This document shows, in pieces, positions 1 to 64,000 of a stretch of 64,000 nt of DNA. Under the pieces are notes generated by a model. It had not been told where the DNA came from, made no database searches, and saw nothing but the letters and a program-made list of their open reading frames with translations. The translations under genes and the position numbers were made by a program. How positions within the stretch are numbered: position 1 is the stretch's first letter; the number at the start of each line of letters is the position of its first letter. The stretch lies in sequence record MT682711.1, one strand, 5' to 3'. Source of the DNA: Escherichia phage vB_EcoM_FB.

Positions 1-464
1 ACTTCTTTGTGCCATTGTCGATAAATCAATTCACCTTCCGGGATTTCACTAAAGGTAGCTTCACCGGTAGCAAAATGGGTAGGACACACATCAGCGTTAA
101 CAAGACCAAGAATGTGTTCAGACAAATAGCGAGGATTGTCATAATCGGGTTGTCCTGCAGTAATAAAATGTTGACCTGTTGGAATAGGTGGACGAGGAAC
201 ATCGTCGTGGTGATAACCTGGGATAGCCGGATACCAACCAGGCATCAACATATGCACACGCGAATCAAACACTACTTGGTCATTGTTCCAATCATCAGGC
301 AAGTTCATAATAAAAGAGCGCGTAATAGGGCCACCATTATTATAAGCAAATTCTAAACTACAGTTGAAGAACATCGGTTCGTTCTTGATTTTATCATTAG
401 AAATACCGCCGGCAAAACCACCTACTACACGAGCTTGACTATTAAAAGTTTTAGGACCGTTCAT
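1..464 (-). CDS. hypothetical early protein, partial (N-terminal part only; 3' end lies beyond window start)
   Basis: ATG at 462-464 (minus) preceded by GAGGA RBS; frame stays open to position 1 (first 120 nt checked codon by codon); not in ORF track because no stop in window. Confidence 0.5.
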   Translation of the reverse strand, partial: MNGPKTFNSQARVVGGFAGGISNDKIKNEPMFFNCSLEFAYNNGGPITRSFIMNLPDDWNNDQVVFDSRVHMLMPGWYPAIPGYHHDDVPRPPIPTGQHFITAGQPDYDNPRYLSEHILGLVNADVCPTHFATGEATFSEIPEGELIYRQWHKE

Positions 465-477
465 AATATTTTCCTCA

Positions 478-690
478 TTACTTTTTATTGAAAAAGTACA
501 TTTTACCTTTAGGAGATAAAGATACACGAAGCGCGTTACCGATACCAACTGAACACTTAACCAAGTCAGCAGATTTCAATTCACCAAATGCTTGACGAAG
601 GTCTGCATCACGGGTATTAACCATCAGACATTTAGCACCAGCTGCACGAACTTCGTTTAACATGTTGATTGCTTGATTAGAAAGTTTCAT
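478..690 (-). CDS. small hypothetical protein (about 70 aa)
   Basis: ORF-track frame 478..768 trimmed to the ATG with GGAG RBS lying downstream of the early promoter at 727-755. Confidence 0.5.
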   Translation of the reverse strand: MKLSNQAINMLNEVRAAGAKCLMVNTRDADLRQAFGELKSADLVKCSVGIGNALRVSLSPKGKMYFFNKK

Positions 691-726
691 TTTATTCTCC
701 ATTTCACTCTGTTGTTTTGATAGGTC

Positions 727-755
727 TATAGTATCACACCTATAGACCTTGTACA
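727..755 (-). promoter_or_regulatory. T4-type early promoter inside an inverted repeat
   Basis: minus strand reads GTGTAC-17bp-TACTAT; inverted repeat GGTCTATAG/CTATAGACC spans it; conserved leader GACCTATCAAAACA follows. Confidence 0.55.
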
Positions 756-768
756 CTGTTTTATGCAA

Positions 769-1728
769 TTATTTTTCGAAAGGACGAATTAAATGATGAT
801 TGTCTTGGAATCGCTTGATGTAATCATTTTCACCCAGAGATTTATACATATTCACTACGGCTTGATAGTTTTCCCACGCGTATTCGCGGAACCATCCGGA
901 AGTGATAGAGGTGCACACTTTCTCAAGAGCCATATAAAAACTTAACGACGGTGAAATATTGAAGTCGTTAGGAACCTGTGAACGTTCTAGGGCCAGGACA
1001 CAAGTTTCTTCGTATACGCCAGCCAGTTTAATAGCTTCAGGCAAAGCTTCAAACTTCTCACGAGAGGTCATGACTTCAGACCCATCTTTCATATAAAAGG
1101 TATATGCAGGGCGTCCAGCCAATGCCACAGCTTCATGGATAGAGTCGTGGTCCAGAGTATAAATTGTGTCATTAAAGAATGAAGATTTGTTAACGTCCAG
1201 TTTAGGATGAGAATAGCTCAACGTTTCTTTCTGACGTTGCAGCATGATTTCCTGGAGCTCTTCGTTCAGGGTTACACCTTTATTACGAAGGTATTTGATG
1301 TGGGACATAGTTTTCAAGAAGAACGGATTATTCTTCAGGAAACGATGAGAGGTTTTAATAGCCAGACAGATATCAGGAGTAGCCCAATAGAAACCTGTCA
1401 TACGATCTTTCTTAATATGATTTTCAGCATATTTCAGAAGACGATAACTTGAGGTGAAGTCTTCGTCTTGAAGCTCACCAGTGATTTCTCGTACGTTAGT
1501 CAAAGCGCGAACGATATAAGCTTCAAAATAGGTTTCTTTACCGTTGTGCATACATTTGAAAGCCTGGACATCAGGGTTGTCTACGTGTACATGGGCACCA
1601 AACATCTGTGCTTTAAAATTATTCCATGACCCCTGGTCGGCAATGAAATCCCAATCAGAATTTTCGATATACTTACTTTCAATAAGACCTGCGTTATGTA
1701 ATGCACGAGAACCGATAACTAGCATCAT
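769..1728 (-). CDS. hypothetical protein (319 aa), possible Pol-beta-superfamily nucleotidyltransferase
   Basis: ORF track; N-terminus VIGSRALHNAGLIESKYIENSDWDFIA fits a G-S...D-x-D nucleotidyltransferase signature by eye only. Confidence 0.6.
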   Translation of the reverse strand: MMLVIGSRALHNAGLIESKYIENSDWDFIADQGSWNNFKAQMFGAHVHVDNPDVQAFKCMHNGKETYFEAYIVRALTNVREITGELQDEDFTSSYRLLKYAENHIKKDRMTGFYWATPDICLAIKTSHRFLKNNPFFLKTMSHIKYLRNKGVTLNEELQEIMLQRQKETLSYSHPKLDVNKSSFFNDTIYTLDHDSIHEAVALAGRPAYTFYMKDGSEVMTSREKFEALPEAIKLAGVYEETCVLALERSQVPNDFNISPSLSFYMALEKVCTSITSGWFREYAWENYQAVVNMYKSLGENDYIKRFQDNHHLIRPFEK

Positions 1729-1749
1729 ATTATTTTCCTCAGAATTAAA

Positions 1750-1986
1750 TTAAATGTCCCAGCGGGCGCTATCATATTCATCCCATAGAGCTTCATGGGA
1801 GTTACAAACGATAGGAGCAATGACTCCGTTAATATCTTCGTTGTAAGGGCAGATAGTACAAAATGCATCTTCGAAACGAACACCGTAATCAGACTTCTTA
1901 TACGCAATGTCAAAAATCTTTTTAAACTTTTCACGAGTAATGGTTTTAGCAACAACTTCAGTACCAATACTTTCGTAATAAATCAT
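1750..1986 (-). CDS. hypothetical small protein (78 aa)
   Basis: ORF track; GAGGAG RBS upstream; preferred over overlapping low-complexity frame 1725..1967. Confidence 0.5.
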   Translation of the reverse strand: MIYYESIGTEVVAKTITREKFKKIFDIAYKKSDYGVRFEDAFCTICPYNEDINGVIAPIVCNSHEALWDEYDSARWDI

Positions 1987-1996
1987 GGTTATCTCC

Positions 1997-2197
1997 TCAG
2001 ATAGGACCGTAAAGGTATGTCCAACGTTTAACGAAAGAAACTACTTCTTCCAAGGTATCGAAGACCTCTGTAGTGCCTGGAACGCCATCGCCACTGATGG
2101 TTACTTTAATGCCATCTGAAACTTCCTGGAGGTTAATCTCCAGTTGGTTGGCTTTGGCTTCGTTCAGAACTTTGATTAATTCGTTTGCGATAGACAT
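1997..2197 (-). CDS. hypothetical small acidic protein (66 aa)
   Basis: ORF track; AGGAG RBS upstream. Confidence 0.55.
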   Translation of the reverse strand: MSIANELIKVLNEAKANQLEINLQEVSDGIKVTISGDGVPGTTEVFDTLEEVVSFVKRWTYLYGPI

Positions 2198-2261
2198 TTT
2201 TATTCTCCTGTTCTGATAACGTGATTGTCATCAGTTGATAAGAGAATAGTACCACAGTTTT

Positions 2262-2591
2262 CTAGAGTTGTACATCACTTCTGCAATATTCTAAAAATAA
2301 TTTATTGTTGTCAACTGTATCCCAACGTCGCCAAGATGGATTCCAGACCAAAGCGTTGTCACCACAATCATTGAGCTTAAAATGGTCATAGTACATAGCT
2401 ATATGTCTAGTCTCGTCACCAGAGAACCCTAGTATAGGCTCGCCGTGGGTGTGATACATATGATGGTGCATTGAGAGGTCGCATTTATAAAACATTTCAC
2501 GTTTACCGCGAATGAACAAGAATGCTTGTCCGTTCATATAAAATTCTTTATCTGTTTTTAAAAGATATTTGAATACTGAATCTTTGTGCAT
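2262..2591 (-). CDS. hypothetical His-rich protein (109 aa)
   Basis: ORF track; GGAGG RBS; HHHMYHTHGE cluster. Confidence 0.55.
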   Translation of the reverse strand: MHKDSVFKYLLKTDKEFYMNGQAFLFIRGKREMFYKCDLSMHHHMYHTHGEPILGFSGDETRHIAMYYDHFKLNDCGDNALVWNPSWRRWDTVDNNKLFLEYCRSDVQL

Positions 2592-2628
2592 AAGTCCTCC
2601 TTCACATCCGTGTGATTATTATATCCTA

Positions 2629-2853
2629 TTAACAGCTACTTGGATACCAGATTTTACCATCAGCTTGAGCAACGAAGGTACGACCAGCTTCTTCACCATA
2701 ACAAGAGCTATTCAGCCAATCTTCGAGACGAACTTCGCCGTCATAATCATCTAGCTCAACACCAAAATCCTGAGCAGAAGCCATATCTTTTACTTTCTTA
2801 TACAGTGCAGCCAGTTCAAGAGCAGCTTTTTCTAATTCATTAATATCAGACAT
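2629..2853 (-). CDS. small acidic protein, paralog 1 of a 4-member tandem family (74 aa)
   Basis: ORF-track frame 2629..3003 trimmed to the ATG at 2853 (Met51, AGGAAA RBS) because the upstream part overlaps the next paralog; C-terminus ...GKIWYPSSC. Confidence 0.6.
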   Translation of the reverse strand: MSDINELEKAALELAALYKKVKDMASAQDFGVELDDYDGEVRLEDWLNSSCYGEEAGRTFVAQADGKIWYPSSC

Positions 2854-2863
2854 TTTTATTTCC

Positions 2864-3076
2864 TTAGCAAGACATAGAAGAAGTAAACCAGAAACCATCG
2901 CCATCTGGGATACCGTAATCATCACGGACCCATTCGTAATCATCATATTCCGGATTCTTTGGAGAAATGTATTGTCCACGACCGGAAACATGGAACTCTT
3001 CACCTGTTTCGTCAGCCACGGACTGGCCTTTACGTACTAATTCGTGGATTTGTTTTTCAATTTCATCAATAGTCAT
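2864..3076 (-). CDS. small acidic protein, paralog 2 (70 aa)
   Basis: ORF track; RBS AAGGTAA; C-terminus GFWFTSSMSC. Confidence 0.65.
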   Translation of the reverse strand: MTIDEIEKQIHELVRKGQSVADETGEEFHVSGRGQYISPKNPEYDDYEWVRDDYGIPDGDGFWFTSSMSC

Positions 3077-3085
3077 TTTATTACC

Positions 3086-3367
3086 TTAACATTCAGAAGA
3101 AGAGGACACCCATCCACCTTTTTCAAGGTCTGTGGTGTAGTCGTGGGTGTTAACGATAGCGTATTGAGGCTCACCGTATTCTTCCCAGTGGGCAAGGTCA
3201 GCTTTCAAGGCGCCAGGAGAATAATAGTCACCGCCCATACCGCGAGCAGGGTATATATTAAAATGAGTCTCATATTTGTTTGCAATTTCCTCGGCGTGGC
3301 GAATAGCCTTATGGATGTCATTTACTGCGTTGGCCAGTTCTTTATTTTTACTGTAATCATTCATCAT
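3086..3367 (-). CDS. small acidic protein, paralog 3 (93 aa)
   Basis: ORF track; RBS AAGGAAA; C-terminus GGWVSSSSEC. Confidence 0.65.
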   Translation of the reverse strand: MMNDYSKNKELANAVNDIHKAIRHAEEIANKYETHFNIYPARGMGGDYYSPGALKADLAHWEEYGEPQYAIVNTHDYTTDLEKGGWVSSSSEC

Positions 3368-3376
3368 AACGTTTCC

Positions 3377-3667
3377 TTAGCACAATGCCGAAGAGGAGAC
3401 CCAAGCACCAACTGTAACGACGCCGTTTTCAACTTCACCGCCGTTGTTTTCAATTTCATCTTTAAACCACTGGGAGCATTCATAGCCGATAGGGTAATAT
3501 GTACGACCTGAACCATAATCGCCCGTACCGAATTGAATACCATACTTATCAGCAATTACTTCACATTCATGTTCGATGGTATCCACTTTATTCAGAAGAG
3601 CATAGATAGCTTTTTCTGCAGATTTCTCGTCGTTGTGTTCTGGGATTTCAATTTCAATTTTATTCAT
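3377..3667 (-). CDS. small acidic protein, paralog 4 (96 aa)
   Basis: ORF track; RBS AGGAAT; C-terminus GAWVSSSALC. Confidence 0.65.
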   Translation of the reverse strand: MNKIEIEIPEHNDEKSAEKAIYALLNKVDTIEHECEVIADKYGIQFGTGDYGSGRTYYPIGYECSQWFKDEIENNGGEVENGVVTVGAWVSSSALC

Positions 3668-4017
3668 GATTTACATTCCTTAATAAAGGTTTCAAGGTCA
3701 TTACATTTGGTTTGTTTTACATACTCATTATACTTAGCCATAGCTAAAGCATAACTCTTTTTACGTGGCTTGTTTAATTTATTAGTTTGGACAACATCAA
3801 AGACTAATGGGATAAAGTATCCTACTAAAGATGGAACCCAAATCCACGCAAGACTCATATCTTCAAACGGATGACGAGGCATACCATTAATAATCCCGCC
3901 AACAAGGAATCCTATTATTCCTGCAATCATACTAGTAGCAATGCCGAGGAATAAGGAAATAGAGATATCGTAATCTTCTAATGCATAACCTGGATCGGTT
4001 TTACTAGGCTTATACAT
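3664..4017 (-). CDS. hypothetical membrane protein (two hydrophobic segments)
   Basis: ORF-track frame 3664..4035 trimmed to second ATG (4017), which has an AAGAGG RBS; hydrophobic stretches IATSMIAGIIGFLVGGII and IWVPSLVGYFIPLVF. Confidence 0.55.
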   Translation of the reverse strand: MYKPSKTDPGYALEDYDISISLFLGIATSMIAGIIGFLVGGIINGMPRHPFEDMSLAWIWVPSLVGYFIPLVFDVVQTNKLNKPRKKSYALAMAKYNEYVKQTKCNDLETFIKECKS

Positions 4018-4546
4018 TTTGAACCTCTTTAGCATATTCGCGGCATTCTTTAATAAAACGATTAAGCTTGCGTTGCTGTTTACGACTTTCTAACGTGTAT
4101 TCGTCGGCCAAAACAATAAGCTCGTCTTTATCGTAATTTTTAATATCAGAGTAAGATGGACGACGGTCGACCATACCAAAATGGTCACCATTTTCTAACA
4201 TCAAATAACATACTAAATGATAATCATCATCTGCATTAGTAAGCTGCTTATAATCACTCGGTTCGTTTAAAGCATATACCGAATATCTTACTCCGGCGAA
4301 TTCCACTCGTTGAATAGCCAGATTTACGTCAATAATTTCTAAAGCTTCTGCAAAAGAAAGGTCTTCAGCTAAAGCAAAGATAAAGGGTAATTTAGTAGTA
4401 TAGCCACGGTTATTTGTTCTGCTTAAGAAATCGTTAGAATAACCTAGGTCCTGGCGAATTCTATAAAGAACCGCATTAGTTTCATGGGAAAGACCACTAT
4501 GCTTAAACCAATCAACATTTGATATCAGGTCATCATATAAACCCAT
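4010..4546 (-). CDS. hypothetical protein (178 aa)
   Basis: ORF-track frame 4010..4651 trimmed to ATG at 4546 (GAGAGGAG RBS); the longer N-terminus would run through the hairpin at 4569-4586. Confidence 0.55.
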   Translation of the reverse strand: MGLYDDLISNVDWFKHSGLSHETNAVLYRIRQDLGYSNDFLSRTNNRGYTTKLPFIFALAEDLSFAEALEIIDVNLAIQRVEFAGVRYSVYALNEPSDYKQLTNADDDYHLVCYLMLENGDHFGMVDRRPSYSDIKNYDKDELIVLADEYTLESRKQQRKLNRFIKECREYAKEVQNV

Positions 4547-4595
4547 AATATTCTCCTCTCCTCCAAATGGGGAGACCGAAGTCTCCCGGGTAACA

Positions 4596-5189
4596 TTACT
4601 TAAGTGAATTGATGTAGTCGTCGATATCAGCAGAAGTCGTATCCATTCCAACTTGTGGGCCTTTAAACGTTTCTACACGCATCAAGGTATCTTCAATATC
4701 AATCTTAGTCAGTGCAGCGATTTCAACAACATCATCGGCAGTAGCAATACCAAGGGCAGCCATATTACGAGTTTCACGGATATACTCGAGCTTAACGGCT
4801 AGTTCCTGACGAGAGTCATCAAGTTCCTTGACCTTAAGCTTAATTTCATTACGCATTTCAACATAATCATCAGCTTTCTTACGAAGTTGAGTAGCCGTAC
4901 GACGATAAAGGAGGCCCAGTTTAGCATGCACCTGAACATCGGCGCCTTCTTTAATCAGCTTACGAATTTCACGTTCTTTAGAACTAGCCAGTTGGTCCTT
5001 TTCATTAGCGAGTTCACGAATACGTTTTTCTTCATTCACAGACTTAACATGGGCAGTCTGGAGCTCAGTGATTTTATCAATCAGAGTAGAAGCAGCTTTA
5101 GTATACTGGTCTTCGATTGACAGGTTCTGAGCCATTGCGGTACCCAGTTTAGAACGGATGAATTCAACGATTTTCTTTAAAGTGTTCAT
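4596..5189 (-). CDS. hypothetical coiled-coil protein (197 aa)
   Basis: ORF track; charged heptad-like helices; downstream of the early promoter at 5232-5261. Confidence 0.6.
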
Positions 5190-5231
5190 AGTATTTCCTT
5201 CAGTTGGTTAAGATTTATAATCCATGAGGAC

Positions 5232-5261
5232 ATTATACCCTGTCCTCTGAGGTTTGTAAAC
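5232..5261 (-). promoter_or_regulatory. T4-type early promoter with -10 in a hairpin loop
   Basis: minus strand GTTTAC-18bp-TATAAT; inverted repeat GAGGACA/TGTCCTC flanks the -10. Confidence 0.5.
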
Positions 5262-5264
5262 ATT

Positions 5265-5663
5265 TTATTTCATTTTTGCGAGGCAAATTTCATTGGCTTC
5301 CCATTGAGCTTGCTTAATAATAGCTTTGGATACAGGAGCCCTTTGGCCATAAGTTTTTGACGTTGAGAGAACAATACATTTGTTTGCCTCATTATGCCAG
5401 CCCCGTGATTTTTCGCCATGAGTACCTTTAACTACAGCTGACACCTCAACAGAGCAACCACCATCAGAAATCTTGGTTTCGACAATCCATTCATTTCTTT
5501 CGACAGCTTCAAGTTCTAATCTAGTTTTTTCTTCATACATGGCGGCCCAATCAGTTTTTGCCAGGTTGAAAGTGAGAGCTTTCTCCAATTCTTTGGCAGC
5601 TTTTTGTTGTTCAGGCGTTAATGAATTGTACAACTCTTGCATTTCTTTATCTTCGATATTCAT
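5265..5663 (-). CDS. hypothetical protein (132 aa)
   Basis: ORF track; GAGGAG RBS. Confidence 0.6.
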   Translation of the reverse strand: MNIEDKEMQELYNSLTPEQQKAAKELEKALTFNLAKTDWAAMYEEKTRLELEAVERNEWIVETKISDGGCSVEVSAVVKGTHGEKSRGWHNEANKCIVLSTSKTYGQRAPVSKAIIKQAQWEANEICLAKMK

Positions 5664-5688
5664 TATGTTCTCCTCAAATTATGGGCTC

Positions 5689-5718
5689 ATAATATCTTAA
5701 TCATGAGCCCATGTAAAC
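5689..5718 (-). promoter_or_regulatory. T4-type early promoter inside a 10-bp inverted repeat
   Basis: minus strand GTTTAC-18bp-TATTAT; inverted repeat ATGGGCTCAT/ATGAGCCCAT. Confidence 0.5.
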
Positions 5719-5720
5719 AA

Positions 5721-5984
5721 TTATTTCATATTATTGAAATAATCTTCCGCATCAAAATCGTTATCATGATAAACTTTGGTAGACGATTTAGCATAACCTT
5801 CAGCTGAGAACATATTAACCACAACCTTAATTGTATACCATTGTCCGTCTTCATTACCCATTACAGCATACGTTTCATATACCGGATGTTCAGGACCGAT
5901 AACCTTAATATCGTTAACAGTAGCACCAAATTCTTCAGGAACGCATTTCATAAAGAAATTAAACAATTCACCGTAATTATCCAT
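5721..5984 (-). CDS. hypothetical protein (87 aa)
   Basis: ORF-track frame 5721..5999 trimmed to ATG at 5984 with GGAGAG RBS in the conserved leader. Confidence 0.55.
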   Translation of the reverse strand: MDNYGELFNFFMKCVPEEFGATVNDIKVIGPEHPVYETYAVMGNEDGQWYTIKVVVNMFSAEGYAKSSTKVYHDNDFDAEDYFNNMK

Positions 5985-6019
5985 TTTACTCTCCTTCACT
6001 CTGTTGTTTTGATAGGTCT

Positions 6020-6048
6020 ATAGTATCATGTTTAAAGGAGGTGTAAAC
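6020..6048 (-). promoter_or_regulatory. T4-type early promoter with conserved leader
   Basis: minus strand GTTTAC-17bp-TACTAT followed by AGACCTATCAAAACAACAGAGTGAA. Confidence 0.55.
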
Positions 6049-6070
6049 ATCTTTTTAAACTTTTTAGAAA

Positions 6071-6099
6071 CAAAAAAGGCCCAACCTTTCGGAAGGGCC
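6071..6099 (-). terminator. rho-independent terminator (minus-strand sense)
   Basis: hairpin GGCCC..GGGCC followed on the minus strand by TTTTTTG; exact copy at 51253-51281. Confidence 0.55.
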
Positions 6100-6156
6100 T
6101 TTAACCTAGGGTAACCTTGTCGGGGTTTCACCTGCTAGGCAAGTGTTTGTACGATA

Positions 6157-6240
6157 CGCCGGGATTCGAACCCGGTTATTAAGTAGTTGACGCTACTTAA
6201 TATTTTAAAAGGCCATATCTCGACCATATCCGAACGTTCC
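6157..6240 (-). ncRNA. tRNA-like or small stable RNA candidate
   Basis: canonical T-arm CCGGG-TTCGAAT-CCCGG on minus strand preceded by a 6-bp hairpin; no matching acceptor or anticodon arm found. Confidence 0.3.
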
Positions 6241-6409
6241 GTCAAAAACGCTACTCGGCTTACGGCAAAGATATTTCCTCGAATCGATAATTCTGTGCGC
6301 CGTTTAAGCTGTGATATAAGGGGTCATTAACAAAACATAAAGATTTATTAATGTCGGTCCTTAAACAGGGAACTTCAGTCCGACGACTTACCGGTAGCGA
6401 CCCGGTTTC

Positions 6410-6760
6410 TTAATATTCTTTTAAAGAATCAATATATTCACGGCGTTTACGCCACAAATCAATTGCTTCATACGCGGATTCAGCATTTCGAATTAGCCGG
6501 CATTTATGTAAAGACTTATGATTTTGATATTGTGTAGATAACGGAATTGTATCTAAAAGGTCTTTACGATCAAAATATTCGTAACCATCTAAACCAAATG
6601 AACGATTTTTGAGAAATTGCCAATGACCATATTCGTTTTCGACATAAACATAATCTGCATGCTGATAAAGCAAATTAATTACACGTTCAGAAATAACAGT
6701 ATCATTATGATTAAAATAGAATGTTAAATCATGAACTACTAAATAAACATTACCTTTCAT
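6410..6760 (-). CDS. hypothetical protein (116 aa) inside the tRNA cluster
   Basis: ORF track; GAGGA RBS 16 nt downstream of the tRNA-Arg 3' end. Confidence 0.5.
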   Translation of the reverse strand: MKGNVYLVVHDLTFYFNHNDTVISERVINLLYQHADYVYVENEYGHWQFLKNRSFGLDGYEYFDRKDLLDTIPLSTQYQNHKSLHKCRLIRNAESAYEAIDLWRKRREYIDSLKEY

Positions 6761-6778
6761 ATTTTCCTCACTTATAAT

Positions 6779-6854
6779 TGGTCGAGGCAGTAGGGATCGA
6801 ACCTACGACCTAGGACTTAGAAGGTCCTTGCTCTTCCTTCTGAGCTATGCCCCG
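6779..6854 (-). tRNA. tRNA-Arg (anticodon TCT)
   Basis: hand-folded cloverleaf: acceptor CGGGGCA/TGCCTCG, D-stem GCTC/GAGC, anticodon stem AGGAC/GTCCT with loop CTTCTAA, T-arm GTAGG-TTCGATC-CCTAC, encoded CCA. Confidence 0.85.
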
Positions 6855-6857
6855 TAA

Positions 6858-7526
6858 TTAAAATTTCATTTTTCGACCTTTAAACCATCCTTCTGGAATT
6901 GGGTCAGTTTTCTTAATACGTTTAGAAACTTTTTCATCTAATGAATGAATCCACATCATACCAAATTGGGAATTCTTTTCGCCCTGTTGATGTTTATTTC
7001 TGGCGTGAGATTCTTTCATTTTATTAATAGTTTCAGGAGTATGATGCTTATTTAAAAATCTGCTATTATTTAAAAATTTTTCCCTGTATTCAGGAGTTGA
7101 CCACAAGCGTTTAAATACATTTGAACCATGTTTACGATATTTTTCTTGAAGTAAAATATCACTTTTAAAACGTGACTTAAACGATTTAGCTCCTTTTAAA
7201 CTAGCGTCTTTCTTCTGGTTTAGCATCCCAGGAATATTTATATGGTCCCAACCACCTTCACCACCTAATTTCAAATTATAAACATCAGGGCGCTTTAAAA
7301 ACTCTTCAGTCACAATATTCTTTTCTGACTCAAACATAGAGGTTTTATCGTCAAAGAACTCTCTAATATTTCTTTAGAAAAATTTTCTATACCATACTTA
7401 TCTTGGGCTCTTTTTAATAATTTACCAGAACCCATATATCCATCATCTAAATTTTCGGTAGAATGAGCGCCTATATAGATTTTTATTATTAATTTTATTT
7501 GTTATTTTATAAATGTAATGGAACAT
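6858..7526 (-). pseudogene. GIY-YIG homing endonuclease disrupted by two frameshifts
   Basis: three frames together rebuild a protein collinear with the intact paralog at 12737-13249 ([15 protein letters not shown] / [26 protein letters not shown]... / ...NLKLGGEGG...); AGGAG RBS before the first ATG. Confidence 0.6.
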
Positions 7527-7567
7527 AAATATCTCCTATTTCTAAGAGTATTTATGTTCCCAAAATA

Positions 7568-7638
7568 TGGCCCTGGGTGGAATCGAACCACCATCCAGCG
7601 ATTATGAGTCGCTCGCTTGACCGTCCAGCTACAGGGCC
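7568..7638 (-). tRNA. tRNA with CAT anticodon (Ile2-type as in T4, or Met)
   Basis: acceptor GGCCCTG/CAGGGCC perfect, anticodon stem AGCGA/TCGCT with loop CTCATAA, T-arm GGTGG-TTCGATT-CCACC; CCA not encoded. Confidence 0.8.
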
Positions 7639-7733
7639 TTAATTCTATTATGAAAGGCTCTTTGAGGGAAGAACCTTTGGTAATAGAGGGTACTTATTAA
7701 TAATAACACACAACTCTTAAAGCATATTACTTG

Positions 7734-8114
7734 TTAACCTTCATCAACAATAGTGTGGGTATTGGCATTAACAATTTGCCACCAGTCGAAACGATTAGAA
7801 CCGTATTGAGGCTTATTCTCGTTTTCTTTAATGATATCACGCAGTTCATCTTCAGTCGCGGCCTTTGCGATTAAGTCGGCATAACCGCCACGGGGATAAT
7901 AGTTATCACCAGCAAAGAGTAAAAAGTTTGTTTTAATATTCTTGAATTCTTCAAGAGTAATAACTGTTCCAGATGGTTGGACAATATCTACGTAACTATA
8001 TCCTAATTTCTGGGCTTCATTTACTGCTTCAAGCAGGGTGTCATGGGCCCATCCAATTTGACAATCCGGTTTTTCAGATGGGTTGGCTTGATAATCTGCG
8101 TACACTTTATACAT
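7734..8114 (-). CDS. hypothetical protein (126 aa)
   Basis: ORF-track frame 7734..8162 trimmed to ATG at 8114 with AGGTGA RBS. Confidence 0.55.
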   Translation of the reverse strand: MYKVYADYQANPSEKPDCQIGWAHDTLLEAVNEAQKLGYSYVDIVQPSGTVITLEEFKNIKTNFLLFAGDNYYPRGGYADLIAKAATEDELRDIIKENENKPQYGSNRFDWWQIVNANTHTIVDEG

Positions 8115-8115
8115 T

Positions 8116-8301
8116 TTACTCACCTTTAGAGATTTTATCCATAACGAAAGAGATTGAACCAATTAAAAATGCCACTACTAAAGAGATTGTATTCTCAGAA
8201 GTTGTAAGCAAATCCAACATGAATCCTGCAAACATACTAAAACTAAAAGTGGTAATAGCAATAAGGGCAGTAGCATTTCTAATTAATTCACAACGTTTCA
8301 T
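8116..8301 (-). CDS. small membrane protein (61 aa)
   Basis: ORF-track frame trimmed to the ATG after the GGAG RBS in the conserved leader; two hydrophobic segments. Confidence 0.5.
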   Translation of the reverse strand: MKRCELIRNATALIAITTFSFSMFAGFMLDLLTTSENTISLVVAFLIGSISFVMDKISKGE

Positions 8302-8337
8302 TTTATTCTCCAATCACTCATTTGTTTTGATAGGGCT

Positions 8338-8367
8338 ATAGTATCATCACTAAAGCCCGTTGTAAAC
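8338..8367 (-). promoter_or_regulatory. T4-type early promoter with conserved leader
   Basis: minus strand GTTTAC-18bp-TACTAT then AGCCCTATCAAAACA; partial inverted repeat GGGCT/AGCCC. Confidence 0.5.
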
Positions 8368-8369
8368 AA

Positions 8370-8630
8370 TTATTTTAGATAAATTGCATATTTTTTATAG
8401 CCAGCTGTCTCGTGGCGCAACCCTTTGTCATTAGCAAAGCGTTCAATATTATTAATTTGGTTTTGGTCGAGTTCTGAAATATCAAATACAAAAAAGTTTC
8501 TCTTATTGCCTAAAGTTACGTGATTAGTCAAATCGATGTTATAGAGATGATTTATATTATCAATCACGGTCTTAACAGATTTGTTAATTTTTACTTCCTC
8601 ATTAAGAATAAATTCTTGATAAGTTTTCAT
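8370..8630 (-). CDS. internal protein (ipI-locus) with capsid-targeting N-terminus
   Basis: N-terminus MKTYQEFILNE resembles the T4 internal-protein targeting peptide with an L-x-E protease site (recalled from T4); lies next to 57B as ipI does in T4. Confidence 0.6.
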   Translation of the reverse strand: MKTYQEFILNEEVKINKSVKTVIDNINHLYNIDLTNHVTLGNKRNFFVFDISELDQNQINNIERFANDKGLRHETAGYKKYAIYLK

Positions 8631-8667
8631 TTTGGGTTCCGTTTGGTTAGTTTGTTTTGATAGGTCT

Positions 8668-8696
8668 ATAGTATCATATTTATAGACCTTGTAAAC
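8668..8696 (-). promoter_or_regulatory. T4-type early promoter inside an inverted repeat
   Basis: minus strand GTTTAC-17bp-TACTAT; inverted repeat GGTCTATA/TATAGACC; leader GACCTATCAAAACA. Confidence 0.55.
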
Positions 8697-8703
8697 AACT
8701 TTT

Positions 8704-9381
<678 letters not shown>

Positions 9382-9389
<8 letters not shown>

Positions 9390-10143
9390 TTTTATTTCCT
9401 AATAATTTATCAATAGTAGTGTATAGTTCAGAAAGGGTTCCGTTATTTTCAACAACAACGTCACCAGGTAAAATTGGTAGACCCGCTTCAGTAATGTGCG
9501 AGTCTTGTACTTGACCGGTATCAGCGCGAACTACATGAATAATCGTAGCACCCATCGCCCTGAGCGAATCAATTTCATGTGTTTGACGAACATCAGGTAC
9601 GACATAGTATTTCGCATCAGAGTATATTTTATCAAAATAGTCTAAAGCGAATAACTTAACCCAATACATTTTATCAAATCGGTTAACAATAATATCAGTC
9701 CCAAGGGTCTGCATGAGACGACGTACTGACCAATTGTTATTTTTATTTATTACTTCAAACAGTTGGTCTTTTGTTTCTTCAGACAGATACTGGACTGGGG
9801 TAAGACCATAATGATATGCGGTACGAACATCCATTCCTGGAATAGGAAGGATATTATTCAGTTTGACAATAGCATTTTCAAAGATATCAATCACATCATA
9901 TGGTTTTAAAGGAATGATTTCTTCACGGTCGTAACCGATACCTTCAAAACAGTTAAAATCTAGTTTAGGCATGTAACTACGGTCGAATACAGGGTCATCA
10001 GAGATGTATTCATAGGCTTCAGCCAGATACTTTTTAATAGGACCTGCGAGCTGAAATTTTACCGAATCCATATTTTCGATTACATAGTTAGCAACGGTAT
10101 CCTTACCGCTACGTTTGATTCCTACAATTGATATTAGTTTCAT
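9382..10143 (-). CDS. 1: deoxynucleoside monophosphate kinase gp1
   Basis: P-loop GIKRSGKDT; conserved blocks WSVRRLMQ.LGTD, MYWVKLFALDY, AMGAT.IHVVR match T4 gp1 as recalled. Confidence 0.9.
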
Positions 10144-10733
10144 TATTTTCTCATAGATGGATGCATAGACATACGAGCCACTCGTTGTTCGGCATACGAA
10201 TCAATTTGTGGACGACCTGTAACTATTGTACCATCTATTTCTACAGCAAACGATTTGAAGTTGAATGTTGCTGTGGCGATTATCGCCGGGTCAGAATCCT
10301 CTTTATAAGAGTACTGGATTTCCGAGAGGTCGGATGGCCAACCACCGTAGTAATGAATGCTCATTACGATTTTCTGTTTGTTGTTATCAAGGATGTGGAG
10401 GGTGATAGCTTCCGGTTGACCTTTAGGATGCCAGGCTTCTGAATCATGGGTTACATAGTTGTTTAATGACAACATCCACTTATAAACGTCAAGCCACGAT
10501 TTCAATTCACGGTCCACAAGAAAGTTCACAATCAATGGGTCGAATTCTACAGTAGAACCTGGCAGCTTAGCACGATGTATACCCTGGGTCGATCCTGGGA
10601 CGTCTGAGACCGGAATATGGATACCAGGTAGTGTTACATCTTGCACGTTTAATTTGAATGCCTGCGTCATTCCTGCGTCACTAACCTCTAAGATAAAGTT
10701 AGTAGTGTTAGTTTGGTTAAATAAACCGTTCAT
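10143..10733 (-). CDS. 3: tail completion / sheath stabiliser gp3
   Basis: synteny 1-3-2-4; start uncertain (Met22 would give 175 aa, near T4's 176). Confidence 0.75.
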   Translation of the reverse strand: MNGLFNQTNTTNFILEVSDAGMTQAFKLNVQDVTLPGIHIPVSDVPGSTQGIHRAKLPGSTVEFDPLIVNFLVDRELKSWLDVYKWMLSLNNYVTHDSEAWHPKGQPEAITLHILDNNKQKIVMSIHYYGGWPSDLSEIQYSYKEDSDPAIIATATFNFKSFAVEIDGTIVTGRPQIDSYAEQRVARMSMHPSMRK

Positions 10734-10815
10734 AGGGTTCCTATATTGCTTAAGTCCTAGCCAGTGTATAATGGTCCTAGGTCTGTTCCATTCAATAACT
10801 GGCTGGGATAATAGA

Positions 10816-11652
10816 TTAAGAATTCTTCCATACTTTCTGAGCTGAGTAACGCTTACCTTTAGACATGAACTGTTGGAGAGGCATCATTACGACATTAGCC
10901 CAATCAGATGGTTTTATCTCTACTAAAGGTCCCTTAATATTTCCAGGGATATAAGCCTTAATCATCACGTCGGCGCCAGCGAATCCTTTTACCTTACTCC
11001 AATCGATTTTTAATTTAGTCGAGTTCGTAATGGTAGGCGTACTCGCGTATTGCTTCAGCAATTCTTCCAGAAATTGTTGTCGTGCTTTAGGTGGGATATA
11101 GTGTAAGTTCAGCCCGTACATTAAATTATGCTTACCTAGCCCAAGATAAATGATTAATGGATATTTGTCCCAGTACGGTAGGGTATCCTTATGTTTGGCA
11201 TCATAGATATACGCATAAAGCTTACCAGGAGATGGTTTAGATACCTGGTGCCCACGAATTCCTTTCTTTAATGTTTCTGTAAACCATTTAGCCGATTTAT
11301 TGTTTACAGCGGCGCCCTCGTTAGCAATCTTATCACGAATACTCTTTCTAAAACTATTCACCAAAATTAATTGACGTTCTGCTTTGGTTAATTTATTGCC
11401 AGGTTTCTTCTGAAGTTTTTCAACCTGTACAGCAGTTTTAATTCGACTCGAGTATCGAGACATCGCAGATGTAAAGCTAGAATACTTGATGCCTTTATCT
11501 TCAGCGAATTTCTTAGCCGAAACACCTTTAGCCTTAGCGTTGGCATATTCAACGCCTAAAGTTATCCATTGTTGTTCTGAACGAGTAGGCTTGGAACCTT
11601 TTGTAGTTTCAGTAGCCTCGTTGATGTAAGAAAATATACTCATCCTTTCCAT
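10816..11652 (-). CDS. 2: DNA end protector gp2
   Basis: 278 aa, synteny with T4 gp2. Confidence 0.8.
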
Positions 11653-12089
11653 CCTAATTTTTTCAGTGAGTTTTCGGTAATCAATCTGAAATTAATTCCC
11701 ATTTTATCTGCTGTAGCTTTAGCAGCTTTCCATTTATCTTTATTTACACTCCATGTATAATGTTCGTTGATATATCTCTTTTTAGCAGCTGTAGTCATTT
11801 TAGCAGGCGCCGCTGGAGGATGGGTCTCTTTAAAAGGTTTGACTTCGAAAAAGAATTGTTGACCATTGTCGAACTTCACCCAGAAGTCCATAAAATACCG
11901 ACGTTTCTTTCCATCAGCGTTACTAAAATATGGAATCACAACCTCTTCCGAGTTCCACTGGACGACATTAGGATGGTTGTCAAGCCAACGCATAAGCCAT
12001 GCTTCCCAAGAGGAACGATATTGGATTTTCTTCCAATCACCTTTATATTTTTGTAAGTTTGTAGGTTTAAATTTCCCTGAGTAGGCCAT
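11640..12089 (-). CDS. 4: head completion protein gp4
   Basis: 149 aa, synteny with T4 gp4. Confidence 0.8.
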
Positions 12090-12134
12090 AGTGCCTCCTT
12101 ATAAATATTAATATTATTTATACTCGGAGGCACT

Positions 12135-12737
12135 ATGCTCTTCTCATTTTTCGATCCTATAAATTACGAATCAAAAACAGTCAAGCCAGATTCCGGCTCA
12201 TTAACTGATGCCGATGTACTGAGCGTACCGATGACTGATATATTTAGAAACTATAAAGAATATTTTGATAAAGTGGCTAAAAATTATACACTTAAAACAT
12301 ATTATATCAGTGGGGCCCCTCGTCCAGAAGAATTAGCCCATCAACTTTATGGTAACGTGCAATTATATTGGATCCTTTTAATGTGTAACAATATCTATGA
12401 CCCTTATTACGGCTGGATTACAGGCCAAGAATCTGCGTATCAAGCAGCTATTCAACGTTATGCTACTGCAGGCGGAAACCAAGTCCTTTATCATGTCAAT
12501 GAAAAGGGTGAGAAATTCTGGAATCTAGTAAATACTCCGGAAAATCCTTATACTTGGTACGATAAAGGTGATACAGAAAAACGTTATCCTCAATATGAAG
12601 GTCCTTTGGCTGCAGTAGATATTTACGAGGACGCCATTCGTAAAAATGAATATAAGCGCGAAATAAAGATTATAGACCCTAATGACATCGAGTCCTTTGT
12701 TTCCGCTTTAATTAGAGAAATGGAGAAGTCACTCTAA
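12135..12737 (+). CDS. 53: baseplate wedge protein gp53
   Basis: 200 aa; first gene of the plus-strand baseplate block, before gp5. Confidence 0.8.
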   Translation: MLFSFFDPINYESKTVKPDSGSLTDADVLSVPMTDIFRNYKEYFDKVAKNYTLKTYYISGAPRPEELAHQLYGNVQLYWILLMCNNIYDPYYGWITGQESAYQAAIQRYATAGGNQVLYHVNEKGEKFWNLVNTPENPYTWYDKGDTEKRYPQYEGPLAAVDIYEDAIRKNEYKREIKIIDPNDIESFVSALIREMEKSL

Positions 12738-13249
12738 TGTTTTATTACGTCTATAAAATAACCAATATAATTAATGGTAAATTTTATATCGGTGCTCATA
12801 GTACATCAAATATGGATGACGGTTATATGGGCTCAGGTAAATTAATTAAACGCGCTATACTAAAATACGGCATTGAAAATTTCAAAAAAGAAATATTAAA
12901 ATTTGTTGATTCTAAAAAAGAAATGTATGAACTCGAAAAAGAACTTGTTGTCCTTACTGAAAATTCATACAATTTAAAACCGGGCGGTTCCGGTGGGTTT
13001 TTAAAACATGATAACTTTAAAGGCAGGTCCCATAGTCAGAAAACCAAAGATATTATGAGCGCTAATAACTCAGGCAAAAACAATCCTATGTATGGTAGAA
13101 AACGAGACCAACACGGAGAAAAAGCACCTAATTATGGTAAAAAGTGCTCTGAGGCTAAAAGAAAATTACTTTCTGAAAAATCTAAATCCTATTTTGAAAA
13201 CCTTCAAACCATAACTAAAAAATCTCGGCTTTGGTCCTACATCGGTTGA
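12737..13249 (+). CDS. GIY-YIG homing endonuclease (seg-like)
   Basis: N-terminal YVYKITNIINGKFYIGAHS; later NLKPGGSGG and basic C-terminus; start overlaps gp53 stop (TAATG); T4 has no gene here. Confidence 0.8.
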   Translation: MFYYVYKITNIINGKFYIGAHSTSNMDDGYMGSGKLIKRAILKYGIENFKKEILKFVDSKKEMYELEKELVVLTENSYNLKPGGSGGFLKHDNFKGRSHSQKTKDIMSANNSGKNNPMYGRKRDQHGEKAPNYGKKCSEAKRKLLSEKSKSYFENLQTITKKSRLWSYIG

Positions 13250-13295
13250 AACTAGATATGTATCAAGACATATTAAAAAGCTAGGATTAGATTTT

Positions 13296-13303
13296 TATAA
13301 ATT
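13296..13303 (+). promoter_or_regulatory. late promoter (TATAAATT) upstream of gene 5
   Basis: one mismatch to the T4 late consensus TATAAATA. Confidence 0.45.
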
Positions 13304-13369
13304 TAATCGTGATATAACAGAAACTAATGTTTCCATAGTTAGAAATATTTTAGAACAAAGGAAAGCGCT

Positions 13370-15157
13370 ATGATTAACATGTCTGATAATGTAAGTTGGT
13401 TCGTCGGTGTAGTTGAAGACCGAATGGACCCGCTCCAACAAGGCCGAGTACGCGTGCGCGTATGGGGTATGCATCCTTACGAAAAGGTCCAAGGTCCTGT
13501 AAAAGGCCTTCGTACAGAGGATTTACCGTGGATGTCCGTATTAATGCCTACATCTTCTGCCTCTGTTTCTGGTATCCAAACCGCTATGACTGGTATGGTT
13601 CCAGGTACTCAGGTTTATGGGCACTTTCTTGATAAGTGGAAATTAAACGGGCTTGTCCTCGGTACATATGGTTCCGCTTCAAGACAAAAGGCTAATCCTA
13701 ATGAAGGTTTTAGTGACCCGACAGGTCAATACCCACTTTATTTGGGTAATGATGCTGCAGCACTAAACCGAGGTGGTGAAGTTGGATACGATGCCACTTC
13801 CAACGTAATACAAGATGCAAACACCGATGTAGGTATTAATCCTGATGGTTTAGATTTGAGCCAGGTTAAGCCTGATGATAATCCTAATTTCACAATAGAA
13901 AACATGCTTCACCGTGATGAAGGGCTTCGACTGAAGGTATATTGGGACACCGAAGGATACCCTACTATCGGTATAGGTCACCTTATTACACCACAACCTA
14001 TTAGAGATATGAATCAAATAAACAAAATATTATCTAATCAGGTAGGACGAGAAGTTAAAGGTAACCCTGGTGCAATATCAATGGACGAGGTTTCTAAATT
14101 ATTCCAAGACGACCTTAAAAAAGTCCAAAACGATATAGGCAGGCATAGTGTTGTAGGTCCTGTTTATAATAAAGAAAACCGTTCGAGACAAATGGCTCTT
14201 GAAAACATGGCTTTCCAAATGGGATTGGGCGGCTTGGCTAAATTCCGTGGAATGCTTAGTGCAATGCTAATAGGCGATTATAAAAAGGCATTTGAGGAAG
14301 CTCGTAATTCAGTATGGTTTAACCAAACTAAAGGCCGTGCATCAAGGGTGTCAATGATTATCCTCACAGGTAACATGGAATCATATGGTATTATGGCCCC
14401 TAAAGAAAGGTCATTTAATGGCCGTTCGTATAGAATGATTCAAACCTTTGTGGCCCCTACAAATTCAGACCCTGCCGACCCGTGGACTCCAGAAGACACA
14501 AGGATTCTTTTTAAAGAACCTGATTCTAGTTATAAAGGCGAATATCCATATGTCCAAACCATGCAAACTGAAGGCGGGCATATCCAAGAATTCGATAATA
14601 CTCCAGGGCAAGAACGATACCGTTTAATCCATCCTACCGGTAGTTATGAAGAAGTTGCTCCTGATGGACGTAAAACTTCTAAGACGGTAGCCGATGGTTA
14701 TTATATGACCCAAGGCGATTCAAATACTTATGTTGGTGGTAATAATAAAGTCAACGTTGGTGGCGATGAAACCTATTATAATATGGCAAACGTGCGCCGT
14801 CAAACTGATGGGTCTGAAAGCATTCATATTCGAGGGAATGAAACCAAAACTGTAGAAGGTAATGGAACTCTGCTTGTTAAAGGAAATGTTAAAATAGTTA
14901 TTATGGGTACTGCTGATATAACTGTTGAACAAGAAGCATATATTACGGTTGAAAAAGATACAACAGTTAATGTCAACCAGAATGCAGATATAAGCGTTAA
15001 ACAAAAGGCCACAATCAATGCTCAAAATATGGATGTAAATGTCGAACAAGATTTAAATTTTGCAGCGACGAACATTAATTTAAACGCATCAAATACTGTG
15101 CATATGGATGGCGGTTCATTAGCTAAAGTATCTGGTGGCAACGTACAGGTCGGTTAA
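13370..15157 (+). CDS. 5: baseplate hub / tail lysozyme / cell-puncturing spike gp5
   Basis: central lysozyme-like segment and C-terminal VxVxxNxxIxV beta-helix repeats; 595 aa. Confidence 0.9.
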   Translation: MINMSDNVSWFVGVVEDRMDPLQQGRVRVRVWGMHPYEKVQGPVKGLRTEDLPWMSVLMPTSSASVSGIQTAMTGMVPGTQVYGHFLDKWKLNGLVLGTYGSASRQKANPNEGFSDPTGQYPLYLGNDAAALNRGGEVGYDATSNVIQDANTDVGINPDGLDLSQVKPDDNPNFTIENMLHRDEGLRLKVYWDTEGYPTIGIGHLITPQPIRDMNQINKILSNQVGREVKGNPGAISMDEVSKLFQDDLKKVQNDIGRHSVVGPVYNKENRSRQMALENMAFQMGLGGLAKFRGMLSAMLIGDYKKAFEEARNSVWFNQTKGRASRVSMIILTGNMESYGIMAPKERSFNGRSYRMIQTFVAPTNSDPADPWTPEDTRILFKEPDSSYKGEYPYVQTMQTEGGHIQEFDNTPGQERYRLIHPTGSYEEVAPDGRKTSKTVADGYYMTQGDSNTYVGGNNKVNVGGDETYYNMANVRRQTDGSESIHIRGNETKTVEGNGTLLVKGNVKIVIMGTADITVEQEAYITVEKDTTVNVNQNADISVKQKATINAQNMDVNVEQDLNFAATNINLNASNTVHMDGGSLAKVSGGNVQVG

Positions 15158-15158
15158 T

Positions 15159-17222
15159 ATGAATTACTACGATAAAGTTGATGAAGTGGTAGGGACTGTA
15201 ACAAGTCCCTGTGATGACGCAGTAGGACCCGGTGAATATCGCCGGGTTAAATGGGAATTATATAACCCAACAGGTGCTTTTATTCAACCTGGGAATGGCG
15301 TTGAATGGGATACCGAGATTATTCCACTAGCTACACATTTATACACACAAAATCCATTTGGTAATAAGTCCGAAACTTTTCCTGCACCTCCCCCACCGGA
15401 AGATGGAACAAGTCAAGGTATCTGGTGTGCTAAACTCGGAATATTCTTTATTACGCAATTGGATTTAGAAAATTATGTAGAATCGATTGGTGCAACTCTT
15501 TTGCCCGGTAATGATTGGTACGGCGCTGATTTATCAAAATCTGTATTGTATAAAACATCTATTGAATATGATATGTATCGCATCGAAAACTGTGGCGGTG
15601 TATGGACATCACAAGGCCCCAGAATGGACCCCAGGACGATGATTGCAGTTACGGCTGATTATCATATGTATGTCAACTTTAACGGCCTTGGTGACTCCCG
15701 CAGGGCTTATTTGAAGTACTATGAGACAAAACCTTGTACTTATGTTGGACTGGTATTAAATCTAGATGTTGATACGAGTATCCCAGGAACTCCGATTCCG
15801 GGACCGGTATCCATCGGGTCTTTACCGCCAGAAATAACCGGGCGAGCCAGGGCAATAGGCTGTGTTCCTTTTACAGCGGAATTCCCTTACAACGGATTGA
15901 CCAATGCGATTATGGCTTCATGGAATACATCTAGGAATTCATTCAAATTATATTGGGATATGCTCCCTGGATGGCCATCATCTGGTGGAACCGATTGGGA
16001 AAAATTCTTCGATTCTGGTTATAGTAAGCTATCGGTCGCAATGGAAGAGCTAGGCAACTCAGCTGTTGCTATGTGTCAATATGTTCAGCAAATGGCTTTT
16101 CTTGCATTTAAAGATGCCATATCACAGGTCTTGAATATTGTTGGCGGTGGGTGGGACTTACTTAAAAGCTTTTTACCCTCGATTACTATTATGGGCATGA
16201 CTATTGACCTAGAAGACCTCTGCACTTCAGGTGATGGTGTACAGAAATTAAAAGAAGCATGGAAAAACTTTAATTTAGAAGAAACCATCCAATCGATTTA
16301 TTCTGCCATTGGGTCTGCATACGATTATTCGGTTGAACGCGTCAAGATGTATTCGCGTGACCTTATTGATGCAATTACAGACTTGTATGACTGGGCCTGG
16401 TCTCAATTGCTTATGGCTGGTGTTGCATTATCAAAACTGTGTGTAGACCTCGCTCAAATATGGAGTATGCCTCCTATAGTTCCGAACCCAGTTTGGAGCG
16501 TTATTACTGCGGTCAAGGAAATGATGAAGCAAGTTAAACCACTGGACATGATAATGAGCGGTAACTTTCCAGGATTCACAGCATCAGATGTTTATCAAAT
16601 GGTTATGGAAAAGGTAGACCAGAAAATAGACGAAGCTTATGCAATGATTGAGGCTCTTAAAACCCAGGCACTCAATCTGTGGAATGAGATTAAGCTCAAA
16701 AAGCAAGAAGTACAAAAACAAGCTATTGAATTTAAACAATATCTTTCAGGAATGTACGAAAAAGTTACAGACGAGCTAACTGCTCAGAAGGAAGCCGCAT
16801 TAGCACAAGCTGAAGCTGCACTCGAACTTTTAAAGAATAAATATAATCAGATTAAGAACTCTATTACCGAAAGTCAAACCTCCGTTTCTGATGTATTAGA
16901 TATGGCTTTAGAAGAATTCAAAAAACTTCCTATTGTGGCTCAAATGGAAGAACTTCTCGGTATGCTCGGAGCTACTGTAGATGATATCATGGTTATATAC
17001 GAGAACTCAGTAACTAAAGCAAAATCTTTATATCACGAATTTACTGATGGTTCCAGGTCAATGAAAGACTTGTGCAAATCAATGTATAACCAAATATCAA
17101 CATTATCCTTAAGTAAGGTGGTACAATGGATTAATAAGATGCTGGGAATATTCGGTTTAACGATTGCATTTCCATCCCTTTCCATTTGCATACCTTGTTT
17201 AGAATCTCCTACTAGGAATTAA
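15159..17222 (+). CDS. novel 687-aa protein between gp5 and gp6
   Basis: uninterrupted 688-codon frame; ATG 1 nt after gp5 stop (track start 15135 is GTG); stop 1 nt before gp6 ATG; no T4 counterpart recognised. Confidence 0.75.
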   Translation: MNYYDKVDEVVGTVTSPCDDAVGPGEYRRVKWELYNPTGAFIQPGNGVEWDTEIIPLATHLYTQNPFGNKSETFPAPPPPEDGTSQGIWCAKLGIFFITQLDLENYVESIGATLLPGNDWYGADLSKSVLYKTSIEYDMYRIENCGGVWTSQGPRMDPRTMIAVTADYHMYVNFNGLGDSRRAYLKYYETKPCTYVGLVLNLDVDTSIPGTPIPGPVSIGSLPPEITGRARAIGCVPFTAEFPYNGLTNAIMASWNTSRNSFKLYWDMLPGWPSSGGTDWEKFFDSGYSKLSVAMEELGNSAVAMCQYVQQMAFLAFKDAISQVLNIVGGGWDLLKSFLPSITIMGMTIDLEDLCTSGDGVQKLKEAWKNFNLEETIQSIYSAIGSAYDYSVERVKMYSRDLIDAITDLYDWAWSQLLMAGVALSKLCVDLAQIWSMPPIVPNPVWSVITAVKEMMKQVKPLDMIMSGNFPGFTASDVYQMVMEKVDQKIDEAYAMIEALKTQALNLWNEIKLKKQEVQKQAIEFKQYLSGMYEKVTDELTAQKEAALAQAEAALELLKNKYNQIKNSITESQTSVSDVLDMALEEFKKLPIVAQMEELLGMLGATVDDIMVIYENSVTKAKSLYHEFTDGSRSMKDLCKSMYNQISTLSLSKVVQWINKMLGIFGLTIAFPSLSICIPCLESPTRN

Positions 17223-17223
17223 A

Positions 17224-19182
17224 ATGGCTACTCCTACGAATTACCAATTAACAAGAACCGTTAACGCTATCCCAAAAGTATTTGTGGGAGCTACGTTTGA
17301 AGAGATTAAAAAGAATATTATTGATTGGCTTTCTAGCCAGGACGAATTTAAGGATTACGATTTCGTTGGTTCGCGAATGAATATCCTGATTGACATGTTA
17401 GCTTACAACACCCTGTATATGCAGCAGTTTGCTAATACCGCGGTATATGAATCTTTCATCGGTACCGCTAACTTGCGTTCCTCCGTCGTCCAGGCTGCAC
17501 AGGATAACGGCTATTTGCCAAGTTCTAAATCAGCAGCCAAAACAAGTATCATGTTGACCTGTACCCAAGCCCTGAATGAAAAGAATATTCGTATCCCGCG
17601 TGGTACTAAATTCTTGGCCTATGCCCGTGATACTTCAGCAGACCCGTATGCTTTTGTTACCACGGAAAACGTTATTGCCGTACGTGATGTTAATAACCAA
17701 TATCTTCCTATCGTATCTTTAGCACAAGGTCGTATTATCCGTACTGAACTTAAGTATGACCCTAAAACTCCTATTCTTATTCGTGACCCGGATATTGATA
17801 GACAGGAAGTTAAACTTTATGTCGATGGCGCAGAATGGACTAACTGGACTAATAAATCCATGGTTCATGCTGGTAGTACATCAACAATTTACTATATGCG
17901 TGAAACCGTAGATGGTAATACTGAATTCTTCTTTGGTGAAGGTGTTGCTGAAAAATCAGTTGCAGGTGGGGTATTAGAAGCTAATTATATTGGTGGTTTA
18001 AAACCTGTTAAAGATGCTACCATTGTTATAGAATACCTTCGTACAGATGGTGAAGTTGCTAACGGGGCAGTGGACTTTAGTTATGCGGATTCTTTGGCAT
18101 ATATTACGGTTGAAAAAATTACAGAAAACTACGATGAAAACCCGGATTATGTAGGTGCTGACGGTGGTGGTGACCCTGAAGATATTGAACGTATTCGTGA
18201 ACTTGCTGTAGTTAAACGTGAAGCCCAGATGCGTGCTGTAACCGGTACAGATTATGATACATTCGTTTCGGAGCGATTTGGTTCTATTGTACAAGCAGTA
18301 CAAACCTTTACAGACCCAAATAAACCAGGTTATGCCTTTGTTACCATTAAACCTAAATCAGGATTGTATTTGACTGCGGTTCAACGCGAAGATATCCAAA
18401 ATTATCTTTCAGAATTTAACTTGGCACCTATTACCCCTTCGGTTATTTCTCCTGACTACTTGTTCTTGAAGCATAAAATTAAGGTTTCATATGCACTGAA
18501 CAAATTACAGGAATCCGAACAATGGTTAACGGCTCAAATCCTTTCCCAAATAGACCGTTATTATATTAACGAAGTTGAAATATTCAACCACGGATTTGCC
18601 AAGTCTAAAATGCTGACTTATATTGATAATGCAGACCACAGTATCCTTGGCTCTTCGGCTACGGTAACAATGGTTCGCGAGGTATTAAACTTCTTCAAAA
18701 CACCTGAAGCGGGTATTAAATACTATAATCAATACACCAACCGTTCTGTAACTTCTAGTGAATTTGAGTTCGTCCCAACAAACGTATCGGATGTTGTTAA
18801 ATCTTACAACGTACGTATTGTTGCCACAGATAAAGACGAACGAGGCGATGGTAAAATGGTTATAGGTCCTTTCCGACCTGGCGATGTAATTGAAAACCAA
18901 TACATCCAACCTTACACCGGAGATGACTTTGATAAAATGGCAGCGCCTGCAGACCAATCAGTCTACTATGTTATTGGCGAAATTGATTATTACTCAGATT
19001 TTATTTTCTGGGATATTGCCGCAATAGGCCTTACTTCCGACCGTTTTGAAGTCCAGTCTATTGAACTGTATGCAGGGCCAGACCAAGACAACATCTTTAC
19101 CAAAGACGGTTCTTTAATCGTATTTGAAGATGACCTTCGTCCTCAGTACACAACTATAGAGTTGGAACCAATTACAATATAA
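17224..19182 (+). CDS. 6: baseplate wedge protein gp6
   Basis: N-terminus M..NYQLTRT.NAIP..FVG.TF.EIK and LRSSVVQAAQDNGYLP match T4 gp6 as recalled; 652 aa. Confidence 0.85.
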   Translation: MATPTNYQLTRTVNAIPKVFVGATFEEIKKNIIDWLSSQDEFKDYDFVGSRMNILIDMLAYNTLYMQQFANTAVYESFIGTANLRSSVVQAAQDNGYLPSSKSAAKTSIMLTCTQALNEKNIRIPRGTKFLAYARDTSADPYAFVTTENVIAVRDVNNQYLPIVSLAQGRIIRTELKYDPKTPILIRDPDIDRQEVKLYVDGAEWTNWTNKSMVHAGSTSTIYYMRETVDGNTEFFFGEGVAEKSVAGGVLEANYIGGLKPVKDATIVIEYLRTDGEVANGAVDFSYADSLAYITVEKITENYDENPDYVGADGGGDPEDIERIRELAVVKREAQMRAVTGTDYDTFVSERFGSIVQAVQTFTDPNKPGYAFVTIKPKSGLYLTAVQREDIQNYLSEFNLAPITPSVISPDYLFLKHKIKVSYALNKLQESEQWLTAQILSQIDRYYINEVEIFNHGFAKSKMLTYIDNADHSILGSSATVTMVREVLNFFKTPEAGIKYYNQYTNRSVTSSEFEFVPTNVSDVVKSYNVRIVATDKDERGDGKMVIGPFRPGDVIENQYIQPYTGDDFDKMAAPADQSVYYVIGEIDYYSDFIFWDIAAIGLTSDRFEVQSIELYAGPDQDNIFTKDGSLIVFEDDLRPQYTTIELEPITI

Positions 19183-19209
19183 GCCTCTTCGGAGGTTTAA
19201 GGAGATTTA

Positions 19210-22200
19210 ATGTCTGTACAAGCGCCTTATGTTACTAGTCTGAGAATTGATAAACTCTCGGCCAACCATGTGAGCATTCTTTGGGATGACGTAGGCGCCA
19301 ACTTCTATTATTTCGTAGAACTGGCCCAAACGAAGGATGCGGGTGTAGAAATTCCCGACGATAGATTATTTTGGAGAAATTTAGGTTACACCCCTAATAA
19401 CGAATGGTTTGAAGAGGCATTCATTTCTCCTAATTCATTTTATAAAATGCGAGTTGCGGTGGCCGCCCAGGGGTTTGAGCAGTCTGAATGGGTTTACACT
19501 GAAGAATTTGAAACTTTCTCTACCAACGCATATACATTTGAGCATATGCGCGAATTCGCGTTGTCTAATAAATTTATTGAAGAAAAATTCACAAAAAATA
19601 ATCAGAATTATGTGAACTTTAATACTGACGCCATTATGGCTTCTTTGATGAGTGAAGATTTTAACTTTACGCCAGCGTATTCGCATTTGTCATCTATATC
19701 AAATTATGTTTTAAAAGCCGACCGTTTCCATGAAATCCAAGGAAGCATCCAAGCGGTTTGTAAAGACCCTAAACGTTCTATTTTAATGGAACTTGGTGGT
19801 GTACTTTACCTTTTAGAAAGATTCCAAAGTACCGCTAAGGTTTCTAATGATAAAGGGCAGAACTGGCATTATATCCGTTTGTTTAATGACCGAGTAGGTA
19901 ACCCTGTTTCGCGTACAGCACATTACCAAACTGAAACTACTACGTATGTTCTAGGTTATGACCAAATATTTTACGGACGTAAATCAAGTGATATTCGTTG
20001 GTCTGCCGACGATGTCCGTTTTAGCTCTCAAGATGTAACATTTGCTAAAATAGGTAGTGATATCGACCTTCCATTTGAAATCGAGATATTTGGTTCTTAT
20101 GCAAAACTTCCTTTGCCTATTTCCACTATTGCTGAAGCTATATGCGCTTCTGACGATTTCATTTATGTTGCAGGTAGAGACAGAGTTTATAAAGCAAAAA
20201 CATCTGAGGCTCCTATAGACACCGACCCTAGTTCTCCGACTTATGGAGAGAAGATATTTGAAAGCGGATATTCAACTATCACAGGGAACCCTAAAGCAGT
20301 TTGTTATAAATTAGATTCTATCCAAGGCCGTACATTTGCTTTAATTACAGGTGAAGTTAAAGAAGAAAAAATGGACCCTACGGTCGAATCCAATGTGGTT
20401 GATTCTGAATCCAAAGGTGTTTATTGGTTAGACACTTCAACTGATACATGGACTCGTGTATTTGGAAACACCGAAGAAGAACGTCGTCGTATAGAGCATG
20501 GGTATACCAGCATGTCTACCGACGGAGAGGAATTATTTTTCAGTTCAAGCAACTTTAGATATGAAGTAGAGGTTGATTCTGAGCTTCCTTTGGAATACCC
20601 TGAAATTGTCACCTCCGCCGTTAAATATGTTAAAGATGAACAATGGATTCACGATAAACATTATTTGATGATGAGTTTTAGGTCTAACTCTAAATCCGAT
20701 TTCAAAGAATTTAAACCTGGGCGTATGGCTTATTATGCCGAACCATTCTTTAGTTGGTCTCGACGCGATGGAACCCGTTCATGGATTACCACCGGTGACC
20801 ATGCGATGGTTGTTTATAACGATGCTTTATACCAGAAAATTATCGACCTGAACAGTGGTTCTTCACCTGAACGTATTGTTCATGAGATTTGGAATAAAGG
20901 TTTTTGTAAAGTCACATCTCCTAATATAGAGTTCAACGGCTTTAAGAAATATTCTTCTGGAATGATGATTCACAAATCTACAGGTGAATTGGTTGGATAT
21001 TTTGAATTCGACTATCGTGTACGCGATGAAGTCCGTGTTATTTGGAAGCCTAAAGAAATTATGTTTACGGCTGAATTGCAAAACCAAGAACATGAAATCC
21101 CGTGGAAACCTAAAGAGGAAGTTGGTGAGCAAGACCCGGACCTCCAGCCTTTACTGGTTAAAATGATTCCAGATAGTTATTTGCTTCAAGATAGCAACTT
21201 TGAAAAATTCTGTGAATACTATCTCCAATTTATTAGTGATGGCTCAGGTACACACTATAATAATTTGTTGAATCTTATTCGTAACCAATACCCACGTGAA
21301 GAAGATTCATGGGAATATTTGTGGTCGGAAATCTATAAGCGTAATATCTATTTGTCGAAAGAAAAACGCGACGAAGTAGTTCGTTTTTTCCAGGCGCGCC
21401 AAACCGATTTTTGGTCTACAAAAGGTACCGAAGCTTCATATAAATTCCTGTTTAAATTGCTTTACAATGAAGATGTAGAAATTGATATCGAGTCCAAGAA
21501 CTCTATCGAATATGATATCATCGTAGAATCTGATAATATCAGTGAAGATATCGTAGGCCAAACGATTTATACTCCTACAGGTCGTAGTAATGTTACTTAT
21601 ATAGAACGAAATTACAAAGATGGTAAACTGCAATGGCGTTTAACCATTCATAATCTTTTAGGTCGTTTTATAGTCGGACAGGAAATTAAATCTGAACGTA
21701 CTTCGTTCAAGGGTATGATTGTTCAGGGCGTACGTGGTAAAGAGCTTTTGAGTAACAATATCGACTATATCAACCGTAACCGTTCTTATTATGTGATGAC
21801 CATTAAGTCTAATCTCCCTACTTCTCGTTATCGCAACGATGTTTTGAGATTTGTTCATCCAGTAGGTTTCGGCTTTGTAGGTATAACTTTGCTTTCTATG
21901 TTCGTTAACGTAGGTTTAACGCTAAAACATACAGAAACTATTATTAATATCCTTAAGAACTACAAATGGGACTCAGGTTTGCCATCTGAATGGTATGATA
22001 GAGTTGCTGTAATAGGTTTTGATGGTAATATAGAACGAGACCCTAGAACAGGACTTCCGGTTTATAACGTTGGACCTAAAGCAGGAGAACCGTTTGATAT
22101 CCCTGCAGATTATGATGCGGAAAATGATTTCTCTGTATTCCAAGGTCAATTACCACACGAACGTATTAAAAAGCATAGTCCATTGTTTGACCAAAGTGCT

Positions 22201-22305
22201 GTGACCTTTGCCAATTGGCGTGCACTGGTTGATAAGCGTCTTAAAGACGATATTGGAAATCCTAGAGACCCTAAAGTTCCAACTCAGGTAAAAATTAATG
22301 ATTAA
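19210..22305 (+). CDS. 7: baseplate wedge initiator gp7
   Basis: 1031 aa; long collinear matches to T4 gp7 (SLRI.KLSAN, NPKAVCYK.DSI, GNPRDP..PTQVKI). Confidence 0.9.
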   Translation: MSVQAPYVTSLRIDKLSANHVSILWDDVGANFYYFVELAQTKDAGVEIPDDRLFWRNLGYTPNNEWFEEAFISPNSFYKMRVAVAAQGFEQSEWVYTEEFETFSTNAYTFEHMREFALSNKFIEEKFTKNNQNYVNFNTDAIMASLMSEDFNFTPAYSHLSSISNYVLKADRFHEIQGSIQAVCKDPKRSILMELGGVLYLLERFQSTAKVSNDKGQNWHYIRLFNDRVGNPVSRTAHYQTETTTYVLGYDQIFYGRKSSDIRWSADDVRFSSQDVTFAKIGSDIDLPFEIEIFGSYAKLPLPISTIAEAICASDDFIYVAGRDRVYKAKTSEAPIDTDPSSPTYGEKIFESGYSTITGNPKAVCYKLDSIQGRTFALITGEVKEEKMDPTVESNVVDSESKGVYWLDTSTDTWTRVFGNTEEERRRIEHGYTSMSTDGEELFFSSSNFRYEVEVDSELPLEYPEIVTSAVKYVKDEQWIHDKHYLMMSFRSNSKSDFKEFKPGRMAYYAEPFFSWSRRDGTRSWITTGDHAMVVYNDALYQKIIDLNSGSSPERIVHEIWNKGFCKVTSPNIEFNGFKKYSSGMMIHKSTGELVGYFEFDYRVRDEVRVIWKPKEIMFTAELQNQEHEIPWKPKEEVGEQDPDLQPLLVKMIPDSYLLQDSNFEKFCEYYLQFISDGSGTHYNNLLNLIRNQYPREEDSWEYLWSEIYKRNIYLSKEKRDEVVRFFQARQTDFWSTKGTEASYKFLFKLLYNEDVEIDIESKNSIEYDIIVESDNISEDIVGQTIYTPTGRSNVTYIERNYKDGKLQWRLTIHNLLGRFIVGQEIKSERTSFKGMIVQGVRGKELLSNNIDYINRNRSYYVMTIKSNLPTSRYRNDVLRFVHPVGFGFVGITLLSMFVNVGLTLKHTETIINILKNYKWDSGLPSEWYDRVAVIGFDGNIERDPRTGLPVYNVGPKAGEPFDIPADYDAENDFSVFQGQLPHERIKKHSPLFDQSAVTFANWRALVDKRLKDDIGNPRDPKVPTQVKIND

Positions 22306-23302
22306 TTCTACAGTAGTTTATCGTTCTATTGTTACTTCAAAATTTAGAACGGAAAAAATGTACAACTTTTACAGAACAATAGGTGATGGTGAAGACCAGA
22401 ACACCATGTATGTATCTTTCGGAAGGGCCCGACCATGGGCCGATAACGAAAACGACCCAGGTTTTGCCCCGCCATATCCTGTAGATGATTCTGAAGGCGT
22501 AGAAGACGTCTGGACAAACATGATGGGATGCGTTAAGGTTTATAAGAGCATGTTGGATTGTGTTGTCCCGCGCAAAGACTGGGGCGATACCTCTTATCCT
22601 AATCCGTTTACTTTCCAGATTGGTGAAATTGTAGTGGCGAACAGCCAGCCGCAAAACCGTACTGATGTCGGTGCCGGGTGGATGGTTTATCGTTGTGTAG
22701 ATATCCCAGAATCAGGTACATGTTCTATTTTGTCCCTTGATAATAAAACTGAGTGTATTAAACTTGGTGGTAAATGGACCTCAAATGTACAGTCGGTTAA
22801 AGCTCCAGCAGGTCAAGGTGATACGGAAGGTATGGTTGATACGGGTGATGGGTATCTCTGGGAATATTTGTATGAGATTCCACCTGATGTAAGTATTAAC
22901 CGTTGCACTAATGAATATATCGTGGTTCCATGGCCAGAAGAAATTGCCGAAGACCCGGAACGTTGGGGATACGAGAATAACCTTACTTGGCAGCAAGACG
23001 ATTATGGATTGATTTATCGTATTAAAGGCAATACCATTCGTTTTAAAGCATTCTTAGATTCAGTTTACTTCCCTGAATTTAGTCTTCCTGGTAACAAAGG
23101 ATTTAGACAGCTTTCGATAATCTCTAATCCATTAGAAGCTAAAGCTCACCCATCCGATCCGATCATTAAAGCCGAAAAAGAGTACTATGATGTTATAGAC
23201 CTCTCCCGCCATTCAGGTGAAATGATTTATATGGAAAACCGTCCTCCGGTTATTCGTTCCATGGACCAAACAGAAGAAATTAACATTATCTTCGAATTCT
23301 AA
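22298..23302 (+). CDS. 8: baseplate wedge protein gp8
   Basis: 334 aa, same length as T4 gp8; motifs IVTSKFRTEKM, RCTNEYIVVPWPEE, GEMIYMENRPP. Confidence 0.9.
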   Translation: MINSTVVYRSIVTSKFRTEKMYNFYRTIGDGEDQNTMYVSFGRARPWADNENDPGFAPPYPVDDSEGVEDVWTNMMGCVKVYKSMLDCVVPRKDWGDTSYPNPFTFQIGEIVVANSQPQNRTDVGAGWMVYRCVDIPESGTCSILSLDNKTECIKLGGKWTSNVQSVKAPAGQGDTEGMVDTGDGYLWEYLYEIPPDVSINRCTNEYIVVPWPEEIAEDPERWGYENNLTWQQDDYGLIYRIKGNTIRFKAFLDSVYFPEFSLPGNKGFRQLSIISNPLEAKAHPSDPIIKAEKEYYDVIDLSRHSGEMIYMENRPPVIRSMDQTEEINIIFEF

Positions 23303-23303
23303 T

Positions 23304-23327
23304 AAGGGCCGCAAGGCCCTTTCGGGT
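23304..23327 (+). terminator. rho-independent terminator after gene 8
   Basis: hairpin GGGCC-GCAA-GGCCC followed by TTTCGGGTTT. Confidence 0.55.
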
Positions 23328-23363
23328 TTAATAAATACAGTATATCAATAATGAGGCATACCT

Positions 23364-24224
23364 ATGATTAAGCAAACTGGTAAAGAACTAATTGACGTCG
23401 GTGAAATTGGTAATGCCAGCACCGGCGACATTCTTTATGATGGCGGTGTTAAACTGAACACTGACTTAAACAACATATATAATACTTTCGGCGACCAACG
23501 CAAAACTGCTTTAACTGGTGAATTAACCGGTCAGAAATTACACGCTACAGGTTATTATCAAAAATTTGGTGATATGGACCAAGCAAGCTCAGTAGATTTA
23601 GGCTCTTTGGTGGATATCGATGCTTCTACCGGTTCTATCGTATTAACCACTGTAAAAGGTGCAGTCGGTGAAGGAATCGAGATTATCAACTCTAACGGGA
23701 GTATTTCTTCCACTAATTATCTTGAAATCCGTATATTGGATACTTTTGCAAGCCATTCAACTTCGACTTTGCGTATCGTAACACCCTATACACGGGTTCT
23801 TTTATGGTGTGTATCGGATACAAACGGCGTTGCAGTATGGGATTATTCAATTGAAAGTATGTTTGGTGATAAACGAGTTCCATTAAATAAGACATATAAT
23901 ATATCTTCTGTCGCTCGTGATATTCCGGTGGTTTATTCCGGCCAGTATTCATTGGTCAAACTTTTAGTTACGGCAGTGAATGCCAACGAAACCATTTACA
24001 AAGCTTCAGAATATCTTGTGTTTATCGACAACCAAGCTAAAAAGATTTATTCCACCGAATACGCTGTTATTAAACGTGGGCAAACTTCAGATGATGACGA
24101 AATTTATTCCCTAGATTTTAAATTCGATACATCAAACTATATTATCGCGACCGCTTCTTCTGTCAATCCTATGAGGCTTGCAATTAAGGTCGTAGAAACC
24201 CAAACTATTGGAGTTCCAGTATAA
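23364..24224 (+). CDS. 9: baseplate long-tail-fibre socket gp9
   Basis: 286 aa (T4 288), synteny. Confidence 0.8.
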   Translation: MIKQTGKELIDVGEIGNASTGDILYDGGVKLNTDLNNIYNTFGDQRKTALTGELTGQKLHATGYYQKFGDMDQASSVDLGSLVDIDASTGSIVLTTVKGAVGEGIEIINSNGSISSTNYLEIRILDTFASHSTSTLRIVTPYTRVLLWCVSDTNGVAVWDYSIESMFGDKRVPLNKTYNISSVARDIPVVYSGQYSLVKLLVTAVNANETIYKASEYLVFIDNQAKKIYSTEYAVIKRGQTSDDDEIYSLDFKFDTSNYIIATASSVNPMRLAIKVVETQTIGVPV

Positions 24225-26035
24225 TGAAACAAGACTTAAAAGTAGGTTCCGCTGTTGATGACGGGTCCGGTGATTACCTGCGTGCAGGTGGTCTTAAAAT
24301 TAATAACAACTTCAATGAGCTTTATTACCAATTAGGTGATGGCAACAACCCTCATGCAGCAGGCGCTTGGAAACAGCATTCTACTGCAGATGGTGCTTTG
24401 TTGAACGCTGTAATGGGTCATAGCTATACCCTTAATACTCAAGGTGGGCGTATTAACGTTCAGCTTCCTAAAGGCTCTCCTGAAGAATATAACTTTGTTA
24501 TCCGTGTACGTGATGTGTATTCCTCATGGCAAGCTAACCCTGTAACCCTAATCCCTGCCACGGGTGATACCATTAAGGGTTCAGCTACTCAAGTAGAAAT
24601 TGCTCGCAACTTCTCGGACCTTGAATTAGTTTATTGTGCCCCAGGACGATGGGAATACGTTGAAAATAAGCAAGTAAACCGTATTCCAAATAACGACCTC
24701 GCTACTGTAGCAACTAAGCAGTTTATTGCCACTGAAGGCCAAACAGATTTTCTAGACATTTTCCCAGGGCTTTCTTATAACGTAGCAAGTTTAAGCGTTT
24801 CGCAACGTGGTAACAATTTGTTCTACGGTGTTGATGATATTTTTGATGCGGCTACTGCAGAGTTCGGTTCTCCGGGTGCTCAACCAGGCGAATTGGTTGC
24901 CTTGAATGGTAAAGACATCCGTTTAAAATATCCTTGTGAAGCAGGTGATACTGTTATTATCAAATCATATAATGACGGGCTTGCTCAATGGCGCAGTTCT
25001 TATAACCGCCGTGATATAACAATCCAAAGTTCAGAATTGACTAAAAACGTTTCTGTTCCTGGTTCTTCTTTCGTGGCTGATTTGAATACTTCGCATGTTA
25101 TATCGGCCGCAGATTTGAATATTTCTGTTAACAGCCCTATCAACCCAAATGCTTGTCAAGTCATGCTTAATAGCACATTACTTCATCAAGCGGGTACAGC
25201 AGGACTTCCTTCGTTTTATTGTGAAGGTGCTGATGGTCGTACTGCTACCGAGTGTTTTAATGCTGGTGGTCAATGGACCCAATCTAAATCAGATTATATT
25301 TTTAATTTGACTCCTGAAGACAAGATTGAATCTATTGAATTTGGACGTAACTTTGAACACGGCGATATTCTTACAGTAATTTGGTACAATAATGATATCG
25401 GTACCACCATGGAAATTGATGAGATTTTGGATTATACCAACAACATCTATATTTCTAAAGGGCCTTCTATCGATATAACAGGTCAAGTTCGTATCACTGA
25501 TGTAGATAATCCTTTTGCACCTAACGTTGAACCGGTCGCCGCGTCCAATATTACAATAGATACAGCAGCAACGTTTTTTGATTTGGTCTATCCAATAGGA
25601 ACCATCTATGAGAATACGGTGAACCCTAATAACCCTAAAACTTATATGGGCTTTGGTTCATGGAAGCGTTTATCTGATGTGTTCTTGGTAGGTTGGTCTC
25701 CAGACGCAGCTTCTTTGTTTAATGCAAATAATAACGATCTGGATTCTGCTGGTATTCCACAGTCAACTGCCGGTGGTACTGGTGGTGCTCATGTGGCTAA
25801 TTTGAAATATGAGAATATCCCTGAACTTAATACCGATGATAAAGTCCTTATTGCTGATAACGATGGCCCTATTTTTGTAGGTGGATGTTTAGTTGACCCT
25901 GATTCACAAGGACCGGCTTATACAAAATATCGTGAAGATAAAGCCAGTATTAATAAGGCTCAAGGAACCACTCCTATCCCGGTTAATACTCTACCACCAT
26001 ACTTAACTGTTCATCGCTGGATGAGGATTGCATAA
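24224..26035 (+). CDS. 10: baseplate wedge / tail pin gp10
   Basis: 603 aa (T4 602), synteny. Confidence 0.8.
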   Translation: MKQDLKVGSAVDDGSGDYLRAGGLKINNNFNELYYQLGDGNNPHAAGAWKQHSTADGALLNAVMGHSYTLNTQGGRINVQLPKGSPEEYNFVIRVRDVYSSWQANPVTLIPATGDTIKGSATQVEIARNFSDLELVYCAPGRWEYVENKQVNRIPNNDLATVATKQFIATEGQTDFLDIFPGLSYNVASLSVSQRGNNLFYGVDDIFDAATAEFGSPGAQPGELVALNGKDIRLKYPCEAGDTVIIKSYNDGLAQWRSSYNRRDITIQSSELTKNVSVPGSSFVADLNTSHVISAADLNISVNSPINPNACQVMLNSTLLHQAGTAGLPSFYCEGADGRTATECFNAGGQWTQSKSDYIFNLTPEDKIESIEFGRNFEHGDILTVIWYNNDIGTTMEIDEILDYTNNIYISKGPSIDITGQVRITDVDNPFAPNVEPVAASNITIDTAATFFDLVYPIGTIYENTVNPNNPKTYMGFGSWKRLSDVFLVGWSPDAASLFNANNNDLDSAGIPQSTAGGTGGAHVANLKYENIPELNTDDKVLIADNDGPIFVGGCLVDPDSQGPAYTKYREDKASINKAQGTTPIPVNTLPPYLTVHRWMRIA

Positions 26036-26700
26036 TGACTTTAACTGAAATGAAAAGCGGGTTAAAATCCCGCTTAGCCGATTATTTGGAATTATCTTAC
26101 ACTAGTGACAAGCCTACTGCTGTCGCTGACCAACGTCCTATCGGTGGGCCTTCTGCAAACCAAACCCAGAAGGGTGTTTATTTTCCTACAGTCCAAAGTG
26201 CAATAGATGATATTGCATTTAGAACAGAGCTTCCTGTGAACTCCGTTATTATTACCACAGAAAACAGAGCACCTGGATTTATTCAGCAATCTGATAAAAT
26301 TACATTTACCGGTTCTATTTCTTCAGGCGGTGAACTTGGCGACCCGGTTATTATTAAAGTGTTCGGACTTCCTGTAGAGGTCTTAGTTGGCGATTCATCT
26401 GTATTGGTTGCATCTAAAGTAAATGATGTGTTTTTAGACGCTATTGCTAATAGCTATATTTTAGCCGAAACTGCTATTGATGCCTTAGACCAATCTACCT
26501 TGAATATTAAATACAATGACTATCAGAATCATATTTTTTCACCATATAAACAATCGGGTTGTACAATTTCCCATACTATAGTCCAACAGCCAAGGGCTGG
26601 ATACGGTAAGTGGGAATACTTAGGTAACTCTACCCAATCGTTAGCAGGTGGTACAGTTAACGGCACGATTCCTTTATATTACTATAAGAGATTATATTAA
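26035..26700 (+). CDS. 11: baseplate wedge / short-fibre connector gp11
   Basis: 221 aa (T4 219), synteny. Confidence 0.8.
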   Translation: MTLTEMKSGLKSRLADYLELSYTSDKPTAVADQRPIGGPSANQTQKGVYFPTVQSAIDDIAFRTELPVNSVIITTENRAPGFIQQSDKITFTGSISSGGELGDPVIIKVFGLPVEVLVGDSSVLVASKVNDVFLDAIANSYILAETAIDALDQSTLNIKYNDYQNHIFSPYKQSGCTISHTIVQQPRAGYGKWEYLGNSTQSLAGGTVNGTIPLYYYKRLY

Positions 26701-28226
26701 TGTCAACAAACACACTAAAACACATTAGTGATAAATCGGAATTCAAATCATTCGACCCTACTGGGTCGAATTTCCCGCCTGATATTACTAATGTTCAAGA
26801 AGCATTGGCAACTATTTCATTAATCGGCGTCACAGGTAATGTTCCTTCAGCTACAGAAACGTCCCAAGGCATTATTCGTCTTGCCACAACACAAGAAGTA
26901 ATGGATGGTCTGGATGCTTATAGTGCAGTGACACCGGCAACTTTAAAAGCCCGTTTAGATATTCCTACTCAGGCAACAGAAACTTATGTAGGTATCACCC
27001 GTTATGCTACTAATGCTGAAGCTATAGCAGGCACAGAGCCCCAGGCTGCAATCGTAGCAACCTCTTTGAAAGCGGTAATGGATTATACATTTGAGAACCG
27101 TTTATCAACAGAGAACGCCACAGGCGTTATCAAGATTTCAACTACACCTGCCGCATTAGCTGGTACCGATGATACCACAGCAATGACCCCACTTAAAGTA
27201 TCTCAGGCAATTGGTGCAGCGACGGCCGCGTTACCGGTTTATTCTACAGCAACGACTACAAATGAAGGTTTAGTTCGTTTAGCGACCAATGCAGAGGTTG
27301 GTAATGGAAGTCTTTCGGTAGGTATCGCTATTTCTCCGGCAGGATTAGCCACATTAACTTCCACCGAAGAACGAAGCGGTATTATTAAACTCGCAGGTTG
27401 GGATATGGTATCTAATGGTACCGACCATACCGCCGCAGTTACACCGGCTTCTTTGTTAGCTCGTACAGGTAATACTGGACGTATTGGGTTGGTTCGTTTA
27501 TCTACTACTGTAGGCCAAGGCGATGGTAATACGGCGCTGGCTTATAATGCTAACGTTATTTCTACTTCAGGCGGCGAAATATGGGGTACTTTAAACGTTA
27601 ATGGAGCATTACGTCGTAATGGTGTTGATGTTGTTACCCATGACCAATTATCAGATAGCGTTCCGGTGGGTACTATTTGCATGTGGGGTGGCAATGAAGG
27701 TAATATACCTGGTAAATGGCGTGCTTGTGTAGGTGGGACTTACACTGGTGGTGCATATTTAAATGCTGTTGGCGGGCGTTGGGGATGGTGGGGTGCTATT
27801 CCAGATTTCCGTGGATTATATCCTCGTGGCGCTAACATGGTCGGTGGATATTCTGAAGGCGAAGTTAACCCGCATATTGCCGGTAACCGAGGAGAAGACG
27901 GTAAAGGTAAAGCCCGTTTAGGTAATGGTGTTGGTTCTTTCCCGCAATCTTCCGTTCAAGCCCAAGCATTACGTTATCATAAACATGCTGGTGGTTTTGG
28001 TGAACATGATAACTATGGCGCTTTTGGTAACACCGCTAACTCCGGATATGTTGGTACTCGTAAAGGCCTTGACTGGGATAACCGTAGTTATTATACCAAC
28101 GAAGGTTTTGAGACCACCGATCCTTGGAACCGTGATGGACATACCACATTGAATAGTGAAGGTCTTATTGCCAACGAAACACGTCCATGGACAATGTCCG
28201 TTCTTTTTATTATTAAAGTAGAATAA
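26700..28226 (+). CDS. 12: short tail fibre gp12
   Basis: 508 aa; repetitive Thr/Ala/Gly-rich shaft; synteny. Confidence 0.8.
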   Translation: MSTNTLKHISDKSEFKSFDPTGSNFPPDITNVQEALATISLIGVTGNVPSATETSQGIIRLATTQEVMDGLDAYSAVTPATLKARLDIPTQATETYVGITRYATNAEAIAGTEPQAAIVATSLKAVMDYTFENRLSTENATGVIKISTTPAALAGTDDTTAMTPLKVSQAIGAATAALPVYSTATTTNEGLVRLATNAEVGNGSLSVGIAISPAGLATLTSTEERSGIIKLAGWDMVSNGTDHTAAVTPASLLARTGNTGRIGLVRLSTTVGQGDGNTALAYNANVISTSGGEIWGTLNVNGALRRNGVDVVTHDQLSDSVPVGTICMWGGNEGNIPGKWRACVGGTYTGGAYLNAVGGRWGWWGAIPDFRGLYPRGANMVGGYSEGEVNPHIAGNRGEDGKGKARLGNGVGSFPQSSVQAQALRYHKHAGGFGEHDNYGAFGNTANSGYVGTRKGLDWDNRSYYTNEGFETTDPWNRDGHTTLNSEGLIANETRPWTMSVLFIIKVE

Positions 28227-28235
28227 GGGTAAAAA

Positions 28236-29825
28236 ATGATTAACAAATTGGAACTTAGTGAGTTACCATTTGTTGACGGCGTACCTGATGCTCCTCAAAA
28301 GCGTATCCAATGGATACGCGAGGGTGATTGTATGTCTGCAGCAAAAACAAAATACGGCAATGAAGGTAATTTGAACGCTGCTGCTTTAGGAGTTCAGAAA
28401 AACGTTGAAGCTCTTGATGCGAATGATTTGAAAACCGCAGATAAAGTTAACGAACTGGTAGAAAACGTTAATAATATCAATGATGCCTTAGAAATGGCTA
28501 CGGATATTTCCGTCATCCAACAAATTGAGAAAACCCGTGTTGATATCGTAGAGCTTAAGAGAGTAGAAGGCGAAACCACTACTGGGCTAAACAATTTAAC
28601 CATAAATTTAGACCACCTAAAAGAAGACGTTGGTTACCATGACCCTTTACAAGATGGCCCATATTTAACTGTACGTGAAAATATTGTTCTTCTTAAAACC
28701 GAAATAGGTCATTATGAAAACCAGGATATAAATGGTAATCCGTTGCCTCCTGGTGAAACCAGCGAAGCCACCGGTATGAAACGTCGCATCATTGATAATA
28801 CCACTCAATTGGTCGACCATCGTCTTCGCATTGATACCCTTGAAAGGAATTATGAAGATTCTGACGTCGGGCAACTAGGTATTAAATTAAATGAAATTCG
28901 TGCTGAACTTGGGCCCCATTCCGATACGGTAGGTAAACAACAGGCTTATACCCGAATTTCTGTATTAGAAACGGCTGCAATTAATTTCAATACATCTATC
29001 GACGAAATTAAGACTAATATTGATTTCTCCGGTATGCCTATAAAGGACCGAGTAACTACTTTAGAAAGCAAAACTCTTACCCTAGAAAATTCAGTCAACG
29101 TTGATTTAAAACCTCGTGTAACATCAATTGAAACCCAAATAGGTTCTGAATCAACTCCTACTTCTATTAATGGACGTTTAAGCGGTCTTCGTACTGATGT
29201 AAATGACCTTAAAACCATAGTGGGTGTTAGTTCAAGTGATGGCTTACGTTTCCAAGTTACTGATATCAACCGCCGTTTAGGTAGTGAAGTATCTCCGGCA
29301 GCTGGGACCATTAATAAGCGTTTAAATGACGTTATTATCCAAGCAAACCAATCTACTTCATCTATCCAGGATATTCAAGTAGAAATTGGAAATAACCAAT
29401 CCGGTATTAAGGGTACTTTACTTAAACTCACCAATAAGGTTGACGGGACAAACCCTAACGGTACTACTGTAGAAGAACGTGGTCTTATTAACGCGGTTAC
29501 TTCTTTAGAAACCCAGATGTTAGGTAAGTTGAATGATGCCCCTTCCGATGGTAAGCTTTATGCTCGTCGTAATGCTACGTGGACCGAAGTTCCTAACGTT
29601 TCTACTGAAATAGGGACCGTTAAAGCTGATTTAGTTGTTACCGATGGTAATGTGGCAGCTTTAACTTCTAGAGTTACTACAGCAGAAGATAAAATCACTG
29701 CATTAGAAACTGAACTTGCTAAACGTCCACCAGTGGCTCCAGTTGCTGATGGACTTCCATATGTTCTTGTTGATAATGCGTGGGTGCTATTGTCAGATTT
29801 TGTGACTTTAAACCCAGCACCATAA
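28236..29825 (+). CDS. wac: fibritin (whisker)
   Basis: 529 aa, long segmented coiled coil, position between 12 and 13. Confidence 0.75.
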   Translation: MINKLELSELPFVDGVPDAPQKRIQWIREGDCMSAAKTKYGNEGNLNAAALGVQKNVEALDANDLKTADKVNELVENVNNINDALEMATDISVIQQIEKTRVDIVELKRVEGETTTGLNNLTINLDHLKEDVGYHDPLQDGPYLTVRENIVLLKTEIGHYENQDINGNPLPPGETSEATGMKRRIIDNTTQLVDHRLRIDTLERNYEDSDVGQLGIKLNEIRAELGPHSDTVGKQQAYTRISVLETAAINFNTSIDEIKTNIDFSGMPIKDRVTTLESKTLTLENSVNVDLKPRVTSIETQIGSESTPTSINGRLSGLRTDVNDLKTIVGVSSSDGLRFQVTDINRRLGSEVSPAAGTINKRLNDVIIQANQSTSSIQDIQVEIGNNQSGIKGTLLKLTNKVDGTNPNGTTVEERGLINAVTSLETQMLGKLNDAPSDGKLYARRNATWTEVPNVSTEIGTVKADLVVTDGNVAALTSRVTTAEDKITALETELAKRPPVAPVADGLPYVLVDNAWVLLSDFVTLNPAP

Positions 29826-29826
29826 T

Positions 29827-29849
29827 AAAAGGGCTTCGGCCCTTTTTTG
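29827..29849 (+). terminator. rho-independent terminator after wac
   Basis: AAAAGGGCTTCGGCCCTTTTTTG. Confidence 0.7.
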
Positions 29850-29850
29850 C

Positions 29851-29858
29851 TATAAATA
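29851..29858 (+). promoter_or_regulatory. late promoter TATAAATA upstream of gene 13
   Basis: exact match to T4 late consensus, 21 nt before the ATG. Confidence 0.6.
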
Positions 29859-29879
29859 CGGTTATTAGAGGAATAAACC

Positions 29880-30815
29880 ATGGCAAGTGAATCATATAAC
29901 CCTAAGCAACTCAAGGACGCAATCCTGCGCCGCCTGGGTGCACCGATTACGAATATTGAAGTAACTACAGACCAAGTATACGATTGCATCCAGCGCGCCC
30001 TGGAGCTCTACGGTGAGTATCATTATAACGGCTATAACAAAGGTTATCAGGCTTTTTATATAGGCCATGATGACGAAGAAAAATTCCGTAACGGCGTATT
30101 TGACCTTAAAGGCCGTAATATATTTGCAGTAACACAAATTTTAAGAACTAATGTGGGTTCTTTAACATCTATGGATGGCCAAGCGACTTATCCATGGTTT
30201 ACTGATTTTGTATTAGGCCTAGCTGGTATTAATGGCGGTCTTGGAACTTCTTGTAATAGCTTCGGACCTAATGCCTTCGGCGCTGACCTCGGTTATTTTA
30301 CACAATTAATGCAATATCGTTCTATGATGCAGGACCTTTTGGTTCCATTGCCTGATTATTGGTATAACGATGCCACCGAACAATTGAAGGTAATGGGTAA
30401 CTTTGTTAAAGGTGATTTTATTGTAATTGAAGTTTATACTCGCTCTTTTAATGGGGTTGATTCTATGGTAGGAAATACCGCAGGATATGGATATGCCTCT
30501 GGCGGGTGCGACGAAAATGAATGGAGTCCTGGAGCTATTTGGGATAACCCGGCCCGTCGTATTTCAGGTATGAGGGCAGGTGAAGACCTTGGTTTGCAAG
30601 ATGGTTCATATAATAACCGTTGGGTCAAAGATTATGCGACGGCATTGGTTAAAGAAGTCAATGGTAATATTTTGGCCAAACACCAAGGCATGCAACTTGC
30701 GGGTGGAACCACTGTAGATGGTATTCGATTGATTGAAGAAGCTCGTTTAGAAAAAGAACGCCTTCGCGAAGAATTAGATTTACTCGACCCACCAACACCT
30801 ATTTTAATTGGATAA
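29880..30815 (+). CDS. 13: neck protein gp13
   Basis: 311 aa (T4 309), synteny. Confidence 0.8.
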
Positions 30816-30817
30816 TT

Positions 30818-31462
30818 ATGAACTATAATAAGATTTACAAATCTTTAATAAATAAGGGCCTCGAAAGAGGTCTAAATAAAAAGAAGGTAGGGTTTTATAC
30901 AGAGAAGCATCATATTGTCCCTAAATCCATGGGTGGTAGTGAAGACAAATCTAATTTTGTTCTTTTAACCGCTAGAGAACATTTTGTAGCTCATCAATTA
31001 TTGTATAAAATACACAAAAACCGTTCTATGGCCCATGCTATGATTAATATGTGTGCTGATAGCACAGGTAATAGGGTTAATTCTAAGTTATTAGATTGGC
31101 ACCGTAAAGCTAAGGCTAGGGCCCAAAGCGAGATGGTTTCAGGTGAAAACCATCCTATGTATAACAAGAAACATAAAAAAGAAACATTAGAAAAAATGAG
31201 ATTGGCCAAATTAGGCGTCCCATGGACTGAAGAAGTTAAGGAATCTAGAAGAGAAGAATTACTTAAAACCTCTGAACATGCTAGGACTTTCATCGACTAT
31301 AAATCTGGCGGAGAAAATTCAGCCGCAAAGAAAATATGTATAGAAGGTATAGTATTTGATTATATGGAAGAAGCGGTTCCTTGGTGTAATATATCAAGAA
31401 GAACTCTTTTAAATAGAATCAAATCTTCAGACCCTAAATGGAGGGATTGGAATTATGTCTAA
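30818..31462 (+). CDS. HNH homing endonuclease
   Basis: HNH core [31 protein letters not shown]; inserted between 13 and 14; overlaps gp14 start. Confidence 0.8.
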
Positions 31463-32231
31463 CACTTTTGATTCAAGCTTATTTGCTAGGCTTGAGGATG
31501 GTTCAGGTTACGTTAATACAAATAAAAGCGAAATTCTCAATCCGTTCGTCAACTTTTATCGCCATGAGAATACTCAAACATTGGCCGATGCTTTAGTTGC
31601 AGAATCTATCCAAATGAGGGGAATTCCTTTATATTATATCCCTAGACAGTATGTTAAGCCTGACCAATTGTTCGGCGAAGACCTCCAAAACAAGTTTACA
31701 GTGGCCTGGAAATTTGCAGGTTATTTGGATTCCTTTGAAGGTTATTCCGGTGACAATACTTATTTCAGTAAGTTCGGTATGATGGTTAATGATGAAGTAA
31801 CAATCACAATTAACCCTAACCTTTTTAAACATCAATGCAATGGCACTGAACCTGTTTCAGGTGATTTGATTTATTTCCCAATGGACAACAGCCTATTCGA
31901 AATTAACTGGGTACAACCTTACGACCCATTCTATCAAGTAGGAGCTAACGTCCAGCGGCGCATCACCGCTACCAAGTTCATTTACAATGGTGAAGAACTT
32001 CGCCCTGAATTACAGAGAAATGAAGGTATTAATATCCCTGAGTTTAGTGAGCTTGATTTAATGCCTGTTAAGAATATCGACGGATTGGCTGATATCTCCG
32101 ACATTCAATATGAAGAGGTCAATGAGATTAATGCTGAAGCGGCGGAATTCGTACATCCTTATGTTGTAATTAATGGACGAGGAGAGGATGCTCCTCCTAC
32201 AGCATTTGATGATGCTTTTTTAGATGATTAA
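31455..32231 (+). CDS. 14: neck protein gp14
   Basis: 258 aa (T4 256), synteny. Confidence 0.8.
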
Positions 32232-32238
32232 ATAATAC

Positions 32239-32260
32239 ATGGCGCATGGTGCGCCATTTT
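32239..32260 (+). terminator. hairpin / weak terminator after gene 14
   Basis: ATGGCGCA-TGG-TGCGCCAT followed by TTTT. Confidence 0.5.
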
Positions 32261-32270
32261 AGGAGGTTTG

Positions 32271-33133
32271 ATGTTTGGACATTGGTATAATAGTTCGCTA
32301 CGTCGCTATATTGTTTTGATGGGTGATTTATTTTCCCATGTTCAAGTAGCACGTCAAAGAGAAGATACAGGACTTAAATTTATTAAGGTTCCTATTACGT
32401 ATGCTTCTAAAGAAAGATTTATGGCAAATTTGGGTAAATGGACGGCAGTACAGAATATTCCAAATCCTAATATGACAGCTAAAGAACGGGCCGAACAAAA
32501 AGCTAAAGTGGAAACAGTTCTTCCGCGTATGAACCTCCAAATGGTTGATATGCTTTACAACTCACAATATAAAACAGCCCTTCAAAACAGAACACAAATT
32601 CAATTTGAGAATGGCGACCCACGTAAGCGTGTCAGCCAATATTCTCCTACTCCGGTTAAAATGATTTTCGAACTGGGTATTTACACTAGAACCCAAGATG
32701 ATATGTTCCAAATTGTAGAACAGATTATGCCTTATTTCCAACCTCACTTCAATACAACTATCACTGAACTCTATACAAACGAAATTAAATTTGACCGTGA
32801 TATCCGTATTGTGTTCCAATCTATAGCAATGGATGAACAATTAGAAGGTGATACCACTTCTAGACGTCGCTTAGAGTGGTCTATGATGTTTGAGGTTAAT
32901 GGTTGGTTATATCCTCCTGTGAAGGAAATGGAAGGCGAAATTAAAACCATTTATCTTGATTTCTTTGCCAACTCAAAGGAACTCGCTCCTGAAGGTAATT
33001 TCGAATCGGTTGATAGCGAAGTGGTTCCTAGAGGTGTAGAAGAAAAAGAATGGGACGGTAAGTCCATTCAAACATATTCACAAGATATTCCAGTGCCTGT
33101 CGAGCCAGCGCCTCCAGCACCAAGGAGAAACCC

Positions 33134-33137
<4 letters not shown>
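32271..33137 (+). CDS. 15: tail sheath stabiliser / terminator gp15
   Basis: ATG at 32271 after AGGAGG (track start 32268 is TTG); matches T4 gp15 blocks [35 protein letters not shown]. Confidence 0.9.
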
Positions 33138-35447
<2,310 letters not shown>

Positions 35448-35476
35448 ACAATAAAGCATAACCAAGAGGATTCAAA

Positions 35477-37459
35477 ATGTCTTTATTATCACCGGGCATT
35501 GAGCTCAAAGAAACGTCCGTACAGAGTACTGTCGTTCGTAACGCAACGGGTCGTGCAGCGCTGGTTGGTAAATTCCAGTGGGGCCCTGCTTTCCAGGTAA
35601 CTCAGATTACTAATGAAGTTGAACTGGTCGACTTATTTGGAGGTCCTAATAACGAAGTTGCCGATTACTTCATGTCAGGTATGAACTTCCTCCAGTATGG
35701 TAACGACCTTCGTACTGTTCGTGTTGTTAACCGCGAATTCGCTAAAAACGCGTCTCCGGTAGCAGGTAACGTCCAAACCACTATTACTACTGCAGGTTCT
35801 AACTATGCGGTAGGCGATAAAATTAATATCAAATATAACCAGACTGTTGTTGAATCTGAAGGTCGTGTAACTTCGGTTGATACAGACGGTAAAATTCTAT
35901 CAGTGTTTATTCCTACCGGCAAGATTATTTCTTATGCTCGTTCTGTTAACCAGTATCCGAACCTAGGCCCTGCGTGGACTGCTGAAGCTACTTCTGCCTC
36001 TTCCGGTGTTTCTGGTACTATTACCGTCGGTAAAATCGTAACCGATTCCGGTATTCTTTTGACCGAAGCAGAGAACAGTGAAGAAGCTATTACTTCCCTA
36101 GAATTCCAAGCATCTCTTAAACAGTTTGGTATGCCTGGCGTGGTCGCTCTTTATCCTGGTGAAATTGGCAGCACCTTAGAAGTTGAAATTGTTTCTAAAG
36201 CGGCTTATGACGCTGGTTCTACTAAAATGTTGGATATTTATCCAAATGGCGGTACTCGTGCTTCTGTAGCTAAAGCGGTATTCAACTACGGTCCTCAGTC
36301 CGATAACCAGTATGCTATTATTGTTCGTCGTGATGGTGCAATCGTAGAATCCGTCGTACTTTCTACCAAAGAAGGTGAAAAAGACGTTTACGGTAATAAC
36401 ATTTATCTCGATGACTATTTCGCTAAAGGTACTTCTAACTATATTTTTGCTACCTCTTTGAACTGGCCTAAAGGCTTCAGTGGTATCATTAATCTTATGG
36501 GTGGTGTATCTGCTAACGATCAGGTTACTGCGAGTGATTTGATGCAGGGTTGGGATTTGTTTGCCGACCGTGAAGCACTCCATATTAACCTTTTGATTGC
36601 TGGTGCCGTTGCCGGTGAAGGTGATGAAGTTGCTTCTACCGTCCAGAAACACGTTGTTAGTATTGCTGATGAACGTCAGGATTGCTTGGCATTTATTTCT
36701 CCTCCTAAAGGACTGTTGGTTAACGTTCCATTGACTCGTGCAGTAGATAATCTTATCGACTGGCGTACCGGTGCAGGTACTTTCGATACCAACAACATGA
36801 ACATTAGCACCACTTATGCTGCTATTGATGGTAACTATAAATATCAGTATGACAAATATAATGACGTAAACCGTTGGGTGCCTCTGGCCGCTGATATGGC
36901 TGGTTTGTGTGCACGTACTGATGATGTTTCTCAGCCTTGGATGTCTCCGGCAGGTTATAACCGTGGCCAGATTCTTAACGTTCTGAAATTGGCAATTGAA
37001 CCACGTCAAGCACAACGTGACCGCATGTACCAGGAAGCTATTAACCCAGTTGTTGGTTTTGCTGGTGGCGATGGTTTCGTATTGTTTGGTGATAAGACTG
37101 CAACCAAAGTTCCATCTCCGATGGACCACATTAACGTTCGCCGTCTGTTCAACATGCTTAAGAAAAATATCGGTGATGCCTCTAAATATAAACTGTTTGA
37201 ATTGAACGACAACTTCACTCGTTCAAGCTTCCGTATGGAAGTTTCTCAGTACTTAGATGGTATTAAGGCACTTGGTGGGATTTATGAAGGACGTGTGGTT
37301 TGTGATACTACAGTGAACACCCCTGCGGTTATCGACCGTAACGAGTTTATTGCTAATATCTACGTTAAACCGGCCCGTTCTATTAACTACATCACGTTGA
37401 ACTTCGTTGCAACGAGCACTGGTGCTGATTTTGATGAATTGATTGGACCTTTAGTATAA
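35477..37459 (+). CDS. 18: tail sheath protein gp18
   Basis: 660 aa; extensive identity to T4 gp18 as recalled. Confidence 0.95.
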   Translation: MSLLSPGIELKETSVQSTVVRNATGRAALVGKFQWGPAFQVTQITNEVELVDLFGGPNNEVADYFMSGMNFLQYGNDLRTVRVVNREFAKNASPVAGNVQTTITTAGSNYAVGDKINIKYNQTVVESEGRVTSVDTDGKILSVFIPTGKIISYARSVNQYPNLGPAWTAEATSASSGVSGTITVGKIVTDSGILLTEAENSEEAITSLEFQASLKQFGMPGVVALYPGEIGSTLEVEIVSKAAYDAGSTKMLDIYPNGGTRASVAKAVFNYGPQSDNQYAIIVRRDGAIVESVVLSTKEGEKDVYGNNIYLDDYFAKGTSNYIFATSLNWPKGFSGIINLMGGVSANDQVTASDLMQGWDLFADREALHINLLIAGAVAGEGDEVASTVQKHVVSIADERQDCLAFISPPKGLLVNVPLTRAVDNLIDWRTGAGTFDTNNMNISTTYAAIDGNYKYQYDKYNDVNRWVPLAADMAGLCARTDDVSQPWMSPAGYNRGQILNVLKLAIEPRQAQRDRMYQEAINPVVGFAGGDGFVLFGDKTATKVPSPMDHINVRRLFNMLKKNIGDASKYKLFELNDNFTRSSFRMEVSQYLDGIKALGGIYEGRVVCDTTVNTPAVIDRNEFIANIYVKPARSINYITLNFVATSTGADFDELIGPLV

Positions 37460-37584
37460 TCTATTATCCCAGGCTGTAATATAAAGAACCTAAAACCATT
37501 ATACCATGAGTTTGGTTACAGCGTACATCACGCAGAATTGCGCCTGGGGTTGATTATTCTTTAGGAATATGATTTATCAACTGT

Positions 37585-37592
37585 TATAAATA
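37585..37592 (+). promoter_or_regulatory. late promoter TATAAATA upstream of gene 19
   Basis: exact consensus; followed by hairpin GTTCCTGG-TGTGT-CCAGGAAC at 37605-37625 just before the RBS. Confidence 0.55.
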
Positions 37593-37644
37593 AATTAATC
37601 AGAACGTTCCTGGTGTGTCCAGGAACCGACTTAAGAGGCATCCC

Positions 37645-38136
37645 ATGGAGTTGACAGATATCACTCGTGCATTTGAGTCAGGTGACTTTGCACGCCCTAA
37701 CCTTTTCGAAGTGGAAATTCCATTTCTTGGTAAAAACTTTAGCTTTAAATGTAAAGCAGCACCAATGCCTGCTGGCATTGTAGAAAAAGTACCGGTTGGC
37801 TACATGAACCGTAAAATTAACGTAGCTGGTGACCGTACGTTTGATGATTGGACAATTACCATTTATAACGATGATGCACATGACACCCGTCAAGCAATTG
37901 TTGATTGGCAGAATCTCTGTCATGGTATGACCAATGAAATTACCGGTGCAGCACCTGCAGAATATAAGAAACAAGCAGTAGTTCGCCAGTTCCATCGTGA
38001 CGGCAAGACTGTGACCAAAGAAGTTACAATTTACGGCTTATGGCCTACTAACGTTGGTGAAGTCCAGATGGATTGGGACAGCAACAACGAGGTAGAAACT
38101 TTCGAATCTACGTTCGCTATCGATTGGTGGGAATGA
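37645..38136 (+). CDS. 19: tail tube protein gp19
   Basis: ATG at 37645 after AAGAGG gives 163 aa as in T4 (track start 37615 is GTG); TRAFESGDFARPNLF matches T4 gp19. Confidence 0.95.
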   Translation: MELTDITRAFESGDFARPNLFEVEIPFLGKNFSFKCKAAPMPAGIVEKVPVGYMNRKINVAGDRTFDDWTITIYNDDAHDTRQAIVDWQNLCHGMTNEITGAAPAEYKKQAVVRQFHRDGKTVTKEVTIYGLWPTNVGEVQMDWDSNNEVETFESTFAIDWWE

Positions 38137-38137
38137 G

Positions 38138-38145
38138 TATAAATA
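38138..38145 (+). promoter_or_regulatory. late promoter TATAAATA upstream of gene 20
   Basis: exact consensus 2 nt after gp19 stop; hairpin GGAGC-TTCG-GCTCC in the leader. Confidence 0.55.
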
Positions 38146-38193
38146 GAATTATCAAGGAGCTTCGGCTCCTTATCCCATTCATCGGAGACTCTA

Positions 38194-39768
38194 ATGGCAA
38201 ACTTTAATACAATATTAAGTTTTCTTAAGCCATGGGCTAATGAAGACGAAAAAGAATATAAACAACAAATTAATAACAATTTAGAGTCTGTCACCGCACC
38301 TAAGCTTGATGATGGCGCTCGCGAAATTGAGACACAAGAGCAAAATATTCCTTATAATGCTCTTATGCAACAGATGTTTGGTAGTAATGAGCCTGAAGTT
38401 AAAAATACCAGGGAACTTATTGATACCTACCGTAATTTAATGAACAACTATGAAGTCGACAACGCCGTACAGGAAATTGTGTCTGACGCTATTGTCTATG
38501 AGGATGATAAAGAAGTAGTTGCATTGAATTTAGACGGGACAGAATTTAGTCAAGCAATTAAAGATAAAATCTTGGCCGAATTCAGTGAAGTTTTAAACCT
38601 TTTAAATTTCCAACGTAAAGGTACTGACCATTTCCAACGCTGGTATGTAGACTCAAGAATTTTCTTTCATAAAATTATAAACCCTAAAAAAATGAAAGAT
38701 GGCGTACAAGAGCTTCGTCGCTTAGACCCACGCCAAGTCCAATATATTCGTGAAATCGTTACACGTATGGAAGATGGCGTTAAAGTTGTAGACGGATATC
38801 GCGAGTTTTTCGTTTATGATACAGGCCATGAAAGTTATTGCGCTGATGGACGCATTTATTCAGCCGGGACTAAAGTTAAAATTCCTCGTGCTGCAGTGGT
38901 TTATGCTCATTCTGGATTATTAGATTGTTGTGGTAAAAACATCATTGGCTATTTGCAACGTGCTATTAAGCCTGCAAACCAGCTTAAATTGATGGAAGAC
39001 GCAATGGTCATCTACCGTATTACACGTGCTCCCGACCGTCGTGTGTTTTATATCGATACAGGTAATATGCCTTCACGTAAGGCTGCAGCACAAATGCAAC
39101 ATATCATGAACACGATGAAAAACCGTGTGGTGTATGATGCTTCGACAGGTAAAATTAAAAACCAACAACACAATATGTCCATGACTGAAGACTATTGGTT
39201 GCAACGTCGTGATGGTAAAGCGGTAACAGAAGTTGATACAATGCCAGGTGCTACTGGTATGAGTGATATGGATGACGTTCTTTATTTCCGCACAGCACTT
39301 TACCGTGCGTTGCGTGTTCCTGAATCACGTATCCCTAGCGAGTCTAATTCTGGTGTTATGTTTGATGCCGGTACAGCAATCACTCGTGACGAATTAAAAT
39401 TCTCTAAATGGATTCGTCAACTACAAAACAAATTTGAAGAAATTTTCCTAGACCCGTTAAAAACAAACCTCATTCTTAAAAAGATTATTACAGAAGATGA
39501 GTGGGAAAAGGAAATAAATAATATTAAAGTTACGTTTAACCGTGATAGCTATTTCAGTGAAATGAAAGATGCTGAAATCATGGAACGCAGAATCAATATG
39601 CTAACGATGGCTGAACCATTTATTGGTAAGTATATTTCACATCAAACGGCTATGAAAGATTTCCTCCAAATGACCGACGAAGAAATTAATCAAGAAGCTA
39701 AGCAAATTGAAGAAGAGTCTAAAGAGGCTCGTTTCCAAAACCCAGATGAAGAAGAAGAGGATTTCTAA
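38194..39768 (+). CDS. 20: portal vertex protein gp20
   Basis: 524 aa, identical length to T4 gp20; synteny. Confidence 0.9.
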
Positions 39769-40013
39769 TGGAAGATTTAATCGAAGCTATTAAATCAAAC
39801 GACCTCGTAGCAGTTCGTAAAGCAGCAGCCCCGCTTATCGAATCTCGAGTAACCGCTTTGATTGAAGCCCGTAAAGCAGAAATTGCTCGCTCCGTTATGA
39901 TTGAAGGCGAAGAAGCTGACGAAGATGACGAAGACGACGAAAAATCCGATAAAGCAGATAAGAAAGACAAAAAAGAATCTGACGATGCGGATGATGACGA
40001 GGACGACGAATAA
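39768..40013 (+). CDS. 67: prohead core protein gp67
   Basis: 81 aa, highly acidic C-terminus, position after gene 20. Confidence 0.7.
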
Positions 40014-40441
40014 TGTTCCTTATCCCTGATGATTACGAATTAACTCTAGAAAGCGTAGAGGCCAAAATTCCAGAAGCACAGGGACGTTTTGCTGCTCTTT
40101 CTGAAGCGCTCGAGAAAAGCGATATAAATAATCTTGTAGAGAACATGATTGCTGAAGGCGATATCGAATGTGCTATCGCTCTTGGTTCTTTAAATGAATC
40201 AATGGCTCTTAACGAATTTATAGTTAAACACGTTTCCTCTAAAGGTGAGCTTACTCGTACTAAAGATATTAAAACCCGTCAACGTAATGCGTTCCAAACG
40301 ACAGGTTTATCTAAAGCAAAACGCCGTCAGATTGCTCGTAAAGCATCTAAAACCAAACGTGCTAATCCGTCTACTCAAGTACGTGCCGAACGTAAGCGTA
40401 AGAAAGCCCGTTCTAAACGTAAAGCTTTTGGACTCAACTAA
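40013..40441 (+). CDS. 68: prohead core protein gp68
   Basis: 142 aa (T4 141), basic C-terminus, synteny. Confidence 0.7.
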
Positions 40442-41076
40442 TGAAACCTGAATTGCTCATCGAACATTGGGGACAACCAGGTGAAATTATCGATGGGGTT
40501 CCTATGTTGGAATCTCATGATGGAAAAAATTCTGGGCTTGCTCCCGGCCTTTATATAGAAGGCATTTTCATGCAAGCAGAGGTAGTTAACCGTAATAAAC
40601 GGCTTTACCCAAAACCTATTTTGGAAAAAGCCGTTGCCGATTATATGGCAGAACAGGTTGCTACTAAACAAGCTTTAGGAGAATTAAACCACCCACCTCG
40701 TGCTAACGTTGACCCTATGCAAGCTGCTATCATTATTGAAGATATGTGGTGGAAAGGTAATGATGTTTATGGACGTGCACGTATCATCGAAGGTGACCAT
40801 GGCCCGGGTGATAAACTAGCTGCAAATATCCGAGCTGGCTGGGTTCCTGGTGTTAGTTCTCGCGGTCTTGGTTCTTTAACTGAAACCAATAAAGGATATA
40901 AGCGTGTAAACGAAGGTTATAAATTAACCGTCGGTGTTGATGCAGTATGGGGACCATCTGCTCCTGATGCTTATGTAACTCCGAAGCAAATTACAGAATC
41001 ACAAACGGTAGAAACCGATACCAGTGCCGATGACGCCTTTATGGCTCTCGCAGAGGCCATGAAAAAAGCGTTATAA
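40441..41076 (+). CDS. 21: prohead core protease gp21
   Basis: 211 aa (T4 212), synteny. Confidence 0.85.
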   Translation: MKPELLIEHWGQPGEIIDGVPMLESHDGKNSGLAPGLYIEGIFMQAEVVNRNKRLYPKPILEKAVADYMAEQVATKQALGELNHPPRANVDPMQAAIIIEDMWWKGNDVYGRARIIEGDHGPGDKLAANIRAGWVPGVSSRGLGSLTETNKGYKRVNEGYKLTVGVDAVWGPSAPDAYVTPKQITESQTVETDTSADDAFMALAEAMKKAL

Positions 41077-41079
41077 ATA
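41072..41079 (+). promoter_or_regulatory. late promoter TATAAATA upstream of gene 22
   Basis: exact consensus overlapping gp21 stop. Confidence 0.6.
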
Positions 41080-41106
41080 TTATTATCTAAACAACAGGAC
41101 TACAAA

Positions 41107-41922
41107 ATGCTTAAAGAACAACTGATCGCCGAAGCACAGAATATTGATGCTTCCGTTGCTCTTGACAGTATTTTCGAATCAGTTAATATTTCTCCGGAAG
41201 CAAAAGAAACTTTCGGCACTGTATTCGAAGCTACCGTCAAGCAACACGCCGTGAAACTGGCTGAATCTCACATCGCTAAAATCGCTGAAAAAGCGGAAGA
41301 AGAAGTCGAGAAAAATAAAGAAGAAGCTGAAGAAAAAGCCGATAAGAAAATCCAAGAAGCTGCCGGTCGTTTCCTTGACCACGTTGCTAAAGAATGGATG
41401 GCTGAAAACCAGCTGGCTGTTGATAAAGGTATTAAAGCCGAACTGTTCGAATCCATGTTGATGGGTATGAAAGAACTGTTTGTTGAACACAATGTGGTTG
41501 TTCCAGAAGAAGCAGTAGATGTTGTTGCTGAAATGGAAGAAGAACTCCAAGAGCAGAAAGATGAAACCGCTCGTCTGTTCGAAGAAGTTGGTAAGCGCGA
41601 CGCGTATATTAATTACGTACAGCGTGAAGTTGCTGTTACGGAAGCAACTAAAGACCTGACTGAATCCCAAAAAGAAAAAGTTAGTTCTCTGGTAGAAGGC
41701 ATGGATTATTCCGATGCATTCGGTAGAAAAATTGGCGCTATTGTTGAAATGGTTAAAGGTCAGTCTGACGTTGAAAACCCAATCACCGAAGCCGCTATAA
41801 ATAAAAATGTAGTCGATGCTGCGGCACTGAATTACATTTCAGAAGCAGTTGAAGAAAAAGGCGCTAAGCCTACCCTGTCCTTCGCGGACCTGTCTGCAAT
41901 CGCAGCATCACGAATTTCTTAA
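41107..41922 (+). CDS. 22: prohead core scaffold protein gp22
   Basis: 271 aa, acidic helical, between 21 and 23. Confidence 0.85.
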   Translation: MLKEQLIAEAQNIDASVALDSIFESVNISPEAKETFGTVFEATVKQHAVKLAESHIAKIAEKAEEEVEKNKEEAEEKADKKIQEAAGRFLDHVAKEWMAENQLAVDKGIKAELFESMLMGMKELFVEHNVVVPEEAVDVVAEMEEELQEQKDETARLFEEVGKRDAYINYVQREVAVTEATKDLTESQKEKVSSLVEGMDYSDAFGRKIGAIVEMVKGQSDVENPITEAAINKNVVDAAALNYISEAVEEKGAKPTLSFADLSAIAASRIS

Positions 41923-41943
41923 TTTAATAAGGTTATACAACAC

Positions 41944-43503
41944 ATGAAAAAGAATGCATTAGTTCAAAAATGGTCCGCTCTGCTGGAAAACGAAGCTCTT
42001 CCTGAAATCGTTGGTGCTTCTAAACAAGCTATCATCGCTAAAATTTTCGAAAACCAGGAACAAGACATCCTGACTGCCCCGGAATACCGTGATGAAAAAA
42101 TCTCTGAAGCATTTGGTTCTTTCCTGACCGAAGCTGAAATTGGTGGTGACCACGGTTATGATGCTACCAATATCGCAGCTGGCCAGACTTCTGGTGCTGT
42201 AACTCAGATTGGGCCGGCAGTAATGGGTATGGTTCGTCGTGCTATTCCTCATCTGATTGCTTTTGATATTTGTGGTGTTCAGCCTCTGAATAACCCTACC
42301 GGCCAGGTATTTGCCCTGCGCGCAGTTTATGGTAAAGACCCTGTCGCTGCTGGCGCTAAAGAAGCTTTCCACCCGATGTATTCTCCGGACTCTATGTTCT
42401 CTGGTCAGGGTGCTGCTGAATCTTTCGAAGCACTGGCTGCAAGCAAAGTTCTGGAAGTTGGTAAAATTTATTCTCACTTCTTCGAAGCTACCGGTGCTGC
42501 ACACTTCCAGGCTGTTGAAGCCGTAACCGTTGATGCTGCTGCTACCGATGCCGCTAAACTGGATGCTGCTGTTACCGCTTTGATTGAAGCTGGTAAGTTG
42601 GCTGAATTGGCTGAAGGTATGGCTACTTCTATCGCTGAACTTCAGGAAGGCTTTAACGGTTCTACCGATAACCCGTGGAACGAAATGGGCTTCCGCATCG
42701 ACAAACAAGTTATCGAAGCTAAATCCCGTCAGCTGAAAGCAAGCTACTCTATCGAACTGGCACAGGACCTTCGTGCAGTACACGGTATGGATGCAGATGC
42801 TGAACTGTCCGGTATCCTTGCTACCGAAATTATGCTCGAAATCAACCGTGAAGTTATCGATTGGATTAACTACTCTGCACAGGTTGGTAAATCTGGTATG
42901 ACCAACACCGTTGGCGCTAAAGCTGGTGTGTTTGACTTCCAGGACCCGATTGATATCCGTGGTGCTCGTTGGGCCGGTGAGAGCTTTAAAGCCCTTCTGT
43001 TCCAGATTGATAAAGAAGCAGCCGAAATCGCTCGTCAGACCGGTCGTGGTGCTGGTAACTTCATCATCGCTTCCCGTAACGTAGTTAACGTACTGGCTGC
43101 AGTTGATACTTCTGTAAGTTATGCAGCTCAAGGTCTGGGTCAAGGTTTCAACGTTGACACAACCAAAGCAGTATTTGCCGGTGTTCTTGGTGGTAAATAT
43201 CGCGTTTACATCGACCAGTATGCACGTTCCGATTACTTCACCATCGGTTATAAAGGCGCTAACGAAATGGACGCAGGTATCTACTATGCTCCGTACGTTG
43301 CACTGACCCCGCTGCGTGGTTCCGATCCGAAGAACTTCCAACCGGTAATGGGCTTCAAAACTCGTTACGGTATCGGTATCAACCCGTTCGCTGACCCTGC
43401 TGCTCAGGCTCCTACCAAACGTATCCAGAATGGTATGCCTGACATCGTTAACAGCCTTGGTCTGAATGGTTACTTCCGTCGCGTATATGTTAAAGGTATC
43501 TAA
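41944..43503 (+). CDS. 23: major capsid protein gp23
   Basis: 519 aa; near-identical long blocks to T4 gp23 as recalled (e.g. EIGGDHGY.ATNIAAGQTSGAVTQIGPAVMGMVRRAIP, C-terminal RRVYVKGI). Confidence 0.97.
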   Translation: MKKNALVQKWSALLENEALPEIVGASKQAIIAKIFENQEQDILTAPEYRDEKISEAFGSFLTEAEIGGDHGYDATNIAAGQTSGAVTQIGPAVMGMVRRAIPHLIAFDICGVQPLNNPTGQVFALRAVYGKDPVAAGAKEAFHPMYSPDSMFSGQGAAESFEALAASKVLEVGKIYSHFFEATGAAHFQAVEAVTVDAAATDAAKLDAAVTALIEAGKLAELAEGMATSIAELQEGFNGSTDNPWNEMGFRIDKQVIEAKSRQLKASYSIELAQDLRAVHGMDADAELSGILATEIMLEINREVIDWINYSAQVGKSGMTNTVGAKAGVFDFQDPIDIRGARWAGESFKALLFQIDKEAAEIARQTGRGAGNFIIASRNVVNVLAAVDTSVSYAAQGLGQGFNVDTTKAVFAGVLGGKYRVYIDQYARSDYFTIGYKGANEMDAGIYYAPYVALTPLRGSDPKNFQPVMGFKTRYGIGINPFADPAAQAPTKRIQNGMPDIVNSLGLNGYFRRVYVKGI

Positions 43504-43519
43504 GATATAACCTTATTAT

Positions 43520-43549
43520 GGGAGACTTCGGTCTCCCATTCTTGTTTCT
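43520..43549 (+). terminator. rho-independent terminator after gene 23
   Basis: GGGAGAC-TTCG-GTCTCCC followed by a T-rich tail. Confidence 0.6.
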
Positions 43550-43552
43550 GTA

Positions 43553-43819
43553 TTATGCAATCTTAACTCGGCGGTTGATGATATCACGGAAGTCAATACG
43601 ATTTTCTTGGATTTTCAGCCAGTTACCAGATTTGTCTTTGGTATGGGTAGAGTATTCACCGTTCCACCAGAAGTCGGTAGCATAAGCCATGGCTTCGTAT
43701 TTCTTAACTAAGGCATTCACTGCATTACCATTAGGATTGTTACCGAATTTTTCTACCAGAGCTTTGATGTCTTTATCAAGAGCGGAAAGAGTAGTACGAA
43801 TAAAGTTTAACTTGTTCAT
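43553..43819 (-). CDS. small hypothetical protein (88 aa) antisense to the late block
   Basis: ORF-track frame trimmed to ATG after GAGGAG in the conserved early leader; occupies the position segD holds in T4. Confidence 0.55.
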   Translation of the reverse strand: MNKLNFIRTTLSALDKDIKALVEKFGNNPNGNAVNALVKKYEAMAYATDFWWNGEYSTHTKDKSGNWLKIQENRIDFRDIINRRVKIA

Positions 43820-43848
43820 TTTTAATCTCCTCATGTTTTGATAGGTCT

Positions 43849-43878
43849 ATAGTAACATGTGAGAATCTTGCTGTAAAC
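43849..43878 (-). promoter_or_regulatory. T4-type early promoter with conserved leader
   Basis: minus strand GTTTAC-18bp-TACTAT then AGACCTATCAAAACA. Confidence 0.5.
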
Positions 43879-43884
43879 AACTTT

Positions 43885-43892
43885 TATAAATA
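43885..43892 (+). promoter_or_regulatory. late promoter TATAAATA upstream of gene 24
   Basis: exact consensus 28 nt before the ATG. Confidence 0.6.
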
Positions 43893-43920
43893 AACATATA
43901 CCCTCAATAAGGAAAGCGCA

Positions 43921-45204
43921 ATGGCAAAGATTAACGAATTACTGCGCGAGTCAACAACTACTTCCAGCAACTCATTGGGTCGCCCTAATCTTGTTGCTTT
44001 GACCCGTGCTACAACCAAATTGATTTACCGTGATATTATCGCCGAACAACGTACTAGCCAGCCTATTGCTGCACTGTATGGTGTCAAATATCTTACCCCT
44101 GATAATGAATTTAGTTTCCAGACAGGTGCCTCTTATGGTGGTGAAGTTGGTTCTAAAGACCGTGAAACTATCCCAGAACTCACAGATAAGGCCCAGGCGA
44201 TTGCTCAGGGTGAATATTTCAAGTACCAGAATGTGGTTTATAAGGCTCTTAAAGCAAGCCCACTCGCGTCCACTAGCGCCACAGAATTGGCTGATGCTCT
44301 TCAAGAAGGTTTAGTGTCATTAACATGTCGTCTGGTTCCTGATGCTGCCCATACCACTAAATTTGAAGCGAGTGATGTAGAAATCTCTGATGCTGTATTC
44401 CAGGTTAATAAATGGAATGCTCCGGTTAAGACCCGTAAATTGAAGACGGCTTTGACTGTAGAATTAGCGCAGGATATGGAATCAAATGGCTTTGACGCGC
44501 CGGCGTTCTTAGAAGACCTCTTGGCTACAGTAATGGCAGATGAAATTAATAAAGACGTTCTGCAATCTCTAATAACCGTATCCAAACGTTATAAAGTTAC
44601 TGGTGTATCTGATAACGGCATCATCGATTTGTCTTATGACAGTGCTCCTGAATCTGCACGTAAACTTTATGAACTCGTTTGTGAGATGAATTCTGAAATC
44701 CAGAAAACTACTTCTTATTCTGGCACGTTTGTTGTGGCTTCAAGTCGTGTGGCTGCAATGCTTGCAGGTTCTGGCTGGTTAAAACATAAACCCGAAGATA
44801 ATAATTGGCTTCCGGAAACTGCATACGGATATTTGTTGAATGGTCTGCCTCTGTTTTGTGACGTTAACAGTCCATTAGATTATGTTACCGTTGGTGTTAA
44901 AGAGAATTACGGCGGTAATGAAGTTGTCGGTTCTATTTTCTACGCTCCCTATACCGAAGGCTTAGATTTAGATGACCAAGAACACGTCGGTGCTTATAAG
45001 GTTATTGTTGACCCGGATTCATTACAACCTTCTATTTCTCTGATGGTTCGTTATGCACTATCAGCTAACCCGTACACCGTGGCTAAAGACGATAAAGAAG
45101 CTCGTGTTATCGATGCAACCAATATGGATTTAATGGCTGGACAGAGCAATATGTCTTATCTGGTTGGCGTTAAACTTCCGGCAATTATTTACGAGGCTGA
45201 TTAA
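43921..45204 (+). CDS. 24: capsid vertex protein gp24
   Basis: 427 aa, same length as T4 gp24; N-terminus MAKINELLRESTTT and ELAQD/INKDVLQSLITVSKRYKVTG blocks. Confidence 0.9.
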   Translation: MAKINELLRESTTTSSNSLGRPNLVALTRATTKLIYRDIIAEQRTSQPIAALYGVKYLTPDNEFSFQTGASYGGEVGSKDRETIPELTDKAQAIAQGEYFKYQNVVYKALKASPLASTSATELADALQEGLVSLTCRLVPDAAHTTKFEASDVEISDAVFQVNKWNAPVKTRKLKTALTVELAQDMESNGFDAPAFLEDLLATVMADEINKDVLQSLITVSKRYKVTGVSDNGIIDLSYDSAPESARKLYELVCEMNSEIQKTTSYSGTFVVASSRVAAMLAGSGWLKHKPEDNNWLPETAYGYLLNGLPLFCDVNSPLDYVTVGVKENYGGNEVVGSIFYAPYTEGLDLDDQEHVGAYKVIVDPDSLQPSISLMVRYALSANPYTVAKDDKEARVIDATNMDLMAGQSNMSYLVGVKLPAIIYEAD

Positions 45205-46484
45205 TGTCTAAGATTGTAGACCTAATTAAAGAATCCACATTGACGGCTGCCAGCTCGGTTGGCCGTCCTGCTCTTCTTTCATACACCCAAGCAACTAATA
45301 AACGAATCTTTAAAGCCCTAGTTGCTGAACAAAAAACAAATCAACCGGTTGCTGCTCTGTATGGGGTACGTGTACTGAATCCTGACGACAAAATGACTTA
45401 TCTTGGTGGAGCAACATTTGCGGGCCAGATTGGTATGACGGAACGTGAAAATATTCCAGAATTTACTGATTCATCTACAGCTTATGCGGTCGGTGATATG
45501 TTCCAGTTTGAAAGCGTAGTGTTTAAAGTTCTAGAAGCATCTCCTTTCGCCGGAACCACAGAAACCAACCTCAGCGAAGTTATTTCTGAAGCAGTGGCAG
45601 CCGGCCATATCCGTATGGTGTCGGATGCTGCTATTACTTCTAAATTTGAACAAGGCCATCCTGAAATTGCTGAAACCGGATTCCGTATCGACAAATGGCA
45701 ATCTGAAGTTAAATCACGTAAACTGAAAACTTCATTGACAGTCGAATTAGCCCAAGACCTAGAATCTAACGGGTTTAATGCTCCTAATTTCGTTGAAAAT
45801 CTGCTAGGCATTCAAATGGCAGAAGAAATTAATAAGGATGTATTACAGTCATTAATTACCGTGAGCTCTCGTTTTAAAGTCCAGGGTGTTTCTGAAAAGG
45901 GTGTATTAGACCTTACCAACCCTCGCTACGATAATGCCCAGGACCGTGCTCGCACATTATATTATTATATGTGTGAGATGAACTCTGCCGTCCAACGACA
46001 GACTTCTTTTGCCGGGACTTATGCAGTAGCTAGTTCTCGTTGTGCTGCTATTCTCGCCGCCTCTGGTTGGGTTGAGAAAAAGGAAGACCAGGACGAATTG
46101 GCTTATGGTATATTAAAGAATGGCCTACCACTTTATGCTGATATGAATAGTCTATGTGATTATGTTATTGTTGGTGTAAATGCCCAGATGGGTGAAGGAC
46201 AGACGGTCGCATCTTTATATTATGCGCCTTATACGGAAGGTTTGAATGTGGTTGACGAAGAAGGTGATACTTCAGTTGGTGAATTTAAGGTTATTGTTGA
46301 CCCGGAAAGCTTACAACCTACAGTAGCATTGCTTGCTCGTTATGCATTGACTGCAAACCCTTATACCGTCGCTAAGGACGATAAAGAAGCCCGCATTATT
46401 GATGGTTCTGATATGGACAAAATGGCTAATCAAAGTCAATTGAGTTCTTATCTCGGCGTAAAATTACCGCCTTTAGAAAAATAA
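45204..46484 (+). CDS. second gp24-like capsid vertex protein (diverged paralog)
   Basis: 426 aa collinear with the gene at 43921-45204 over its whole length, roughly half identical by eye. Confidence 0.8.
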   Translation: MSKIVDLIKESTLTAASSVGRPALLSYTQATNKRIFKALVAEQKTNQPVAALYGVRVLNPDDKMTYLGGATFAGQIGMTERENIPEFTDSSTAYAVGDMFQFESVVFKVLEASPFAGTTETNLSEVISEAVAAGHIRMVSDAAITSKFEQGHPEIAETGFRIDKWQSEVKSRKLKTSLTVELAQDLESNGFNAPNFVENLLGIQMAEEINKDVLQSLITVSSRFKVQGVSEKGVLDLTNPRYDNAQDRARTLYYYMCEMNSAVQRQTSFAGTYAVASSRCAAILAASGWVEKKEDQDELAYGILKNGLPLYADMNSLCDYVIVGVNAQMGEGQTVASLYYAPYTEGLNVVDEEGDTSVGEFKVIVDPESLQPTVALLARYALTANPYTVAKDDKEARIIDGSDMDKMANQSQLSSYLGVKLPPLEK

Positions 46485-46510
46485 AAGGGACCTTACGGTC
46501 CCTTTATCGT
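46484..46510. terminator. bidirectional terminator between gp24 paralog and rnlB
   Basis: AAAAGGGACC-TTAC-GGTCCCTTTAT with A/T runs on both sides. Confidence 0.65.
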
Positions 46511-47518
46511 TTATTTGGATACTAGTTCAACCCATACATGTCTTAATGTTTCTTTTACGCACTCAACGAGCTGCTTTTTAACTTCAACGGGATTTTCCGC
46601 ATCAGTTAATTCCAATTCTTCACGGGCGGCTTCTTCAAGGATATCCTGGACTGTCAAGCCCATCACCTTTCCGAAATCCTTCGGCGATACTTCGCCAATC
46701 TTACTGATGACATTGTTAATGCGGTTAACAGTCACATAATCGGTGAATTGCCACATCAAATCCATATCGTCTTGGGACAATACCACTGCAACTTTAATAG
46801 GCTTATCAGACTTTTTCTTCTCGCTGAATTTAGAGTTCTTACATTTAATCGCCACACGATTTCCGTTTGGAAGCCAGGTAGGAACATCAGGTTTCAATAC
46901 AAAGCCTTCAGCCGTGAATACCTTACCTTCTACCTTAGGAATAAAATCGGTTGAGTTTGCAATAGTTAAGCCTGCGTTATCCACTGCAAAATTATAATCA
47001 GGAACAACTGAATCAAAATCATTAGGAAGTTTAATAAGGTCTTCAAAGCTACCAGTGGCCAGACATGGAGCTACCTTAAACTTATGGATAATACAGAAGG
47101 CTTCCATCAATGTATCGGTTAGAACAGATTCTGAGCCATCTTCTTTAGTAACTCGGATATCGAACACATAAAAGTCTTTATCGCCGTAGTCCACATTCTT
47201 CTGGATGCCTGTCCCAGCGAATTCGCCATAAATCTGGTATGACTGATAATTAATCGATTCAATTAGATGTTGAACTGATTTAATAGAATCAGCGTAGTTC
47301 TTAAGTACAATTTCATAACCATAGAAATCTTCAGCAGGGAGGATAGGGCCAGTGCGCTTGGCGCATGTGACTGCGTCACGTTCTATGATTAAACTAAAGT
47401 TGGTTCCATGAATCTTCTCACGTGCTACCCATTCACCACCAGTCAAACCGTTAGTACGGAGTTTTTCGATAAACTTACTGTTGTAGTGGTTTTCGAGACT
47501 GCTATATTTCTTGAACAT
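46511..47518 (-). CDS. rnlB: RNA ligase 2
   Basis: 335 aa (T4 Rnl2 334); ligase motif I REKIHGTN; T4 position after gene 24. Confidence 0.85.
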
Positions 47519-47632
47519 AAATCACCATAATAAATATAATTAAATAGAAGAGCTAGTAGTCTTCTGTCACCAAGCCAAATGGGTTAACGGAAGGACCTAG
47601 ACCCATTATATCACACCTAAATTTAAAGCATA

Positions 47633-47842
47633 TTACTTTGAACTAGAACGCGCTTTGCGCCGAACCTTGTTGTTCAATCTTTTACGATAAACAACCTTTT
47701 CTTTCGCTTTAAATTTGGCCTTGGCTTGTTCTACATCAACCCATGCTTTGGCCATGTCCTTAGCGGTCCCGCCCATTTTTTTAGCAATTTCTATAAAATT
47801 CAACCCAGATTCGTGTAAAAAATGTACTTTAACCTTATCCAT
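47633..47842 (-). CDS. small helix-turn-helix-like basic protein
   Basis: ORF-track frame trimmed to Met14 (GAGAGAA RBS); HTH-like GLNFIEIAKKMGGTAKDMAKAW; Lys/Arg-rich tail. Confidence 0.45.
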   Translation of the reverse strand: MDKVKVHFLHESGLNFIEIAKKMGGTAKDMAKAWVDVEQAKAKFKAKEKVVYRKRLNNKVRRKARSSSK

Positions 47843-47920
47843 AACAATTCTCTCGTTGAGTTGGTAAACCCATCTTAACATAGAATTTTTAACTTGTAAA
47901 CAGGAATTTTGTACTTTAAT

Positions 47921-47943
47921 GCAAAATGGGCCTTGCGGCCCAT
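47921..47943 (-). terminator. rho-independent terminator (minus sense) after hoc
   Basis: ATGGGCC-TTGC-GGCCCAT followed on the minus strand by TTTTGC. Confidence 0.55.
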
Positions 47944-47945
47944 TA

Positions 47946-48794
47946 TTAATAAATGTAATCGTATATAATACCAGCTTCTAAAGCGGTGCGATGAATAATT
48001 CGACCGTTACGAGATTCTTGTACATCAACCTCTGAATAGTCGGTAATCATTTTTTGAAGTGTATATCGGTGCAAATAATACGGGCTATCCGGGTCATCTG
48101 TTTTCCAGTCTTTGCCTTCAAGAGTCATTTTCTGGATTTCATCCATAACCCACCAACCAACCCAAATATATGCTGAATTACGAACAGGGAGTGGATGAAC
48201 GTAAGGTAATTCGCCATCCGGAACCGGTGCGACTTTAGCCGTGACTGTTACATTACCGGTTTTTGTGACAGTCGCCGGGTTATAATCAGTCGCCGAAACC
48301 GCAACAGAAACTTCAATAACCTGTGAACCTTCAGTGCTTGTATCGATTGCTAGAGTATCCGTGGTGCCAACTACAGGAGAACCGTCTTTCTTCCAAGAAT
48401 AGGCAAAAGTAGCACCAGCAGGAGCGCCGACCACATCCGCTTTAAAAGAAGCTGGAGTGCCTTCCGGAACATTAATCGAAGCTGGGGTTAATGTCACAGA
48501 AACACCGGAAATGGTTTTATTCTGGATAGTTAAAGTTGTTTCGGCTTCAGCTGTTTCTGGTTCGCCGTCCGCCGGTGTAGTTGTTGCAACAACTTTAATA
48601 GTCTTGCTGCCTGCCGGGCCAACAGCAACATAATCCATTGCAGCAGTCACAGAAGATTGAGGAACGCCATCAACGGTCCAGACAAATGATTCGGTACCTT
48701 CAGCTGCAGCACCGGAACCGGTCGCAGTGAAATTGGTTGTTGCTCCAATAACGGCCGTAGCCGCCAAAGGAGCCATATCTACGGTATAAGCCAT
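47946..48794 (-). CDS. hoc: head outer capsid protein Hoc (short form)
   Basis: Ig-like beta-rich repeats and position between rnlB and inh; 282 aa versus 376 in T4. Confidence 0.65.
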   Translation of the reverse strand: MAYTVDMAPLAATAVIGATTNFTATGSGAAAEGTESFVWTVDGVPQSSVTAAMDYVAVGPAGSKTIKVVATTTPADGEPETAEAETTLTIQNKTISGVSVTLTPASINVPEGTPASFKADVVGAPAGATFAYSWKKDGSPVVGTTDTLAIDTSTEGSQVIEVSVAVSATDYNPATVTKTGNVTVTAKVAPVPDGELPYVHPLPVRNSAYIWVGWWVMDEIQKMTLEGKDWKTDDPDSPYYLHRYTLQKMITDYSEVDVQESRNGRIIHRTALEAGIIYDYIY

Positions 48795-48803
48795 AATAAA
48801 CCC

Positions 48804-49475
48804 TTATTTTAAAGTGACAAAAGATGAGTTACGAGTTTCACGTACTAATACTGAACCATTACGATTAATGTAATAAATCAGACTAAATAATGTTTGGTGG
48901 GCAGAAGGATGTTGGAAAGCAGTTGGACGTTCTTTCCAATCCGGAGTCTCAGAAATCCATTGGTAAATCCACCAAGGAACGGTGCAATAACCTGGGTTCT
49001 TACCGATAAGCAAAAGATTAGGACTGAAGTTTTCAGGTAAAGAGAATACAGGTTTTTCAGATTCAACAACCTTGGCTATAGCCCCTTTGAATTTCTCTTC
49101 GTCAAATGGAACATCCTCTTCGATAATCTCTACCTTAGGAAGTTCGGCTACCTCAACGACTTCTACTGCAGCCTCAGGGGCATCGAACAACAGGGTGGCT
49201 TCTTCTTTAGCTGGTTCAGCACCATCAACAAATTCGTTAGCACCTGTAAGTTCGTCGGCAGCATCAATCAAATCAGAAATGGACAACCCTTCGGTTTCTG
49301 GAAGTGGTTCGTCAGCCAAGGCTTTAAAGCCTTCAGAGATATCGATAATCAAATTATCAAACGAACGGGTTTTCTTAAGTTTTAAACCGAACTGTTCGCC
49401 GTATTCGATTAACTTAGCTTTAGCTTCTTTTTTATCTTCGAGTGCACGAAGCTCTTCAATATATTGAGTATCCAT
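48804..49475 (-). CDS. inh: Inh-like prohead protease inhibitor
   Basis: 223 aa (T4 Inh 226) between hoc and uvsW; acidic N-terminal half. Confidence 0.6.
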   Translation of the reverse strand: MDTQYIEELRALEDKKEAKAKLIEYGEQFGLKLKKTRSFDNLIIDISEGFKALADEPLPETEGLSISDLIDAADELTGANEFVDGAEPAKEEATLLFDAPEAAVEVVEVAELPKVEIIEEDVPFDEEKFKGAIAKVVESEKPVFSLPENFSPNLLLIGKNPGYCTVPWWIYQWISETPDWKERPTAFQHPSAHQTLFSLIYYINRNGSVLVRETRNSSFVTLK

Positions 49476-49494
49476 AATTAGTCTCTTGTTGGTG

Positions 49495-49502
49495 TATAAA
49501 TA
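49495..49502 (+). promoter_or_regulatory. late promoter TATAAATA upstream of uvsW
   Basis: exact consensus 28 nt before the ATG. Confidence 0.55.
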
Positions 49503-49530
49503 TAACTATATTTATAACTGAGAATTACTT

Positions 49531-51027
49531 ATGCAAATTCAAGTACATTTTGATAATTTTAGTCATGTCCGTATTGAATGCGATGAATCTACATTCTACG
49601 AACTCAGAGACTATTTTAGCTTTGAAGCTGATGGATATAAATTCAACCCTAAATTTCGTTATGGCCAATGGGACGGACGTATTCGCCTTCTGGATTACAA
49701 CCGTAAACTTCCTTATGGATTGGTCCCTCAAATTAAAAAGTTCGCTGAACAATTTGAATACTCTCTGTGGATTGACCCACGTATTCTTGAACAGGAAGAT
49801 ATTTCTCGTGAAGATTTTGATTCATGGGTGGCTTCTCAAGAAATTTATTCAGGGTCTACCAAGATTGAGCCTCATTGGTATCAGAATGAAGCCGTATACA
49901 ACGGCCTGACAAAACGTCGCGCAATTCTGAATTTACCTACATCTGCAGGTAAATCATTAATCCAGGCACTCCTGAGTCGATATTACGTTGAGAACTATGA
50001 AGGTAAAATCCTCATCTTAGTTCCTACTACTGCACTTGTCGACCAGATGATTAACGACTTCATCGATTATCGTCTGTTCCCTAAAGCCGCAATGCTTGGT
50101 ATTCGTTCAGGTACTGCTCGTGATTCCGATGCAATGATTTATGTTTCAACTTATCAAACCGCTATCAAGCAACCTAAAGAATGGTTTGCTCAGTTCGGTA
50201 TGTTTATGAACGACGAATGCCATTTGGCTACAGGTAAATCTATTTCTACTATCATCGAAGGCCTAACCAACTGTATGTTTAAATTCGGTTTGTCGGGTTC
50301 TTTAAAAGATGGTAAAGCTAATTTAATGCAATATATGGGCCTGTTTGGTGATGTGTTTAAGCCAGTATCCACCTCCCAATTAATGGAAGAAGGACAGGTT
50401 ACTGACCTTAAAATCAACAGTATTTTCCTTCGATACCCTGATGAATTCACCGTTAAGATGAAAGGTAAAGATTACCAATCAGAAATTAAAGTCATTACTA
50501 AGGCTACCCGTCGTAATAAATGGGTTGCTAATTTAGCTGTTAAGCTCGCTAAGAAAGAAGAGAACGTATTCTTGATGTTTAAAAACATCGAGCACGGTAA
50601 AACTCTTTTTGAAATGGTCAAAGAGCAGCATAAAGAAGTTTATTACGTATCAGGCGAAGTTAATACAGAAACTCGTAATGCTCTTAAGTTAATGGCGGAA
50701 AACGGTAAGGGTATTATTGTTGTGGCAAGTTATGGGGTATTTTCTACAGGTATTTCTGTTAAGAATCTCCATCACGTAGTATTTGCCCATCCTGTAAAAT
50801 CTAAAATTATTGTGCTGCAAACCATCGGTCGTGTACTTCGTAAACATGCATCCAAGACCACCGCGCAGGTTTGGGATATTATAGACGACATGGGCGTTAA
50901 GCCTAAATCAGCAAATGCCAAAAAGAAGTATGTTCATTTGAATTATGCATTAAAACATGCCTTAGAACGTATTCAACGTTATGCTGACGAAAAATTTAAT
51001 TACGTAATGAAACAGGTGGATTTATGA
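49531..51027 (+). CDS. uvsW: UvsW DNA/RNA helicase
   Basis: near-identity to T4 UvsW blocks (ILNLPTSAGKS Walker A, MNDECHLATGKSIS, VASYGVFSTGISVKNLHHVV). Confidence 0.95.
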   Translation: MQIQVHFDNFSHVRIECDESTFYELRDYFSFEADGYKFNPKFRYGQWDGRIRLLDYNRKLPYGLVPQIKKFAEQFEYSLWIDPRILEQEDISREDFDSWVASQEIYSGSTKIEPHWYQNEAVYNGLTKRRAILNLPTSAGKSLIQALLSRYYVENYEGKILILVPTTALVDQMINDFIDYRLFPKAAMLGIRSGTARDSDAMIYVSTYQTAIKQPKEWFAQFGMFMNDECHLATGKSISTIIEGLTNCMFKFGLSGSLKDGKANLMQYMGLFGDVFKPVSTSQLMEEGQVTDLKINSIFLRYPDEFTVKMKGKDYQSEIKVITKATRRNKWVANLAVKLAKKEENVFLMFKNIEHGKTLFEMVKEQHKEVYYVSGEVNTETRNALKLMAENGKGIIVVASYGVFSTGISVKNLHHVVFAHPVKSKIIVLQTIGRVLRKHASKTTAQVWDIIDDMGVKPKSANAKKKYVHLNYALKHALERIQRYADEKFNYVMKQVDL

Positions 51028-51251
51028 AGTCCTTTAAAGAAGTTATCTATGAAGCCTCTATCGAGAGCTTCATGTCTAAAATTAGTTCTTGTCAAACCAT
51101 GGACGGTTTGGAGGAATTGGAGAAGTATTACAAAACCCGAAGTAAAGAAGCCGAACTTCGTGATTCGGATGATATCAGTGTCCGTGATGCCCTAGCAGGT
51201 AAACGAACTGAATTAGAATCTATGGATGATGAAGAAGAGGAAGATTTCTAA
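51024..51251 (+). CDS. uvsW.1: UvsW.1 small acidic protein
   Basis: 75 aa overlapping uvsW stop; acidic C-terminus DDEEEEDF. Confidence 0.8.
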   Translation: MKSFKEVIYEASIESFMSKISSCQTMDGLEELEKYYKTRSKEAELRDSDDISVRDALAGKRTELESMDDEEEEDF

Positions 51252-51252
51252 A

Positions 51253-51281
51253 CAAAAAAGGCCCAACCTTTCGGAAGGGCC
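51253..51281 (-). terminator. rho-independent terminator (minus sense), repeat of 6071-6099
   Basis: 29-nt exact copy CAAAAAAGGCCCAACCTTTCGGAAGGGCC. Confidence 0.55.
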
Positions 51282-51310
51282 AATAACCATAAATGGCTAT
51301 ACACACTAGA

Positions 51311-51478
51311 CTAAAGTAGTAATTGGGTTTCGTTCAGCTGTTCTTCAGTGTTTTCCGTAACCGGCAAGCTTTGAACGTAATTATAGCATGAGCCCGGATG
51401 AACAGGACCTTTTTCTGTTTCAACAACCAATGCAGCATCGATTGGAGTTTTACAGACAACGCAAATCTTATCTGACAT
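51311..51478 (-). CDS. small Cys-containing protein (55 aa), not in ORF track
   Basis: strong RBS AAGGAGA 5 nt before ATG; hand-translated MSDKICVVCKTPID...GSCYNYV; below the 60-aa track threshold. Confidence 0.5.
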   Translation of the reverse strand: MSDKICVVCKTPIDAALVVETEKGPVHPGSCYNYVQSLPVTENTEEQLNETQLLL

Positions 51479-51506
51479 GATTGTCTCCTTAGTTTATCTT
51501 ACATAT

Positions 51507-52175
51507 CTATTTATTAACTAAATTCTTTTCAAATGTTTTAACCATATAGGCCACATCTAAATCAGGAAATCCGTTCTCAACTATTATGTGTCGAAATTTC
51601 CTTCTTTTAGGCATTCCTTCCTTTATCCAAAGTTCATGAATTTCCTTTTCAAATTCCCATAATTTACTTCTCATTGAAGGCCTAGGCTGAGAATGTTTAC
51701 CTATATGAGCTTCATTAGCCTCTTTAGTACGTTTTTTACCCGACTTAGCTAACGACATAGCCTTTTTAGCTTCTTCTGTATGAGAATATGGATTTCTTTT
51801 ATGGCCATCACTTATGGCTTTTTTGGTTAATTCAGACCTTGGGATGCCTCTTATTTTTGATGCGCCTTTTTCAACAGATTCAGGGGATTTGGATGTACAA
51901 CTACCTCCTTCACCACCTGGCTTCATATTCATACAGCGAATACCTTTACCAAACTTATCCCAGGCCTCTTCTATCAAAAGCTCTTCGAATTCATAAGCAA
52001 GTTTTTCAGTATCGAAAAAGGTTCTATCGATTATTTCCATTCGGTACTTTAATCTTTTTGCATAATAGATGTAATTACCTGACCCTACATACTTATCAGA
52101 TATTTTATCAGAAGAATGCTTGCCAAAATACAGCCTAGTTCCGTTAGGCGAGTATACTAAAGTTTGGTAACACAT
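51507..52175 (-). CDS. GIY-YIG-like homing endonuclease (degenerate N-terminal motif)
   Basis: VYSPNGTRLYFGKHS...YVGSG and MKPGGEGG align with the other two GIY-YIG genes; ATG start chosen at 52175 (track start 52205 is TTG). Confidence 0.6.
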   Translation of the reverse strand: MCYQTLVYSPNGTRLYFGKHSSDKISDKYVGSGNYIYYAKRLKYRMEIIDRTFFDTEKLAYEFEELLIEEAWDKFGKGIRCMNMKPGGEGGSCTSKSPESVEKGASKIRGIPRSELTKKAISDGHKRNPYSHTEEAKKAMSLAKSGKKRTKEANEAHIGKHSQPRPSMRSKLWEFEKEIHELWIKEGMPKRRKFRHIIVENGFPDLDVAYMVKTFEKNLVNK

Positions 52176-52185
52176 GTGGTACTTT

Positions 52186-52623
52186 TTATTTTTCACCTGC
52201 TTCAAATTTCCTGAGCTCCAACATATTCTTTAATGAGAAACCTCTAGATTTGACCGCATCCAATGCCGAACTACAAAAGTCTTGTAATAAGGCCCAATAC
52301 TGGATTGACGTATCGATTTTAATTACGCTTGAATCCGCCGCCATTACAGTCTTTAATTCCGACTTCTCGTACTGGTCCATACAAACCTCATCACCAGGCT
52401 CTCCACGTCCCGTGTAGAAATCTAATCTCTTCTTAAGAGAGGTCTTTTTCTGGATTTCTAATCGCATTATCTCTTTCTTACAATTCGTATATAGTCTTAG
52501 CCATTTGCTGTGCAGCAAAACGTTGTTCTGTACTTCATACTGTAAACGAGTCCCATCAATCTTTAAATCTTCATCTAATGCATCTTGGAACGATTCTAAT
52601 TTATATTCAATCTCTTTACTCAT
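52186..52623 (-). CDS. uvsY: recombination mediator UvsY
   Basis: ATG at 52623 after AGGAAA gives 145 aa; blocks LQYE..NNV.L.SKWL, YEKSE.KTV, SRGF..K match T4 UvsY. Confidence 0.9.
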   Translation of the reverse strand: MSKEIEYKLESFQDALDEDLKIDGTRLQYEVQNNVLLHSKWLRLYTNCKKEIMRLEIQKKTSLKKRLDFYTGRGEPGDEVCMDQYEKSELKTVMAADSSVIKIDTSIQYWALLQDFCSSALDAVKSRGFSLKNMLELRKFEAGEK

Positions 52624-52654
52624 AGCATGTTTCCTGTTGAATGACCGTAGGACC

Positions 52655-52681
52655 ATTATACACCATTCGTTTGTACAGCAA
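52655..52681 (-). promoter_or_regulatory. candidate middle promoter for uvsY
   Basis: minus strand TTGCTGTA (MotA-box-like) then 13 nt then TATAAT. Confidence 0.35.
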
Positions 52682-53071
52682 TTAACCACTCTGTGAGAGC
52701 TGGATTCTAATTTGCTCTAATGTGTCCGGGTCGTCAACAATACTAAACTGAACTGTTACTATAATAGAGTTGTCATCATAAACAGGGGTTACACCTACAG
52801 CAAGAGCAGAAATTCTGGGTTCGAAGTTCCGCACAGCGGAAACTATATTACGCTTAATGGTGTCTGTGATTAATGGGGTAATATTCTCAAACAACTGATT
52901 GCTAATATCACATCCAAATTCAGGCATAAAAGGGCGTGAACCTTTGCGAGTAGTAATAATGCCTAACAAACTATTTTTTACTGCACGAGCACCTGTAGCT
53001 TTAGCGACGTCTCTATTCCAAGACGTCCTCATTTCAGGGTCTAAATCTGAATACATTTTATTGATATTCAT
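52682..53071 (-). CDS. 25: baseplate wedge protein gp25
   Basis: 129 aa (T4 132), synteny 25-26. Confidence 0.85.
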   Translation of the reverse strand: MNINKMYSDLDPEMRTSWNRDVAKATGARAVKNSLLGIITTRKGSRPFMPEFGCDISNQLFENITPLITDTIKRNIVSAVRNFEPRISALAVGVTPVYDDNSIIVTVQFSIVDDPDTLEQIRIQLSQSG

Positions 53072-53694
53072 TACATCACCTTAAAGAACTCTTTAAGTCC
53101 CTCAATAACGTGGACGGTGTGTTCACCACATTCACAAGAAATAGGTATAGCCAAAATAGGCTTAGGGGCGACTAGTGCATCATAAACTTCTTTTATATCT
53201 TTTTCTGTTATCACAGAATAAAGGTCATCAAGTTCCGCATCGCTTAAATCGGAAAGAAAAAGCTTTTCGCCTGCAGAAGTTAAAATATAATCGATACACC
53301 CGGCGACCATCATAGCTCTATTTTTATCTTCAAAGAGTTTAGGATATCTGAAAACAATTTTAAAGTTGCCAAAGTCTTTAATAACATCCGGCTCTTTACC
53401 CAATGTTGCTCGAGTTAGTGTCATAGGGACAACCTGTGAGCGACCACAACTACAACTCCACTCACGTTCTATATTCACTTCAGCTAATGAATGGGCCCAC
53501 AGGTTTATCACCAGGAGCTCAGATTCTTGCTTGTTTAAATCACGAGCATCTGTGCAATTCGAAATGAGTTCATTGATAAAGGACTCTATTCTGCCTTCTA
53601 ATTTAGCTTGGAGCAAGTCCTTATACTCTCTGAGGGTAAATGCTCTGCATTTTATGGTTTTGTTTTTAATTTTTACGTCAAAAGTATAATTCAT
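53071..53694 (-). CDS. 26: baseplate hub protein gp26
   Basis: 207 aa (T4 208), synteny. Confidence 0.8.
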   Translation of the reverse strand: MNYTFDVKIKNKTIKCRAFTLREYKDLLQAKLEGRIESFINELISNCTDARDLNKQESELLVINLWAHSLAEVNIEREWSCSCGRSQVVPMTLTRATLGKEPDVIKDFGNFKIVFRYPKLFEDKNRAMMVAGCIDYILTSAGEKLFLSDLSDAELDDLYSVITEKDIKEVYDALVAPKPILAIPISCECGEHTVHVIEGLKEFFKVM

Positions 53695-53712
53695 TGTCTT
53701 CTCCTTTAAGCT

Positions 53713-53724
53713 TATTTATAAATA
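53713..53724. promoter_or_regulatory. palindromic bidirectional late promoter between genes 26 and 51
   Basis: TATTTATAAATA reads TATAAATA on both strands, between divergent gp26 and gp51 starts. Confidence 0.5.
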
Positions 53725-53744
53725 CATCAATAAGAGGACACCCT

Positions 53745-54497
53745 ATGGCTAATATAGTACGTTGTGAAATGCCTGATGGAGTCCACCGATTTAAACCTTT
53801 TACAGTAGCTGATTATCGTGATTTTATTTTGATTCGAAATGACATGAATAATAAATCGCCTGAAGAGCAAAAACAAATTTTAGGTGAGTTACTGGAAGAA
53901 TACTTCGGTGAATATCCTATGTCATGGCGCCCATATATGTTCATTGAACTTTATACGTCATCACTCGGCAAGACCAAAATTCCTATCCGATACACTTGTA
54001 GTAAGTGTGAAAAGGATAGACAAGTTTTATTCAATTTGAAACAGACCAAGTTAGATAATCCCACAATTGAAGTGGCCGGCTTGAAGCTAACATTCAAATT
54101 TCCGGAAATAGAATATCAAGACAAATCCGAATTGATTCTGAACACCCTCCAAACCGTGGAAGATGAAAACGGGAAATATAATTGGACTGACCTTTCTGAA
54201 GAAGACCAATTAGCCGTAATAGATGCTATAGACTTATCCACTTTAGAGGATATAGTCAAACAAACTAGCCCTATTAATTTTGAACTAAAATATGGATGCT
54301 GTAATCGTAGAACAATTACGTATACCGATATTTTAGAGGTGTTTAAGCTTATAGTCAACCCGGATGAGATATTTTTATTTTACCAAATAAACCATTTATT
54401 GGTAAAGAACAATTATTCATTAGAAAGCATTATGCAGATGATTCCAATCGAACGCGGTATTGCTTTGTCTTTGGTTGAAAAGGACCTTAAGAAATGA
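53745..54497 (+). CDS. 51: baseplate hub assembly protein gp51
   Basis: ATG at 53745 after AAGAGGA gives 250 aa (T4 249); track start is an upstream extension. Confidence 0.8.
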
Positions 54498-55663
54498 GTT
54501 CAAAAACTATGCAACGTGAAGGCTTTCCTAATATTAGTATACGCCTTTACGAAGATTATGACGCCTGGTTAGAGCATCGTTTTGTTGAACTAGGCGCGAC
54601 ATTTACTACTCTAACAATGCGAGATGGGCTTTACGGTAGTAATGAAGGGTTGCTTCAGTTTTATGATGCAAAGAACCTTCATACTAAAATGGATGGTGAG
54701 CAGATTATTCAAATTTCTGTTAAGAATGCTAACTCTGAACGTACCCAATCAAGAATTTATGGAAGTAAACACTTTGCTGTAGGAGTGGATTCGAAGGGCG
54801 ACAATATCATAACAATACAACTCGCCCCAATCCACTTTTTAGAGAATCTTAAATTTAGTCGTATGTTCTTCCCGAGTGTTCAAGAAACATTAACTGAAAT
54901 GATTGGTGTTATTTATCAAGACCGTCCGCTTCTTGCTCCTCCTTTGAACGGGATAAACGTTTACGTTCCTAATGTTCCTTGGTGTGATTCAATGGACCGT
55001 TATATGGAATTTGTACGAGAAGTAGGTATGGCCGTTGAATCTGATAAATTTGTATTTGTCTGGGAAGATATAGATGGTATTTCTATCATGGACTACGAAT
55101 TTATGGTTAACCAAGAGCCTATTAATTTTGTAGTGGGTGAGCCGCGATTAATAGGTCAATACGTTCAAGATATGGATACACCTATCGCATTTGATTTTGA
55201 ATGGTTAACTAAAGCCAACCAACATTCCAGAAAACCATATGAAAACGCTACTGTATACGCCCACTCTTTCTTAGACAAAAACGCCACACGAATTACTTTT
55301 GGTGACGGGCAAAACAGTATATTGGTTTCTCGCTCCGGTGGATATTCTGATTATACCTACCGAAACGGTTTTGAAGAAGCTGATAGATTAGTTACTATGG
55401 CCCAATACGATGGATACGCTCATTGTAAGGTATATGGTAACTTTGAACTAACTCCAGGCGATAAGATTAATTTCTATGACCCTAAAAACCAATTCCAGTA
55501 CGATTTTTATGTAGACGAAGTTATTCATGAAGTGAGTAACAATACATCAATTACAAACCTTTATATGTTTACTAATGGTAAGCCTATTAAGATTGAAGAA
55601 CCGCCGAAGGTTAAAAATGAACTTAAAACTGATACTCCCGATCAAGAAAATAACGCTGGGTGA
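54494..55663 (+). CDS. 27: baseplate hub protein gp27
   Basis: 389 aa (T4 391), synteny. Confidence 0.85.
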
Positions 55664-56144
55664 CAAAGAGATTTCCATTCCTAAATTGGGTCTTAAACAC
55701 CAGAAATTGGTTAAAGATGAAAAGGACCCTTACAAGGCCCTCTATATGACAATGGAATCCATTTGTAAAGGACTGTCTGCAGCAGAAACAGATTTTGCTG
55801 CTTTACACCTTTTAGAATTCAACGGACGATTAAAAGAAAAAGTAACTAAAGATGGATTCACATATAATTTAAATGACCTTTATATTTGCCAACGACTTGA
55901 ATTCCAGTTCCAAGGTAAAACATTTAAATTTAAATCACACGAACCATTTCAAACATTTGGTCCTGTTGATAGTGTACTACAATCTCTTTATCTTGGTGAT
56001 GATGTACCAGATTTTCTGGATATGCCTGCCTTTGTTGCTACATGGGCCGACGATATAACTTCTACTGTAGCTATCCCTGGTCCTAATGGTCCTATCAAAG
56101 GATTGCTTAAAATCATGGATATCTTAAATGAAGAACGAATCTAA
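55617..56144 (+). CDS. 28: baseplate hub distal protein gp28
   Basis: ATG at 55617 after GAAGG gives 176 aa (T4 177). Confidence 0.75.
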
Positions 56145-57864
56145 TCAGAATAGTTTTCGTCGCAATAAACTGATTGAAGAAATGGCTCCTCAGCGTCGTG
56201 CTGAGGCGCTAGCCCAAACTCAGAACGACGAATTAGGAAATATATCAGATGTTTTATCCGATTCCCAGGCGGCGTCTGAATTGCTCTCTGAAGTTGTTGA
56301 GACAAAGTCTAACCAGATTATTAATTCTGTAGACCGAGTAGACAAAAGCGTCCAAGATGTTGTCGCTGGAACAGAATTAACGGCCGAAGCCATATCAGAA
56401 CAAACCCAACAGTCTAAAGCTCTTTCGGATGCATTAAACGAAAAGATTAATAAGCTTTCTAATATGTTGGAGGCTAAATTTTCTGGTATTTCTATTCCAC
56501 CGGAAGGGAGCTCATTAAAGGTTATTGAAGACTCTATTCCAGAAGAACCTAAGGCCGAAACTCCTAAAGTTCCTGCTGTTGTTGAAGATATTCTTCCACC
56601 TGAAGATAATAAACCTGACGCCGAATTTATGCCTGAGCCTCCTAAAAATTCAGATGAAGGTAAAGAAGGTGATAAGACTTCTCTTTCCGAGAAAATCGAA
56701 GCCCTTACTAAAATAACTGAAAAGGGATTTAAAGCTTCTATAGGCGTCGCTGATAGAATTTCAGGCATGCTTTTTAAGTATACCATTACCGCTGCCGCTG
56801 AAGCTGCTAAACTCGCAGCAGGTTTAGTCCTTTTAATATTTGGTATAGATGCCATTCGCGTATACTTCCAATATTTCATGGACCAATTTGAGTCAGGGTG
56901 GAAAGAATTTAACGATAAGTTTAAAGAGTGGGGACCATTACTTGAAGGGCTAATGACATGGGCCAAGAATGCTGAAGCCATGTTTAGTGAAGGAAACTGG
57001 TTAGGTCTGGCTGAAGCTATTATTCGTGGTATGGTTAATCTTACCAAAAATATGGCACAACTTTTAATGCTTGGTATTTCTAAGTTGATTTCTGCTATTT
57101 TAAGTAAAATACCTGGTATGGGTGATTTAGCTGAAAACGTAGAGGCTTCTGCTTTAATGTCATATCAGCAAAATACCGGAGCCACTTTGGACGATGAAGA
57201 CCAAACTAAAGTGGCCAAGTACCATGATAGACGTTCAGCCGAGGCTTTAGAAACAGCCGAGAAAATGAATAAGAAGTATAAGGATAAACCTGAGCTTATA
57301 AACCAGGCAGAGAAATACGGTAATCTTACTAAAGAACAAGCCGACCAATTACGCGCAGGTGGAATTGACACAAGCTTCCGTGACCTCCCTGAAGAAGAAC
57401 GTTTAGAGTATTTCAAGAAACGTGATAAAGCTCAGGCTGATATTATTCGTTTGACACAAACCGCTGATAATATAATGAAGCCAGATTCTAAAGATATCGA
57501 AAATGCTAAAGCATTTAAAGCTGATATCGAGAAACAATTGGCCGACCCTATTATGGCTAAAGGTGGGGCACCGAAAGACCTTAATATCCAGCAATTACTT
57601 GATAAGATGAATAAATCTTTAGAGAAATTTAATGAAGCTGAAAAGCCTAAACCTGCTTCTGTAGCGGAATCTCCTGAAAATACCCAGGTTAAAAAGGTTG
57701 ATGAGCAAATGAGAGCAAAGGAAAATGCTAAATATAGTCAGCAAGCTCCAACTCAAATAAATCAGCAAACGAATATCAAGAAAACGAGTAAGACAAGCTA
57801 TAATATGCCTCCACAGTCCTCTACTCCTGCTCCTGGTATGCGTCAAGCTACTAAAGTTAATTAG
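56128..57864 (+). CDS. 29: tail tape-measure / baseplate hub protein gp29
   Basis: 578 aa (T4 590), helical, synteny. Confidence 0.85.
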   Translation: MKNESNQNSFRRNKLIEEMAPQRRAEALAQTQNDELGNISDVLSDSQAASELLSEVVETKSNQIINSVDRVDKSVQDVVAGTELTAEAISEQTQQSKALSDALNEKINKLSNMLEAKFSGISIPPEGSSLKVIEDSIPEEPKAETPKVPAVVEDILPPEDNKPDAEFMPEPPKNSDEGKEGDKTSLSEKIEALTKITEKGFKASIGVADRISGMLFKYTITAAAEAAKLAAGLVLLIFGIDAIRVYFQYFMDQFESGWKEFNDKFKEWGPLLEGLMTWAKNAEAMFSEGNWLGLAEAIIRGMVNLTKNMAQLLMLGISKLISAILSKIPGMGDLAENVEASALMSYQQNTGATLDDEDQTKVAKYHDRRSAEALETAEKMNKKYKDKPELINQAEKYGNLTKEQADQLRAGGIDTSFRDLPEEERLEYFKKRDKAQADIIRLTQTADNIMKPDSKDIENAKAFKADIEKQLADPIMAKGGAPKDLNIQQLLDKMNKSLEKFNEAEKPKPASVAESPENTQVKKVDEQMRAKENAKYSQQAPTQINQQTNIKKTSKTSYNMPPQSSTPAPGMRQATKVN

Positions 57865-57872
57865 GATTAATA

Positions 57873-58961
57873 ATGAAAGTAAAAGAACTTGACTTTGATG
57901 TAGCCTCCTTGTTTAAAGGAGGTTCAAAGACCTCCGCAGGTCAATCTAAAACACCACCAATAAAAACCACGGTAACCGCTCAGTATCCAGCTGAGCGGGC
58001 TTCAGGTAATGATACCTCAACCGATATGGTATTAAACGACCTCTATAAAAATGGATTGCTTTTTACCGCATATAATTTTAGTTCTCGTGTATCTCCGGAT
58101 TTGCGTAACGACCGTTCGAGTCAAATGACTAAAAAGTTCTCAAGTGCAGCCAGCAAATTAACAGGCAATAGTGGAACATATAGTGCTGTTAAAAACTTAT
58201 TTGGTGGAAATACTAAGGGCGTTAAATTTGATACCCAAGCCTTAGCTAATATCCTTTTACCTCGTTCTAAATCTGATGTGGATTCCGTATCACACAAATT
58301 TAATGATGTTGGTGAGTCCTTAATTACTAAAGGCGGTGGTACTGCTACAGGTATTTTAAGTAACGTTGCTAGTACCGCGGTATTTGGTGCATTAGAATCT
58401 GTGACTAACGGCGTAATGGCTGATTCAGGCGAACAGATATACACTACAGCTCGTAGTATGTACGCCGGTCCGGATAACCGTACTAAGGTATTCACTTGGG
58501 AAATGACTCCACGAAATGCCCAAGACCTTATCCAGATTATTAAAATATACGAAATCTTCAACTATTATTCTTACGGCGAAACGGGTAATTCGGCTTTCGC
58601 AGGTGAATTAAAAGAGAAGATTGATACTTGGTATCGTTCTACATTTAAAAAAGAAGCTATTGACAAGTTTGATGGTAAGCTATTAGGGGAAAGTATTACA
58701 AGCTTCCTTTCTAATGTTATTGTGGTAAGTAACCCAACCATTTGGTATATCCGAAACTTTGGTGATAGCAGTTCATATGATGGTCGTGAAGATATTTTTG
58801 GCCCATGCCAAATCCAGAGTATCCGTTTTGATAAAACTCCGGACGGCCATTTTAACGGATTGGCTATTGCTCCTAACTTACCATCTACGTTTAGTTTAGA
58901 AGTTACTTTCCGTGAAATTATTACTCTGAACCGTGGCTCACTTTATACGGAAGGATTCTAA
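57873..58961 (+). CDS. 48: baseplate-tail tube junction protein gp48
   Basis: 362 aa (T4 364), synteny. Confidence 0.85.
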   Translation: MKVKELDFDVASLFKGGSKTSAGQSKTPPIKTTVTAQYPAERASGNDTSTDMVLNDLYKNGLLFTAYNFSSRVSPDLRNDRSSQMTKKFSSAASKLTGNSGTYSAVKNLFGGNTKGVKFDTQALANILLPRSKSDVDSVSHKFNDVGESLITKGGGTATGILSNVASTAVFGALESVTNGVMADSGEQIYTTARSMYAGPDNRTKVFTWEMTPRNAQDLIQIIKIYEIFNYYSYGETGNSAFAGELKEKIDTWYRSTFKKEAIDKFDGKLLGESITSFLSNVIVVSNPTIWYIRNFGDSSSYDGREDIFGPCQIQSIRFDKTPDGHFNGLAIAPNLPSTFSLEVTFREIITLNRGSLYTEGF

Positions 58962-59902
58962 TGTATACTTTACAAGAATTTCAGAATCAGGCAATTAATA
59001 TTGACCTACAAAGGAATAACCTGTTTAGTGTGGTATTTGCCACAGTTCCTTCTTCTAAATCTCAGACGCTCCTCGACCAGTTCGGTGGAGCTTTATTTAA
59101 CAATATCCCATTGAATAGCGATTTGTTTGGTATTACACAAGGAGAGTTGACCCAAGGTGTTACGACATTAGTGACAGCGGGCACTCAGAAGTTGATTCGT
59201 AAGTCAGGCATAAGTAAATATTTGATTGGAGCTATGTCATCCAGGGTTGTGCAGAGCTTACTAGGAGAGTTTGAAGTAGGTACATATCTGATGGATTTTT
59301 TCAATATGGCCTATCCTACGGCAGGTCTTTTAGTCCACGCCGTTAAAATCCCGGATAATACTTTGAACTATGAAATGGATTTGAACCACAACTCACCTAA
59401 CATCAAAATTACCGGAAGAGAATATTCTCCATTAGTATTAAGCTTCCGTATGGATTCTGAAGCTGCTAACTACCGTGCTTTTAATGATTGGGTCAATAGT
59501 GTTCAAGACCCTATTACACAATTAAGAGCATTACCGGAGGATGTTGAAGCTGACATTCAAGTCAACCTTCATTCCCGTAATGGATTACCACATACGGTAG
59601 TAATGCTTAATGGTTGCGTTCCAATGAGCGTATCTTCCCCGGAATTATCTTACGACGGTGATAACCAAATTGCTTCATTTGATGTTACATTTGCTTATAG
59701 AAGTGTACAGACTGGTGCAGTTGGCAAACAAGCTGCTTATGAATGGTTGGAAGATAAAGTCCTTAAAGGCGTGGCGGGTATAAGTGAGAGCAATTCCCTG
59801 AGTTCTTCAGTGGCCAAATTAAGTAGACTTTCAGGAGCTTCTAGTGGATTAACAGGATTAGTTAATACATTCGGCGGGCGTGCTATTAATAATGGAATAT
59901 AG
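58961..59902 (+). CDS. 54: baseplate-tail tube initiator gp54
   Basis: 313 aa (T4 320), synteny. Confidence 0.85.
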   Translation: MYTLQEFQNQAINIDLQRNNLFSVVFATVPSSKSQTLLDQFGGALFNNIPLNSDLFGITQGELTQGVTTLVTAGTQKLIRKSGISKYLIGAMSSRVVQSLLGEFEVGTYLMDFFNMAYPTAGLLVHAVKIPDNTLNYEMDLNHNSPNIKITGREYSPLVLSFRMDSEAANYRAFNDWVNSVQDPITQLRALPEDVEADIQVNLHSRNGLPHTVVMLNGCVPMSVSSPELSYDGDNQIASFDVTFAYRSVQTGAVGKQAAYEWLEDKVLKGVAGISESNSLSSSVAKLSRLSGASSGLTGLVNTFGGRAINNGI

Positions 59903-59914
59903 AGGTTGCTATAA

Positions 59915-59943
59915 CAAAAAAGGAGAGCGTACGCTCTCCTTTA
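59915..59943. terminator. bidirectional terminator between gene 54 and the alt-downstream gene
   Basis: perfect palindrome GGAGAGCGTACGCTCTCC flanked by A-run and T-run. Confidence 0.7.
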
Positions 59944-59948
59944 GGGGT

Positions 59949-60239
59949 TTATTTACGGAACGAAATGAAACCTGCTGCAGTCATTAGTGGTTGCTTTTTA
60001 ACAAACACCGTAACTGAAATAGGAGCTTCAGATTCGAGCTGTCCTGTCACTACACCATTAAAGATATTTTCAGTTTGTTCCGGCTGAGAAAAGTTCTCAA
60101 CAGGACGGATATCAAATTGCTTATCTTCACCGAAAACTCGACGCAATTCATTACCAACTGCACTGTCAAACTCTTCGGAAGCAGGGATAACGTTTTCAAC
60201 TACCAGTTCTTGACCATTAAAACGGAATGCAGATTTCAT
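59949..60239 (-). CDS. small hypothetical protein downstream of alt (alt.-1-like position)
   Basis: ORF track, 96 aa. Confidence 0.5.
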   Translation of the reverse strand: MKSAFRFNGQELVVENVIPASEEFDSAVGNELRRVFGEDKQFDIRPVENFSQPEQTENIFNGVVTGQLESEAPISVTVFVKKQPLMTAAGFISFRK

Positions 60240-60296
60240 AATGTTCTCCTCATGTTTGTGTAAGGTAATAGTAACACCATCCTTGGCGTTTGTAAA

Positions 60297-62348
60297 CTAC
60301 CCTTGTACAAATTTATATTGGAGAGCGTCGATATCTATACAAGAAGCTAACAAGCCAAGACCTCTGTCTGAGTTCTTTTTCTTCTCATTAGAAACAAATG
60401 AATCAAAAGAAAGCTCACCACCATCTTTATAGACAACGAGTTCTCCTGTTTCCATTAGGGCATCACCGTCGTATACTACAGCTTCATTAAGTTCATCTGC
60501 AGTCATTACTTCGGCTTGAATAAACTTATTGTTAGAACGAGTAGTCCCGTTGTTATATGAGGCATCTGTAATTTTATTGATTTTAACCATCAACCCTCTA
60601 GGAAGAATTACTTCCATTTCGTTAGAAGGGGCTAGGTCTCCACCAGGTAAAACGACATTTACTTTATTAGCACCAGTAATGGCCCAACCGATACCTACTA
60701 AGGTATCTTTAACTGAATATACCAAGCCTTCATCAGATTTATCTAAAGCAACATCTCGACGCTTTTCATCAGGTAAAACACCAACACCAGAATCGGTCAT
60801 CCATGTACCAAAAATATTTGGATAAAGTGATGTTGATACAAAGTTCCTGAAATAGAATACTTTGTTTTTAACCATAGCCAGGTAAATATCAGGAATCATT
60901 CGTTGAGAACGATAAAGCGTGATACCTTCCGGAAGTTGTTCACCATTTTCAAAAGCAGAATCTAAGTTATTGATAGCTTTTTCTATCTCTTCATTAGTCA
61001 AAATACTGGTTCTTGTATTAGGGTCGCGGATTCCTAAAAGAACATTATTCATATCTTCGTAACCGGAGCCAACGTATTCACGAATACCACGCTTCTGTGC
61101 TGGTGTATAACGAGATACGTCTTTATTTTCTACAATAGAATGTAATTGCCAACCCGCGGTAAGAGCATAAACACGCAGTTCGCGCTGAATAATTTTGGTC
61201 TTTATAGCATTCCAAGAATTTTCGGCTAACTCTATGGCTTCGTGATAACCTAAGTGAGAATGCCGGGCCATTAGTTTTTGAAGCCAAGGGCCTTTATATT
61301 CTTCGATGACATCATCAACCACTGAAGCATAATTTTCTAGAGCTTTTACTGAAGTCACATTTAATCCATGTAATTTCTCAAAAGCTCTCATTTTTATGTC
61401 GGTATTAATTTCTTCCATTTTATCTTCTGGAATAAGAAGGTTGTCTTTAAACGACATACCGCCGGTATTAGCACTAATGGTATTTTCTAAAGCCAAGAAA
61501 GAATTAGAAATAACCTTTATTTCATTTGCTTCCGGCATTAAAGGACCTGTAGCAGGTTTATTCAATTCGACAGCATTAGACTCAAATTTCTTAAACATTG
61601 GAGTTTCGAAACGAGATGATTCTAAGGATTGCGACATAGCAATAGCACGACGTGAAATCTTAGTCTTGGTAATGACAGCCTTATCAGTACGTTTCTCTTC
61701 AACTTTAGCTATACTTGCCGAGACGGCTTCGGCCTTACTTACGGCCTGGCCAGTTTCCTTAGAAACATAAACTTCGCCAACTTTAGACTCAACCTTAGTA
61801 TAAAGCTCGGCATCAATTTCAGGCATACCCTTAATATCTTCAATATTAGTACCACGACGTACTAAAAGAACATAGGTATGTTTTCCGGTGAATTGGTACA
61901 TGGCATCAACAACTTTAAACTTACCACCAGTACGAGCCATAGCTAAACGAGCTAATACACGCTGAACAGTAGGACCCTTACCTTTCATTTTCTTGGTAGG
62001 GAACCGGAAAAGAACTGCATCCATTTTAAGTTTGTTTACTTGTTCGTATACAGTATCAAAAATGGTATTCAGCGTACCAAGTGGGTCAGAACCTAACCCA
62101 CCTTTCAACTCGGCTGGGCTACCCTTAGCAGACAAACTCATCAAAATAACATGAACATATTTGTCTCCGGGCTTAACCATTTTAATAGCGTCTCCTTGAG
62201 ACGCATAAGATACCATACGAGCAACCAGGTTATCATTACCTGGCGCTTTAATAGAGAAAATCTGTGGGATACCGGAACCTGGTTTAAGATTTATTACTGG
62301 ATAGTTTTTATCGGAATCACTATCAAAAACCTCGTTTAAATTTTCCAT
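60297..62348 (-). CDS. alt: Alt ADP-ribosyltransferase (virion-packaged)
   Basis: 683 aa (T4 Alt 682); R-S-E ART motifs (R in LYRSQRM, NFVSTSL, IQAEVMT); location after gene 54. Confidence 0.85.
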   Translation of the reverse strand: MENLNEVFDSDSDKNYPVINLKPGSGIPQIFSIKAPGNDNLVARMVSYASQGDAIKMVKPGDKYVHVILMSLSAKGSPAELKGGLGSDPLGTLNTIFDTVYEQVNKLKMDAVLFRFPTKKMKGKGPTVQRVLARLAMARTGGKFKVVDAMYQFTGKHTYVLLVRRGTNIEDIKGMPEIDAELYTKVESKVGEVYVSKETGQAVSKAEAVSASIAKVEEKRTDKAVITKTKISRRAIAMSQSLESSRFETPMFKKFESNAVELNKPATGPLMPEANEIKVISNSFLALENTISANTGGMSFKDNLLIPEDKMEEINTDIKMRAFEKLHGLNVTSVKALENYASVVDDVIEEYKGPWLQKLMARHSHLGYHEAIELAENSWNAIKTKIIQRELRVYALTAGWQLHSIVENKDVSRYTPAQKRGIREYVGSGYEDMNNVLLGIRDPNTRTSILTNEEIEKAINNLDSAFENGEQLPEGITLYRSQRMIPDIYLAMVKNKVFYFRNFVSTSLYPNIFGTWMTDSGVGVLPDEKRRDVALDKSDEGLVYSVKDTLVGIGWAITGANKVNVVLPGGDLAPSNEMEVILPRGLMVKINKITDASYNNGTTRSNNKFIQAEVMTADELNEAVVYDGDALMETGELVVYKDGGELSFDSFVSNEKKKNSDRGLGLLASCIDIDALQYKFVQG

Positions 62349-62351
62349 TAT

Positions 62352-64000
62352 TTACCCTTGGATGAATTTTTCTGGGATGTCATAGAGGTCTATGCATGAA
62401 GCCAAAAGAGGCAGTACATCAAACCGTGTAGATTTAACAAATGAATCAAAAGATACGGGGCTTTCGGAAGTATCGAAGTCATCTTGATATACGACCAACT
62501 CGCCGGTTTCCATTAGTACGTCACCATCATATACCACAGATTCTTGAAGCTCATCTGTTGTCATAACTTCAGCTTGGATGAGTTTTGTATTACTAGATGT
62601 TGTTCCATCATTATTAGAAGCATCTGTTATTTTATTAACTTTGACCATTAATCCACGCGGTAGAATAACTTCGGCTTCAGTTGCTATTCCGAGATTTCCT
62701 GGATATACGACATTAACTTTATGAGCCCCATCAATGGCCCATCCTATTTGAACCTTAACGTAATCGGGATTTTCCTTATACGCTCTTATTTCATTAGGAT
62801 TAATAGTTATTCCTTCTTCATTTTTATCAACTGTCAATTCGTTGCGAACTTCCGGTTCTAAAAGACCAATACCAGCGTGCGTAACACCAAAACGTCCGAA
62901 AATTATAGGAGTTAAAGAAGTAGATACAAAATTTCTAAAATAAAACACTTTATTTTTAACTAGTGCTTCGTATATAGGAGCAGTCATACTCTGGGCACGA
63001 TAAACTGTAATGCCTTCCGGTATACGGTCACCATTTTCAAAAGCTGAATCTAAATTATTTACAGCGGATTCGATATCTTTTTCGCTCATAACCTCATAGT
63101 TCTGAGGATTATAACGTCCTAAAAGAAGATTATTTATGTCTGTATATCCTGAACCACAATATTCTCTGATGCCGCGCTTTTGTGATGGGGTATATTTAGA
63201 GCCCTCACGAGCAATAGTAATATCGACCATAATACCACCACCTACACCAGCAAAACTATACACACGTTTTTTAATGAACTTAGTCTTGGCTGCTTTCCAC
63301 TTGGACTCGGTTAATTCATTCCAGACGTCGTCAGGTTGGCCTTTACGAGTTCTGTTATGGATAGCCAGCCACTCGCCTTTATATTCTTCGAAAATGGTAT
63401 TAATGGTAGAGGCATATTTTTCCAGGGCTTTAACAGATGTCAAAGGTTCATTTTTGATAGCTGTAAGAATTTTCTCTTTAATTTTCTCTTGGATTTCACC
63501 AATACCGTGAAGTGGGAACAATTTATAGTCGTAATGCAATTCTTCAGCAGTGCCTTCAGCTACTATATTAGCAACCTTATTTTTAGCCGCAGGAGAATTG
63601 TTATTAGTGACCATTTCCTGGGCCTCAGGGATTAATGGAACTGTTGCCGGTTTATTAAAATCTACTGCAGTAGCTTCATATTTCTTAAACAGCTCACTTT
63701 CATTACGATAAGATTCTAACGATTGACTTGCCGCAATAGCACGTCGAGAAATCTTAGTCTTGGTTATAACCATTTTATCAGTGCGACGTTCTTCAACCTT
63801 AGCAATACTACCGGCGATAGCAGTTTCTTTAGTAACCTGCACGCCTTCTTTTTTAGAAATATAAACTTCACCGACATCAGAATCTACCTTAGTATACAAT
63901 TCAGCATTAATTCCAGGCATACCTTTGATATCTTCTATATCAGCTTGTTTACGAACTACCAGGATGTAAGTATGTTTACCGGTAAATTGGTACATAGCCG
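62352..64000 (-). CDS. second Alt-like ADP-ribosyltransferase paralog, partial
   Basis: collinear with alt from its MYQFTGKHTY block to the C-terminus, same ART motifs; N-terminus lies beyond the window end. Confidence 0.8.
   Translation of the reverse strand, partial: AMYQFTGKHTYILVVRKQADIEDIKGMPGINAELYTKVDSDVGEVYISKKEGVQVTKETAIAGSIAKVEERRTDKMVITKTKISRRAIAASQSLESYRNESELFKKYEATAVDFNKPATVPLIPEAQEMVTNNNSPAAKNKVANIVAEGTAEELHYDYKLFPLHGIGEIQEKIKEKILTAIKNEPLTSVKALEKYASTINTIFEEYKGEWLAIHNRTRKGQPDDVWNELTESKWKAAKTKFIKKRVYSFAGVGGGIMVDITIAREGSKYTPSQKRGIREYCGSGYTDINNLLLGRYNPQNYEVMSEKDIESAVNNLDSAFENGDRIPEGITVYRAQSMTAPIYEALVKNKVFYFRNFVSTSLTPIIFGRFGVTHAGIGLLEPEVRNELTVDKNEEGITINPNEIRAYKENPDYVKVQIGWAIDGAHKVNVVYPGNLGIATEAEVILPRGLMVKVNKITDASNNDGTTSSNTKLIQAEVMTTDELQESVVYDGDVLMETGELVVYQDDFDTSESPVSFDSFVKSTRFDVLPLLASCIDLYDIPEKFIQG

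What the first reader, a model, noticed from the sequence alone, without database searches (positions are those of the whole stretch)
12737..13249. Intact GIY-YIG homing endonuclease inserted between gp53 and gp5
A 170-aa seg-like gene with a canonical N-terminal GIY-YIG module and basic C-terminal region is wedged into the baseplate operon, with its ATG overlapping the gp53 stop. T4 has no gene at this junction. It is one of four endonuclease genes in the window, indicating heavy homing-endonuclease traffic in the structural region.
Basis: partly seen in the sequence, partly recalled or inferred. Interest (0 to 1): 0.45.

Follow-up and report, generated by a model that had tools for sequence, protein, structure and literature searches.

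The report
Frameshifted Seg-type homing endonuclease gene
A selfish GIY-YIG "homing endonuclease" gene really does sit between baseplate genes 53 and 5 of this T4-like coliphage, but this copy is not intact: one extra A cuts off its last 50 amino acids, so it is an ordinary mobile gene that is probably starting to decay.

Summary
The ORF exists as described: 12737..13249, + strand, 170 aa. Its ATG overlaps the gp53 stop (TAATG). It has a GIY-YIG domain and a NUMOD3 motif, and the modelled N-terminal domain matches the I-TevI catalytic fold.

The window matches Escherichia phage vB_EcoM_FB, a Dhakavirus, where this protein is annotated "hypothetical protein FB_0152".

Mobile-element reading: supported.
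- At least 35 related phage records have an empty 53/5 junction. Five carry the gene.
- The gene is 99.5% identical between a Dhakavirus (KIT01) and a Gaprivervirus (P479), whose flanking genes are only 69-85% identical.
- T4 has nothing at this junction. T4 SegC is the closest relative I compared: 46% identity, N-terminal 145 residues only.

"Intact": not supported.
- Every relative encodes 211 aa, with a stop that overlaps the gp5 ATG.
- The window has A6 at 13217-13222 where the 99.7%-identical IME540 copy has A5.
- The last 50 codons now lie in the +1 frame (13215..13373). In the intact frame they show purifying selection (dN/dS 0.15).

Most likely this is a recently inactivated or crippled Seg-type gene. 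A homopolymer sequencing error remains possible. A second seg gene in the window, of segB type, is also frameshifted. This is ordinary biology and of low interest.

The parts
12100..12107 (+). T4-type late-promoter consensus TATAAATA, 28 nt upstream of the gp53 ATG. It is the only such motif ahead of the 53 / seg / 5 block.
   Evidence: 18 matches in the window against 7.7 expected. None lies between 12123 and 29850, so the seg gene has no late-promoter consensus of its own.
12135..12737 (+). gp53 baseplate wedge gene. Its last ~38 nt form the upstream co-conversion tract seen in KIT01/P479.
   Evidence: PF11246, E 1.7e-72; flank comparison.
12722..12725 (+). GGAG Shine-Dalgarno, 11 nt before the ATG at 12737. 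In empty alleles the same GGAG and ATG serve gp5; here they serve the seg gene.
   Evidence: WG01 empty allele: ATGGAGAAAGCCCTCTAATGATT.
12737..13249 (+). Truncated seg-like ORF of 170 aa: residues 1-161 of the 211-aa protein plus 9 frameshifted residues (KSRLWSYIG).
12743..12973 (+). GIY-YIG catalytic domain (residues 3-79). Y6, Y17, G19, E67 and N79 are invariant among 27 homologues.
   Evidence: pLDDT ~90; Foldseek top hits are the I-TevI catalytic domain 1mk0/1ln0, probability 1.0.
13022..13111 (+). NUMOD3 DNA-binding motif in the basic linker (residues 96-125).
13217..13222 (+). A6 homopolymer, the frameshift site. IME540 has A5; KIT01/P479 have AAGAA.
13215..13373 (+). Out-of-frame (+1) remnant of the C-terminal domain, 52 codons plus a TGA stop that overlaps the gp5 ATG. 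This frame contains no start codon.
   Evidence: deleting one A gives a protein identical to IME540 QJA42683.1; dN/dS 0.15 in this frame; 0.86 and 12 in the other two; two predicted helices.
12740..13372 (+). The inserted element relative to empty alleles: 633 bp here, 632 bp in intact alleles. It is bounded by a repeated ATG, so the exact ends are ambiguous by 3 nt.
13359..13362 (+). AGGA Shine-Dalgarno brought in by the element, 7 nt before the gp5 ATG.
   Evidence: Read directly from the sequence. It is conserved in IME540, KIT01 and P479.
13370..15157 (+). gp5 baseplate hub / tail lysozyme gene, the downstream flank.

Best explanation
This is a free-standing, Seg-type GIY-YIG homing-endonuclease gene. 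It is a promoter-less cassette of about 632 bp inserted exactly at the overlapping stop/start (TAATG) of baseplate genes 53 and 5 in a Dhakavirus.

In its intact 211-aa form it takes over gp5's ribosome-binding site and ATG. It is presumably transcribed from the late promoter ahead of gene 53. It hands gp5 a new Shine-Dalgarno and an ATGA stop/start overlap.

By analogy with the T4 Seg enzymes, the protein would cut endonuclease-free 53/5 alleles of co-infecting relatives. It would then be copied in by double-strand-break repair, dragging flanking sequence with it. That is an inference.

In this genome (vB_EcoM_FB) a single A was inserted in an A5 run. This shifts the frame after residue 161 and removes the C-terminal 50-residue helical domain, which is presumed to bind DNA. 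The copy here is therefore most likely a very recently inactivated or crippled homing-endonuclease gene at the start of the decay phase of the usual cycle of invasion, fixation and decay.

Shown here: domain content, fold, the insertion site, presence/absence polymorphism, inter-genus transfer, and the frameshift. Inferred: cleavage activity, the target site, and loss of function.
For: Identity and fold:
- Pfam GIY-YIG plus NUMOD3.
- PHROG 314 'homing endonuclease', E 3.5e-49, aligned through residue 190 of the reconstructed protein, which is past the frameshift.
- In the AlphaFold model, residues 1-85 have pLDDT ~90, and the top PDB matches are the I-TevI catalytic domain.
- Motif A aligns residue for residue with I-TevI residues 5-22.
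- 46% identity to T4 SegC over residues 2-145.

Mobility:
- 59 related records match the region. Five contain the gene, and at least 35 listed records have the two flanks contiguous.
- The empty junction reads CTCTAATGATT.
- KIT01 (Dhakavirus) against P479 (Gaprivervirus): seg 99.5% identical, gp4 68.7%, gp53 74.6%, gp5 84.6%. The last ~38 nt of gp53 are also identical between them.

Expression context:
- The late-promoter consensus occurs only ahead of gp53.

Frameshift:
- A6 in the window against A5 in IME540.
- Deleting one A gives a 211-aa protein identical to IME540's.
- That exact 211-aa protein is read on 10 contigs, and in all six places shown it sits next to gp5 with gp53 upstream.
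- The 170-aa form is recorded only for phage FB.
- dN/dS of the lost region is 0.15 in the intact frame.

The frameshift is probably real:
- The genome was sequenced on Illumina MiSeq at 134x (PMC7471389).
- Over ~36 kb of well-aligned blocks (mostly structural genes) compared with IME540, the only other uncompensated 1-bp indels are three intergenic ones.
- The segB-type gene in the same window carries +1 and +2 slippage insertions, and the second is a dinucleotide expansion.
Against: - A single A6/A5 difference is exactly the kind of change a sequencing or assembly error would produce. I could not look at the reads.
- Apart from the extra A, FB differs from IME540 by only one synonymous base in the gene. 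There is no further decay to prove pseudogene status.
- No function could be shown for the lost C-terminal domain. It has no Pfam match, no PDB match, and no significant relatives among 1.8 billion representative proteins.
- 'Loss of DNA binding' therefore rests on analogy with I-TevI architecture (PMC2988022).
- The truncated protein keeps the whole catalytic domain and NUMOD3, and could retain some activity.
- Nuclease activity was not tested for any member of this subfamily.
Confidence: 0.65

Rival explanations
1. Sequencing or assembly artefact. The phage really has A5, and so carries an intact 211-aa Seg-like endonuclease identical to that of IME540. The 170-aa ORF would then exist only in the deposited sequence.
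For: The difference is one base in a homopolymer. The rest of the gene is 99.7% identical to IME540, with no other damage. The intact protein is the form found on 10 other contigs.
Against: Illumina MiSeq at 134x coverage rarely miscalls an A5/A6 run. In ~36 kb of well-aligned blocks there are no frameshifts in other coding sequence. The protein collection lists the same 170-aa sequence from a Logan assembly as well as from NCBI. Another seg gene in this genome carries two further frameshifts, one of them a dinucleotide insertion.
Confidence: 0.2
2. One reading: the 170-aa product is a complete, working homing endonuclease. Its GIY-YIG domain plus the basic NUMOD3 linker would be enough to find and cut the target.
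For: The whole catalytic domain and the NUMOD3 motif are in frame, and the invariant Y6/Y17/G19/E67/N79 are present. Truncated Seg-like genes are annotated in other phages, for example a 148-aa Acj9 protein named 'putative truncated Seg-like homing endonuclease' (P0101).
Against: All relatives at this site are 211 aa. The lost 50 codons are under purifying selection. The last 9 residues of the ORF are frameshift read-through with no counterpart in the relatives. In I-TevI the C-terminal modules provide most of the site recognition (PMC2988022).
Confidence: 0.1
3. Recoding. A low level of +1 ribosomal slippage of tRNA-Lys, or transcriptional slippage, on ACT AAA AAA TCT restores the frame. A small, perhaps usefully limited, amount of full-length enzyme would still be made.
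For: The shift site is a run of two in-frame AAA codons. The +1 frame is open all the way to the gp5 ATG. Homing endonucleases are normally kept at very low expression (PMC2988022).
Against: No relative uses such a site. IME540 has A5 in frame, and KIT01/P479 have AAGAA with no run. A6 is short for efficient slippage, and I looked for no stimulatory element and none is evident. The simplest reading is a fresh mutation.
Confidence: 0.05

Closest known systems
T4 SegC (free-standing GIY-YIG homing endonuclease; 5.1/5.3 region in PMC2988022, downstream of gene 5)
   Same: 46% identity over residues 2-145, covering the GIY-YIG domain and the start of the linker. Both are free-standing, promoter-less cassettes in the late baseplate gene region, and both have a start codon overlapping the upstream ORF (PMC2988022).
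   Different: The insertion site differs: the 53/5 junction here, against downstream of gene 5 in T4. The C-terminal 65 residues are unrelated. The copy in the window is frameshifted.
IME540 QJA42683.1 'putative Seg-like homing endonuclease', and the KIT01/P479-type 211-aa proteins
   Same: Same locus, and same junctions with gp53 and gp5. The IME540 gene is 99.7% identical at the nucleotide level; the KIT01/P479 type is 84% identical in DNA and 88% in protein.
   Different: Those genes are in frame at 211 aa. The window has one extra A and stops at 170 aa.
I-TevI (td intron GIY-YIG endonuclease; PDB 1mk0/1ln0)
   Same: The catalytic fold matches (Foldseek probability 1.0, TM 0.65 on the target). 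Motif A aligns. Both have the beads-on-a-string plan of catalytic domain, linker and small DNA-binding modules, as described for I-TevI and other phage endonucleases in PMC2988022.
   Different: This gene is free-standing, not intron-encoded. Pfam found no I-TevI-type DNA-binding domain. There is no significant similarity to I-TevI at the sequence level.
T4 SegB (tRNA-region endonuclease)
   Same: A second, segB-type gene in the same window (6858..7526, -) shows the same fate, inactivation by slippage frameshifts.
   Different: It lies at a different locus and is a different subfamily: the IME540/LHE83-type gene at that tRNA locus is about 40% identical to the gene studied here.

Membership tests
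GIY-YIG nuclease superfamily | GIY-YIG catalytic domain detectable by profile | tested here: met
   PF01541: 27.1 bits against a cut-off of 22.6, residues 3-79.
GIY-YIG nuclease superfamily | GIY-YIG alpha/beta fold | tested here: met
   In the AlphaFold model, residues 1-85 have pLDDT ~90. The top PDB matches are I-TevI 1mk0/1ln0: probability 0.99-1.00, TM 0.62-0.65, rmsd 3.0-3.5 A.
GIY-YIG nuclease superfamily | Conserved motif residues: Tyr of GIY, Tyr-x-Gly of YIG, catalytic Arg, Glu and Asn | tested here: inconclusive
   Y6, Y17, G19, E67 and N79 are invariant in 27-28 homologues, and motif A aligns with I-TevI residues 5-22. The Arg equivalent could not be assigned: R39 is not invariant in the family. 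The equivalence of E67 and N79 to I-TevI E75 and N90 is inferred from position only.
Seg-type free-standing homing endonuclease genes of T4-like phages | Free-standing ORF between conserved genes, with presence/absence polymorphism among relatives | tested here: met
   Five records carry the gene and at least 35 listed records lack it, with precise junctions.
Seg-type free-standing homing endonuclease genes of T4-like phages | Evidence of horizontal spread with co-conversion of flanks | tested here: met
   seg is 99.5% identical between KIT01 and P479, against 69-85% for the flanking genes. They also share an identical ~38-nt tract at the gp53 3' end.
Seg-type free-standing homing endonuclease genes of T4-like phages | Catalytic domain joined by a linker to C-terminal DNA-binding modules, in one intact reading frame | tested here: not met
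   NUMOD3 is present, but the C-terminal 50 residues are in the +1 frame because of the A6 run. The ancestral 211-aa form meets this feature. The window's copy does not.
Seg-type free-standing homing endonuclease genes of T4-like phages | Site-specific cleavage of the endonuclease-free allele, and biased inheritance in mixed infection | not testable with these tools
   This needs purified protein and phage crosses. I found no published assay for this subfamily.

The most novel reading that the evidence does not exclude
The C-terminal ~50 residues shared by the 211-aa proteins at this locus may be a previously undescribed DNA-recognition module. They have no Pfam or PDB match and no significant relative among 1.8 billion representative proteins. 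Under this reading, the FB allele would be a natural 'catalytic domain plus NUMOD3 only' variant that still acts. It could act through residual binding, or through low-level +1 slippage on the A6 run. That would make it a naturally attenuated or recoded homing endonuclease, not a dead one.
Probability: 0.1. Interest if true: 0.4.

Novelty: new member of a known kind. Interest (0 to 1): 0.2.

Why it matters
The finding documents a Seg-type homing-endonuclease gene at a site that T4 does not use, the 53/5 stop/start overlap. There is clear comparative evidence that it moved between two genera of T-even phages.

It also catches one copy one mutation after inactivation, which illustrates the cycle of invasion and decay in homing-endonuclease genes.

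In practice it corrects the annotation. FB_0152 is not a complete 'hypothetical protein' but the frameshifted remnant of a 211-aa Seg-like endonuclease.

It opens no new question. The mechanism and the family are well established.

Tried and rejected
1. Naming the C-terminal domain. All of these failed or were uninformative:
- Pfam at E up to 10 gave only a chance Corona_7 hit.
- The PDB sequence search found nothing.
- phmmer of the 52-aa +1-frame peptide against 1.8 billion representatives gave two weak multi-stretch hits (E 3e-5 and 1e-3), which I did not examine further and judged uninformative.
- The full-length AlphaFold model has low confidence beyond residue 85.
- A single-sequence model of the 52 aa gives two helices at pLDDT 80, but Foldseek finds no match better than E 3.7.
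- By eye the sequence (ITKNLGFGPTSVETRYVSRHIKKLG) resembles a helix-turn-helix. That stays an inference.

2. Looking for the exact 170-aa product on other contigs. None is on record, so I could not check the frameshift independently.

3. A separate small protein from the +1 frame. Rejected, because there is no ATG, GTG or TTG in that frame after the stop at 13212-13214.

4. A promoter inside the cassette. There is no T4 late consensus there, and sigma-70-like matches are near the chance level (10 found, 6.1 +/- 2.6 expected).

5. The terminator-like hairpin at 12979-12994. It lies in the conserved PGGSGGF codons and pairs less well in the KIT01 type, so I treat it as chance.

6. General poor sequence quality as the cause of the frameshift. 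Rejected as the main explanation, because no other gene in the ~36 kb of well-aligned blocks is frameshifted relative to IME540.

Full report
**What is in the sequence**

The ORF listing shows a + strand ORF at 12737..13249 of 170 aa. Its ATG shares the A of the TAA stop of the upstream gene...CTC TAATG TTT....

Pfam identifies the upstream gene (12135..12737) as baseplate wedge protein gp53 (E 1.7e-72). It identifies the downstream gene (13370..15157) as gp5, through Gp5_OB (E 3.3e-61) and the lysozyme domain.

The ORF itself matches GIY-YIG (residues 3-79, 27.1 bits, cut-off 22.6), NUMOD3 (residues 96-125, E 1e-11) and SegE_GIY-YIG. Residues 88-170 are basic, with pI 10.1.

**Where the window comes from**

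The 170-aa protein is identical to QLF81398.1, 'hypothetical protein FB_0152' of Escherichia phage vB_EcoM_FB, on a contig of 171,555 bp. The genome announcement gives MT682711, Illumina MiSeq, 134x coverage, Geneious assembly, reads SRR12228472 (PMC7471389). The nearest record in the phage collection is the Dhakavirus vB_EcoM_IME540, 98.7% identical over 1.4 kb.

**The gene is not intact**

- Downstream of the stop at 13249, the +1 frame stays open from 13215 to a TGA at 13371-13373, which overlaps the gp5 ATG (ATGA).
- In IME540, KIT01 and P479 the annotated gene is 636 bp (211 aa) and ends on that ATGA. P896 and PSD2001 carry the same 211-aa protein.
- The DNA alignment shows one difference responsible: ACTAAAAAATCT in the window against ACT-AAAAATCT in IME540. 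That is A6 at 13217-13222 instead of A5. KIT01 and P479 read ACTAAGAAC there.
- Removing one A gives a 211-aa protein identical to IME540 QJA42683.1.
- tblastn had already hinted at this. Even the 100%-identical IME540 match stops at residue 161 of the 170.
- The exact 211-aa protein is encoded on 10 contigs read: four DRR8271xx runs, SRR36547139 and IME540 among the six shown. In all six it sits next to gp5 with gp53 upstream.
- The 170-aa form is on record only for FB.

**The lost part was a selected protein domain**

Between the IME540-type and KIT01-type genes (84% nucleotide identity), codons 162-211 have dN/dS 0.15 in the intact frame. In the two other frames the values are 0.86 and 12. 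The PHROG 314 'homing endonuclease' profile aligns through residue 190 of the reconstructed protein.

I could not name the domain. It has no Pfam match and no PDB sequence match. Among 1.8 billion representative proteins there were only two weak multi-stretch hits. The model of the full protein is poor after residue 85. A single-sequence model gives two helices at pLDDT 80, without a significant structural match.

Its sequence resembles a helix-turn-helix by eye. By analogy with I-TevI and other phage endonucleases, whose C-terminal modules give site specificity (PMC2988022), it is probably the main DNA-recognition module. That is an inference.

**The N-terminal part is a bona fide GIY-YIG domain**

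- Residues 1-85 of the model have pLDDT about 90. The three best PDB matches are the I-TevI catalytic domain: probability 0.99-1.00, TM 0.62-0.65 on the target, rmsd 3.0-3.5 A.
- A profile of 27 homologues aligns motif A with I-TevI residues 5-22.
- Y6, Y17, G19, E67 and N79 are invariant in the family alignment.
- The catalytic Arg could not be assigned.
- The closest relative I compared from T4 is SegC, with 46% identity over residues 2-145 only.

**It is, or was, a mobile element**

- Of 59 related phage records, five carry the gene. At least 35 listed records have gp53 and gp5 directly abutting, with a span of 765-768 bp instead of 1400.
- In the empty WG01 allele the junction is CTC TAATG ATT, so the gp53 stop overlaps the gp5 start.
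- The occupied allele is CTC TAATG [632 bp] ATT. The element starts after the shared ATG and ends with its own ...AAAGGAAAGCGCT ATG.
- The seg gene therefore takes over gp5's GGAG and ATG, and supplies gp5 with a new AGGA and an ATGA overlap.
- A T4 record has no gene here.
- KIT01 (Dhakavirus) and P479 (Gaprivervirus) share a 99.5%-identical seg gene and an identical protein. Their gp4, gp53 and gp5 are 68.7, 74.6 and 84.6% identical.
- The last ~38 nt of gp53 are also identical between them and differ from seg-free Dhakaviruses. This looks like a co-conversion tract.
- The only T4-type late-promoter consensus near the block is at 12100, ahead of gp53. The gene is thus a promoter-less cassette, as described for several T4 seg and mob genes (PMC2988022).

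**Real mutation or sequencing error?**

I compared the window with IME540 block by block. In the four well-aligned blocks (~36 kb, mostly structural genes), the uncompensated single-base indels are this one and three others at 23324, 37585 and 46499. Those three are all intergenic by IME540's annotation.

A second seg gene in the window gives supporting evidence. It is a segB-type gene between tRNA-Arg and tRNA-Met (6858..7526, - strand), 96% identical to Tequatrovirus segB. It is broken by a +1 insertion (A5 against A4) and a +2 insertion (AGAGAG against AGAG). A dinucleotide expansion is not a typical Illumina error.

The platform and coverage and the Logan listing of the same 170-aa product point the same way. 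On this evidence I put a real frameshift at roughly 3:1 over an artefact. Only the reads can settle it. Apart from the extra A, FB and IME540 differ by one synonymous base in the gene, so if the mutation is real it is very recent.

**Other readings**

- A separately translated C-terminal peptide is excluded, because the +1 frame has no start codon.
- Restoration by +1 slippage on AAA AAA is mechanically conceivable. No relative uses such a site.
- The truncated protein may keep some nuclease activity, since the catalytic domain and NUMOD3 remain. The purifying selection on the lost part argues that the full length is needed for the gene's normal function.

The window does hold four endonuclease-like genes:
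- this one;
- the broken segB-type gene;
- an HNH/NUMOD3/I-TevI_DNA-bd gene at 30818..31462, which sits between the two neck-protein genes and is absent from IME540;
- a 232-aa PHROG 314 member at 51507..52205.

Heavy homing-endonuclease traffic is therefore a fair description, but two of the four genes are disrupted.

**Verdict**

This is a known kind of element, a Seg-type free-standing GIY-YIG homing-endonuclease gene, at a site not occupied in T4. Closely related records already annotate it as 'putative Seg-like homing endonuclease'. The copy in this window is frameshift-truncated, not intact. Interest is low, at 0.2. The useful outcome is a corrected annotation and a clean example of recent decay in a homing-endonuclease gene.

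Noticed in passing
window 6858..7526 (-), between tRNA-Arg 6779-6854 and tRNA-Met 7568-7638: A segB-type GIY-YIG gene, 96% identical to Tequatrovirus segB (JEP6, HY03), is split into fragments of 27, 41 and 159 aa. The causes are a +1 insertion (A5 against A4) and a +2 insertion (AGAGAG against AGAG). The frame is restored after the second insertion, but a stop falls in between. The IME540 copy at this locus is intact (221 aa) and only 84% identical, so a different segB allele has been swapped in here.
   Followed up: partly
window 30818..31462 (+): A 214-aa HNH endonuclease with NUMOD3 and an I-TevI-type DNA-binding domain (PHROG 655, E 1e-48). It occupies a ~643-bp insertion between the two neck-protein genes (gp13/gp14 equivalents) that is absent from IME540.
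   Followed up: partly
window 51507..52205 (-): A 232-aa ORF matching the seg family profile (E 6e-10) and PHROG 314 'homing endonuclease' (E 1e-16). Its Pfam signal is below threshold (NUMOD3, E 0.012). It appears to be a divergent GIY-YIG-like gene and looks full length.
   Followed up: partly
window ~14926..17222 (+): The 3' end of gp5 (595 aa here and in WG01, 580 aa in IME540) and the gene after it differ from IME540. The window has a 695-aa ORF (15135..17222; PHROG 5296, unknown function, no Pfam hit above threshold). IME540 and the metagenome contigs have instead a Y07E (5.1-like) gene plus a PAAR (5.4-like) gene. This looks like a module swap at the tip of the tail spike.
   Followed up: no
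window 11640..12089 (-): The gp4 head-completion protein matches Pfam Tn7_TnsA-like_N (E 2.9e-24). It is a nuclease fold but not a homing endonuclease.
   Followed up: no
window 12979..12994 (+): A terminator-like hairpin followed by a T-run lies inside the seg ORF, in the codons for the conserved PGGSGGF motif. It pairs less well in the KIT01/P479 allele, so it is probably chance.
   Followed up: partly
L008 and L012, 429..1079 (-): Two metagenome contigs that carry the intact seg gene also have an extra 216-aa gene with no Pfam hit between the tail-completion gene and gp2. P479 has an annotated 'homing endonuclease' between gp2 and gp4. The gp3-gp2-gp4 stretch may therefore hold further insertion sites.
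   Followed up: no
window 12100-12107 (+) and 12115-12122 (-): Divergent T4-type late-promoter consensus sequences (TATAAATA) lie in the 45-bp gap between gp4 and gp53. The motif is enriched in the window: 18 found against 7.7 expected.
   Followed up: no

Follow-up and report, generated by a model that had tools for sequence, protein, structure and literature searches.

Organization of the interval between gp5 and gp6

The window analyzed here is a 64,000-nt (64 kb) stretch of Escherichia phage vB_EcoM_FB (MT682711.1), in which one long ORF lies between the baseplate genes gp5 and gp6 (Table 1). As given in the initial annotation, the ORF starts with the ATG at 15159, its stop codon ends at 17222 and it encodes 687 aa, with a 1-nt gap on either side (15157 is the last position of the gp5 stop codon, and the gp6 ATG begins at 17224). 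An in-frame GTG lies upstream (15135); since the alignment of the orthologs begins at the ATG (MNY...), it was rejected as the start. The annotated baseplate neighbours were borne out by Pfam: gp53 matched PF11246, gp5 matched Gp5_OB, lysozyme and Gp5_C, and gp6 contained five gp6 domains.

When the + strand from 11000 to 20000 was scanned for the T4-type late promoter pattern, a single consensus was observed, upstream of gp53. The T4 late-promoter consensus is well established, and judging from it this site would act as a late promoter. Since no other late promoter was found on the + strand of this region, 53-seg-5-ORF-6-7 are probably transcribed as one late transcript. A Seg-like endonuclease is encoded close by in the window.

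Table 1 Features of the gp5-gp6 interval and its surroundings (window coordinates)
Feature	Position	Strand	Basis or remark
T4-type late promoter consensus, TATAAATA	12100..12107	+	Pattern scan; 5' of gp53
gp5 body, aa 1-519 (OB fold, lysozyme, proximal beta-helix)	13370..14926	+	Pfam, alignment, DNA breakpoint at 14926
gp5 distal beta-helix tip, aa 520-595, VQVG-type (...SLAKVSGGNVQVG), no HxH	14927..15157	+	Left part of the module
Exchanged module (gp5 tip and whole 687-aa ORF)	14927..17212	+	DNA breakpoints
687-aa ORF, stop codon included	15159..17222	+	phrog_5296 / RB43 ORF205w family; putative non-PAAR central-spike tip protein
N-terminal a/b core domain, aa 1-200	15159..15758	+	Predicted new fold
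Pro/Gly-rich connecting region, aa 201-293	15759..16037	+	AF2 pLDDT
Helical region 1, aa 294-474	16038..16580	+	Region-wise identity, invariant columns, DSSP
Long antiparallel coiled-coil hairpin, aa 475-590	16581..16928	+	AF2 helices 475-529 and 538-575
Conserved C-terminal region, aa 591-687	16929..17219	+	52 % identity to RB43
Conserved hydrophobic C-terminal segment, aa 658-682, ...INKMLGIFGLTIAFPSLSICIPCLE	17130..17204	+	KD19 = 1.87
gp6 baseplate wedge subunit	17224..19182	+	Pfam; backbone, outside the module; JS98/IME540 homology resumes here

The initial annotation had noted neither a separate small tip ORF nor PAAR motifs, and both observations held. Searches of the window with gp5.4 (tblastn and HMM) and with gp5.1 and gp5.3 (tblastn) gave no match. 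The window covers 64 kb of its own phage, and the WG01 genome, to which the window aligns at 85-99 % nucleotide identity (99 % over gp5-gp13), was used as a proxy; homologs of gp5.4, gp5.1 and gp5.3 were not found in the whole WG01 genome either (tblastn; HMM for gp5.4). On six-frame segments the best E-value of the gp5.4 HMM was 0.38 vs 3.8 × 10−69 for the JS98 positive control. Pfam gave no PF05488 match at E ≤ 0.1. A conserved His/Cys metal site was not observed among 47 family sequences, as these contain no conserved His; C18 and C193 are invariant in them, while C235 and C677 are each present in 46 of the 47. The gp5 C-terminus (...NTVHMDGGSLAKVSGGNVQVG) contains just one His, and an HxH is not present near it. 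Phages RB43, RB16 and Lw1 were also reported to lack gene 5.4, and a separate tip protein is expected when the gp5 end does not carry the HxH of self-tipped spikes (PMC12407873).

Composition and predicted structure of the 687-aa protein

The AF2 model of the protein is confident (pLDDT 86.5). The N-terminal half had been described as Gly-, Pro-, Trp- and Cys-rich, which was found for Gly (10.0 vs 4.3 %), Pro (8.6 vs 2.8 %) and Trp (3.1 vs 2.0 %) and not for Cys (1.7 vs 1.5 %). Within this half, aa 1-200 carry most of the invariant residues (C18, Y27, R28, W50, W120-D124, E143-G146 and C193 among them). The fold of this domain is predicted to be novel. A profile search against solved structures gave no significant match, a BFVD structure search returned only orthologs, and no NCBIfam model matched the 687-aa protein. 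An exhaustive sequence-profile search recovered no bacterial relatives of the N-domain, and no pseudo-threefold repeat was detected in it.

The connecting region (aa 201-293) reaches pLDDT 76-87 in the full-length model vs 31-72 in the isolated N-terminal fragment. A good model of it is obtained only together with the helical part, against which it therefore probably packs. Conservation within the protein is highest in helical region 1 (86 % identity to G8 and 49 % to RB43), which contains the invariant loops IWSMPPxVPNPxW and SGNFPGFT. The long coiled coil of the initial annotation was recovered in the model as the two helices of the hairpin, where sequence conservation is lowest (38 % identity to RB43). 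Weak tape-measure protein (TMP), apolipoprotein-like and coiled-coil matches stem from this hairpin. Some GenBank records suggest a tape-measure identity; this was rejected, as the matches are sub-threshold and limited to the coiled coil, and gp29 is present (WG01 ORF195).

In the case of the hydrophobic helices, the earlier description was correct in part. The segment 417-435 is sub-threshold (KD19 = 1.51), and the segment 662-680 (KD19 = 1.87) is conserved, but residues 673-682 form a beta-strand in the AF2 model, with helix only up to residue 664. Across the 47 family sequences the median KD19 of the hydrophobic C-terminal segment is 1.85, and C677 is nearly invariant.

Joint exchange of the ORF and the gp5 tip

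The protein had been called uncharacterised. It belongs, however, to a conserved family (phrog_5296 / RB43 ORF205w) that has been in the literature since 2006, when it appeared as a novel ORF (PMC1524935), and that was taken up in 2025 as a candidate for the spike tip. The phrog_5296 match is full-length (E = 0; profile positions 1-684 of 685), and RB43 ORF205w (YP_239181) is an ortholog at the same locus with 43 % identity over 99 % coverage. By sequence, the ORF is thus the Dhakavirus representative of this family, whose members are about 664-764 aa long, share a single architecture and form eight full-length clusters at 50 % identity (profile search). A search with the 687-aa ORF gave matches in 215 phage records.

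As had been suggested, the interval was compared across related T-even genomes, and same-slot orthologs that are exchanged together with the gp5 tip were found. Twelve loci were examined (the window, RB43, phT4A, G8, Pm5461, KP15, LPCS28, Mm5, SP18, WG01 and two metagenomic contigs). The gene lies directly 3' of gp5 in all of them, although in LPCS28 gp6 is not the next gene.

The gp5 body belongs to the backbone, with 96-99 % amino acid identity to gp5 of JS98 and IME540. The tip shares only 33-34 % identity with those of JS98, IME540 and T4, compared with 90 % with G8 and 100 % with SP18, CJ20 and WG01. Body and tip identities were 99 and 34 % for the window vs IME540, 96 and 33 % for the window vs JS98, and 100 and 33 % for G8 vs T4; the split is reversed for the window vs G8 (66 and 90 %). 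At the DNA level, homology between the window and IME540 stops at 14926 and returns at 17213. Between G8 and T4 the break lies at gp5 aa ~502 and homology is regained 9 nt before the end of the ORF, the flanks being 97-98 % identical. The breakpoints therefore agree in two genera. When the window was compared with SP18, the module showed 99.1-99.2 % nucleotide identity and the flanks 70.7-87.2 %.

The tip type fits the ORF in 12 of 12 loci, and no VQVG tip was observed without the gene among the loci examined. A tblastn search with the gp5 tip gave 215 records, and the organism and host tallies were identical to those of the ORF search. Both the pairing and the ...TGGTV(Q/S/V)VG ending are kept in Morganella phage vB_Mm5, the weakest tip match, and in the two metagenomic members that diverge most (identity of about 31 % or less). 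A mirror-tree correlation was also calculated and was dropped as weakly discriminating (r = 0.92 for tip and ORF, r = 0.83 for tip and body).

These data show that the tip and the ORF are co-inherited and co-transferred, and that the gene and the ~76 C-terminal residues of gp5 move as a single module. The family and a spike-tip proposal for it were already known; the cassette with the gp5 end is new. In the Dhakavirus backbone the ORF is visibly a swapped-in module and not a lineage trait, as judged from the alignments. The swapped gp5 segment (T4 aa ~503-575) falls within the gp5-beta fragment 484-575, which suffices for gp5.4 binding (crystal structure 4KU0).

A candidate spike tip and the alternatives

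We consider it likely that the ORF product is a non-PAAR tip which caps the matched gp5 beta-helix. The initial annotation had proposed a virion-associated, possibly spike-tip-linked protein, and two lines of indirect evidence support this. The first is the orthology to ORF205w together with the tip density of RB43. In a 2025 preprint, Mattenberger et al. proposed ORF205w as an unusual spike tip from a 17.7 Å cryo-EM map; a larger tip, into which the ORF205w model fits, was the sole difference between the RB43 and T4 baseplates (PMC12407873). The map was C6-averaged, the authors worded the tip assignment as "possibly", and they did not achieve co-production of ORF205w and gp5-beta (PMC12407873). 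The second is the strict co-inheritance and co-transfer of the gene with a distinct gp5 beta-helix end. The initial annotation had also held that full-length homology to a conserved T4-family protein would speak against the spike-tip idea. Such homology was formally found, but the idea still stands because the homologous family is itself a candidate tip protein. The N-domain, having no pseudo-threefold repeat, counts against a monomer capping the trimeric helix. We found no published virion proteomics for any ortholog-bearing phage in the literature (the available ValerieMcCarty proteome is from Jiaodavirus, a genus of the gp5.4 type).

Many fibre and spike chaperones are encoded just downstream of, and co-vary with, the C-terminal tip that they service. 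Accordingly, the ORF product could be a chaperone dedicated to folding or assembling the variant end of the gp5 beta-helix and would then not be part of the mature virion; the longer helix or another protein would account for the larger tip density of RB43. This reading predicts the co-inheritance and co-transfer equally well; the VQVG-type helix exceeds the T4 type by ~15 residues, co-expression with gp5-beta gave no complex, and we found no published virion proteomics. We nevertheless regard it as unlikely. Phages with the ORF have no other tip gene while their gp5 has no HxH self-tip, and the extra tip mass in the RB43 map is large enough for the ORF205w model. In addition, a strongly conserved multi-domain protein of 77 kDa would be unusually large for servicing a ~76-residue segment, and the T4 gp5 beta-helix is not known to require a dedicated chaperone.

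It is very unlikely, in our view, that the product is a virion protein other than a cap, that is, an ejected tape-measure-like or translocon protein that lies inside or along the hub or tube and inserts into the inner membrane for DNA passage. Least credible of all is that the gene is a late moron or selfish cassette without a structural role, such as a factor for superinfection exclusion or host interaction, which sits in a permissive intergenic slot and is linked to the gp5 tip only through the places at which recombination is tolerated. In favour of this, lateral mobility of the cassette is clear, a Seg-like endonuclease is near, and plasticity is known for the 5.1-5.4 slot, which holds segC in T4. 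Against it, hitch-hiking cargo would not impose the tip/ORF matching seen in 12 of 12 loci and in the identical 215-record tallies down to about 31 % identity or less, the left boundary lies repeatedly inside an essential structural gene, the right boundary is the gp6 start with nothing extra, and loss of the gene is never combined with a VQVG tip among the loci examined.

For the favoured spike-tip reading, the following course may be proposed. Late expression of the ORF would come from the baseplate operon, and its translation is probably coupled to that of gp5 (TAA-T-ATG). Part of its product would dock on the blunt C-terminal end of the matching VQVG-type gp5 beta-helix, in parallel to gp5.4 on the T4-type end. 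The tip protein and the helix end must fit each other, and they would therefore evolve and recombine as one cassette (window 14927-17212). Upon sheath contraction the tip would be driven with the spike across the outer membrane into the periplasm, where the large helical portion and the conserved hydrophobic C-terminus may engage the envelope or inner membrane. Physical binding to gp5, its stoichiometry, periplasmic release and any membrane activity are steps that we infer.

A further proposal, which we hold to be doubtful, is that the 77-kDa protein is a delivered envelope-active device of new fold and the phage counterpart of T6SS tip-borne effectors. Once the outer membrane has been punctured, the protein would come off gp5. 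Its amphipathic helical bundle and its conserved hydrophobic C-terminus would then open a route for the DNA by inserting into, or remodelling, either the inner membrane or a periplasmic partner such as PpiD. If this were true, exchange of the gp5 tip together with the tip protein would represent a way of adapting to the host envelope that does not depend on the tail fibres.

The spike tip is the first part of the phage to pass through the host envelope. The putative tip protein and the gp5 docking end make up one exchangeable cassette with defined boundaries, and a second tip type, unrelated to gp5.4 and far larger, is putatively present in 215 sequenced phages; among these are many phages of Klebsiella, Enterobacter, Cronobacter and Proteus that have been considered for therapeutic use. 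Some of the phages are nearly isogenic natural partners, so that swapping the cassette would test its function directly: the gp5 bodies of T4 and G8 are 100 % identical in amino acids, IME540 pairs with the window, and SP18 has a cassette of 99 % identity in a backbone that has diverged. The module boundaries also supply construct limits for co-expression, which has been unsuccessful so far.

Comparison with known systems

Tape-measure proteins (PhageMin_Tail PF10145; phrog_305, 8462, 8927 and 4070) give weak profile matches to aa ~340-665 and share long amphipathic apolipoprotein-like helices with the protein. However, it has no TMP core domain, its gene is in the wrong position and the phage already has gp29; these matches are compositional or due to coiled coil.

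The specialised or evolved PAAR and VgrG proteins of the T6SS differ in that the window protein lacks a PAAR or VgrG module as well as a recognisable toxin domain and is not homologous to them. By analogy, both would combine a spike-tip adaptor with a large extra domain carried through the target envelope, and both have hydrophobic or helical C-terminal parts. The apex domains of P2 gpV and phi92 gp138 also represent the sharpened terminus of the central spike of a contractile tail, but their tips are fused to the spike and HxH-dependent (Fe-binding), whereas the candidate tip is encoded by a separate gene.

The conical beta-fold with pseudo-threefold symmetry of T4 gp5.4 and the PAAR tips (PF05488; PDB 4KU0 and 4JIV) is absent from the window protein. 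Nevertheless, the gene occupies the same slot just before gp6 in the same late operon, the putative role is likewise capping of a blunt gp5/VgrG-type trimeric beta-helix without an HxH self-tip, and for both tip genes the helix end involved in the interaction varies along with the gene.

Compared with RB43 ORF205w, the window ORF lies in a Tevenvirinae (Dhakavirus) backbone whose closest relatives have gp5.1 and gp5.4. The ORF205w model was of low confidence according to the preprint (PMC12407873), whereas the window protein, known from sequence and model, reached the high pLDDT given above. In both phages the gene order is 53-5-X-6-7, gp5.4 is absent from the genome, the gp5 in front of the gene ends in the same C-terminal motif, and the protein has an a/b N-terminus followed by an all-helical remainder.

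Locus and distribution of the ORF

The window comes from a T-even phage, and its nearest relatives by megablast were the Dhakavirus phages PSD2002, LHE83, WG01 and Bp7 (96-99 % across the block used as query). The 687-aa ORF that the initial annotation had placed between gp5 and gp6 was borne out. Its neighbours were identified by Pfam as gp53, gp5, gp6 and an endonuclease of the Seg-like GIY-YIG type. The gp5 stop ends at 15157, the gp6 ATG is found at 17224, and the TAA-T-ATG junction suggests that the ORF is translationally coupled to gp5. The only late-promoter consensus on the + strand within 11-20 kb is located at 12100, upstream of gp53, which is consistent with the proposed co-transcription with the baseplate genes.

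The protein matches phrog_5296 (annotated 'unknown function') over its entire length (E = 0) and received no assignment from Pfam or NCBIfam. When tblastn was applied, full-length homologs were found in 215 phage records. Identity was at least 99 % in SP18, CJ20, Bp7 and WG01, 72 % in the Tequatrovirus phages G8, SG1 and PD112, 59 % in Proteus Bragavirus and 43 % in RB43; KP15, other Slopekvirus phages and Lw1 were also matched, and carriers include Cronobacter, Citrobacter and Enterobacter phages. The family is narrow, since only 8 full-length clusters came out of a profile search that covered 1.84 billion representatives exhaustively. The remaining matches were either fragments or tape-measure-like proteins matched through the coiled coil only.

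The homolog lies directly 3' of gp5 in all loci inspected. In Cronobacter phage LPCS28 it follows gp5 but gp6 is not next, and therefore the linkage is to gp5. Small reverse-strand hypothetical genes replace gp6 3' of this ortholog (locus L008, 4562-7067); thus, the Nanhuvirus baseplate gene order is rearranged. The phT4A ortholog (locus L004, 3846-5473) is annotated as 486 aa with a start 170 nt past gp5, and its tblastn coverage was limited to query aa 193-682. The record is flagged 'partial genome', and the probable cause is therefore a defect in assembly or annotation rather than a natural truncation. GenBank names the orthologs of Roth88, Roth90 and phi1_146002 'tail length tape measure protein' and those of HK6 and VAC66 'baseplate hub structural protein', and often labels gp5.4 'phospholipase'. 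These public labels are inconsistent and none is backed by the present analyses.

Exchange of the gp5 tip and the ORF

When this interval was compared among related T-even genomes, as the initial annotation had proposed, the close relatives JS98, IME540, QL01 and MX01 were found to carry gp5.1 and gp5.4 in place of the ORF, which is present in G8, SP18 and WG01. No gp5.4, gp5.1 or gp5.3 homolog was found in the window or the complete WG01 genome, in agreement with the earlier statement that a separate spike-tip ORF is missing, and the HxH motif of self-tipped spikes is absent from the gp5 end of the window.

The gp5 body (aa 1-519 in the window) and tip (aa 520-595 in the window) share 96 % and 33 % amino acid identity, respectively, between the window and JS98, 99 % and 34 % between the window and IME540, 100 % and 33 % between G8 and T4, and 66 % and 90 % between the window and G8. 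At the DNA level, homology between the window and IME540 ends at 14926 (gp5 aa ~519) and restarts at 17213; between G8 and T4 it breaks at gp5 aa ~502 and is back 9 nt before the ORF stop, and the breakpoints coincide in two genera. Nucleotide identity to SP18 (Gaprivervirus) is 99.1 % in the gp5 tip and 99.2 % in the ORF versus 87.2 % in the gp5 body, 78.1 % in gp6 and 70.7 % in the 5' part of gp7. This pattern points to a lateral transfer that was recent and comprised exactly the module of gp5 tip and ORF.

In all ORF-bearing phages, the gp5 C-terminus conforms to ...L(T/A/S)K(I/V)(T/S)GG(T/N)VQVG, and that of gp5.4 phages is ...GQYTIDGSRIDIG. Among the metagenomic members, the two that diverge most (identity of about 31 % or lower) retain ...FTGGTVSVG and ...FTGGTVVVG. 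The most divergent, on metagenomic contig P0065 (locus L017, 219-3624), is 743 aa long and follows a 389-aa gp5 with an OB fold and beta-helix. As this gp5 has no lysozyme domain and still ends in ...FTGGTVVVG, the tip-ORF pairing outlives the loss of the gp5 lysozyme. The 76-residue gp5 tip also matched 215 records by tblastn, with organism and host tallies identical to those of the ORF search; its weakest match, Morganella vB_Mm5, carries the ortholog too. A mirror-tree analysis (r = 0.92 for tip and ORF vs 0.83 for tip and body) adds little. The swapped gp5 segment falls within fragment 484-575, which is enough for gp5.4 binding in 4KU0 (PMC12407873).

Other variable elements in the window

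Coordinates of the ORF, its module and other variable elements
Feature	Position	Strand	Remarks
gp5 tip + ORF module	14927-17212
ORF	15159-17222	+	687 aa
Seg-like GIY-YIG/NUMOD3 homing endonuclease	12737-13249	+	between gp53 and gp5
HNH/NUMOD3/I-TevI-DNA-binding-type homing endonuclease	30818-31462	+	214 aa; inserted upstream of ORF at 31455; no WG01 counterpart
222-aa ORF	51507-52175	-	missing from WG01
~2 kb without WG01 counterpart	6411-8362		small reverse-strand ORFs (116, 159 and 126 aa)
Alt-like ADP-ribosyltransferase	60297-62348	-	PF03496, E 3.6e-29

The Seg-like endonuclease has a counterpart in IME540 and none in WG01, JS98 or SP18. No record in the phage collection contains both this endonuclease and the cassette (best coverages 94 % or 65 %); the phage of the window is therefore a mosaic unrepresented in the collection. 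It is a speculation that endonuclease-driven co-conversion helps to move the adjoining cassette. The 222-aa ORF has a GIY-YIG endonuclease-like N-terminus (YFGKHSS...YVGSGNY) and no Pfam match at E<=1e-3. Part of the Alt-like gene is unalignable to WG01, and the region looks like a variable paralog array because WG01 has three tandem Alt paralogs.

Predicted structure and the proposed spike tip

Structure prediction with AlphaFold2, using a 47-sequence alignment, gave a confident multi-domain model (mean pLDDT 86.5, pTM 0.77). It consists of an a/b N-terminal region, whose core (aa ~20-200) stays at pLDDT >90 also when modelled in isolation; a connector rich in Pro and Gly; a helical region (aa 294-474), which is the best-conserved part and contains IWSMPPxVPNPxW and SGNFPGFT as invariant loops; a coiled-coil hairpin (aa 475-590) that is long and poorly conserved; and a conserved C-terminal region with a hydrophobic segment at its end (KD19 1.87; family median 1.85). 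The composition and secondary structure described initially hold overall, except that Cys is not enriched and the C-terminal hydrophobic segment is modelled partly as beta-strand. In the fold searches, BFVD returned orthologs alone, a PDB-sequence profile search was negative and hhalign self-comparison gave no internal repeat. For these reasons, the N-domain is predicted to be a new fold.

The RB43 ortholog, RB43ORF205w, was listed as a novel ORF by Nolan et al. 2006 (PMC1524935). Mattenberger et al. 2025 (PMC12407873) solved the structure of T4 gp5.4 on the gp5 tip and reported that gene 5.4 is missing from RB43, RB16 and Lw1, which have the ~690-residue gene orf205w at that locus. Their 17.7 A map of the RB43 baseplate has a tip of greater size, and an AlphaFold model of orf205w, itself of low confidence, can be placed in it; co-production with gp5-beta was unsuccessful, and the final 60 residues in RB43 and T4 gp5 are just 15 % identical (PMC12407873). 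The spike-tip idea of the initial annotation coincides with this proposal for the ortholog, which is published but unproven; the main thought has thus appeared in print before, and its support is indirect.

We consider it probable that the ORF encodes a non-PAAR spike tip, which would be produced late along with the baseplate proteins, dock onto its matched gp5 beta-helix end and be driven through the outer membrane by contraction. The analysis shows orthology, synteny, the lack of a PAAR gene, joint inheritance and transfer with the gp5 tip, and the multi-domain model; we infer direct binding to gp5, as well as stoichiometry, any membrane activity and what becomes of the protein once the membrane is punctured. 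The main rival, a tip-specific folding chaperone, predicts co-inheritance with the gp5 tip equally, but the RB43 tip density from the literature, the size of the protein and the absence of another tip gene argue against it, and we regard it as unlikely. A tape-measure-like or ejected lumen protein fits the data less well than a spike tip and is more doubtful still. An unrelated mobile cargo gene, also a poorer fit than a spike tip, is highly improbable.

The present analysis adds the structure and boundaries of the module, evidence that it is exchanged laterally both within Tevenvirinae genera and between them, evidence of the tip-ORF pairing in more distant T4-related genera, the 215-record match of the ORF with the gp5 tip type, a confident model whose predicted fold is without known relatives, and natural near-isogenic pairs usable in experiments; the biology is attractive to the specialist. 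The ORF is a further member of the recently proposed ORF205w-type giant spike tip rather than a new kind, and its N-domain differs from both PAAR and the gpV-type apex.

Follow-up and report, generated by a model that had tools for sequence, protein, structure and literature searches.

Introduction

Lambdoid morons are autonomous promoter-gene-terminator units that have been inserted between two genes of a late operon. In T4-type phages, cassettes that combine a promoter-early stem-loop (PeSL) with an ORFan have been described (Arbiol et al., 2010, PMC2839356; Comeau et al., 2014, PMC4122927). T4 also carries segD, a gene for a free-standing GIY-YIG homing endonuclease for which, according to a 2010 review (Edgell et al., PMC2988022), a specific promoter was not found and transcript levels were assumed to be vanishingly low. 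A 2022 omics study classifies T4 segD as 'early-RNA_middle-Protein' and quantified the SegD protein (PMC9697503, supplement files 4-6).

We analysed the interval between genes 23 and 24 in a stretch of 64,000 nucleotides from Escherichia phage vB_EcoM_FB (record MT682711.1; below, the window). The 601 bases around this locus are 100% identical to Escherichia phages Bp7, QL01 and LQ5 and to Salmonella phage ABTNLS3, and 96.5% identical to JS98, which places the window in the genus Dhakavirus (JS98-like) of the Tevenvirinae; in comparisons across phages, Bp7, being identical at the locus, stands for the window sequence. The small gene found here has been annotated before, as hypothetical, in dozens of genomes; plasticity of this kind is well known in T4-like phages. 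What is new is modest: a map of cassette replacement between genera, and a promoter that links the cassette to T4 segD.

Results

Genomic context

The locus lies within the 20-24 head-gene block, between the end of gene 23 (major capsid protein, 43503) and the start of gene 24 (43921, plus strand). An open reading frame of 88 codons (MNKLNF...RRVKIA) occupies positions 43553-43819 of the minus strand. A preliminary description had reported this ORF, its position between the gene-23 terminator and the gene-24 late promoter, and its orientation opposite to the late genes, and all of this holds. The intrinsic terminator of gene 23 is a GC-rich hairpin, ATGGGAGAC-TTCG-GTCTCCCAT (43518-43539, plus strand), with a 9-bp stem followed by TCTTGTTTCT; the late promoter of gene 24, recognised by its motif TATAAATA, lies at 43885-43892 (plus strand). 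Comparison of empty with occupied slots in relatives delimits a module of about 330 bp (approximately 43550-43881), which consists of the ORF, its leader and an early promoter and sits between the T-tract of the terminator and the late promoter.

The hairpin at 43518-43539 is the only one in the interval 43300-44100, and it is also present in phages with an empty slot. It forms in minus-strand RNA as well, where it is followed by AUAAUAAGG and has no U-tract. The 3' end of an early antisense transcript is therefore uncertain, and transcription may read through into antisense gene 23.

Downstream of the late promoter, the head vertex gene 24 is a tandem duplicate on the plus strand, with 24a at 43921-45204 (427 aa) and 24b at 45204-46484 (426 aa), the start codon of 24b overlapping the stop codon of 24a. 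Both copies are annotated in JS98, IME08 and VR26, while T4, RB14, G28 and PhAPEC2 have a single gene 24.

Early promoter and its repeats

Upstream of the ORF, a promoter scan and an alignment of copies identified a T4-type early -35 element, GTTTACA, with AAAAGTT before it (43872-43878, minus strand), and a TG-extended -10 element, TGtTACTAT (43849-43857, minus strand), in which the hexamer TACTAT is preceded by TG and follows TTTACA after a spacer of 17 nt. Transcription is predicted to start near 43842 (minus strand). The site thus combines the features of T4-type early promoters, namely GTTTAC(A), a spacer of 17-18 nt, a TAnnnT -10 element that is often TG-extended, and A/T-rich upstream sequence, represented here by AAAAGTT and TTTATTTATA. 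Neither a MotA box nor a minus-strand TATAAATA was seen by eye upstream of the ORF, and a middle or late promoter for this gene was rejected on these grounds. We infer that the promoter would be active early, with the host RNA polymerase.

The 21-mer TACTATAGACCTATCAAAACA (43834-43854, minus strand), which covers the -10 hexamer, the discriminator and the transcript start, was found by repeat search at positions 713, 6005, 8323 (with one mismatch), 8653 and 43834 of the window, in all five cases on the minus strand, and had no match in 100 shuffles. The copies also have AAAAGTTGTTTACA in common, and a ribosome site and an ATG follow every one of them; the earlier claim that one copy of a repeated early-promoter cassette precedes the ORF is therefore correct. 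Taken alone, a generic sigma-70 scan is not significant and resembles that of shuffled sequence (2 sites found, 1.6 expected), as it would if a chance ORF had met a chance promoter match in an intergenic spacer; the 21-mer repeat, with zero expected matches, speaks against such a coincidence. All other early-type promoters in the window point leftward, so that an antisense orientation to the late genes is normal for an early unit.

The -35 motif GTTTAC is invariant in Bp7, JS98, G28, VR26 and PhAPEC2, five phages of four genera. So is TTTATAAATAA, which is present in phages with an empty slot too. Read in reverse complement, the late-promoter motif TATAAATA supplies the A/T-rich sequence that directly precedes the early -35 element, and the two promoters thus stand back to back and diverge, an arrangement kept in four genera and in T4.

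Several other early-type promoters of the window, at 8696-8637, 8367-8308, 5718-5659, 5261-5202 and 756-697 (all minus strand), carry an inverted repeat that extends across the -10 hexamer, its left arm lying in the spacer and its right arm just downstream of the -10 element (AGGTCTATA/TATAGACCT in the promoter at 8696). The promoter at 5718 has a stem of 13 bp (-20 kcal/mol). Between the promoters at 8367 and 8696 both arms have changed and their pairing is kept (GGGC...GCCC for GGTC...GACC). These stem-loops lie inside the promoter, whereas those of PeSLs lie beside it. The promoter at 43878 lacks the left arm carried by several other copies; with the inverted repeat missing, it does not count as an exact copy of a single cassette.

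Start codon and coding evidence

An in-frame ATG at 43834-43832 (minus strand), 15 nt before the start at 43819, extends the mechanical ORF to 93 aa, which is why some records give this length: the GenBank records of IME08 and VR26 list 93 aa, and the annotation of JS98 the 88-aa version. This upstream ATG belongs to the predicted 5' leader and is separated from the presumed transcription start by about 9 nt; it overlaps the ribosome site of the downstream start and has none of its own. The ATG at 43819, by comparison, follows the Shine-Dalgarno sequence GAGGAG (43827-43832, minus strand) at a distance of 7 nt. As GAGGAG precedes only this second ATG, 88 aa is the better call. In the alignment GAGGAG is kept in IME08, KAW3E185 and PhAPEC2, and T4 has GGAG before segD.

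The ORF is a real protein gene under purifying selection. Among five close alleles, dN/dS ranges from 0.03 to 0.13 (10 pairwise comparisons); Bp7 and KAW3E185, for instance, differ by 21.5 synonymous and 7.5 non-synonymous changes, and the low ratio (about 0.1) is found in alleles with and without a neighbouring segD alike. Even where alleles are only 27-40% identical, the length stays at 87-93 aa and an NGN-x2-N motif is invariant. Divergent alleles are present in Dhaka-, Gapriver- and Mosigvirus. The gene is a long-standing resident under purifying selection and was not recently inserted in this phage.

These data also bear on a possible role of the transcript in place of the protein. Early leftward transcription would occlude the gene-24 late promoter, and read-through of the weak reverse terminator may yield RNA that is antisense to the gene-23 3' end, which would damp premature capsid expression. 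Such a role could explain why the early -35 and upstream region stays back to back with the late TATAAATA in all genera examined, and it agrees with the missing U-tract behind the hairpin in the antisense direction. Selection at the codon level, the kept ribosome site and the constant length of 87-93 aa at 27-40% identity show, however, that it is the protein that is selected, and many relatives with an empty slot express genes 23 and 24 without the unit. We consider a function of the transcript very unlikely.

Protein family and predicted structure

A homology search of the 88-aa protein, as had been proposed, confirmed that the ORF is conserved. It is a member of phrog_6003, with all of its residues (1-88) aligned to positions 1-88 of the 90 in the profile (E=6.8e-50), and tblastn found homologs in 237 phage records. 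All annotated homologs are labelled hypothetical (JS98 orf173, RB69ORF188c, VR7 gp190), and syntenic homologs are annotated as similar to RB69ORF188c and VR7 gp190. For many homologs the tblastn alignment stops at query residue 72; this is a search artefact, as direct translation gives proteins that are collinear to residue 86-88.

A homolog of 40% identity is encoded by the rV5-like Acinetobacter phage ABPH49 (MH533020; 2501-2767 of the retrieved stretch), a member of the Vequintavirinae, where it lies amid unrelated small ORFs between two GC-rich hairpins with GAAA loops, GGGCCGAAAGGTCC upstream and GGCCCCGAAAGGGGCC downstream. As this is a different phage family, the gene family is found in more than one phage family. 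A profile search against 1.84 billion representatives returned only four other full-length family members, and a profile of divergent members retrieved about 22 clusters, all on phage-sized contigs and none usefully named. Long profile matches in multiple stretches, for example to the repetitive P0015, were set aside since they look like low-complexity noise, and P0010 looks chimeric.

Pfam searches of the ORF family gave only sub-threshold DUFs (DUF5380, E=0.11, in one member), and NCBIfam, PADLOC and PDB sequence profile searches with the 88-aa protein gave nothing usable. Known defence and anti-defence families were represented by no PADLOC, Pfam or NCBIfam profile match and by no match to a characterised fold. 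Neither Pfam nor the structure model revealed a GIY-YIG or other nuclease domain, and the protein is therefore not a Seg protein. A first model (pLDDT 74.8) had no Foldseek match in the PDB and retrieved only its own homolog from a viral library. With a deeper alignment, AlphaFold2 gave a confident model (pLDDT 89.3, pTM 0.74) with two long helices (residues 3-25 and 31-48), a beta-hairpin (52-71) and a C-terminal helix (77-87). The protein is thus predicted to be a small cytoplasmic three-helix bundle with a beta-hairpin and would have no relative of known function.

Together, the promoter repeat, the phrog_6003 match, the presence of the ORF in 237 records, the dN/dS of about 0.1 and the confident structure model refute a coincidence of ORF and promoter, to which we attach a negligible probability.

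The 23-24 interval in related phages

Six states of the slot were found among the relatives compared. It is empty in RB14 (Tequatrovirus), KPN6 (Jiaodavirus), EcS1 (Kagamiyamavirus) and SJ_PmiM (Bragavirus), in which the gap between genes 23 and 24 is 80-100 bp long, passes straight from the hairpin and T-tract to TATAAATA, and contains neither the ORF nor GTTTAC or the early promoter. The small ORF stands alone in Bp7 and JS98 (Dhakavirus), VR26 (Gaprivervirus), PhAPEC2 (Mosigvirus) and G28 (Tequatrovirus), and is joined by a segD-like GIY-YIG gene on the same strand in IME08 (Dhakavirus) and KAW3E185 (Mosigvirus). T4 has segD alone, in antisense orientation. The Enterobacter phage EC-F1 (Pseudotevenvirus) carries a homing endonuclease on the sense strand (2187-2822 of the retrieved stretch), and GEC-3S (Krischvirus) has three tiny sense ORFs of 32-50 aa between two annotated terminators (2339-2752 of the retrieved stretch). 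Probes specific for the junctions detected the ORF-segD junction in 38 records and the ORF-terminator junction in 47. The slot states and junction counts bear out the preliminary description, which had called this interval a recurrent landing site for accessory genes and had named T4 segD, here found on the same strand as the ORF, as one of its occupants.

Exchange between genera

In G28, a Tequatrovirus, genes 23 and 24 are 98-100% identical to those of RB14 throughout, and from about 40 nt before the gene-23 stop up to the late promoter the sequence switches to 92-100% identity with Bp7. The G28 and Bp7 genes 23 and 24 are 80% and 68% identical, in comparison with 94% for the ORF. A second mosaic is found in KAW3E185, a Mosigvirus whose flanks are about 100% identical to PhAPEC2 and whose gap contains the ORF and segD of the IME08 type; in PhAPEC2 itself the allele shows only 33% protein identity. 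G28 and KAW3E185 thus represent two independent cases in which only the gap was replaced, the crossovers lying in conserved ends of the flanking genes. These cases show that the whole gap is swapped among genera through recombination in the 3' end of gene 23 and in the region of the late promoter and the start of gene 24.

Relationship of the cassette to segD

In IME08 the ATG of the segD-like gene lies 4 nt past the stop codon of the ORF and upstream of the same hairpin, so that no space is left for a separate promoter; the encoded enzyme is 56% identical to T4 SegD. The segD-like genes of relatives join the ORF at its last 13 nt including the stop codon (43553-43565, minus strand), which is a candidate region for the homing site. 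Alleles without segD match the junction probe only up to the end of the ORF, and fixed differences between the two groups are confined to ORF nt 255 and 258-261, at the junction, in a small sample of three segD-less and two segD-bearing alleles. Tblastn rows that end at residue 72 had suggested that insertion of segD replaces the last 16 codons of the ORF; this was ruled out by reading IME08 and KAW3E185 directly, as both encode the full 88 aa and differ from the segD-less form in the last codons (IA vs AA). The junctions show the ORF unit as the docking place of a segD-type homing endonuclease gene, which inserts right at the ORF stop.

A link to the cassette was also found in T4, from which the small ORF is absent. 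The 90 bp before T4 segD (107233-107322 of NC_000866) align with the cassette promoter: T4 has ATTTACA where the cassette has GTTTACA and TGaTATTAT where it has TGtTACTAT, the offset from TATAAATA is equal, and a GGAG ribosome site is present. The region upstream of T4 segD thus contains a plausible sigma-70 promoter, TTTACA-N17-TATTAT with TG. Use of this slightly degraded, and presumably slightly weaker, copy of the cassette early promoter offers an explanation for the expression of T4 segD. The early RNA reported for T4 segD is, in turn, the sole experimental hint that the promoter class found in the window could fire early.

The close association with segD raises the question of whether the small ORF could be a hitch-hiker of the endonuclease, which is of no benefit to the phage and is co-converted in homing, and whether genomes with the ORF alone, such as Bp7 and G28, could be leftovers after loss of the endonuclease. 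In favour of this reading, KAW3E185 gained the ORF and segD together in place of a divergent resident allele, and it reaches its highest identity to IME08 (100%) around the ORF-segD junction, from which the similarity falls off in either direction. The number of records with this junction (38) and the segD ATG only 4 nt beyond the ORF stop point in the same direction. Strong purifying selection on the ORF (dN/dS about 0.1) is found, however, with or without segD. Divergent alleles (33% and 63% identity) persist without endonuclease in Mosigvirus and Gaprivervirus, the G28 junction bears no remnant of segD, and the homolog in the unrelated rV5-like phage has no endonuclease nearby. A mere passenger of segD is thus an unlikely explanation for the small gene.

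A further possibility is that the cassette and the segD-type endonuclease belong together as a single composite mobile unit. In that case an IME08-type SegD would have its homing site in the 3' end of the ORF and the adjoining terminator junction (about 43545-43570), and the early promoter of the small gene would drive expression of the endonuclease. The long-puzzling 'promoter-less, antisense' segD of T4 would derive from such a unit by loss of the small ORF and fusion of segD to the cassette leader. The small protein would act early, in host interaction or counter-defence, a role not recognised before, and the slot would stay occupied because of the benefit that this protein confers. We regard this combination as rather unlikely.

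Discussion

The module between genes 23 and 24 is probably an accessory early-gene cassette that is complete in itself and occupies the gap between two genes of a late capsid operon. Just after infection, the host sigma-70 RNA polymerase would use GTTTACA-17 nt-TGtTACTAT, with the A/T-rich late-promoter region immediately upstream, and would produce a leftward monocistronic mRNA of about 300 nt that comprises a 22-nt leader, GAGGAG and the 88-codon ORF. This transcript would meet the gene-23 terminator hairpin from the back, the only hairpin available as a transcript end. Late in infection, the gap would serve genes 23 and 24 solely as terminator and late promoter. The unit is exchanged via homologous recombination in the flanking conserved sequence, sometimes along with a homing endonuclease. 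As most small early ORFs of T-even phages are of such a type, the protein could be a dispensable host-interaction factor that acts in host takeover or counter-defence, which is the weakest part of our explanation.

Nothing in this arrangement is unexpected for T4-like phages. It provides a clean worked example of T-even phages whose capsid genes are nearly fixed and in which a small accessory unit is swapped in an 80-bp gap; in two independent transfers between genera the recombination boundaries could be placed to a precision of a few tens of bases. The expression of T4 segD receives an explanation in the homolog of the cassette early promoter that lies in front of it. Since natural phages tolerate insertions of 0.3-1 kb here, engineered cargo could plausibly be placed in the slot under early control, and the 88-aa protein, a small and well-folded ORFan under selection, is a candidate for host-interaction screens.

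The cassette resembles PeSL units in that a strong early promoter of sigma-70 type with A/T-rich upstream sequence and a stem-loop frame a small gene of unknown function, in that the promoter sequence is repeated around the genome, and in that the unit is gained, lost and replaced among close relatives. Unlike in PeSLs, its stem-loop does not adjoin the promoter; it is the gene-23 terminator at the 3' end, about 340 nt away, and a late promoter and gene 24 lie upstream of the ORF promoter, where there is no stem-loop. A single promoter copy is present at the locus, the nearest others being at 47901 (of different sequence) and 8653 and none lying 3' of the ORF, which makes excision through two flanking repeats impossible; the boundaries of exchange fall in the conserved ends of genes 23 and 24 and not in repeated motifs. 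The cassette is moreover located in a core block of late capsid genes, and not in a hyperplastic region of non-essential genes. Membership of the PeSL class was thus rejected on three defining features: the adjacent stem-loop, the flanking motif pair and the hyperplastic location.

The likeness to lambdoid morons lies in an extra, laterally transferred unit between structural genes that abut in relatives without it. Here, a gene with its own promoter and a hairpin terminator stands between genes that abut in RB14, KPN6, EcS1 and SJ_PmiM. In contrast to morons, the cassette has its terminator in common with the neighbouring gene, and it is predicted to be expressed early in the lytic infection of a virulent phage and not from a repressed prophage.

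The comparison with T4 segD, the free-standing homing endonuclease gene (PMC2988022), separates the two proteins, as the 88-aa protein has no GIY-YIG domain, and brings the two loci together. Both genes use the same slot in antisense orientation with the same terminator hairpin, both are preceded by a homologous promoter and ribosome site at an equal offset from the gene-24 late promoter, and 38 phages have them side by side in a single unit.

Follow-up and report, generated by a model that had tools for sequence, protein, structure and literature searches.

The tandem gene 24 pair and its transcription signals

The window analysed here is a stretch of 64,000 nucleotides from Escherichia phage vB_EcoM_FB (MT682711.1), a Dhakavirus 99.7% identical to Escherichia phages Bp7 and WG01. 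Its head genes follow the order g21, g22, g23, a minus-strand ORF of 93 aa and then two consecutive genes of the gp24 type, the pair thus lying within the head cluster downstream of g23. The first of the two, 24a (43921–45204, plus strand, 427 aa), is gene 24, encoding the canonical gp24 vertex protein, and the second, 24b (45204–46484, plus strand, 426 aa), is a deep-branching gp24 paralogue. Gene 23, the major capsid protein gene (41944–43503, plus strand; Pfam Gp23, 410 bits), is a distant paralogue of both. The two open reading frames were found at the coordinates given in the initial annotation, and the assignment of the first one to T4 gene 24 was borne out: 24a equals T4 gp24 in length and shares 69.7% identity with it. 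By sequence the counterpart of T4 gp24 in the window is 24a and not 24b, which is 56% identical. BLASTP aligned 24a and 24b over the full length with 234 of 428 positions identical (55%), 77% positives and E = 2e-175, far beyond chance and in agreement with the earlier description of the two products as collinear and considerably diverged. The common blocks quoted there, K[ST]RKLKT..TVELAQD, INKDVLQSLITVS and ANPYTVAKDDKEAR, were present in both copies. The gene directly after 24b is rnlB (46511–47518, minus strand; Pfam RNA_ligase and T4_Rnl2_C), which in T4 comes after gene 24, as had also been pointed out.

The overlap of the second gene with the stop of gene 24 amounts to a single base, shared by the TAA stop of 24a (45202–45204) and the ATG of 24b (45204–45206) in the form TAATG; in JS98 and VR26 the two genes abut instead (TAAATG). 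A GAGG Shine-Dalgarno sequence for 24b (45193–45196, plus strand) lies within the final 24a codons Y-E-A (TAC GAG GCT), and the junction tAYGAGGC is kept in JS98, VR5, ESCO10, VR26, and NP4. Translation of 24b is, judging from this junction, coupled to that of 24a via TAATG.

A terminator-like hairpin after gene 23 (43518–43539, plus strand; a 9-bp stem with five G-C pairs, then a T-run) appears to set the g23 transcript apart from the 24a–24b unit. A pattern search for TATAAATA, the established T4 late-promoter consensus, returned 18 matches in the whole window against 7.7 expected. The T4-type late promoter box at 43885–43892 (plus strand), 28 nt before the start codon of 24a, was the sole match between g23 and rnlB, and the same search gave no boxes between 43893 and 49494. 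A second, bidirectional terminator-like hairpin (46484–46505, both strands; a 9-bp stem with five G-C pairs and T-runs on both sides) separates the convergent genes 24b and rnlB, and a terminator is annotated at the equivalent position in Salmonella phage NP4 and Klebsiella phage Marfa. With one late promoter and one pair of bracketing terminators, 24a and 24b would be co-transcribed from the single promoter upstream of 24a. A promoter of its own was sought for 24b and not found: no TATAAATA box occurs within 24a or 24b, and sigma-70-like matches were at background level. Base composition gave no signal of a foreign origin either (GC 0.421 vs 0.424, GC3 0.315 vs 0.337).

An old, constrained clade in several genera

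The gene pair was already known from annotation. In Bp7, which matches the window at 99.7% over 4.1 kb of DNA and at 99.8% in the 24b protein, the pair is deposited as AEN93945.1 and AEN93944.1, the latter being 24b (EpBp7_0227). It is annotated as 24a/24b in JS98 (24b, AAU29304.1), JS10, and IME08, as capsid vertex protein I/II in VR5 and VR26, and the second copy as "head vertex protein II" in CGG4-1. In Bp7, JS98, VR5/VR26, and CGG4-1 this is the same gene as 24b in the same tandem order with the same rnlB neighbour, nothing of substance being different, and the window protein is about 90% identical to the b proteins of JS98 and VR26. A survey of related genomes, suggested initially as a check on the duplication, showed the pair to be widespread, with annotations in at least 82 phage records. 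As a genome-scan finding the pair is therefore not a discovery. In the literature we searched, no proteomic, genetic or structural work on the second copy came up, nor any discussion of the duplication or virion proteomics for a phage with the pair. What is contributed here is the deep b clade, its tandem order across several genera, the equal purifying selection on both copies, the saturation between them, the conserved protease site, the fold, and the shared promoter and terminator.

The b clade was found in at least five genera (Dhakavirus, Gaprivervirus, Gelderlandvirus, Marfavirus, and Roskildevirus) and also in metagenomic contigs. In all 14 loci inspected, from the five genera and the metagenome contigs, b was placed directly 3' of an a-type gene. 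Residues 30–36 of 24b (codons at 45291–45311, plus strand) read ATNKRIF, where canonical gp24 has ATTKLIY. This signature occurred in 22 of 23 b-clade sequences, the remaining one having ATNRRIF, and in none of 103 canonical sequences. 24b departs from canonical gp24 at all 14 clade-diagnostic positions. 24a agrees with T4 at 13 of them, and at the remaining one, position 328, it has K, the consensus of the canonical clade. The a and b states are T/N at position 32, L/R at 34, Y/V at 57, T/G at 68 and E/Q at 335. The window copy is thus no member of the canonical, T4-orthologous gp24 clade with its signature ATTKL[IV]Y; it belongs to the "24b / capsid vertex protein II" clade, characterized by ATN[KR]RIF and by following an a-type gene 24 immediately on its 3' side, the stop of the one and the start of the other overlapping or abutting.

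The b clade was monophyletic in 100 of 100 bootstraps and was never (0/100) sister to the 24a clade alone. Its branching depth varied: about 41% of the bootstraps had it as sister to the entire group of enterobacterial and Acinetobacter-phage gp24, and about 23% placed it beside the Jiaodavirus/Tegunavirus group. The diagnostic states L25, S26, N32, F36, R56, and F267 were also encountered in at least one outgroup gp24 (Krischvirus, Slopekvirus, Aeromonas phage 31.2). The idea that 24b is a fast-evolving offshoot of 24a was unsupported, given the absence of a sister relationship, b rates not above those of a, and these outgroup states. We also considered the lone gp24 of Jiaodavirus, 63% identical to a and to b alike, as a deletion recombinant of the two, and rejected this, as the protein is canonical at 13 of 14 positions and displays no clean breakpoint.

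Identical residues in a and b were encoded by the same codon at a frequency of 0.44 against 0.43 expected, which means that synonymous sites between the copies are saturated. The longest exact nucleotide match between them was 21 nt, and when the translated loci were aligned directly, the identity of a and b within a genome stayed at 52–57.5% in all 11 genomes compared. On the strength of codon use, match length and the constancy of this identity, a recent local duplication or gene conversion was rejected. The divergence of a and b is, on these sequence measures, best seen as an ancient split conserved over several genera and not as a recent local copy.

Both copies are under equally strong purifying selection. 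For the pairs with unsaturated dS, dN/dS was 0.04–0.07 in 24a and 0.05–0.07 in 24b. Orthologues in different lineages were 66–90% identical for b and 62–95% for a, so that b is conserved as well or better, and within-clade sequence entropy was lower in b than in the canonical clade in 19 of 21 windows. A decaying or non-functional duplicate would fit the divergence from 24a only; the dN/dS values effectively refute it, and the lower entropy, the conserved ribosome-binding junction and an open reading frame intact in each genome examined point the same way.

Predicted fold and prohead-protease site

24b was matched to Pfam PF07068, the T4 gp23/gp24 capsid protein family, with 321.6 bits against a cut-off of 24.4 over profile positions 3–376 of 376, and to phrog_138 with E 7e-122, and is hence an above-threshold member of the family (24a scored 330 bits against Pfam Gp23). 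A search of the PDB returned T4 gp24 with E 3.7e-149 and gp23 with E about 1e-11. The AF2 model of 24b had a mean pLDDT of 73.6 and a pTM of 0.70, a confidence that is moderate overall and low for residues 1–31, the segment bearing the clade signature. Its top Foldseek match was T4 gp24* (5vf3_a; TM 0.87/0.89, E 6e-51), and the predicted fold is of the gp24 type, i.e., the HK97 fold with an insertion (I) domain. Family score, proximity to gp24 and the modelled fold all uphold the initial view of the gene as a diverged gp24 paralogue. Core capsomer-forming regions are conserved: stretches of the spine helix and the P domain are 75–85% identical.

Both copies carry a candidate site for gp21, the prohead protease encoded by gene 21 (40441–41076, plus strand) and the predicted processor of both. 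In 24a residues 7–11 are LLRES (43939–43953, plus strand) and in 24b LIKES (45222–45236, plus strand), with cleavage predicted after Glu10 in each. The pattern L-[L/I]-x-E-S was present in 23 of 23 proteins of the b clade, although position x varied among 13 residues. Exactly 10 N-terminal residues are removed from T4 gp24 (PMC9546572), and the mature gp24 chain in 5VF3 starts with residue 11. We infer that 24b would be cleaved after Glu10 in the same manner.

A protease motif demands presence in the prohead only, and the distinct N-terminal signature of b could mean different neighbours. These two points agree with a shell protein located off the ordinary pentameric vertices, in peripentonal or portal-proximal capsomers, or in the prohead alone. 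We regard such a position as quite improbable. To our knowledge there is no T4-type capsid with a shell component of this kind outside the ordinary vertices. Moreover, 24b is far nearer to gp24 (56%) than to gp23 (28% identity to g23 of the window in a partial alignment of 286 residues), and it has retained the length of gp24 and a 10-residue propeptide motif, not the 65-residue propeptide of gp23 (PMC9546572). With its 426 aa it is, as far as can be read from these features, of the gp24 and not the gp23 type.

A role outside the virion, as an assembly factor or a decoy mimicking gp24, is compatible with the sequence, which proves no incorporation. Its chances seem slimmer still, considering the full-length collinearity with gp24, the conserved capsomer core, the kept cleavage site and a codon usage in line with the structural genes (CAI 0.40 for 24b, 0.45 for 24a and 0.42 for g20).

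A candidate second vertex protein

T4 is the reference for the assembly of large prolate capsids, and its gp24, the textbook shell protein of five-fold vertices, is a paralogue of the major capsid protein dedicated to pentamers, with bypass-24 mutations mapping to gene 23. T4 gp24 (NP_049789; PDB 1YUE, 5VF3, 7VS5/7VRT) resembles 24b in Pfam family, length, predicted fold, the 10-residue propeptide motif and the head-cluster site before rnlB; the two are set apart by their limited identity, by clade and by 14 fixed differences, ATNKRIF in place of ATTKLIY among them. The specialization of gp24 from gp23 in T4-like phages is a parallel one level up, being likewise a duplication of an HK97-fold shell gene with both copies long retained. 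There, however, the division into hexamers and pentamers was established experimentally, whereas for 24a and 24b a division of labour is a proposal.

We consider it likely that 24b is a functional second vertex-type shell protein, co-expressed with 24a and processed by gp21, with a non-redundant role and pentamers of its own beside those of 24a. It would be made as a precursor and incorporated in the prohead shell, where the gp21 protease would trim it as it does gp24; with the predicted gp24 fold it may then form pentameric capsomers next to 24a. In T4, gp24 residues 26–29 make a parallel beta interaction with an I-domain linker belonging to the next subunit of their pentamer, residues 11–20 extend to the neighbouring hexamer, and I-domain linker 1 comprises about residues 60–81 (PMC9546572). 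Eight of the 14 diagnostic positions fall within residues 25–68: 25, 26, 32, 34, and 36 in the N-terminal segment, and 56, 57, and 68 within I-domain linker 1 or beside it. Since these fixed b substitutions lie in regions of which parts pair between adjacent subunits of one T4 pentamer, separate a5 and b5 pentamers are most likely, rather than random mixing, with the T4 contacts carried over by alignment.

Against this reading, many close relatives, T4 and Jiaodavirus among them, have a single gp24. All 55 gp24* subunits of T4 are conformationally alike (PMC9546572), so that prolate geometry has no obvious need for two vertex proteins.

That T4 manages with one gp24 and uniform vertex subunits agrees with the possibility that 24a and 24b are interchangeable, either of them filling any of the 11 vertices in mixed or stochastic pentamers. 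Retention of the pair would then serve dosage, robustness of assembly, or the diversification of an exposed or targeted part of the capsid, e.g., in escape from a host defence or antibody recognizing gp24. The two proteins have a common fold, with 61 columns invariant over both clades, and as co-transcribed and coupled products they would be produced simultaneously. In addition, contigs L011 and L021 pair b orthologues with quite different a-types, nearer to T4 gp24 than to the window 24a, which suggests that no tight co-adaptation ties b to a particular a. We nevertheless find interchangeability unlikely. Redundancy rarely lasts so long, with dN/dS of about 0.05 in both copies, at least five genera, saturation and no concerted evolution, and the replacement of ATTKLIY by ATNKRIF, fixed in a very conserved N-terminal region, argues for a distinct constrained interface.

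A more far-reaching reading is doubtful at present. It holds that the a/b pair is ancestral in much of the enterobacterial Tevenvirinae, that lineages with a single gp24, T4 for one, have lost b, and that in phages with both copies the homopentamers a5 and b5 are assigned to different, non-equivalent classes of vertex in the prolate head, one of them taking, e.g., the lone apical vertex or the five nearest the portal and the other all remaining ones. If true, the shell would be made of three dedicated HK97-fold proteins. The group of phages bearing the pair is sizeable and therapeutically used, including JS98-like coliphages, S16-like Salmonella phages, Marfa-like Klebsiella phages, and Erwinia phages. 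A second vertex paralogue kept under strong constraint for very long suggests a structural or assembly need that T4 has not revealed, and a partitioning of a and b among vertex classes would bear on how non-equivalent vertices are defined in prolate capsids, on the tuning of capsid stability and on the evolution of shell components.

The tandem gene pair and its surroundings

The T4 gp24 orthologue in the window is 24a (43921-45204, +, 427 aa), not 24b. Both ORFs, that of 24b being 45204-46484 (+, 426 aa), have exactly the coordinates proposed for them in the initial annotation, including the overlap with the gene 24 stop. The TAA of 24a (45202-45204) and the ATG of 24b have one A in common (TAATG), and a GAGG Shine-Dalgarno of 24b is found 7 nt upstream, within the final 24a codons. 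Collinear paralogy over the full length, also claimed at that stage, was borne out by BLASTP (55% identity, 77% positives, E = 2e-175), and rnlB (46511-47518, -), convergent to 24b, was indeed seen after the paralogue here and after gene 24 in T4. Both products matched phrog_138 and Pfam PF07068 (Gp23), scoring 330 bits (24a) and 322 bits (24b) at a cut-off of 24.4 bits. Gene 23 (41944-43503) was 28% identical to 24b in a partial alignment only.

Several other features of the neighbourhood were recorded. Between gene 23 and 24a there is a 93-aa ORF (43553-43834, -) of unassigned function, matching phrog_6003 (E 8e-50) and kept in JS98, VR5 and VR26 under the label "similar to VR7 gp190"; in T4 precisely this position is occupied by the homing endonuclease gene segD. 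The window's hoc (47946-48794, -) encodes 282 aa, compared with 1131 nt (376 aa) in T4, and its outer-capsid fibre Hoc probably has fewer Ig-like domains than that of T4. The uvsW ORF is intact (49531-51027, +, 498 aa), while in the Bp7 record (locus L001, 9033-10101) a frameshift interrupts it at about residue 49 and the annotation splits it into two pieces, so either the window is distinct from the Bp7 record or that record is in error there. Genes for tRNA-Arg (TCT; 6779-6854, -) and tRNA-Met (CAT; 7568-7638, -) were also present.

The gene pair is already known, being annotated in dozens of genomes, and is thus not new as annotation. By megablast, 43500-47600 was 99.7-99.8% identical over the whole query to the Dhakavirus Escherichia phages Bp7, E33 and WG01, and the Bp7 record has two CDSs labelled "head vertex protein". 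The genes are named "24a" and "24b" in JS98 (EF469154), JS10 and IME08, "capsid vertex protein I/II" in VR5 and VR26, and "head vertex protein I/II" in CGG4-1. At least 82 phage records matched 24b at 80% identity or more (tblastn); among the b-carrying records listed, each had three match places, i.e., 24a, 24b and gene 23. Our full-text search found no paper treating the duplication, giving virion proteomics of a 24b-carrying phage or characterising the role of 24b.

Protein type, predicted processing and expression signals

The protein 24b belongs to the gp23/gp24 family and, within it, to the gp24 type. Its only solved relatives by sequence were T4 gp24 structures (1YUE, 5VF3, 7VS5/7VRT, 8GMO; E about 1e-146 to 1e-149), with gp23 far behind. 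An AlphaFold2 model built from 75 aligned sequences (mean pLDDT 73.6, pTM 0.70, residues 1-31 poor) gave its best superposition with capsid-bound mature T4 gp24 (5vf3_a, TM 0.87/0.89). The cleavage consensus of the T4 prohead protease gp21 is (L/I)-x-E, and candidate sites were found in 24a (LLRE/S) and in 24b (LIKE/S). The motif L-[L/I]-x-E-S was kept in all 23 b-clade proteins (those resembling 24b) with 13 different residues at x, as would be expected if constraint falls on the protease-recognition positions only. In T4, gp21 removes 10 N-terminal residues of gp24 (PMC9546572), and the first residue of the 5VF3 chain is 11. An ORF for gene 21 is present in the window (40441-41076). We infer that the 24b precursor would enter the prohead and be trimmed there by gp21; a role of 24b outside the virion appears very improbable.

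One T4-type late promoter box, TATAAATA, was located at 43885-43892, 28 nt ahead of the 24a start. It is the sole one from gene 23 to past rnlB, and the pattern search found none within 24a or 24b. Terminator-like hairpins are placed 3' of gene 23 (43518-43539) and directly 3' of 24b (46484-46505), the second being bidirectional and common to convergent rnlB; in Salmonella phage NP4 and Klebsiella phage Marfa the annotations place terminators at the corresponding sites. JS98, VR5, ESCO10, VR26 and NP4 all keep the 24a-24b junction, tAYGAGGC..TAA(A)TG. Taken together, the single late box, the flanking hairpins and the conserved junction argue that 24a and 24b form a late operon of two translationally coupled genes, from which both proteins should be made simultaneously. 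Codon usage and GC content were similar in the two genes, at values usual for structural genes of moderate expression.

Distribution, age and constraint

In a search of 5.8 billion proteins, the 24b-like proteins (P0001-P0021) formed a graded series from 90% to 66% identity, while all other gp24s were 52-63% identical to 24b. The latter is part of a distinguishable group, the "24b / vertex protein II" clade. A survey of relatives for the duplication, already suggested in the initial annotation, placed b directly 3' of an a-type (canonical gp24) gene in 14 of 14 loci with visible context, and in each the stop of the first gene overlapped or abutted the start of the second. These loci were the window, Dhakavirus JS98, VR5 and ESCO10, Gaprivervirus VR26, Gelderlandvirus NP4, Marfavirus Marfa, Roskildevirus Cronus and six metagenomic contigs. 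A gene of each type is also present in Erwinia phage FBB1, whereas T4 and Jiaodavirus have a single gp24 gene. In several other 24b-carrying lineages one or two extra + strand genes, absent from the window, are found between 24b and rnlB (contig L011, 6327-7046; loci L013, 2676-4506, and L014, 2634-4140; Marfa, L019, 3814-4605; Cronus, L020, 3827-5342). The first encodes 239-334 aa, is called "tail fiber protein" in Cronus and has a faint collagen match in L013; the second, sometimes present, is a "putative structural protein" in Cronus. A "tail fiber-like protein" is listed at this site in IME08 as well. These genes may specify fibres or decorations of the head that are tied to the vertex module.

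Within-genome a-b identity was 52-57.5% in all 11 genomes compared, while across the same lineages b orthologues were 66-90% and a orthologues 62-95% identical; concerted evolution is thus absent, and b does not evolve faster than a. The synonymous sites of the pair were saturated: identical residues used the same codon in a fraction of 0.44, where codon usage predicts 0.43. The longest stretch of exact nucleotide identity was 21 nt (..KVIVDP..). This stretch falls within aligned residues 361-400 (about 45000-45120 and 46285-46405), where codons were identical at 0.67 of 30 identical residues against 0.43 expected; the excess, marginal given 11 windows, may reflect a short old gene-conversion tract or codon-level constraint. 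Pairwise Nei-Gojobori dN/dS, from pairs with unsaturated dS only, was 0.04-0.07 for 24a and 0.05-0.07 for 24b, and sequence entropy was lower in the b clade than in the canonical clade in 19 of 21 windows. These values exclude a decaying duplicate, and we give practically no credence to 24b as a dead gene.

A neighbour-joining tree built from 132 gp24 sequences, with distant gp24s as the root, recovered the b clade as monophyletic in 100 of 100 bootstraps and as sister to the 24a clade alone in none; the b clade attached deep, at a point the tree does not fix exactly. The b-diagnostic residues L25, S26, N32, F36, R56 and F267 are common to at least one outgroup gp24 (Krischvirus, Slopekvirus, Aeromonas phage 31.2), while in the canonical clade, the Acinetobacter phage proteins included, most of these positions are derived. 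This argues that b branched off before the canonical gp24 crown group radiated; there was no recent burst of b away from 24a. Contigs L011 and L021 carry ordinary b-clade genes, and their a-type partners are closer to T4 gp24 (76% and 72.5%) than to window 24a (65% and 68%), a pattern that reflects either repeated b loss, including in the T4 line, or exchange of a or b genes by recombination. Among the window, JS98, ESCO10 and VR26, the two genes gave discordant relationships: for 24a, dN was lower for JS98-window (0.040) than for JS98-VR26 (0.059), and for 24b lower for JS98-VR26 (0.041) than for JS98-window (0.069). This indicates recombination within or between the two genes among Dhaka- and Gapriverviruses. 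The canonical protein nearest the b clade was Jiaodavirus Shinkou gp24 (L003, 4001-5281), 63% identical to both a and b where most others were 52-58%; its residues 121-280 are more b-like than canonical-like, and 13 of its 14 diagnostic positions are canonical.

Subunit contacts and the role of 24b

With fixation taken as conservation of 90% or more in b and of 85% or more in canonical gp24, the clades showed 14 fixed differences, at T4 positions 25, 26, 32, 34, 36, 56, 57, 68, 261, 267, 288, 328, 335 and 415; eight are within residues 25-68. The N-terminal signature is ATNKRIF in b (one ATNRRIF) vs. ATTKL[IV]Y in most canonical sequences, and segment 21-40 ranks among the best conserved inside either clade, although a and b share only 40% identity there. 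In the T4 prolate head, gp24 residues 26-29 make a parallel beta interaction with an I-domain linker of the adjacent subunit in the same pentamer, residues 11-20 reach over to the hexamer next to it, and about residues 60-81 make up I-domain linker 1 (PMC9546572). The differences in residues 25-68 thus coincide with neighbour-contacting elements, which suggests, purely by inference, a preference of a and b for like partners and thus for homopentamers. The 55 mature gp24 subunits of T4 all adopt much the same conformation (PMC9546572), so geometry alone needs no second vertex protein. That 24b sits in the shell elsewhere than at the ordinary vertices seems to us improbable.

We consider it likely that 24b is made together with 24a, is processed by gp21 and serves as a second shell protein of the vertex type, in a role not redundant with that of 24a. 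The two could instead be interchangeable at the vertices, or mixed there, and be retained for robustness or for evasion of something targeting gp24, but we hold this to be rather unlikely, as simple redundancy is opposed by long co-retention under equal constraint, by the absent homogenisation and by the clade-specific interface signature. For a T4 specialist the annotation of the pair is unsurprising; the age and breadth of the paralogue and its interface-focused divergence make its role a clean experimental question.

Follow-up and report, generated by a model that had tools for sequence, protein, structure and literature searches.

A tandem pair of diverged Alt-type ADP-ribosyltransferase genes, plausibly differing in host targets, in Escherichia phage vB_EcoM_FB

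We analyzed a stretch of 64,000 nucleotides of Escherichia phage vB_EcoM_FB (MT682711.1), referred to here as the window. The genes relevant to this study follow one another in the order gp29-gp48-gp54 on the plus strand and alt.-3, altA and altB on the minus strand. The same order, with the alt genes on the strand opposite to the baseplate genes, is found in T4, Bp7, QL01, T2 and IME540; in this phage the comparison of position covers the alt.-3/gene 54 side, the ligase/alt.1 side lying beyond the window. As originally predicted, the locus holds a tandem Alt pair, a complete 683-aa copy and, upstream on the same strand, a second copy cut by the window edge. The complete ORF, altA (60297..62348, minus strand), is the paralog on the alt.-3 side and carries a T4-Alt-type ADP-ribosyltransferase (ART) class. 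The upstream paralog, altB (62352..64000, minus strand), is represented by its 3′ 1.65 kb, 548 codons and a stop, with an ART of the class found on the ligase side in T2. Listed from the first visible Met, the altB ORF spans 62352..63995 (minus strand, 547 aa) and starts with MYQFTGKHTY. Its frame is open through the final base of the window, and the codon ahead of this Met is GCT (Ala), not a stop; the Met is therefore internal. Downstream of altB, altA follows after a spacer of 3 nt: direct reading of the junction (62349..62362, minus strand) yields CAA GGG, the stop TAA, the spacer ATA and the altA ATG. Next comes the alt.-3 homolog (59949..60239, minus strand), a DUF5498 protein of 96 aa (Pfam PF17602, E 2.6e-34), in the position of alt.-3 in T4 and Bp7.

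How closely are the two copies related? BLASTP aligns them with 300/556 identities (54%, E = 0), collinearly from altA residue 149 to the C-termini of both, in agreement with the predicted collinearity from the MYQFTGKHTY block onwards. At the DNA level they form direct repeats of 72–79% identity with a spacing of 2058–2094 nt.

The assignment of altA and altB to the Alt family of ADP-ribosyltransferases, also part of the original prediction, is supported by profile matches of both copies. Pfam PF03496 (ADPrib_exo_Tox) matches altA at E 3.6e-29 (residues 377–615) and altB at E 1.8e-36, with scores of 102 and 125.8 bits against a curated cut-off of 23.4. PHROG 802, “Alt-like RNA polymerase ADP-ribosyltransferase”, matches altA at E 1.3e-254 over 1–682, and altB at E 4.3e-182 over profile positions 149–674. 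In altA the N-terminal module extends over residues ~1–265, followed by a variable linker (266–415) and the ART core (416–615).

The catalytic motif of altA consists of R480, S505-T-S507 and E577-M-E579, that of altB (numbered on the partial protein) of R334, S359-T-S361 and E441-A-E443; spacing and order are in both cases those of R-S-ExE ARTs. The catalytic Arg lies within LYRSQ or VYRAQ in the two copies, and the Glu pair stands immediately ahead of ILPRG, as E[MA]EVILPRG, in both. Conservation of the catalytic residues on alignment had been set beforehand as a test, and all three elements are intact in altA and altB. Three sequences had been quoted as ART motifs: NFVSTSL, IQAEVMT and RGLMVK.NKITDAS are indeed present in both copies, but only NFVSTSL holds a catalytic element, the S-T-S. 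IQAEVMT is conserved, yet it is not the site of the catalytic Glu pair and does not count as a catalytic ART motif. R, S-T-S and E-x-E are kept across the 13 Alt proteins compared, with two exceptions at S-T-S: copy 1 of PSD2002 has no match to the pattern, and Bp7 alt' has S-T-A where altA of this phage has S-T-S. In T4 Alt, the substitution E577A abolishes ADP-ribosylation (PMC11404850); this residue lies within the equivalent E-M-E, which backs a catalytic role of E577-M-E579 in altA. PN and ARTT loops were provisionally assigned from motif positions and by analogy with VIP2/C3/iota-type ARTs.

A search with altA against PDB sequences by phmmer returned no match; toxins were reached with the Alt alignment profile only, which retrieved BECa of C. 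perfringens (E 5e-6) and Certhrax (E 7e-4). In these matches profile and toxin are aligned at Y-R and at E-x-E, Arg and E-x-E falling onto those of BECa. A full-length AlphaFold model built on a 22-sequence alignment was of poor quality (pLDDT 47.9, and below 50 over ART residues 462–683), and Foldseek found no match to this model at E ≤ 0.001. VIP2, iota Ia, CDTa, BECa and Certhrax share the R-S-ExE motif and the Pfam family with Alt. These toxins are secreted binary-toxin enzymes that target eukaryotic actin or vinculin, whereas Alt is delivered into bacteria from the phage head and has a phage-specific N-terminal module. Among T-even enzymes, T4 ModA and ModB likewise belong to the R-S-E clade and, according to the literature, have their targets among the proteins of host transcription and translation; unlike Alt, they are small (~200 aa), made early in infection and not packaged into the head. 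Alignment to T4 Alt and to ModA/ModB had been proposed. Overall identity to T4 Alt is 61% for altA and 51% for altB. ModA and ModB show no significant similarity to altA or altB (BLASTP, E above 1) and thus say nothing about specificity. No ModA/ModB homolog is encoded in the window.

What precedes the ART domain? The architecture appears to comprise a conserved N-terminal module of ~215–265 aa, a variable helical linker and a C-terminal ART domain of the arginine type (R-S-ExE). The module presumably directs the protein into the prohead. The N-terminus of altA reads MENLNE|VF, its T4 counterpart MELITE|LF and the B protein of IME540 MTEQLNE|VF. Position 4 is L or I in 53 and position 6 is E in 58 of the 62 family representatives, and the GenBank record of T4 alt states “6 amino acids cleaved off”. 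A short propeptide ending in [L/I]-x-E would thus be the site of the prohead protease in altA and, judged from IME540, in altB. We considered the module as a carrier of many kinds of effector and rejected this, as an ART follows in 58/62 representatives by exhaustive profile search and Pfam scan. A word-index homolog search with the N-terminal alignment recovered only nine proteins, none with a different C-terminal domain; by sequence, these nine read as truncated Alt fragments and so provide no sign of fusion to other effectors. The module itself has no Pfam match even at E up to 10. Assignment as a GNAT acetyltransferase is not borne out by sequence: besides the missing Pfam match, the loop lacks the Q/R-x-x-G-x-G/A pattern for the acetyl-CoA pyrophosphate and reads K-x-x-G-x-[E/G/A] instead, its last residue most often being E (25/62).

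The N-terminus of altB lies beyond the window and, like its promoter, is known from relatives only (93–98% nt identity). In the nearest genome, IME540 (97.7% nt), the upstream gene is an intact ORF of 694 aa, of which residues 147–694 correspond to the visible 548 aa of altB with 100% amino acid identity; in this relative the second copy thus has an undisrupted N-terminus. Full-length B-type genes are kept by IME540, Bp7, QL01, PSD2002 and T2. At orthologue dS values of 0.05–0.35, dN/dS is 0.078 for altA (against Bp7 alt') and 0.017–0.055 for altB (against its orthologues in Bp7, PSD2002 and QL01). Both copies are under strong purifying selection, and both are apparently functional.

A tandem alt arrangement is not peculiar to this phage. 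Two or three copies occur in Bp7, JS10, IME08, WG01, QL01, PSD2002 and T2, with three in QL01 and PSD2002 and two in T2; in Bp7, JS10 and IME08 they are annotated as alt/alt' or alta/altb. At least two separate Alt matches were found in 18/40 evenly sampled phage records. The arrangement is real but ordinary, being already known in Dhakavirus and T2. T4 had been held up as carrying one alt gene. This is correct for intact genes, but a remnant of a second copy remains: alt.-1/alt.-2 was noted in 2006 to be the 5′ stump of a deleted alt. Taken with the annotated tandem genes of Dhakavirus and T2, the remnant makes the single alt of T4 a derived exception, not the baseline.

The Dhakavirus phages Bp7, IME540, JS10 and IME08 carry direct orthologues in the order and spacing seen here, and differ from this phage by point differences only (Bp7 93.4% nt, IME540 97.7% nt). 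In Bp7, alt' is 95% identical to altA and alt 97% to altB; in IME540, where two ADP-ribosylase genes are annotated, the C-terminal 446 aa of altA are 100% identical. T4 Alt (gpAlt, NP_049811), the head-packaged NAD+–arginine ADP-ribosyltransferase, occupies the same position (ligase - alt.1 - alt - ... - alt.-3 - gene 54) and resembles altA in length (682 vs 683 aa), domain order, N-terminal [L/I]xE sequence and the R / S-T-S / E-M-E motif. Identity to altA reaches ~81% in the ART core and drops to only about 36–39% in the N-terminal 148 aa; for altB, identity in the ART core is 63%. Where T4 has one intact alt and the alt.-1/alt.-2 stump, this phage has two alt genes, the intactness of altB being judged from IME540.

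The ART core of altB has closer kin in another genus. T2 (PV648364.1) has two alt genes, of 697 aa and 685 aa, between alt.1 and alt.-3, as here, and its ligase-side gene encodes an ART core that is 95% identical in amino acids and 90–96% in nucleotides to that of altB. In a sliding-window codon comparison, a cassette of altB (62558..63236, minus strand; partial residues ~255–480) shows 90–96% nt identity to the T2 gene in most 30-codon windows and 70–87% identity at third codon positions, with a regional dS of 0.41. The flanking windows fall to about 50–65% nt and are saturated, and the neighboring gp54 is only 62% identical to that of T2 (39% at third positions). A core this near to T2 between flanks so diverged indicates that the altB ART core has a mosaic history, pointing to exchange of a cassette between genera. 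T2 has N-terminal modules of Tequatrovirus type, which share 99% identity with T4 Alt and 36–42% with the Dhakavirus modules. The alt.-3-side gene of T2 represents a third ART class: its core is 39% identical to that of altA, and it matches the alt.-3-side copy of QL01 and PSD2002 (57%) rather than altA.

Could the two copies serve different targets, as the original prediction proposed? When the paralog classes are compared, class-discriminating positions number 20 in the segment from S-T-S to E-x-E, which also has 35 indel columns, against 4 in the Arg-to-STS segment and 3 in the core distal to E-x-E. We take the STS-to-ExE segment to be the substrate-recognizing region of the ART. Concentration of the class differences there makes different target sets for A and B plausible. 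Duplication could also simply raise the dose of injected Alt activity, with A and B sharing their targets. Architecture and catalytic motif are common to both, their lengths are similar, ART cores that are 62% identical could still permit shared substrates, and T4 manages with one copy. Simple redundancy is nonetheless improbable in our judgment. The two copies are old and distinct, their mutual dS being saturated; each class is conserved across genera (B core 95% aa to T2, A core 81% to T4) while differing from the other; and relatives swap in further ART classes of only 33–40% identity. Nor does dose duplication predict differences that cluster between S-T-S and E-x-E, including a 10-residue insertion in B.

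That one copy is a pseudogene in the making, or a purely structural, non-catalytic head protein, would have a precedent in the loss of the second alt from T4; truncated Alt fragments do occur in databases, and the altB 5′ end is beyond the window. Against this stand the absence of stops from the visible frames of altA and altB, dN/dS values of 0.02–0.08, the intact R, STS and ExE, and the retention of a full-length B-type gene in IME540, Bp7, QL01, PSD2002 and T2, all of which leave decay very little probability. Still less credit is due to an assembly artefact, in which the tandem copies would be a collapsed or expanded repeat: at 72–79% DNA identity they are too diverged to confuse an assembler, and the two-gene layout recurs in many independently sequenced genomes.

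We therefore favor, with a probability of roughly 80%, the reading that this is the alt locus of a T-even phage of the JS98/Bp7/IME540 kind (Dhakavirus), encoding two tandem functional mono-ADP-ribosyltransferases that are packaged in the capsid and injected, and that most likely differ in part of their targets. T4 Alt is present in the virion and is injected with the DNA (literature). By homology to T4, A and B would likewise be expressed late and built into the prohead; the prohead protease would cut them, and both would enter the cell together with the DNA. There, each would ADP-ribosylate host proteins at arginine residues, with NAD+ as the donor. With its T4-Alt-type catalytic domain, A would most likely modify the targets of T4 Alt, RNA polymerase alpha among others. 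B, with a T2-type domain that combines an equal catalytic core with a remodeled STS-ExE segment, would most likely act on host proteins of which some, but not all, are also targets of A. The full-text literature searched contained no experiments on second Alt copies or Dhakavirus Alt proteins.

Among phage enzymes that enter the cell along with the DNA and reprogramme the host, Alt is the textbook case, and knowledge of it comes mostly from T4, the exception that has lost its second copy. If the targets of the paralogs differ, this phage and T2 inject a wider host-modifying set than the T4 model suggests, and swapping catalytic cassettes across genera would be one route by which phages adapt to hosts or defences. 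A more far-reaching proposal, to which we would give somewhat less than even odds, is that the T-even alt locus is a polymorphic effector array: a conserved, genus-specific N-terminal packaging handle, possibly GNAT-like in fold, would be combined through recombination, even across genera as for the altB core found in T2, with at least five exchangeable ART classes, of which each phage injects one to three, with distinct host targets that possibly include defence proteins. Such an array would be the phage-head counterpart of the bacterial polymorphic toxins. As a product of genome scanning the gain is small: the annotation of close relatives already lists both genes as Alt-like.

How might the two genes be expressed? 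Late transcription would begin at a promoter that lies ahead of altB and beyond the window. Between 60000 and 64000 there is no late promoter TATAAATA for altA. Sigma-70-like matches are no more frequent than chance would give (12 against 12.8 expected). T4 has TATAAATA at the corresponding upstream position, and Bp7 has a terminator hairpin and CATAAATA upstream of the B-position gene. This Dhakavirus element, CATAAATA, matches the T4 late-promoter consensus in 7/8 positions and is a candidate promoter. A Shine-Dalgarno-like AAGGG in the final altB codons lies 6 nt ahead of the altA start, and translation of altA is presumably coupled to that of altB. Probably altB, altA and alt.-3 form one transcription unit with alt.-3 as its last gene. 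A consensus scan also picked out a candidate terminator-like hairpin (59919..59942, minus strand), a pattern match with a 10-bp stem and a T run, which follows alt.-3 in the gap where the alt unit and gene 54 converge.

Two alt genes lie in tandem on the minus strand of the vB_EcoM_FB window, and the original prediction of two diverged Alt paralogs is borne out. The six-frame ORF list gives copy A (altA) as a complete 683-aa ORF at 60297..62348 and the upstream copy B (altB) at 62352..63995, listed as 547 aa from MYQFTGKHTY. A GCT (Ala) codon precedes this Met and no stop interrupts the frame before the window ends, so the listed Met is internal and copy B is truncated by the edge of the window. 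By BLASTP, the copies are 54% identical (300/556, E = 0) and collinear from copy A residue 149 through both C-termini; at the DNA level they form repeats, 72-79% identical, with a spacing of 2058-2094 nt. The junction from copy B into copy A reads ...CAA GGG TAA ATA ATG..., with a spacer of 3 nt and a Shine-Dalgarno-like AAGGG within the last two codons of copy B. The tandem feature is real, and its first interpretation was essentially right.

Are both copies built as functional transferases? Copies A and B score 102 and 126 bits against Pfam ADPrib_exo_Tox (curated cut-off 23.4), and both match PHROG 802, 'Alt-like RNA polymerase ADP-ribosyltransferase'. Both retain the full catalytic triad of R-S-ExE transferases: R480 (LYRSQ), S505-T-S507 and E577-M-E579 in copy A, and R334 (VYRAQ), S359-T-S361 and E441-A-E443 in the partial numbering of copy B. 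The predicted motif NFVSTSL does hold the S-T-S; IQAEVMT is conserved, yet it is not the ExE and lies ~30 residues past the catalytic pair, while RGLMVK directly follows the ExE. An 8-protein Alt profile run against the PDB matches chains of two toxins, BECa of C. perfringens (E 5e-6) and Certhrax, whose Y-R and E-x-E elements align with those of Alt. The T4 Alt 'E577A' mutant loses all ADP-ribosylation (PMC11404850). In RefSeq T4 Alt the motif stands at E574-M-E576, and the published number fits its second Glu if the count begins at an ATG one codon upstream. The copy A orthologue of Bp7, alt' (L001 6398..8452), has S-T-A in its NAD-binding motif, where copy A keeps S-T-S.

By megablast, the region belongs to the genus Dhakavirus; identity to Bp7 is 93.4% over all 4.1 kb, and further members are 90-96% identical across about two thirds of it. 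A protein search returned a 446-aa protein of IME540 that matches the C-terminal part of copy A at 100% identity; it is short only because the gene runs off the end of the linear IME540 record. With its end joined to its start, the record aligns without gaps to window positions 54001-64000 (97.73% identity). Its copy B gene is an intact ORF of 694 aa, beginning MTEQLNEVFESEG..., and from residue 147 to 694 its product matches the 548 visible residues of copy B without a single difference. As far as relatives can show, the N-terminus of copy B is thus not disrupted beyond the window edge. Upstream of the IME540 gene lie an alt.1-like ORF and DNA ligase; the nearest relative therefore has two alt copies, not three.

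The tandem arrangement itself is already known as an annotated property of Dhakavirus and of T2. In GenBank/RefSeq, Bp7 carries alt and alt', JS10 and IME08 carry alta and altb, and WG01, IME281 and IME341 each have two 'Alt-like RNA polymerase ADP-ribosyltransferase' genes. Three Alt-like genes are annotated in QL01, MX01, AnYang, C6 and fDHCT2, and PSD2002 has three as well; the triple loci span 5396..11656 in QL01 (L002) and 1662..7774 in PSD2002 (L005). A search for the canonical FVSTS pattern gave no match in the PSD2002 copy nearer the ligase (631 aa). In a T2 record, alt.1 and alt.-3 flank a tandem pair of genes encoding 697 and 685 aa. With copy B as query, tblastn found 1804 separate matches in 1220 phage records, and 18 of 40 evenly sampled records had at least two.

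That T4 carries one alt gene, as originally stated, is correct as a count, but T4 is the exception and keeps a remnant of the second copy. According to its RefSeq record, alt.-1 and alt.-2 represent an old duplication of the beginning of alt, and Nolan et al. 2006 (PMC1524935) list both, along with a full-length alt duplicate carried by phage 44RR. When T4 2066..2451 is compared with T2 6157..8214, alt.-1/alt.-2 cover the first ~350 nt of the second T2 alt gene, and the match picks up again ~20 nt before its stop. Judged from this alignment, a deletion has removed ~1.7 kb of a second alt gene from T4. Since relatives and T2 are multi-copy and T4 keeps this remnant, the single alt of T4 is the derived state.

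Beyond existing annotation, codon comparisons by Nei-Gojobori provide clear evidence that copies A and B are both maintained by selection, and neither resembles a decaying duplicate. For copy A against Bp7 alt', dN/dS is 0.078 (dS 0.35); for copy B it is 0.055 against Bp7 (dS 0.25), 0.030 against PSD2002 (dS 0.05) and 0.017 against QL01 (dS 0.18).

A further addition to the annotation is a cassette exchange with T2. Compared region by region, 13 Alt proteins show an N-terminal part distinct from the catalytic one. Over the first ~148 residues, similarity follows genus and gene position: copy A is 91-98% identical to all Dhakavirus copies on the alt.-3 side, 67% to ligase-side copies and 36-40% to those of T4 and T2. 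Among the cores of the C-terminal catalytic (ART) domain, at least five classes can be told apart, and these do not track the N-termini: T4 Alt with copy A (I, about 81%), the T2 ligase-side protein with copy B (II, 95%), the T2 alt.-3-side protein with those of QL01 and PSD2002 (III, 57%), the QL01 middle copy (IV) and the PSD2002 ligase-side copy (V). Between classes the core differs by 60-67%; the alt.-3-side cores of QL01 and PSD2002 are only 33-40% identical to copy A and to each other. A sliding-window comparison of copy B with the T2 ligase-side gene (L006 4060..6153) delimits the cassette at 62558..63236 (minus strand, partial residues ~255-480). Here nucleotide identity rises from about 50-72% to 90-96% and third-position identity from 20-57% to 70-87%, before identity falls again across the last ~65 codons. 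Regional dS is 0.41 in the core, whereas the flanks are saturated, and the neighbouring structural gene 54 shows 62% nucleotide and 39% third-position identity to T2. Taken as a whole, the remainder of copy B, like gene 54, is about 50-65% identical to T2. This contrast indicates that a ~0.7-kb catalytic cassette was exchanged fairly recently between a Tequatrovirus and a Dhakavirus lineage.

Where do the paralogs differ? We set class I (copy A, Bp7 alt', T4 Alt) against class II (copy B, Bp7, QL01, PSD2002, T2), scoring positions fixed within each class and different between them, together with indel columns. From the start of the ART core to the Arg there are 8 such positions and 1 indel column, from Arg to STS 4 and 0, from STS to ExE 20 and 35, and after the ExE 3 and 0. 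The STS-to-ExE segment includes a 10-residue insertion in copy B relative to copy A, and the run just before the ExE reads LAPSNEME in copy A against LGIATEAE in copy B. The corresponding stretch of VIP2/C3/iota-type enzymes contains the substrate-recognising phosphate-nicotinamide and ARTT loops. Paralogue-specific change is thus concentrated in the presumed substrate-recognition segment, which also goes beyond existing annotation. Both copies have E-x-E, the arginine-specific form, not Q-x-E. At the level of sequence, this fits enzymes that may share their chemistry and differ in their targets. Full-text literature searches brought up no experiments on a second Alt copy, and a difference in specificity is therefore a plausible but modest proposition.

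The N-terminal module has no profile match to any family in a local Pfam copy; precomputed annotation of database homologues places the newer entry PF26846 there. An exhaustive profile search of 1.84 billion proteins returned only 71 representatives, with the module N-terminal in every case and in proteins mostly of 600-712 aa. An ART domain accompanies it in 58 of 62 scanned proteins, and no other Pfam domain was found in these. A GNAT-like fold is a lead, not a finding: the putative CoA-pyrophosphate loop, K-x-x-G-x-[E/G/A], is not canonical, and the lack of a Pfam match likewise speaks against a true GNAT domain. A full-length copy A structure model (22 sequences) is poor in the ART part.

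The late-promoter box TATAAATA is absent from both strands of 60000-64000, and sigma-70-like matches occur at chance level only. In T4, a terminator hairpin and then TATAAATA lie just upstream of alt; in Bp7, the same hairpin and then CATAAATA stand ahead of the ligase-side gene. After alt.-3, between converging gene 54 (+) and alt.-3 (-), a hairpin at 59942..59919 (10-bp stem and T runs) is likely a bidirectional terminator. The lack of an internal box, the T4 and Bp7 upstream elements and this hairpin argue for a likely transcription unit of promoter, altB, altA, alt.-3 and terminator, in which altA would likely be coupled to altB. The alt.-3 homologue (59949..60239, minus; 96 aa, DUF5498) probably shares the transcript of both alt genes. 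C-terminal extensions of the T4 alt.-3 protein enable T4 to evade the CmdTAC mRNA-ADP-ribosylating defence (PMC11618068).

By analogy with the T4 literature, both Alt proteins may be packaged and injected. A GenBank T4 alt record notes post-translational removal of six N-terminal residues, and copy A (MENLNE|VF), the IME540 B protein and 53-58 of 62 family representatives carry the corresponding [L/I]-x-E followed by [V/L]-F at the N-terminus. Elsewhere in the window, a gp28-like ORF at 55575..56144 (+) has 189 aa when counted from its first ATG; its true start is probably an internal ATG, because in Bp7 it is annotated with 175 aa (528 nt).
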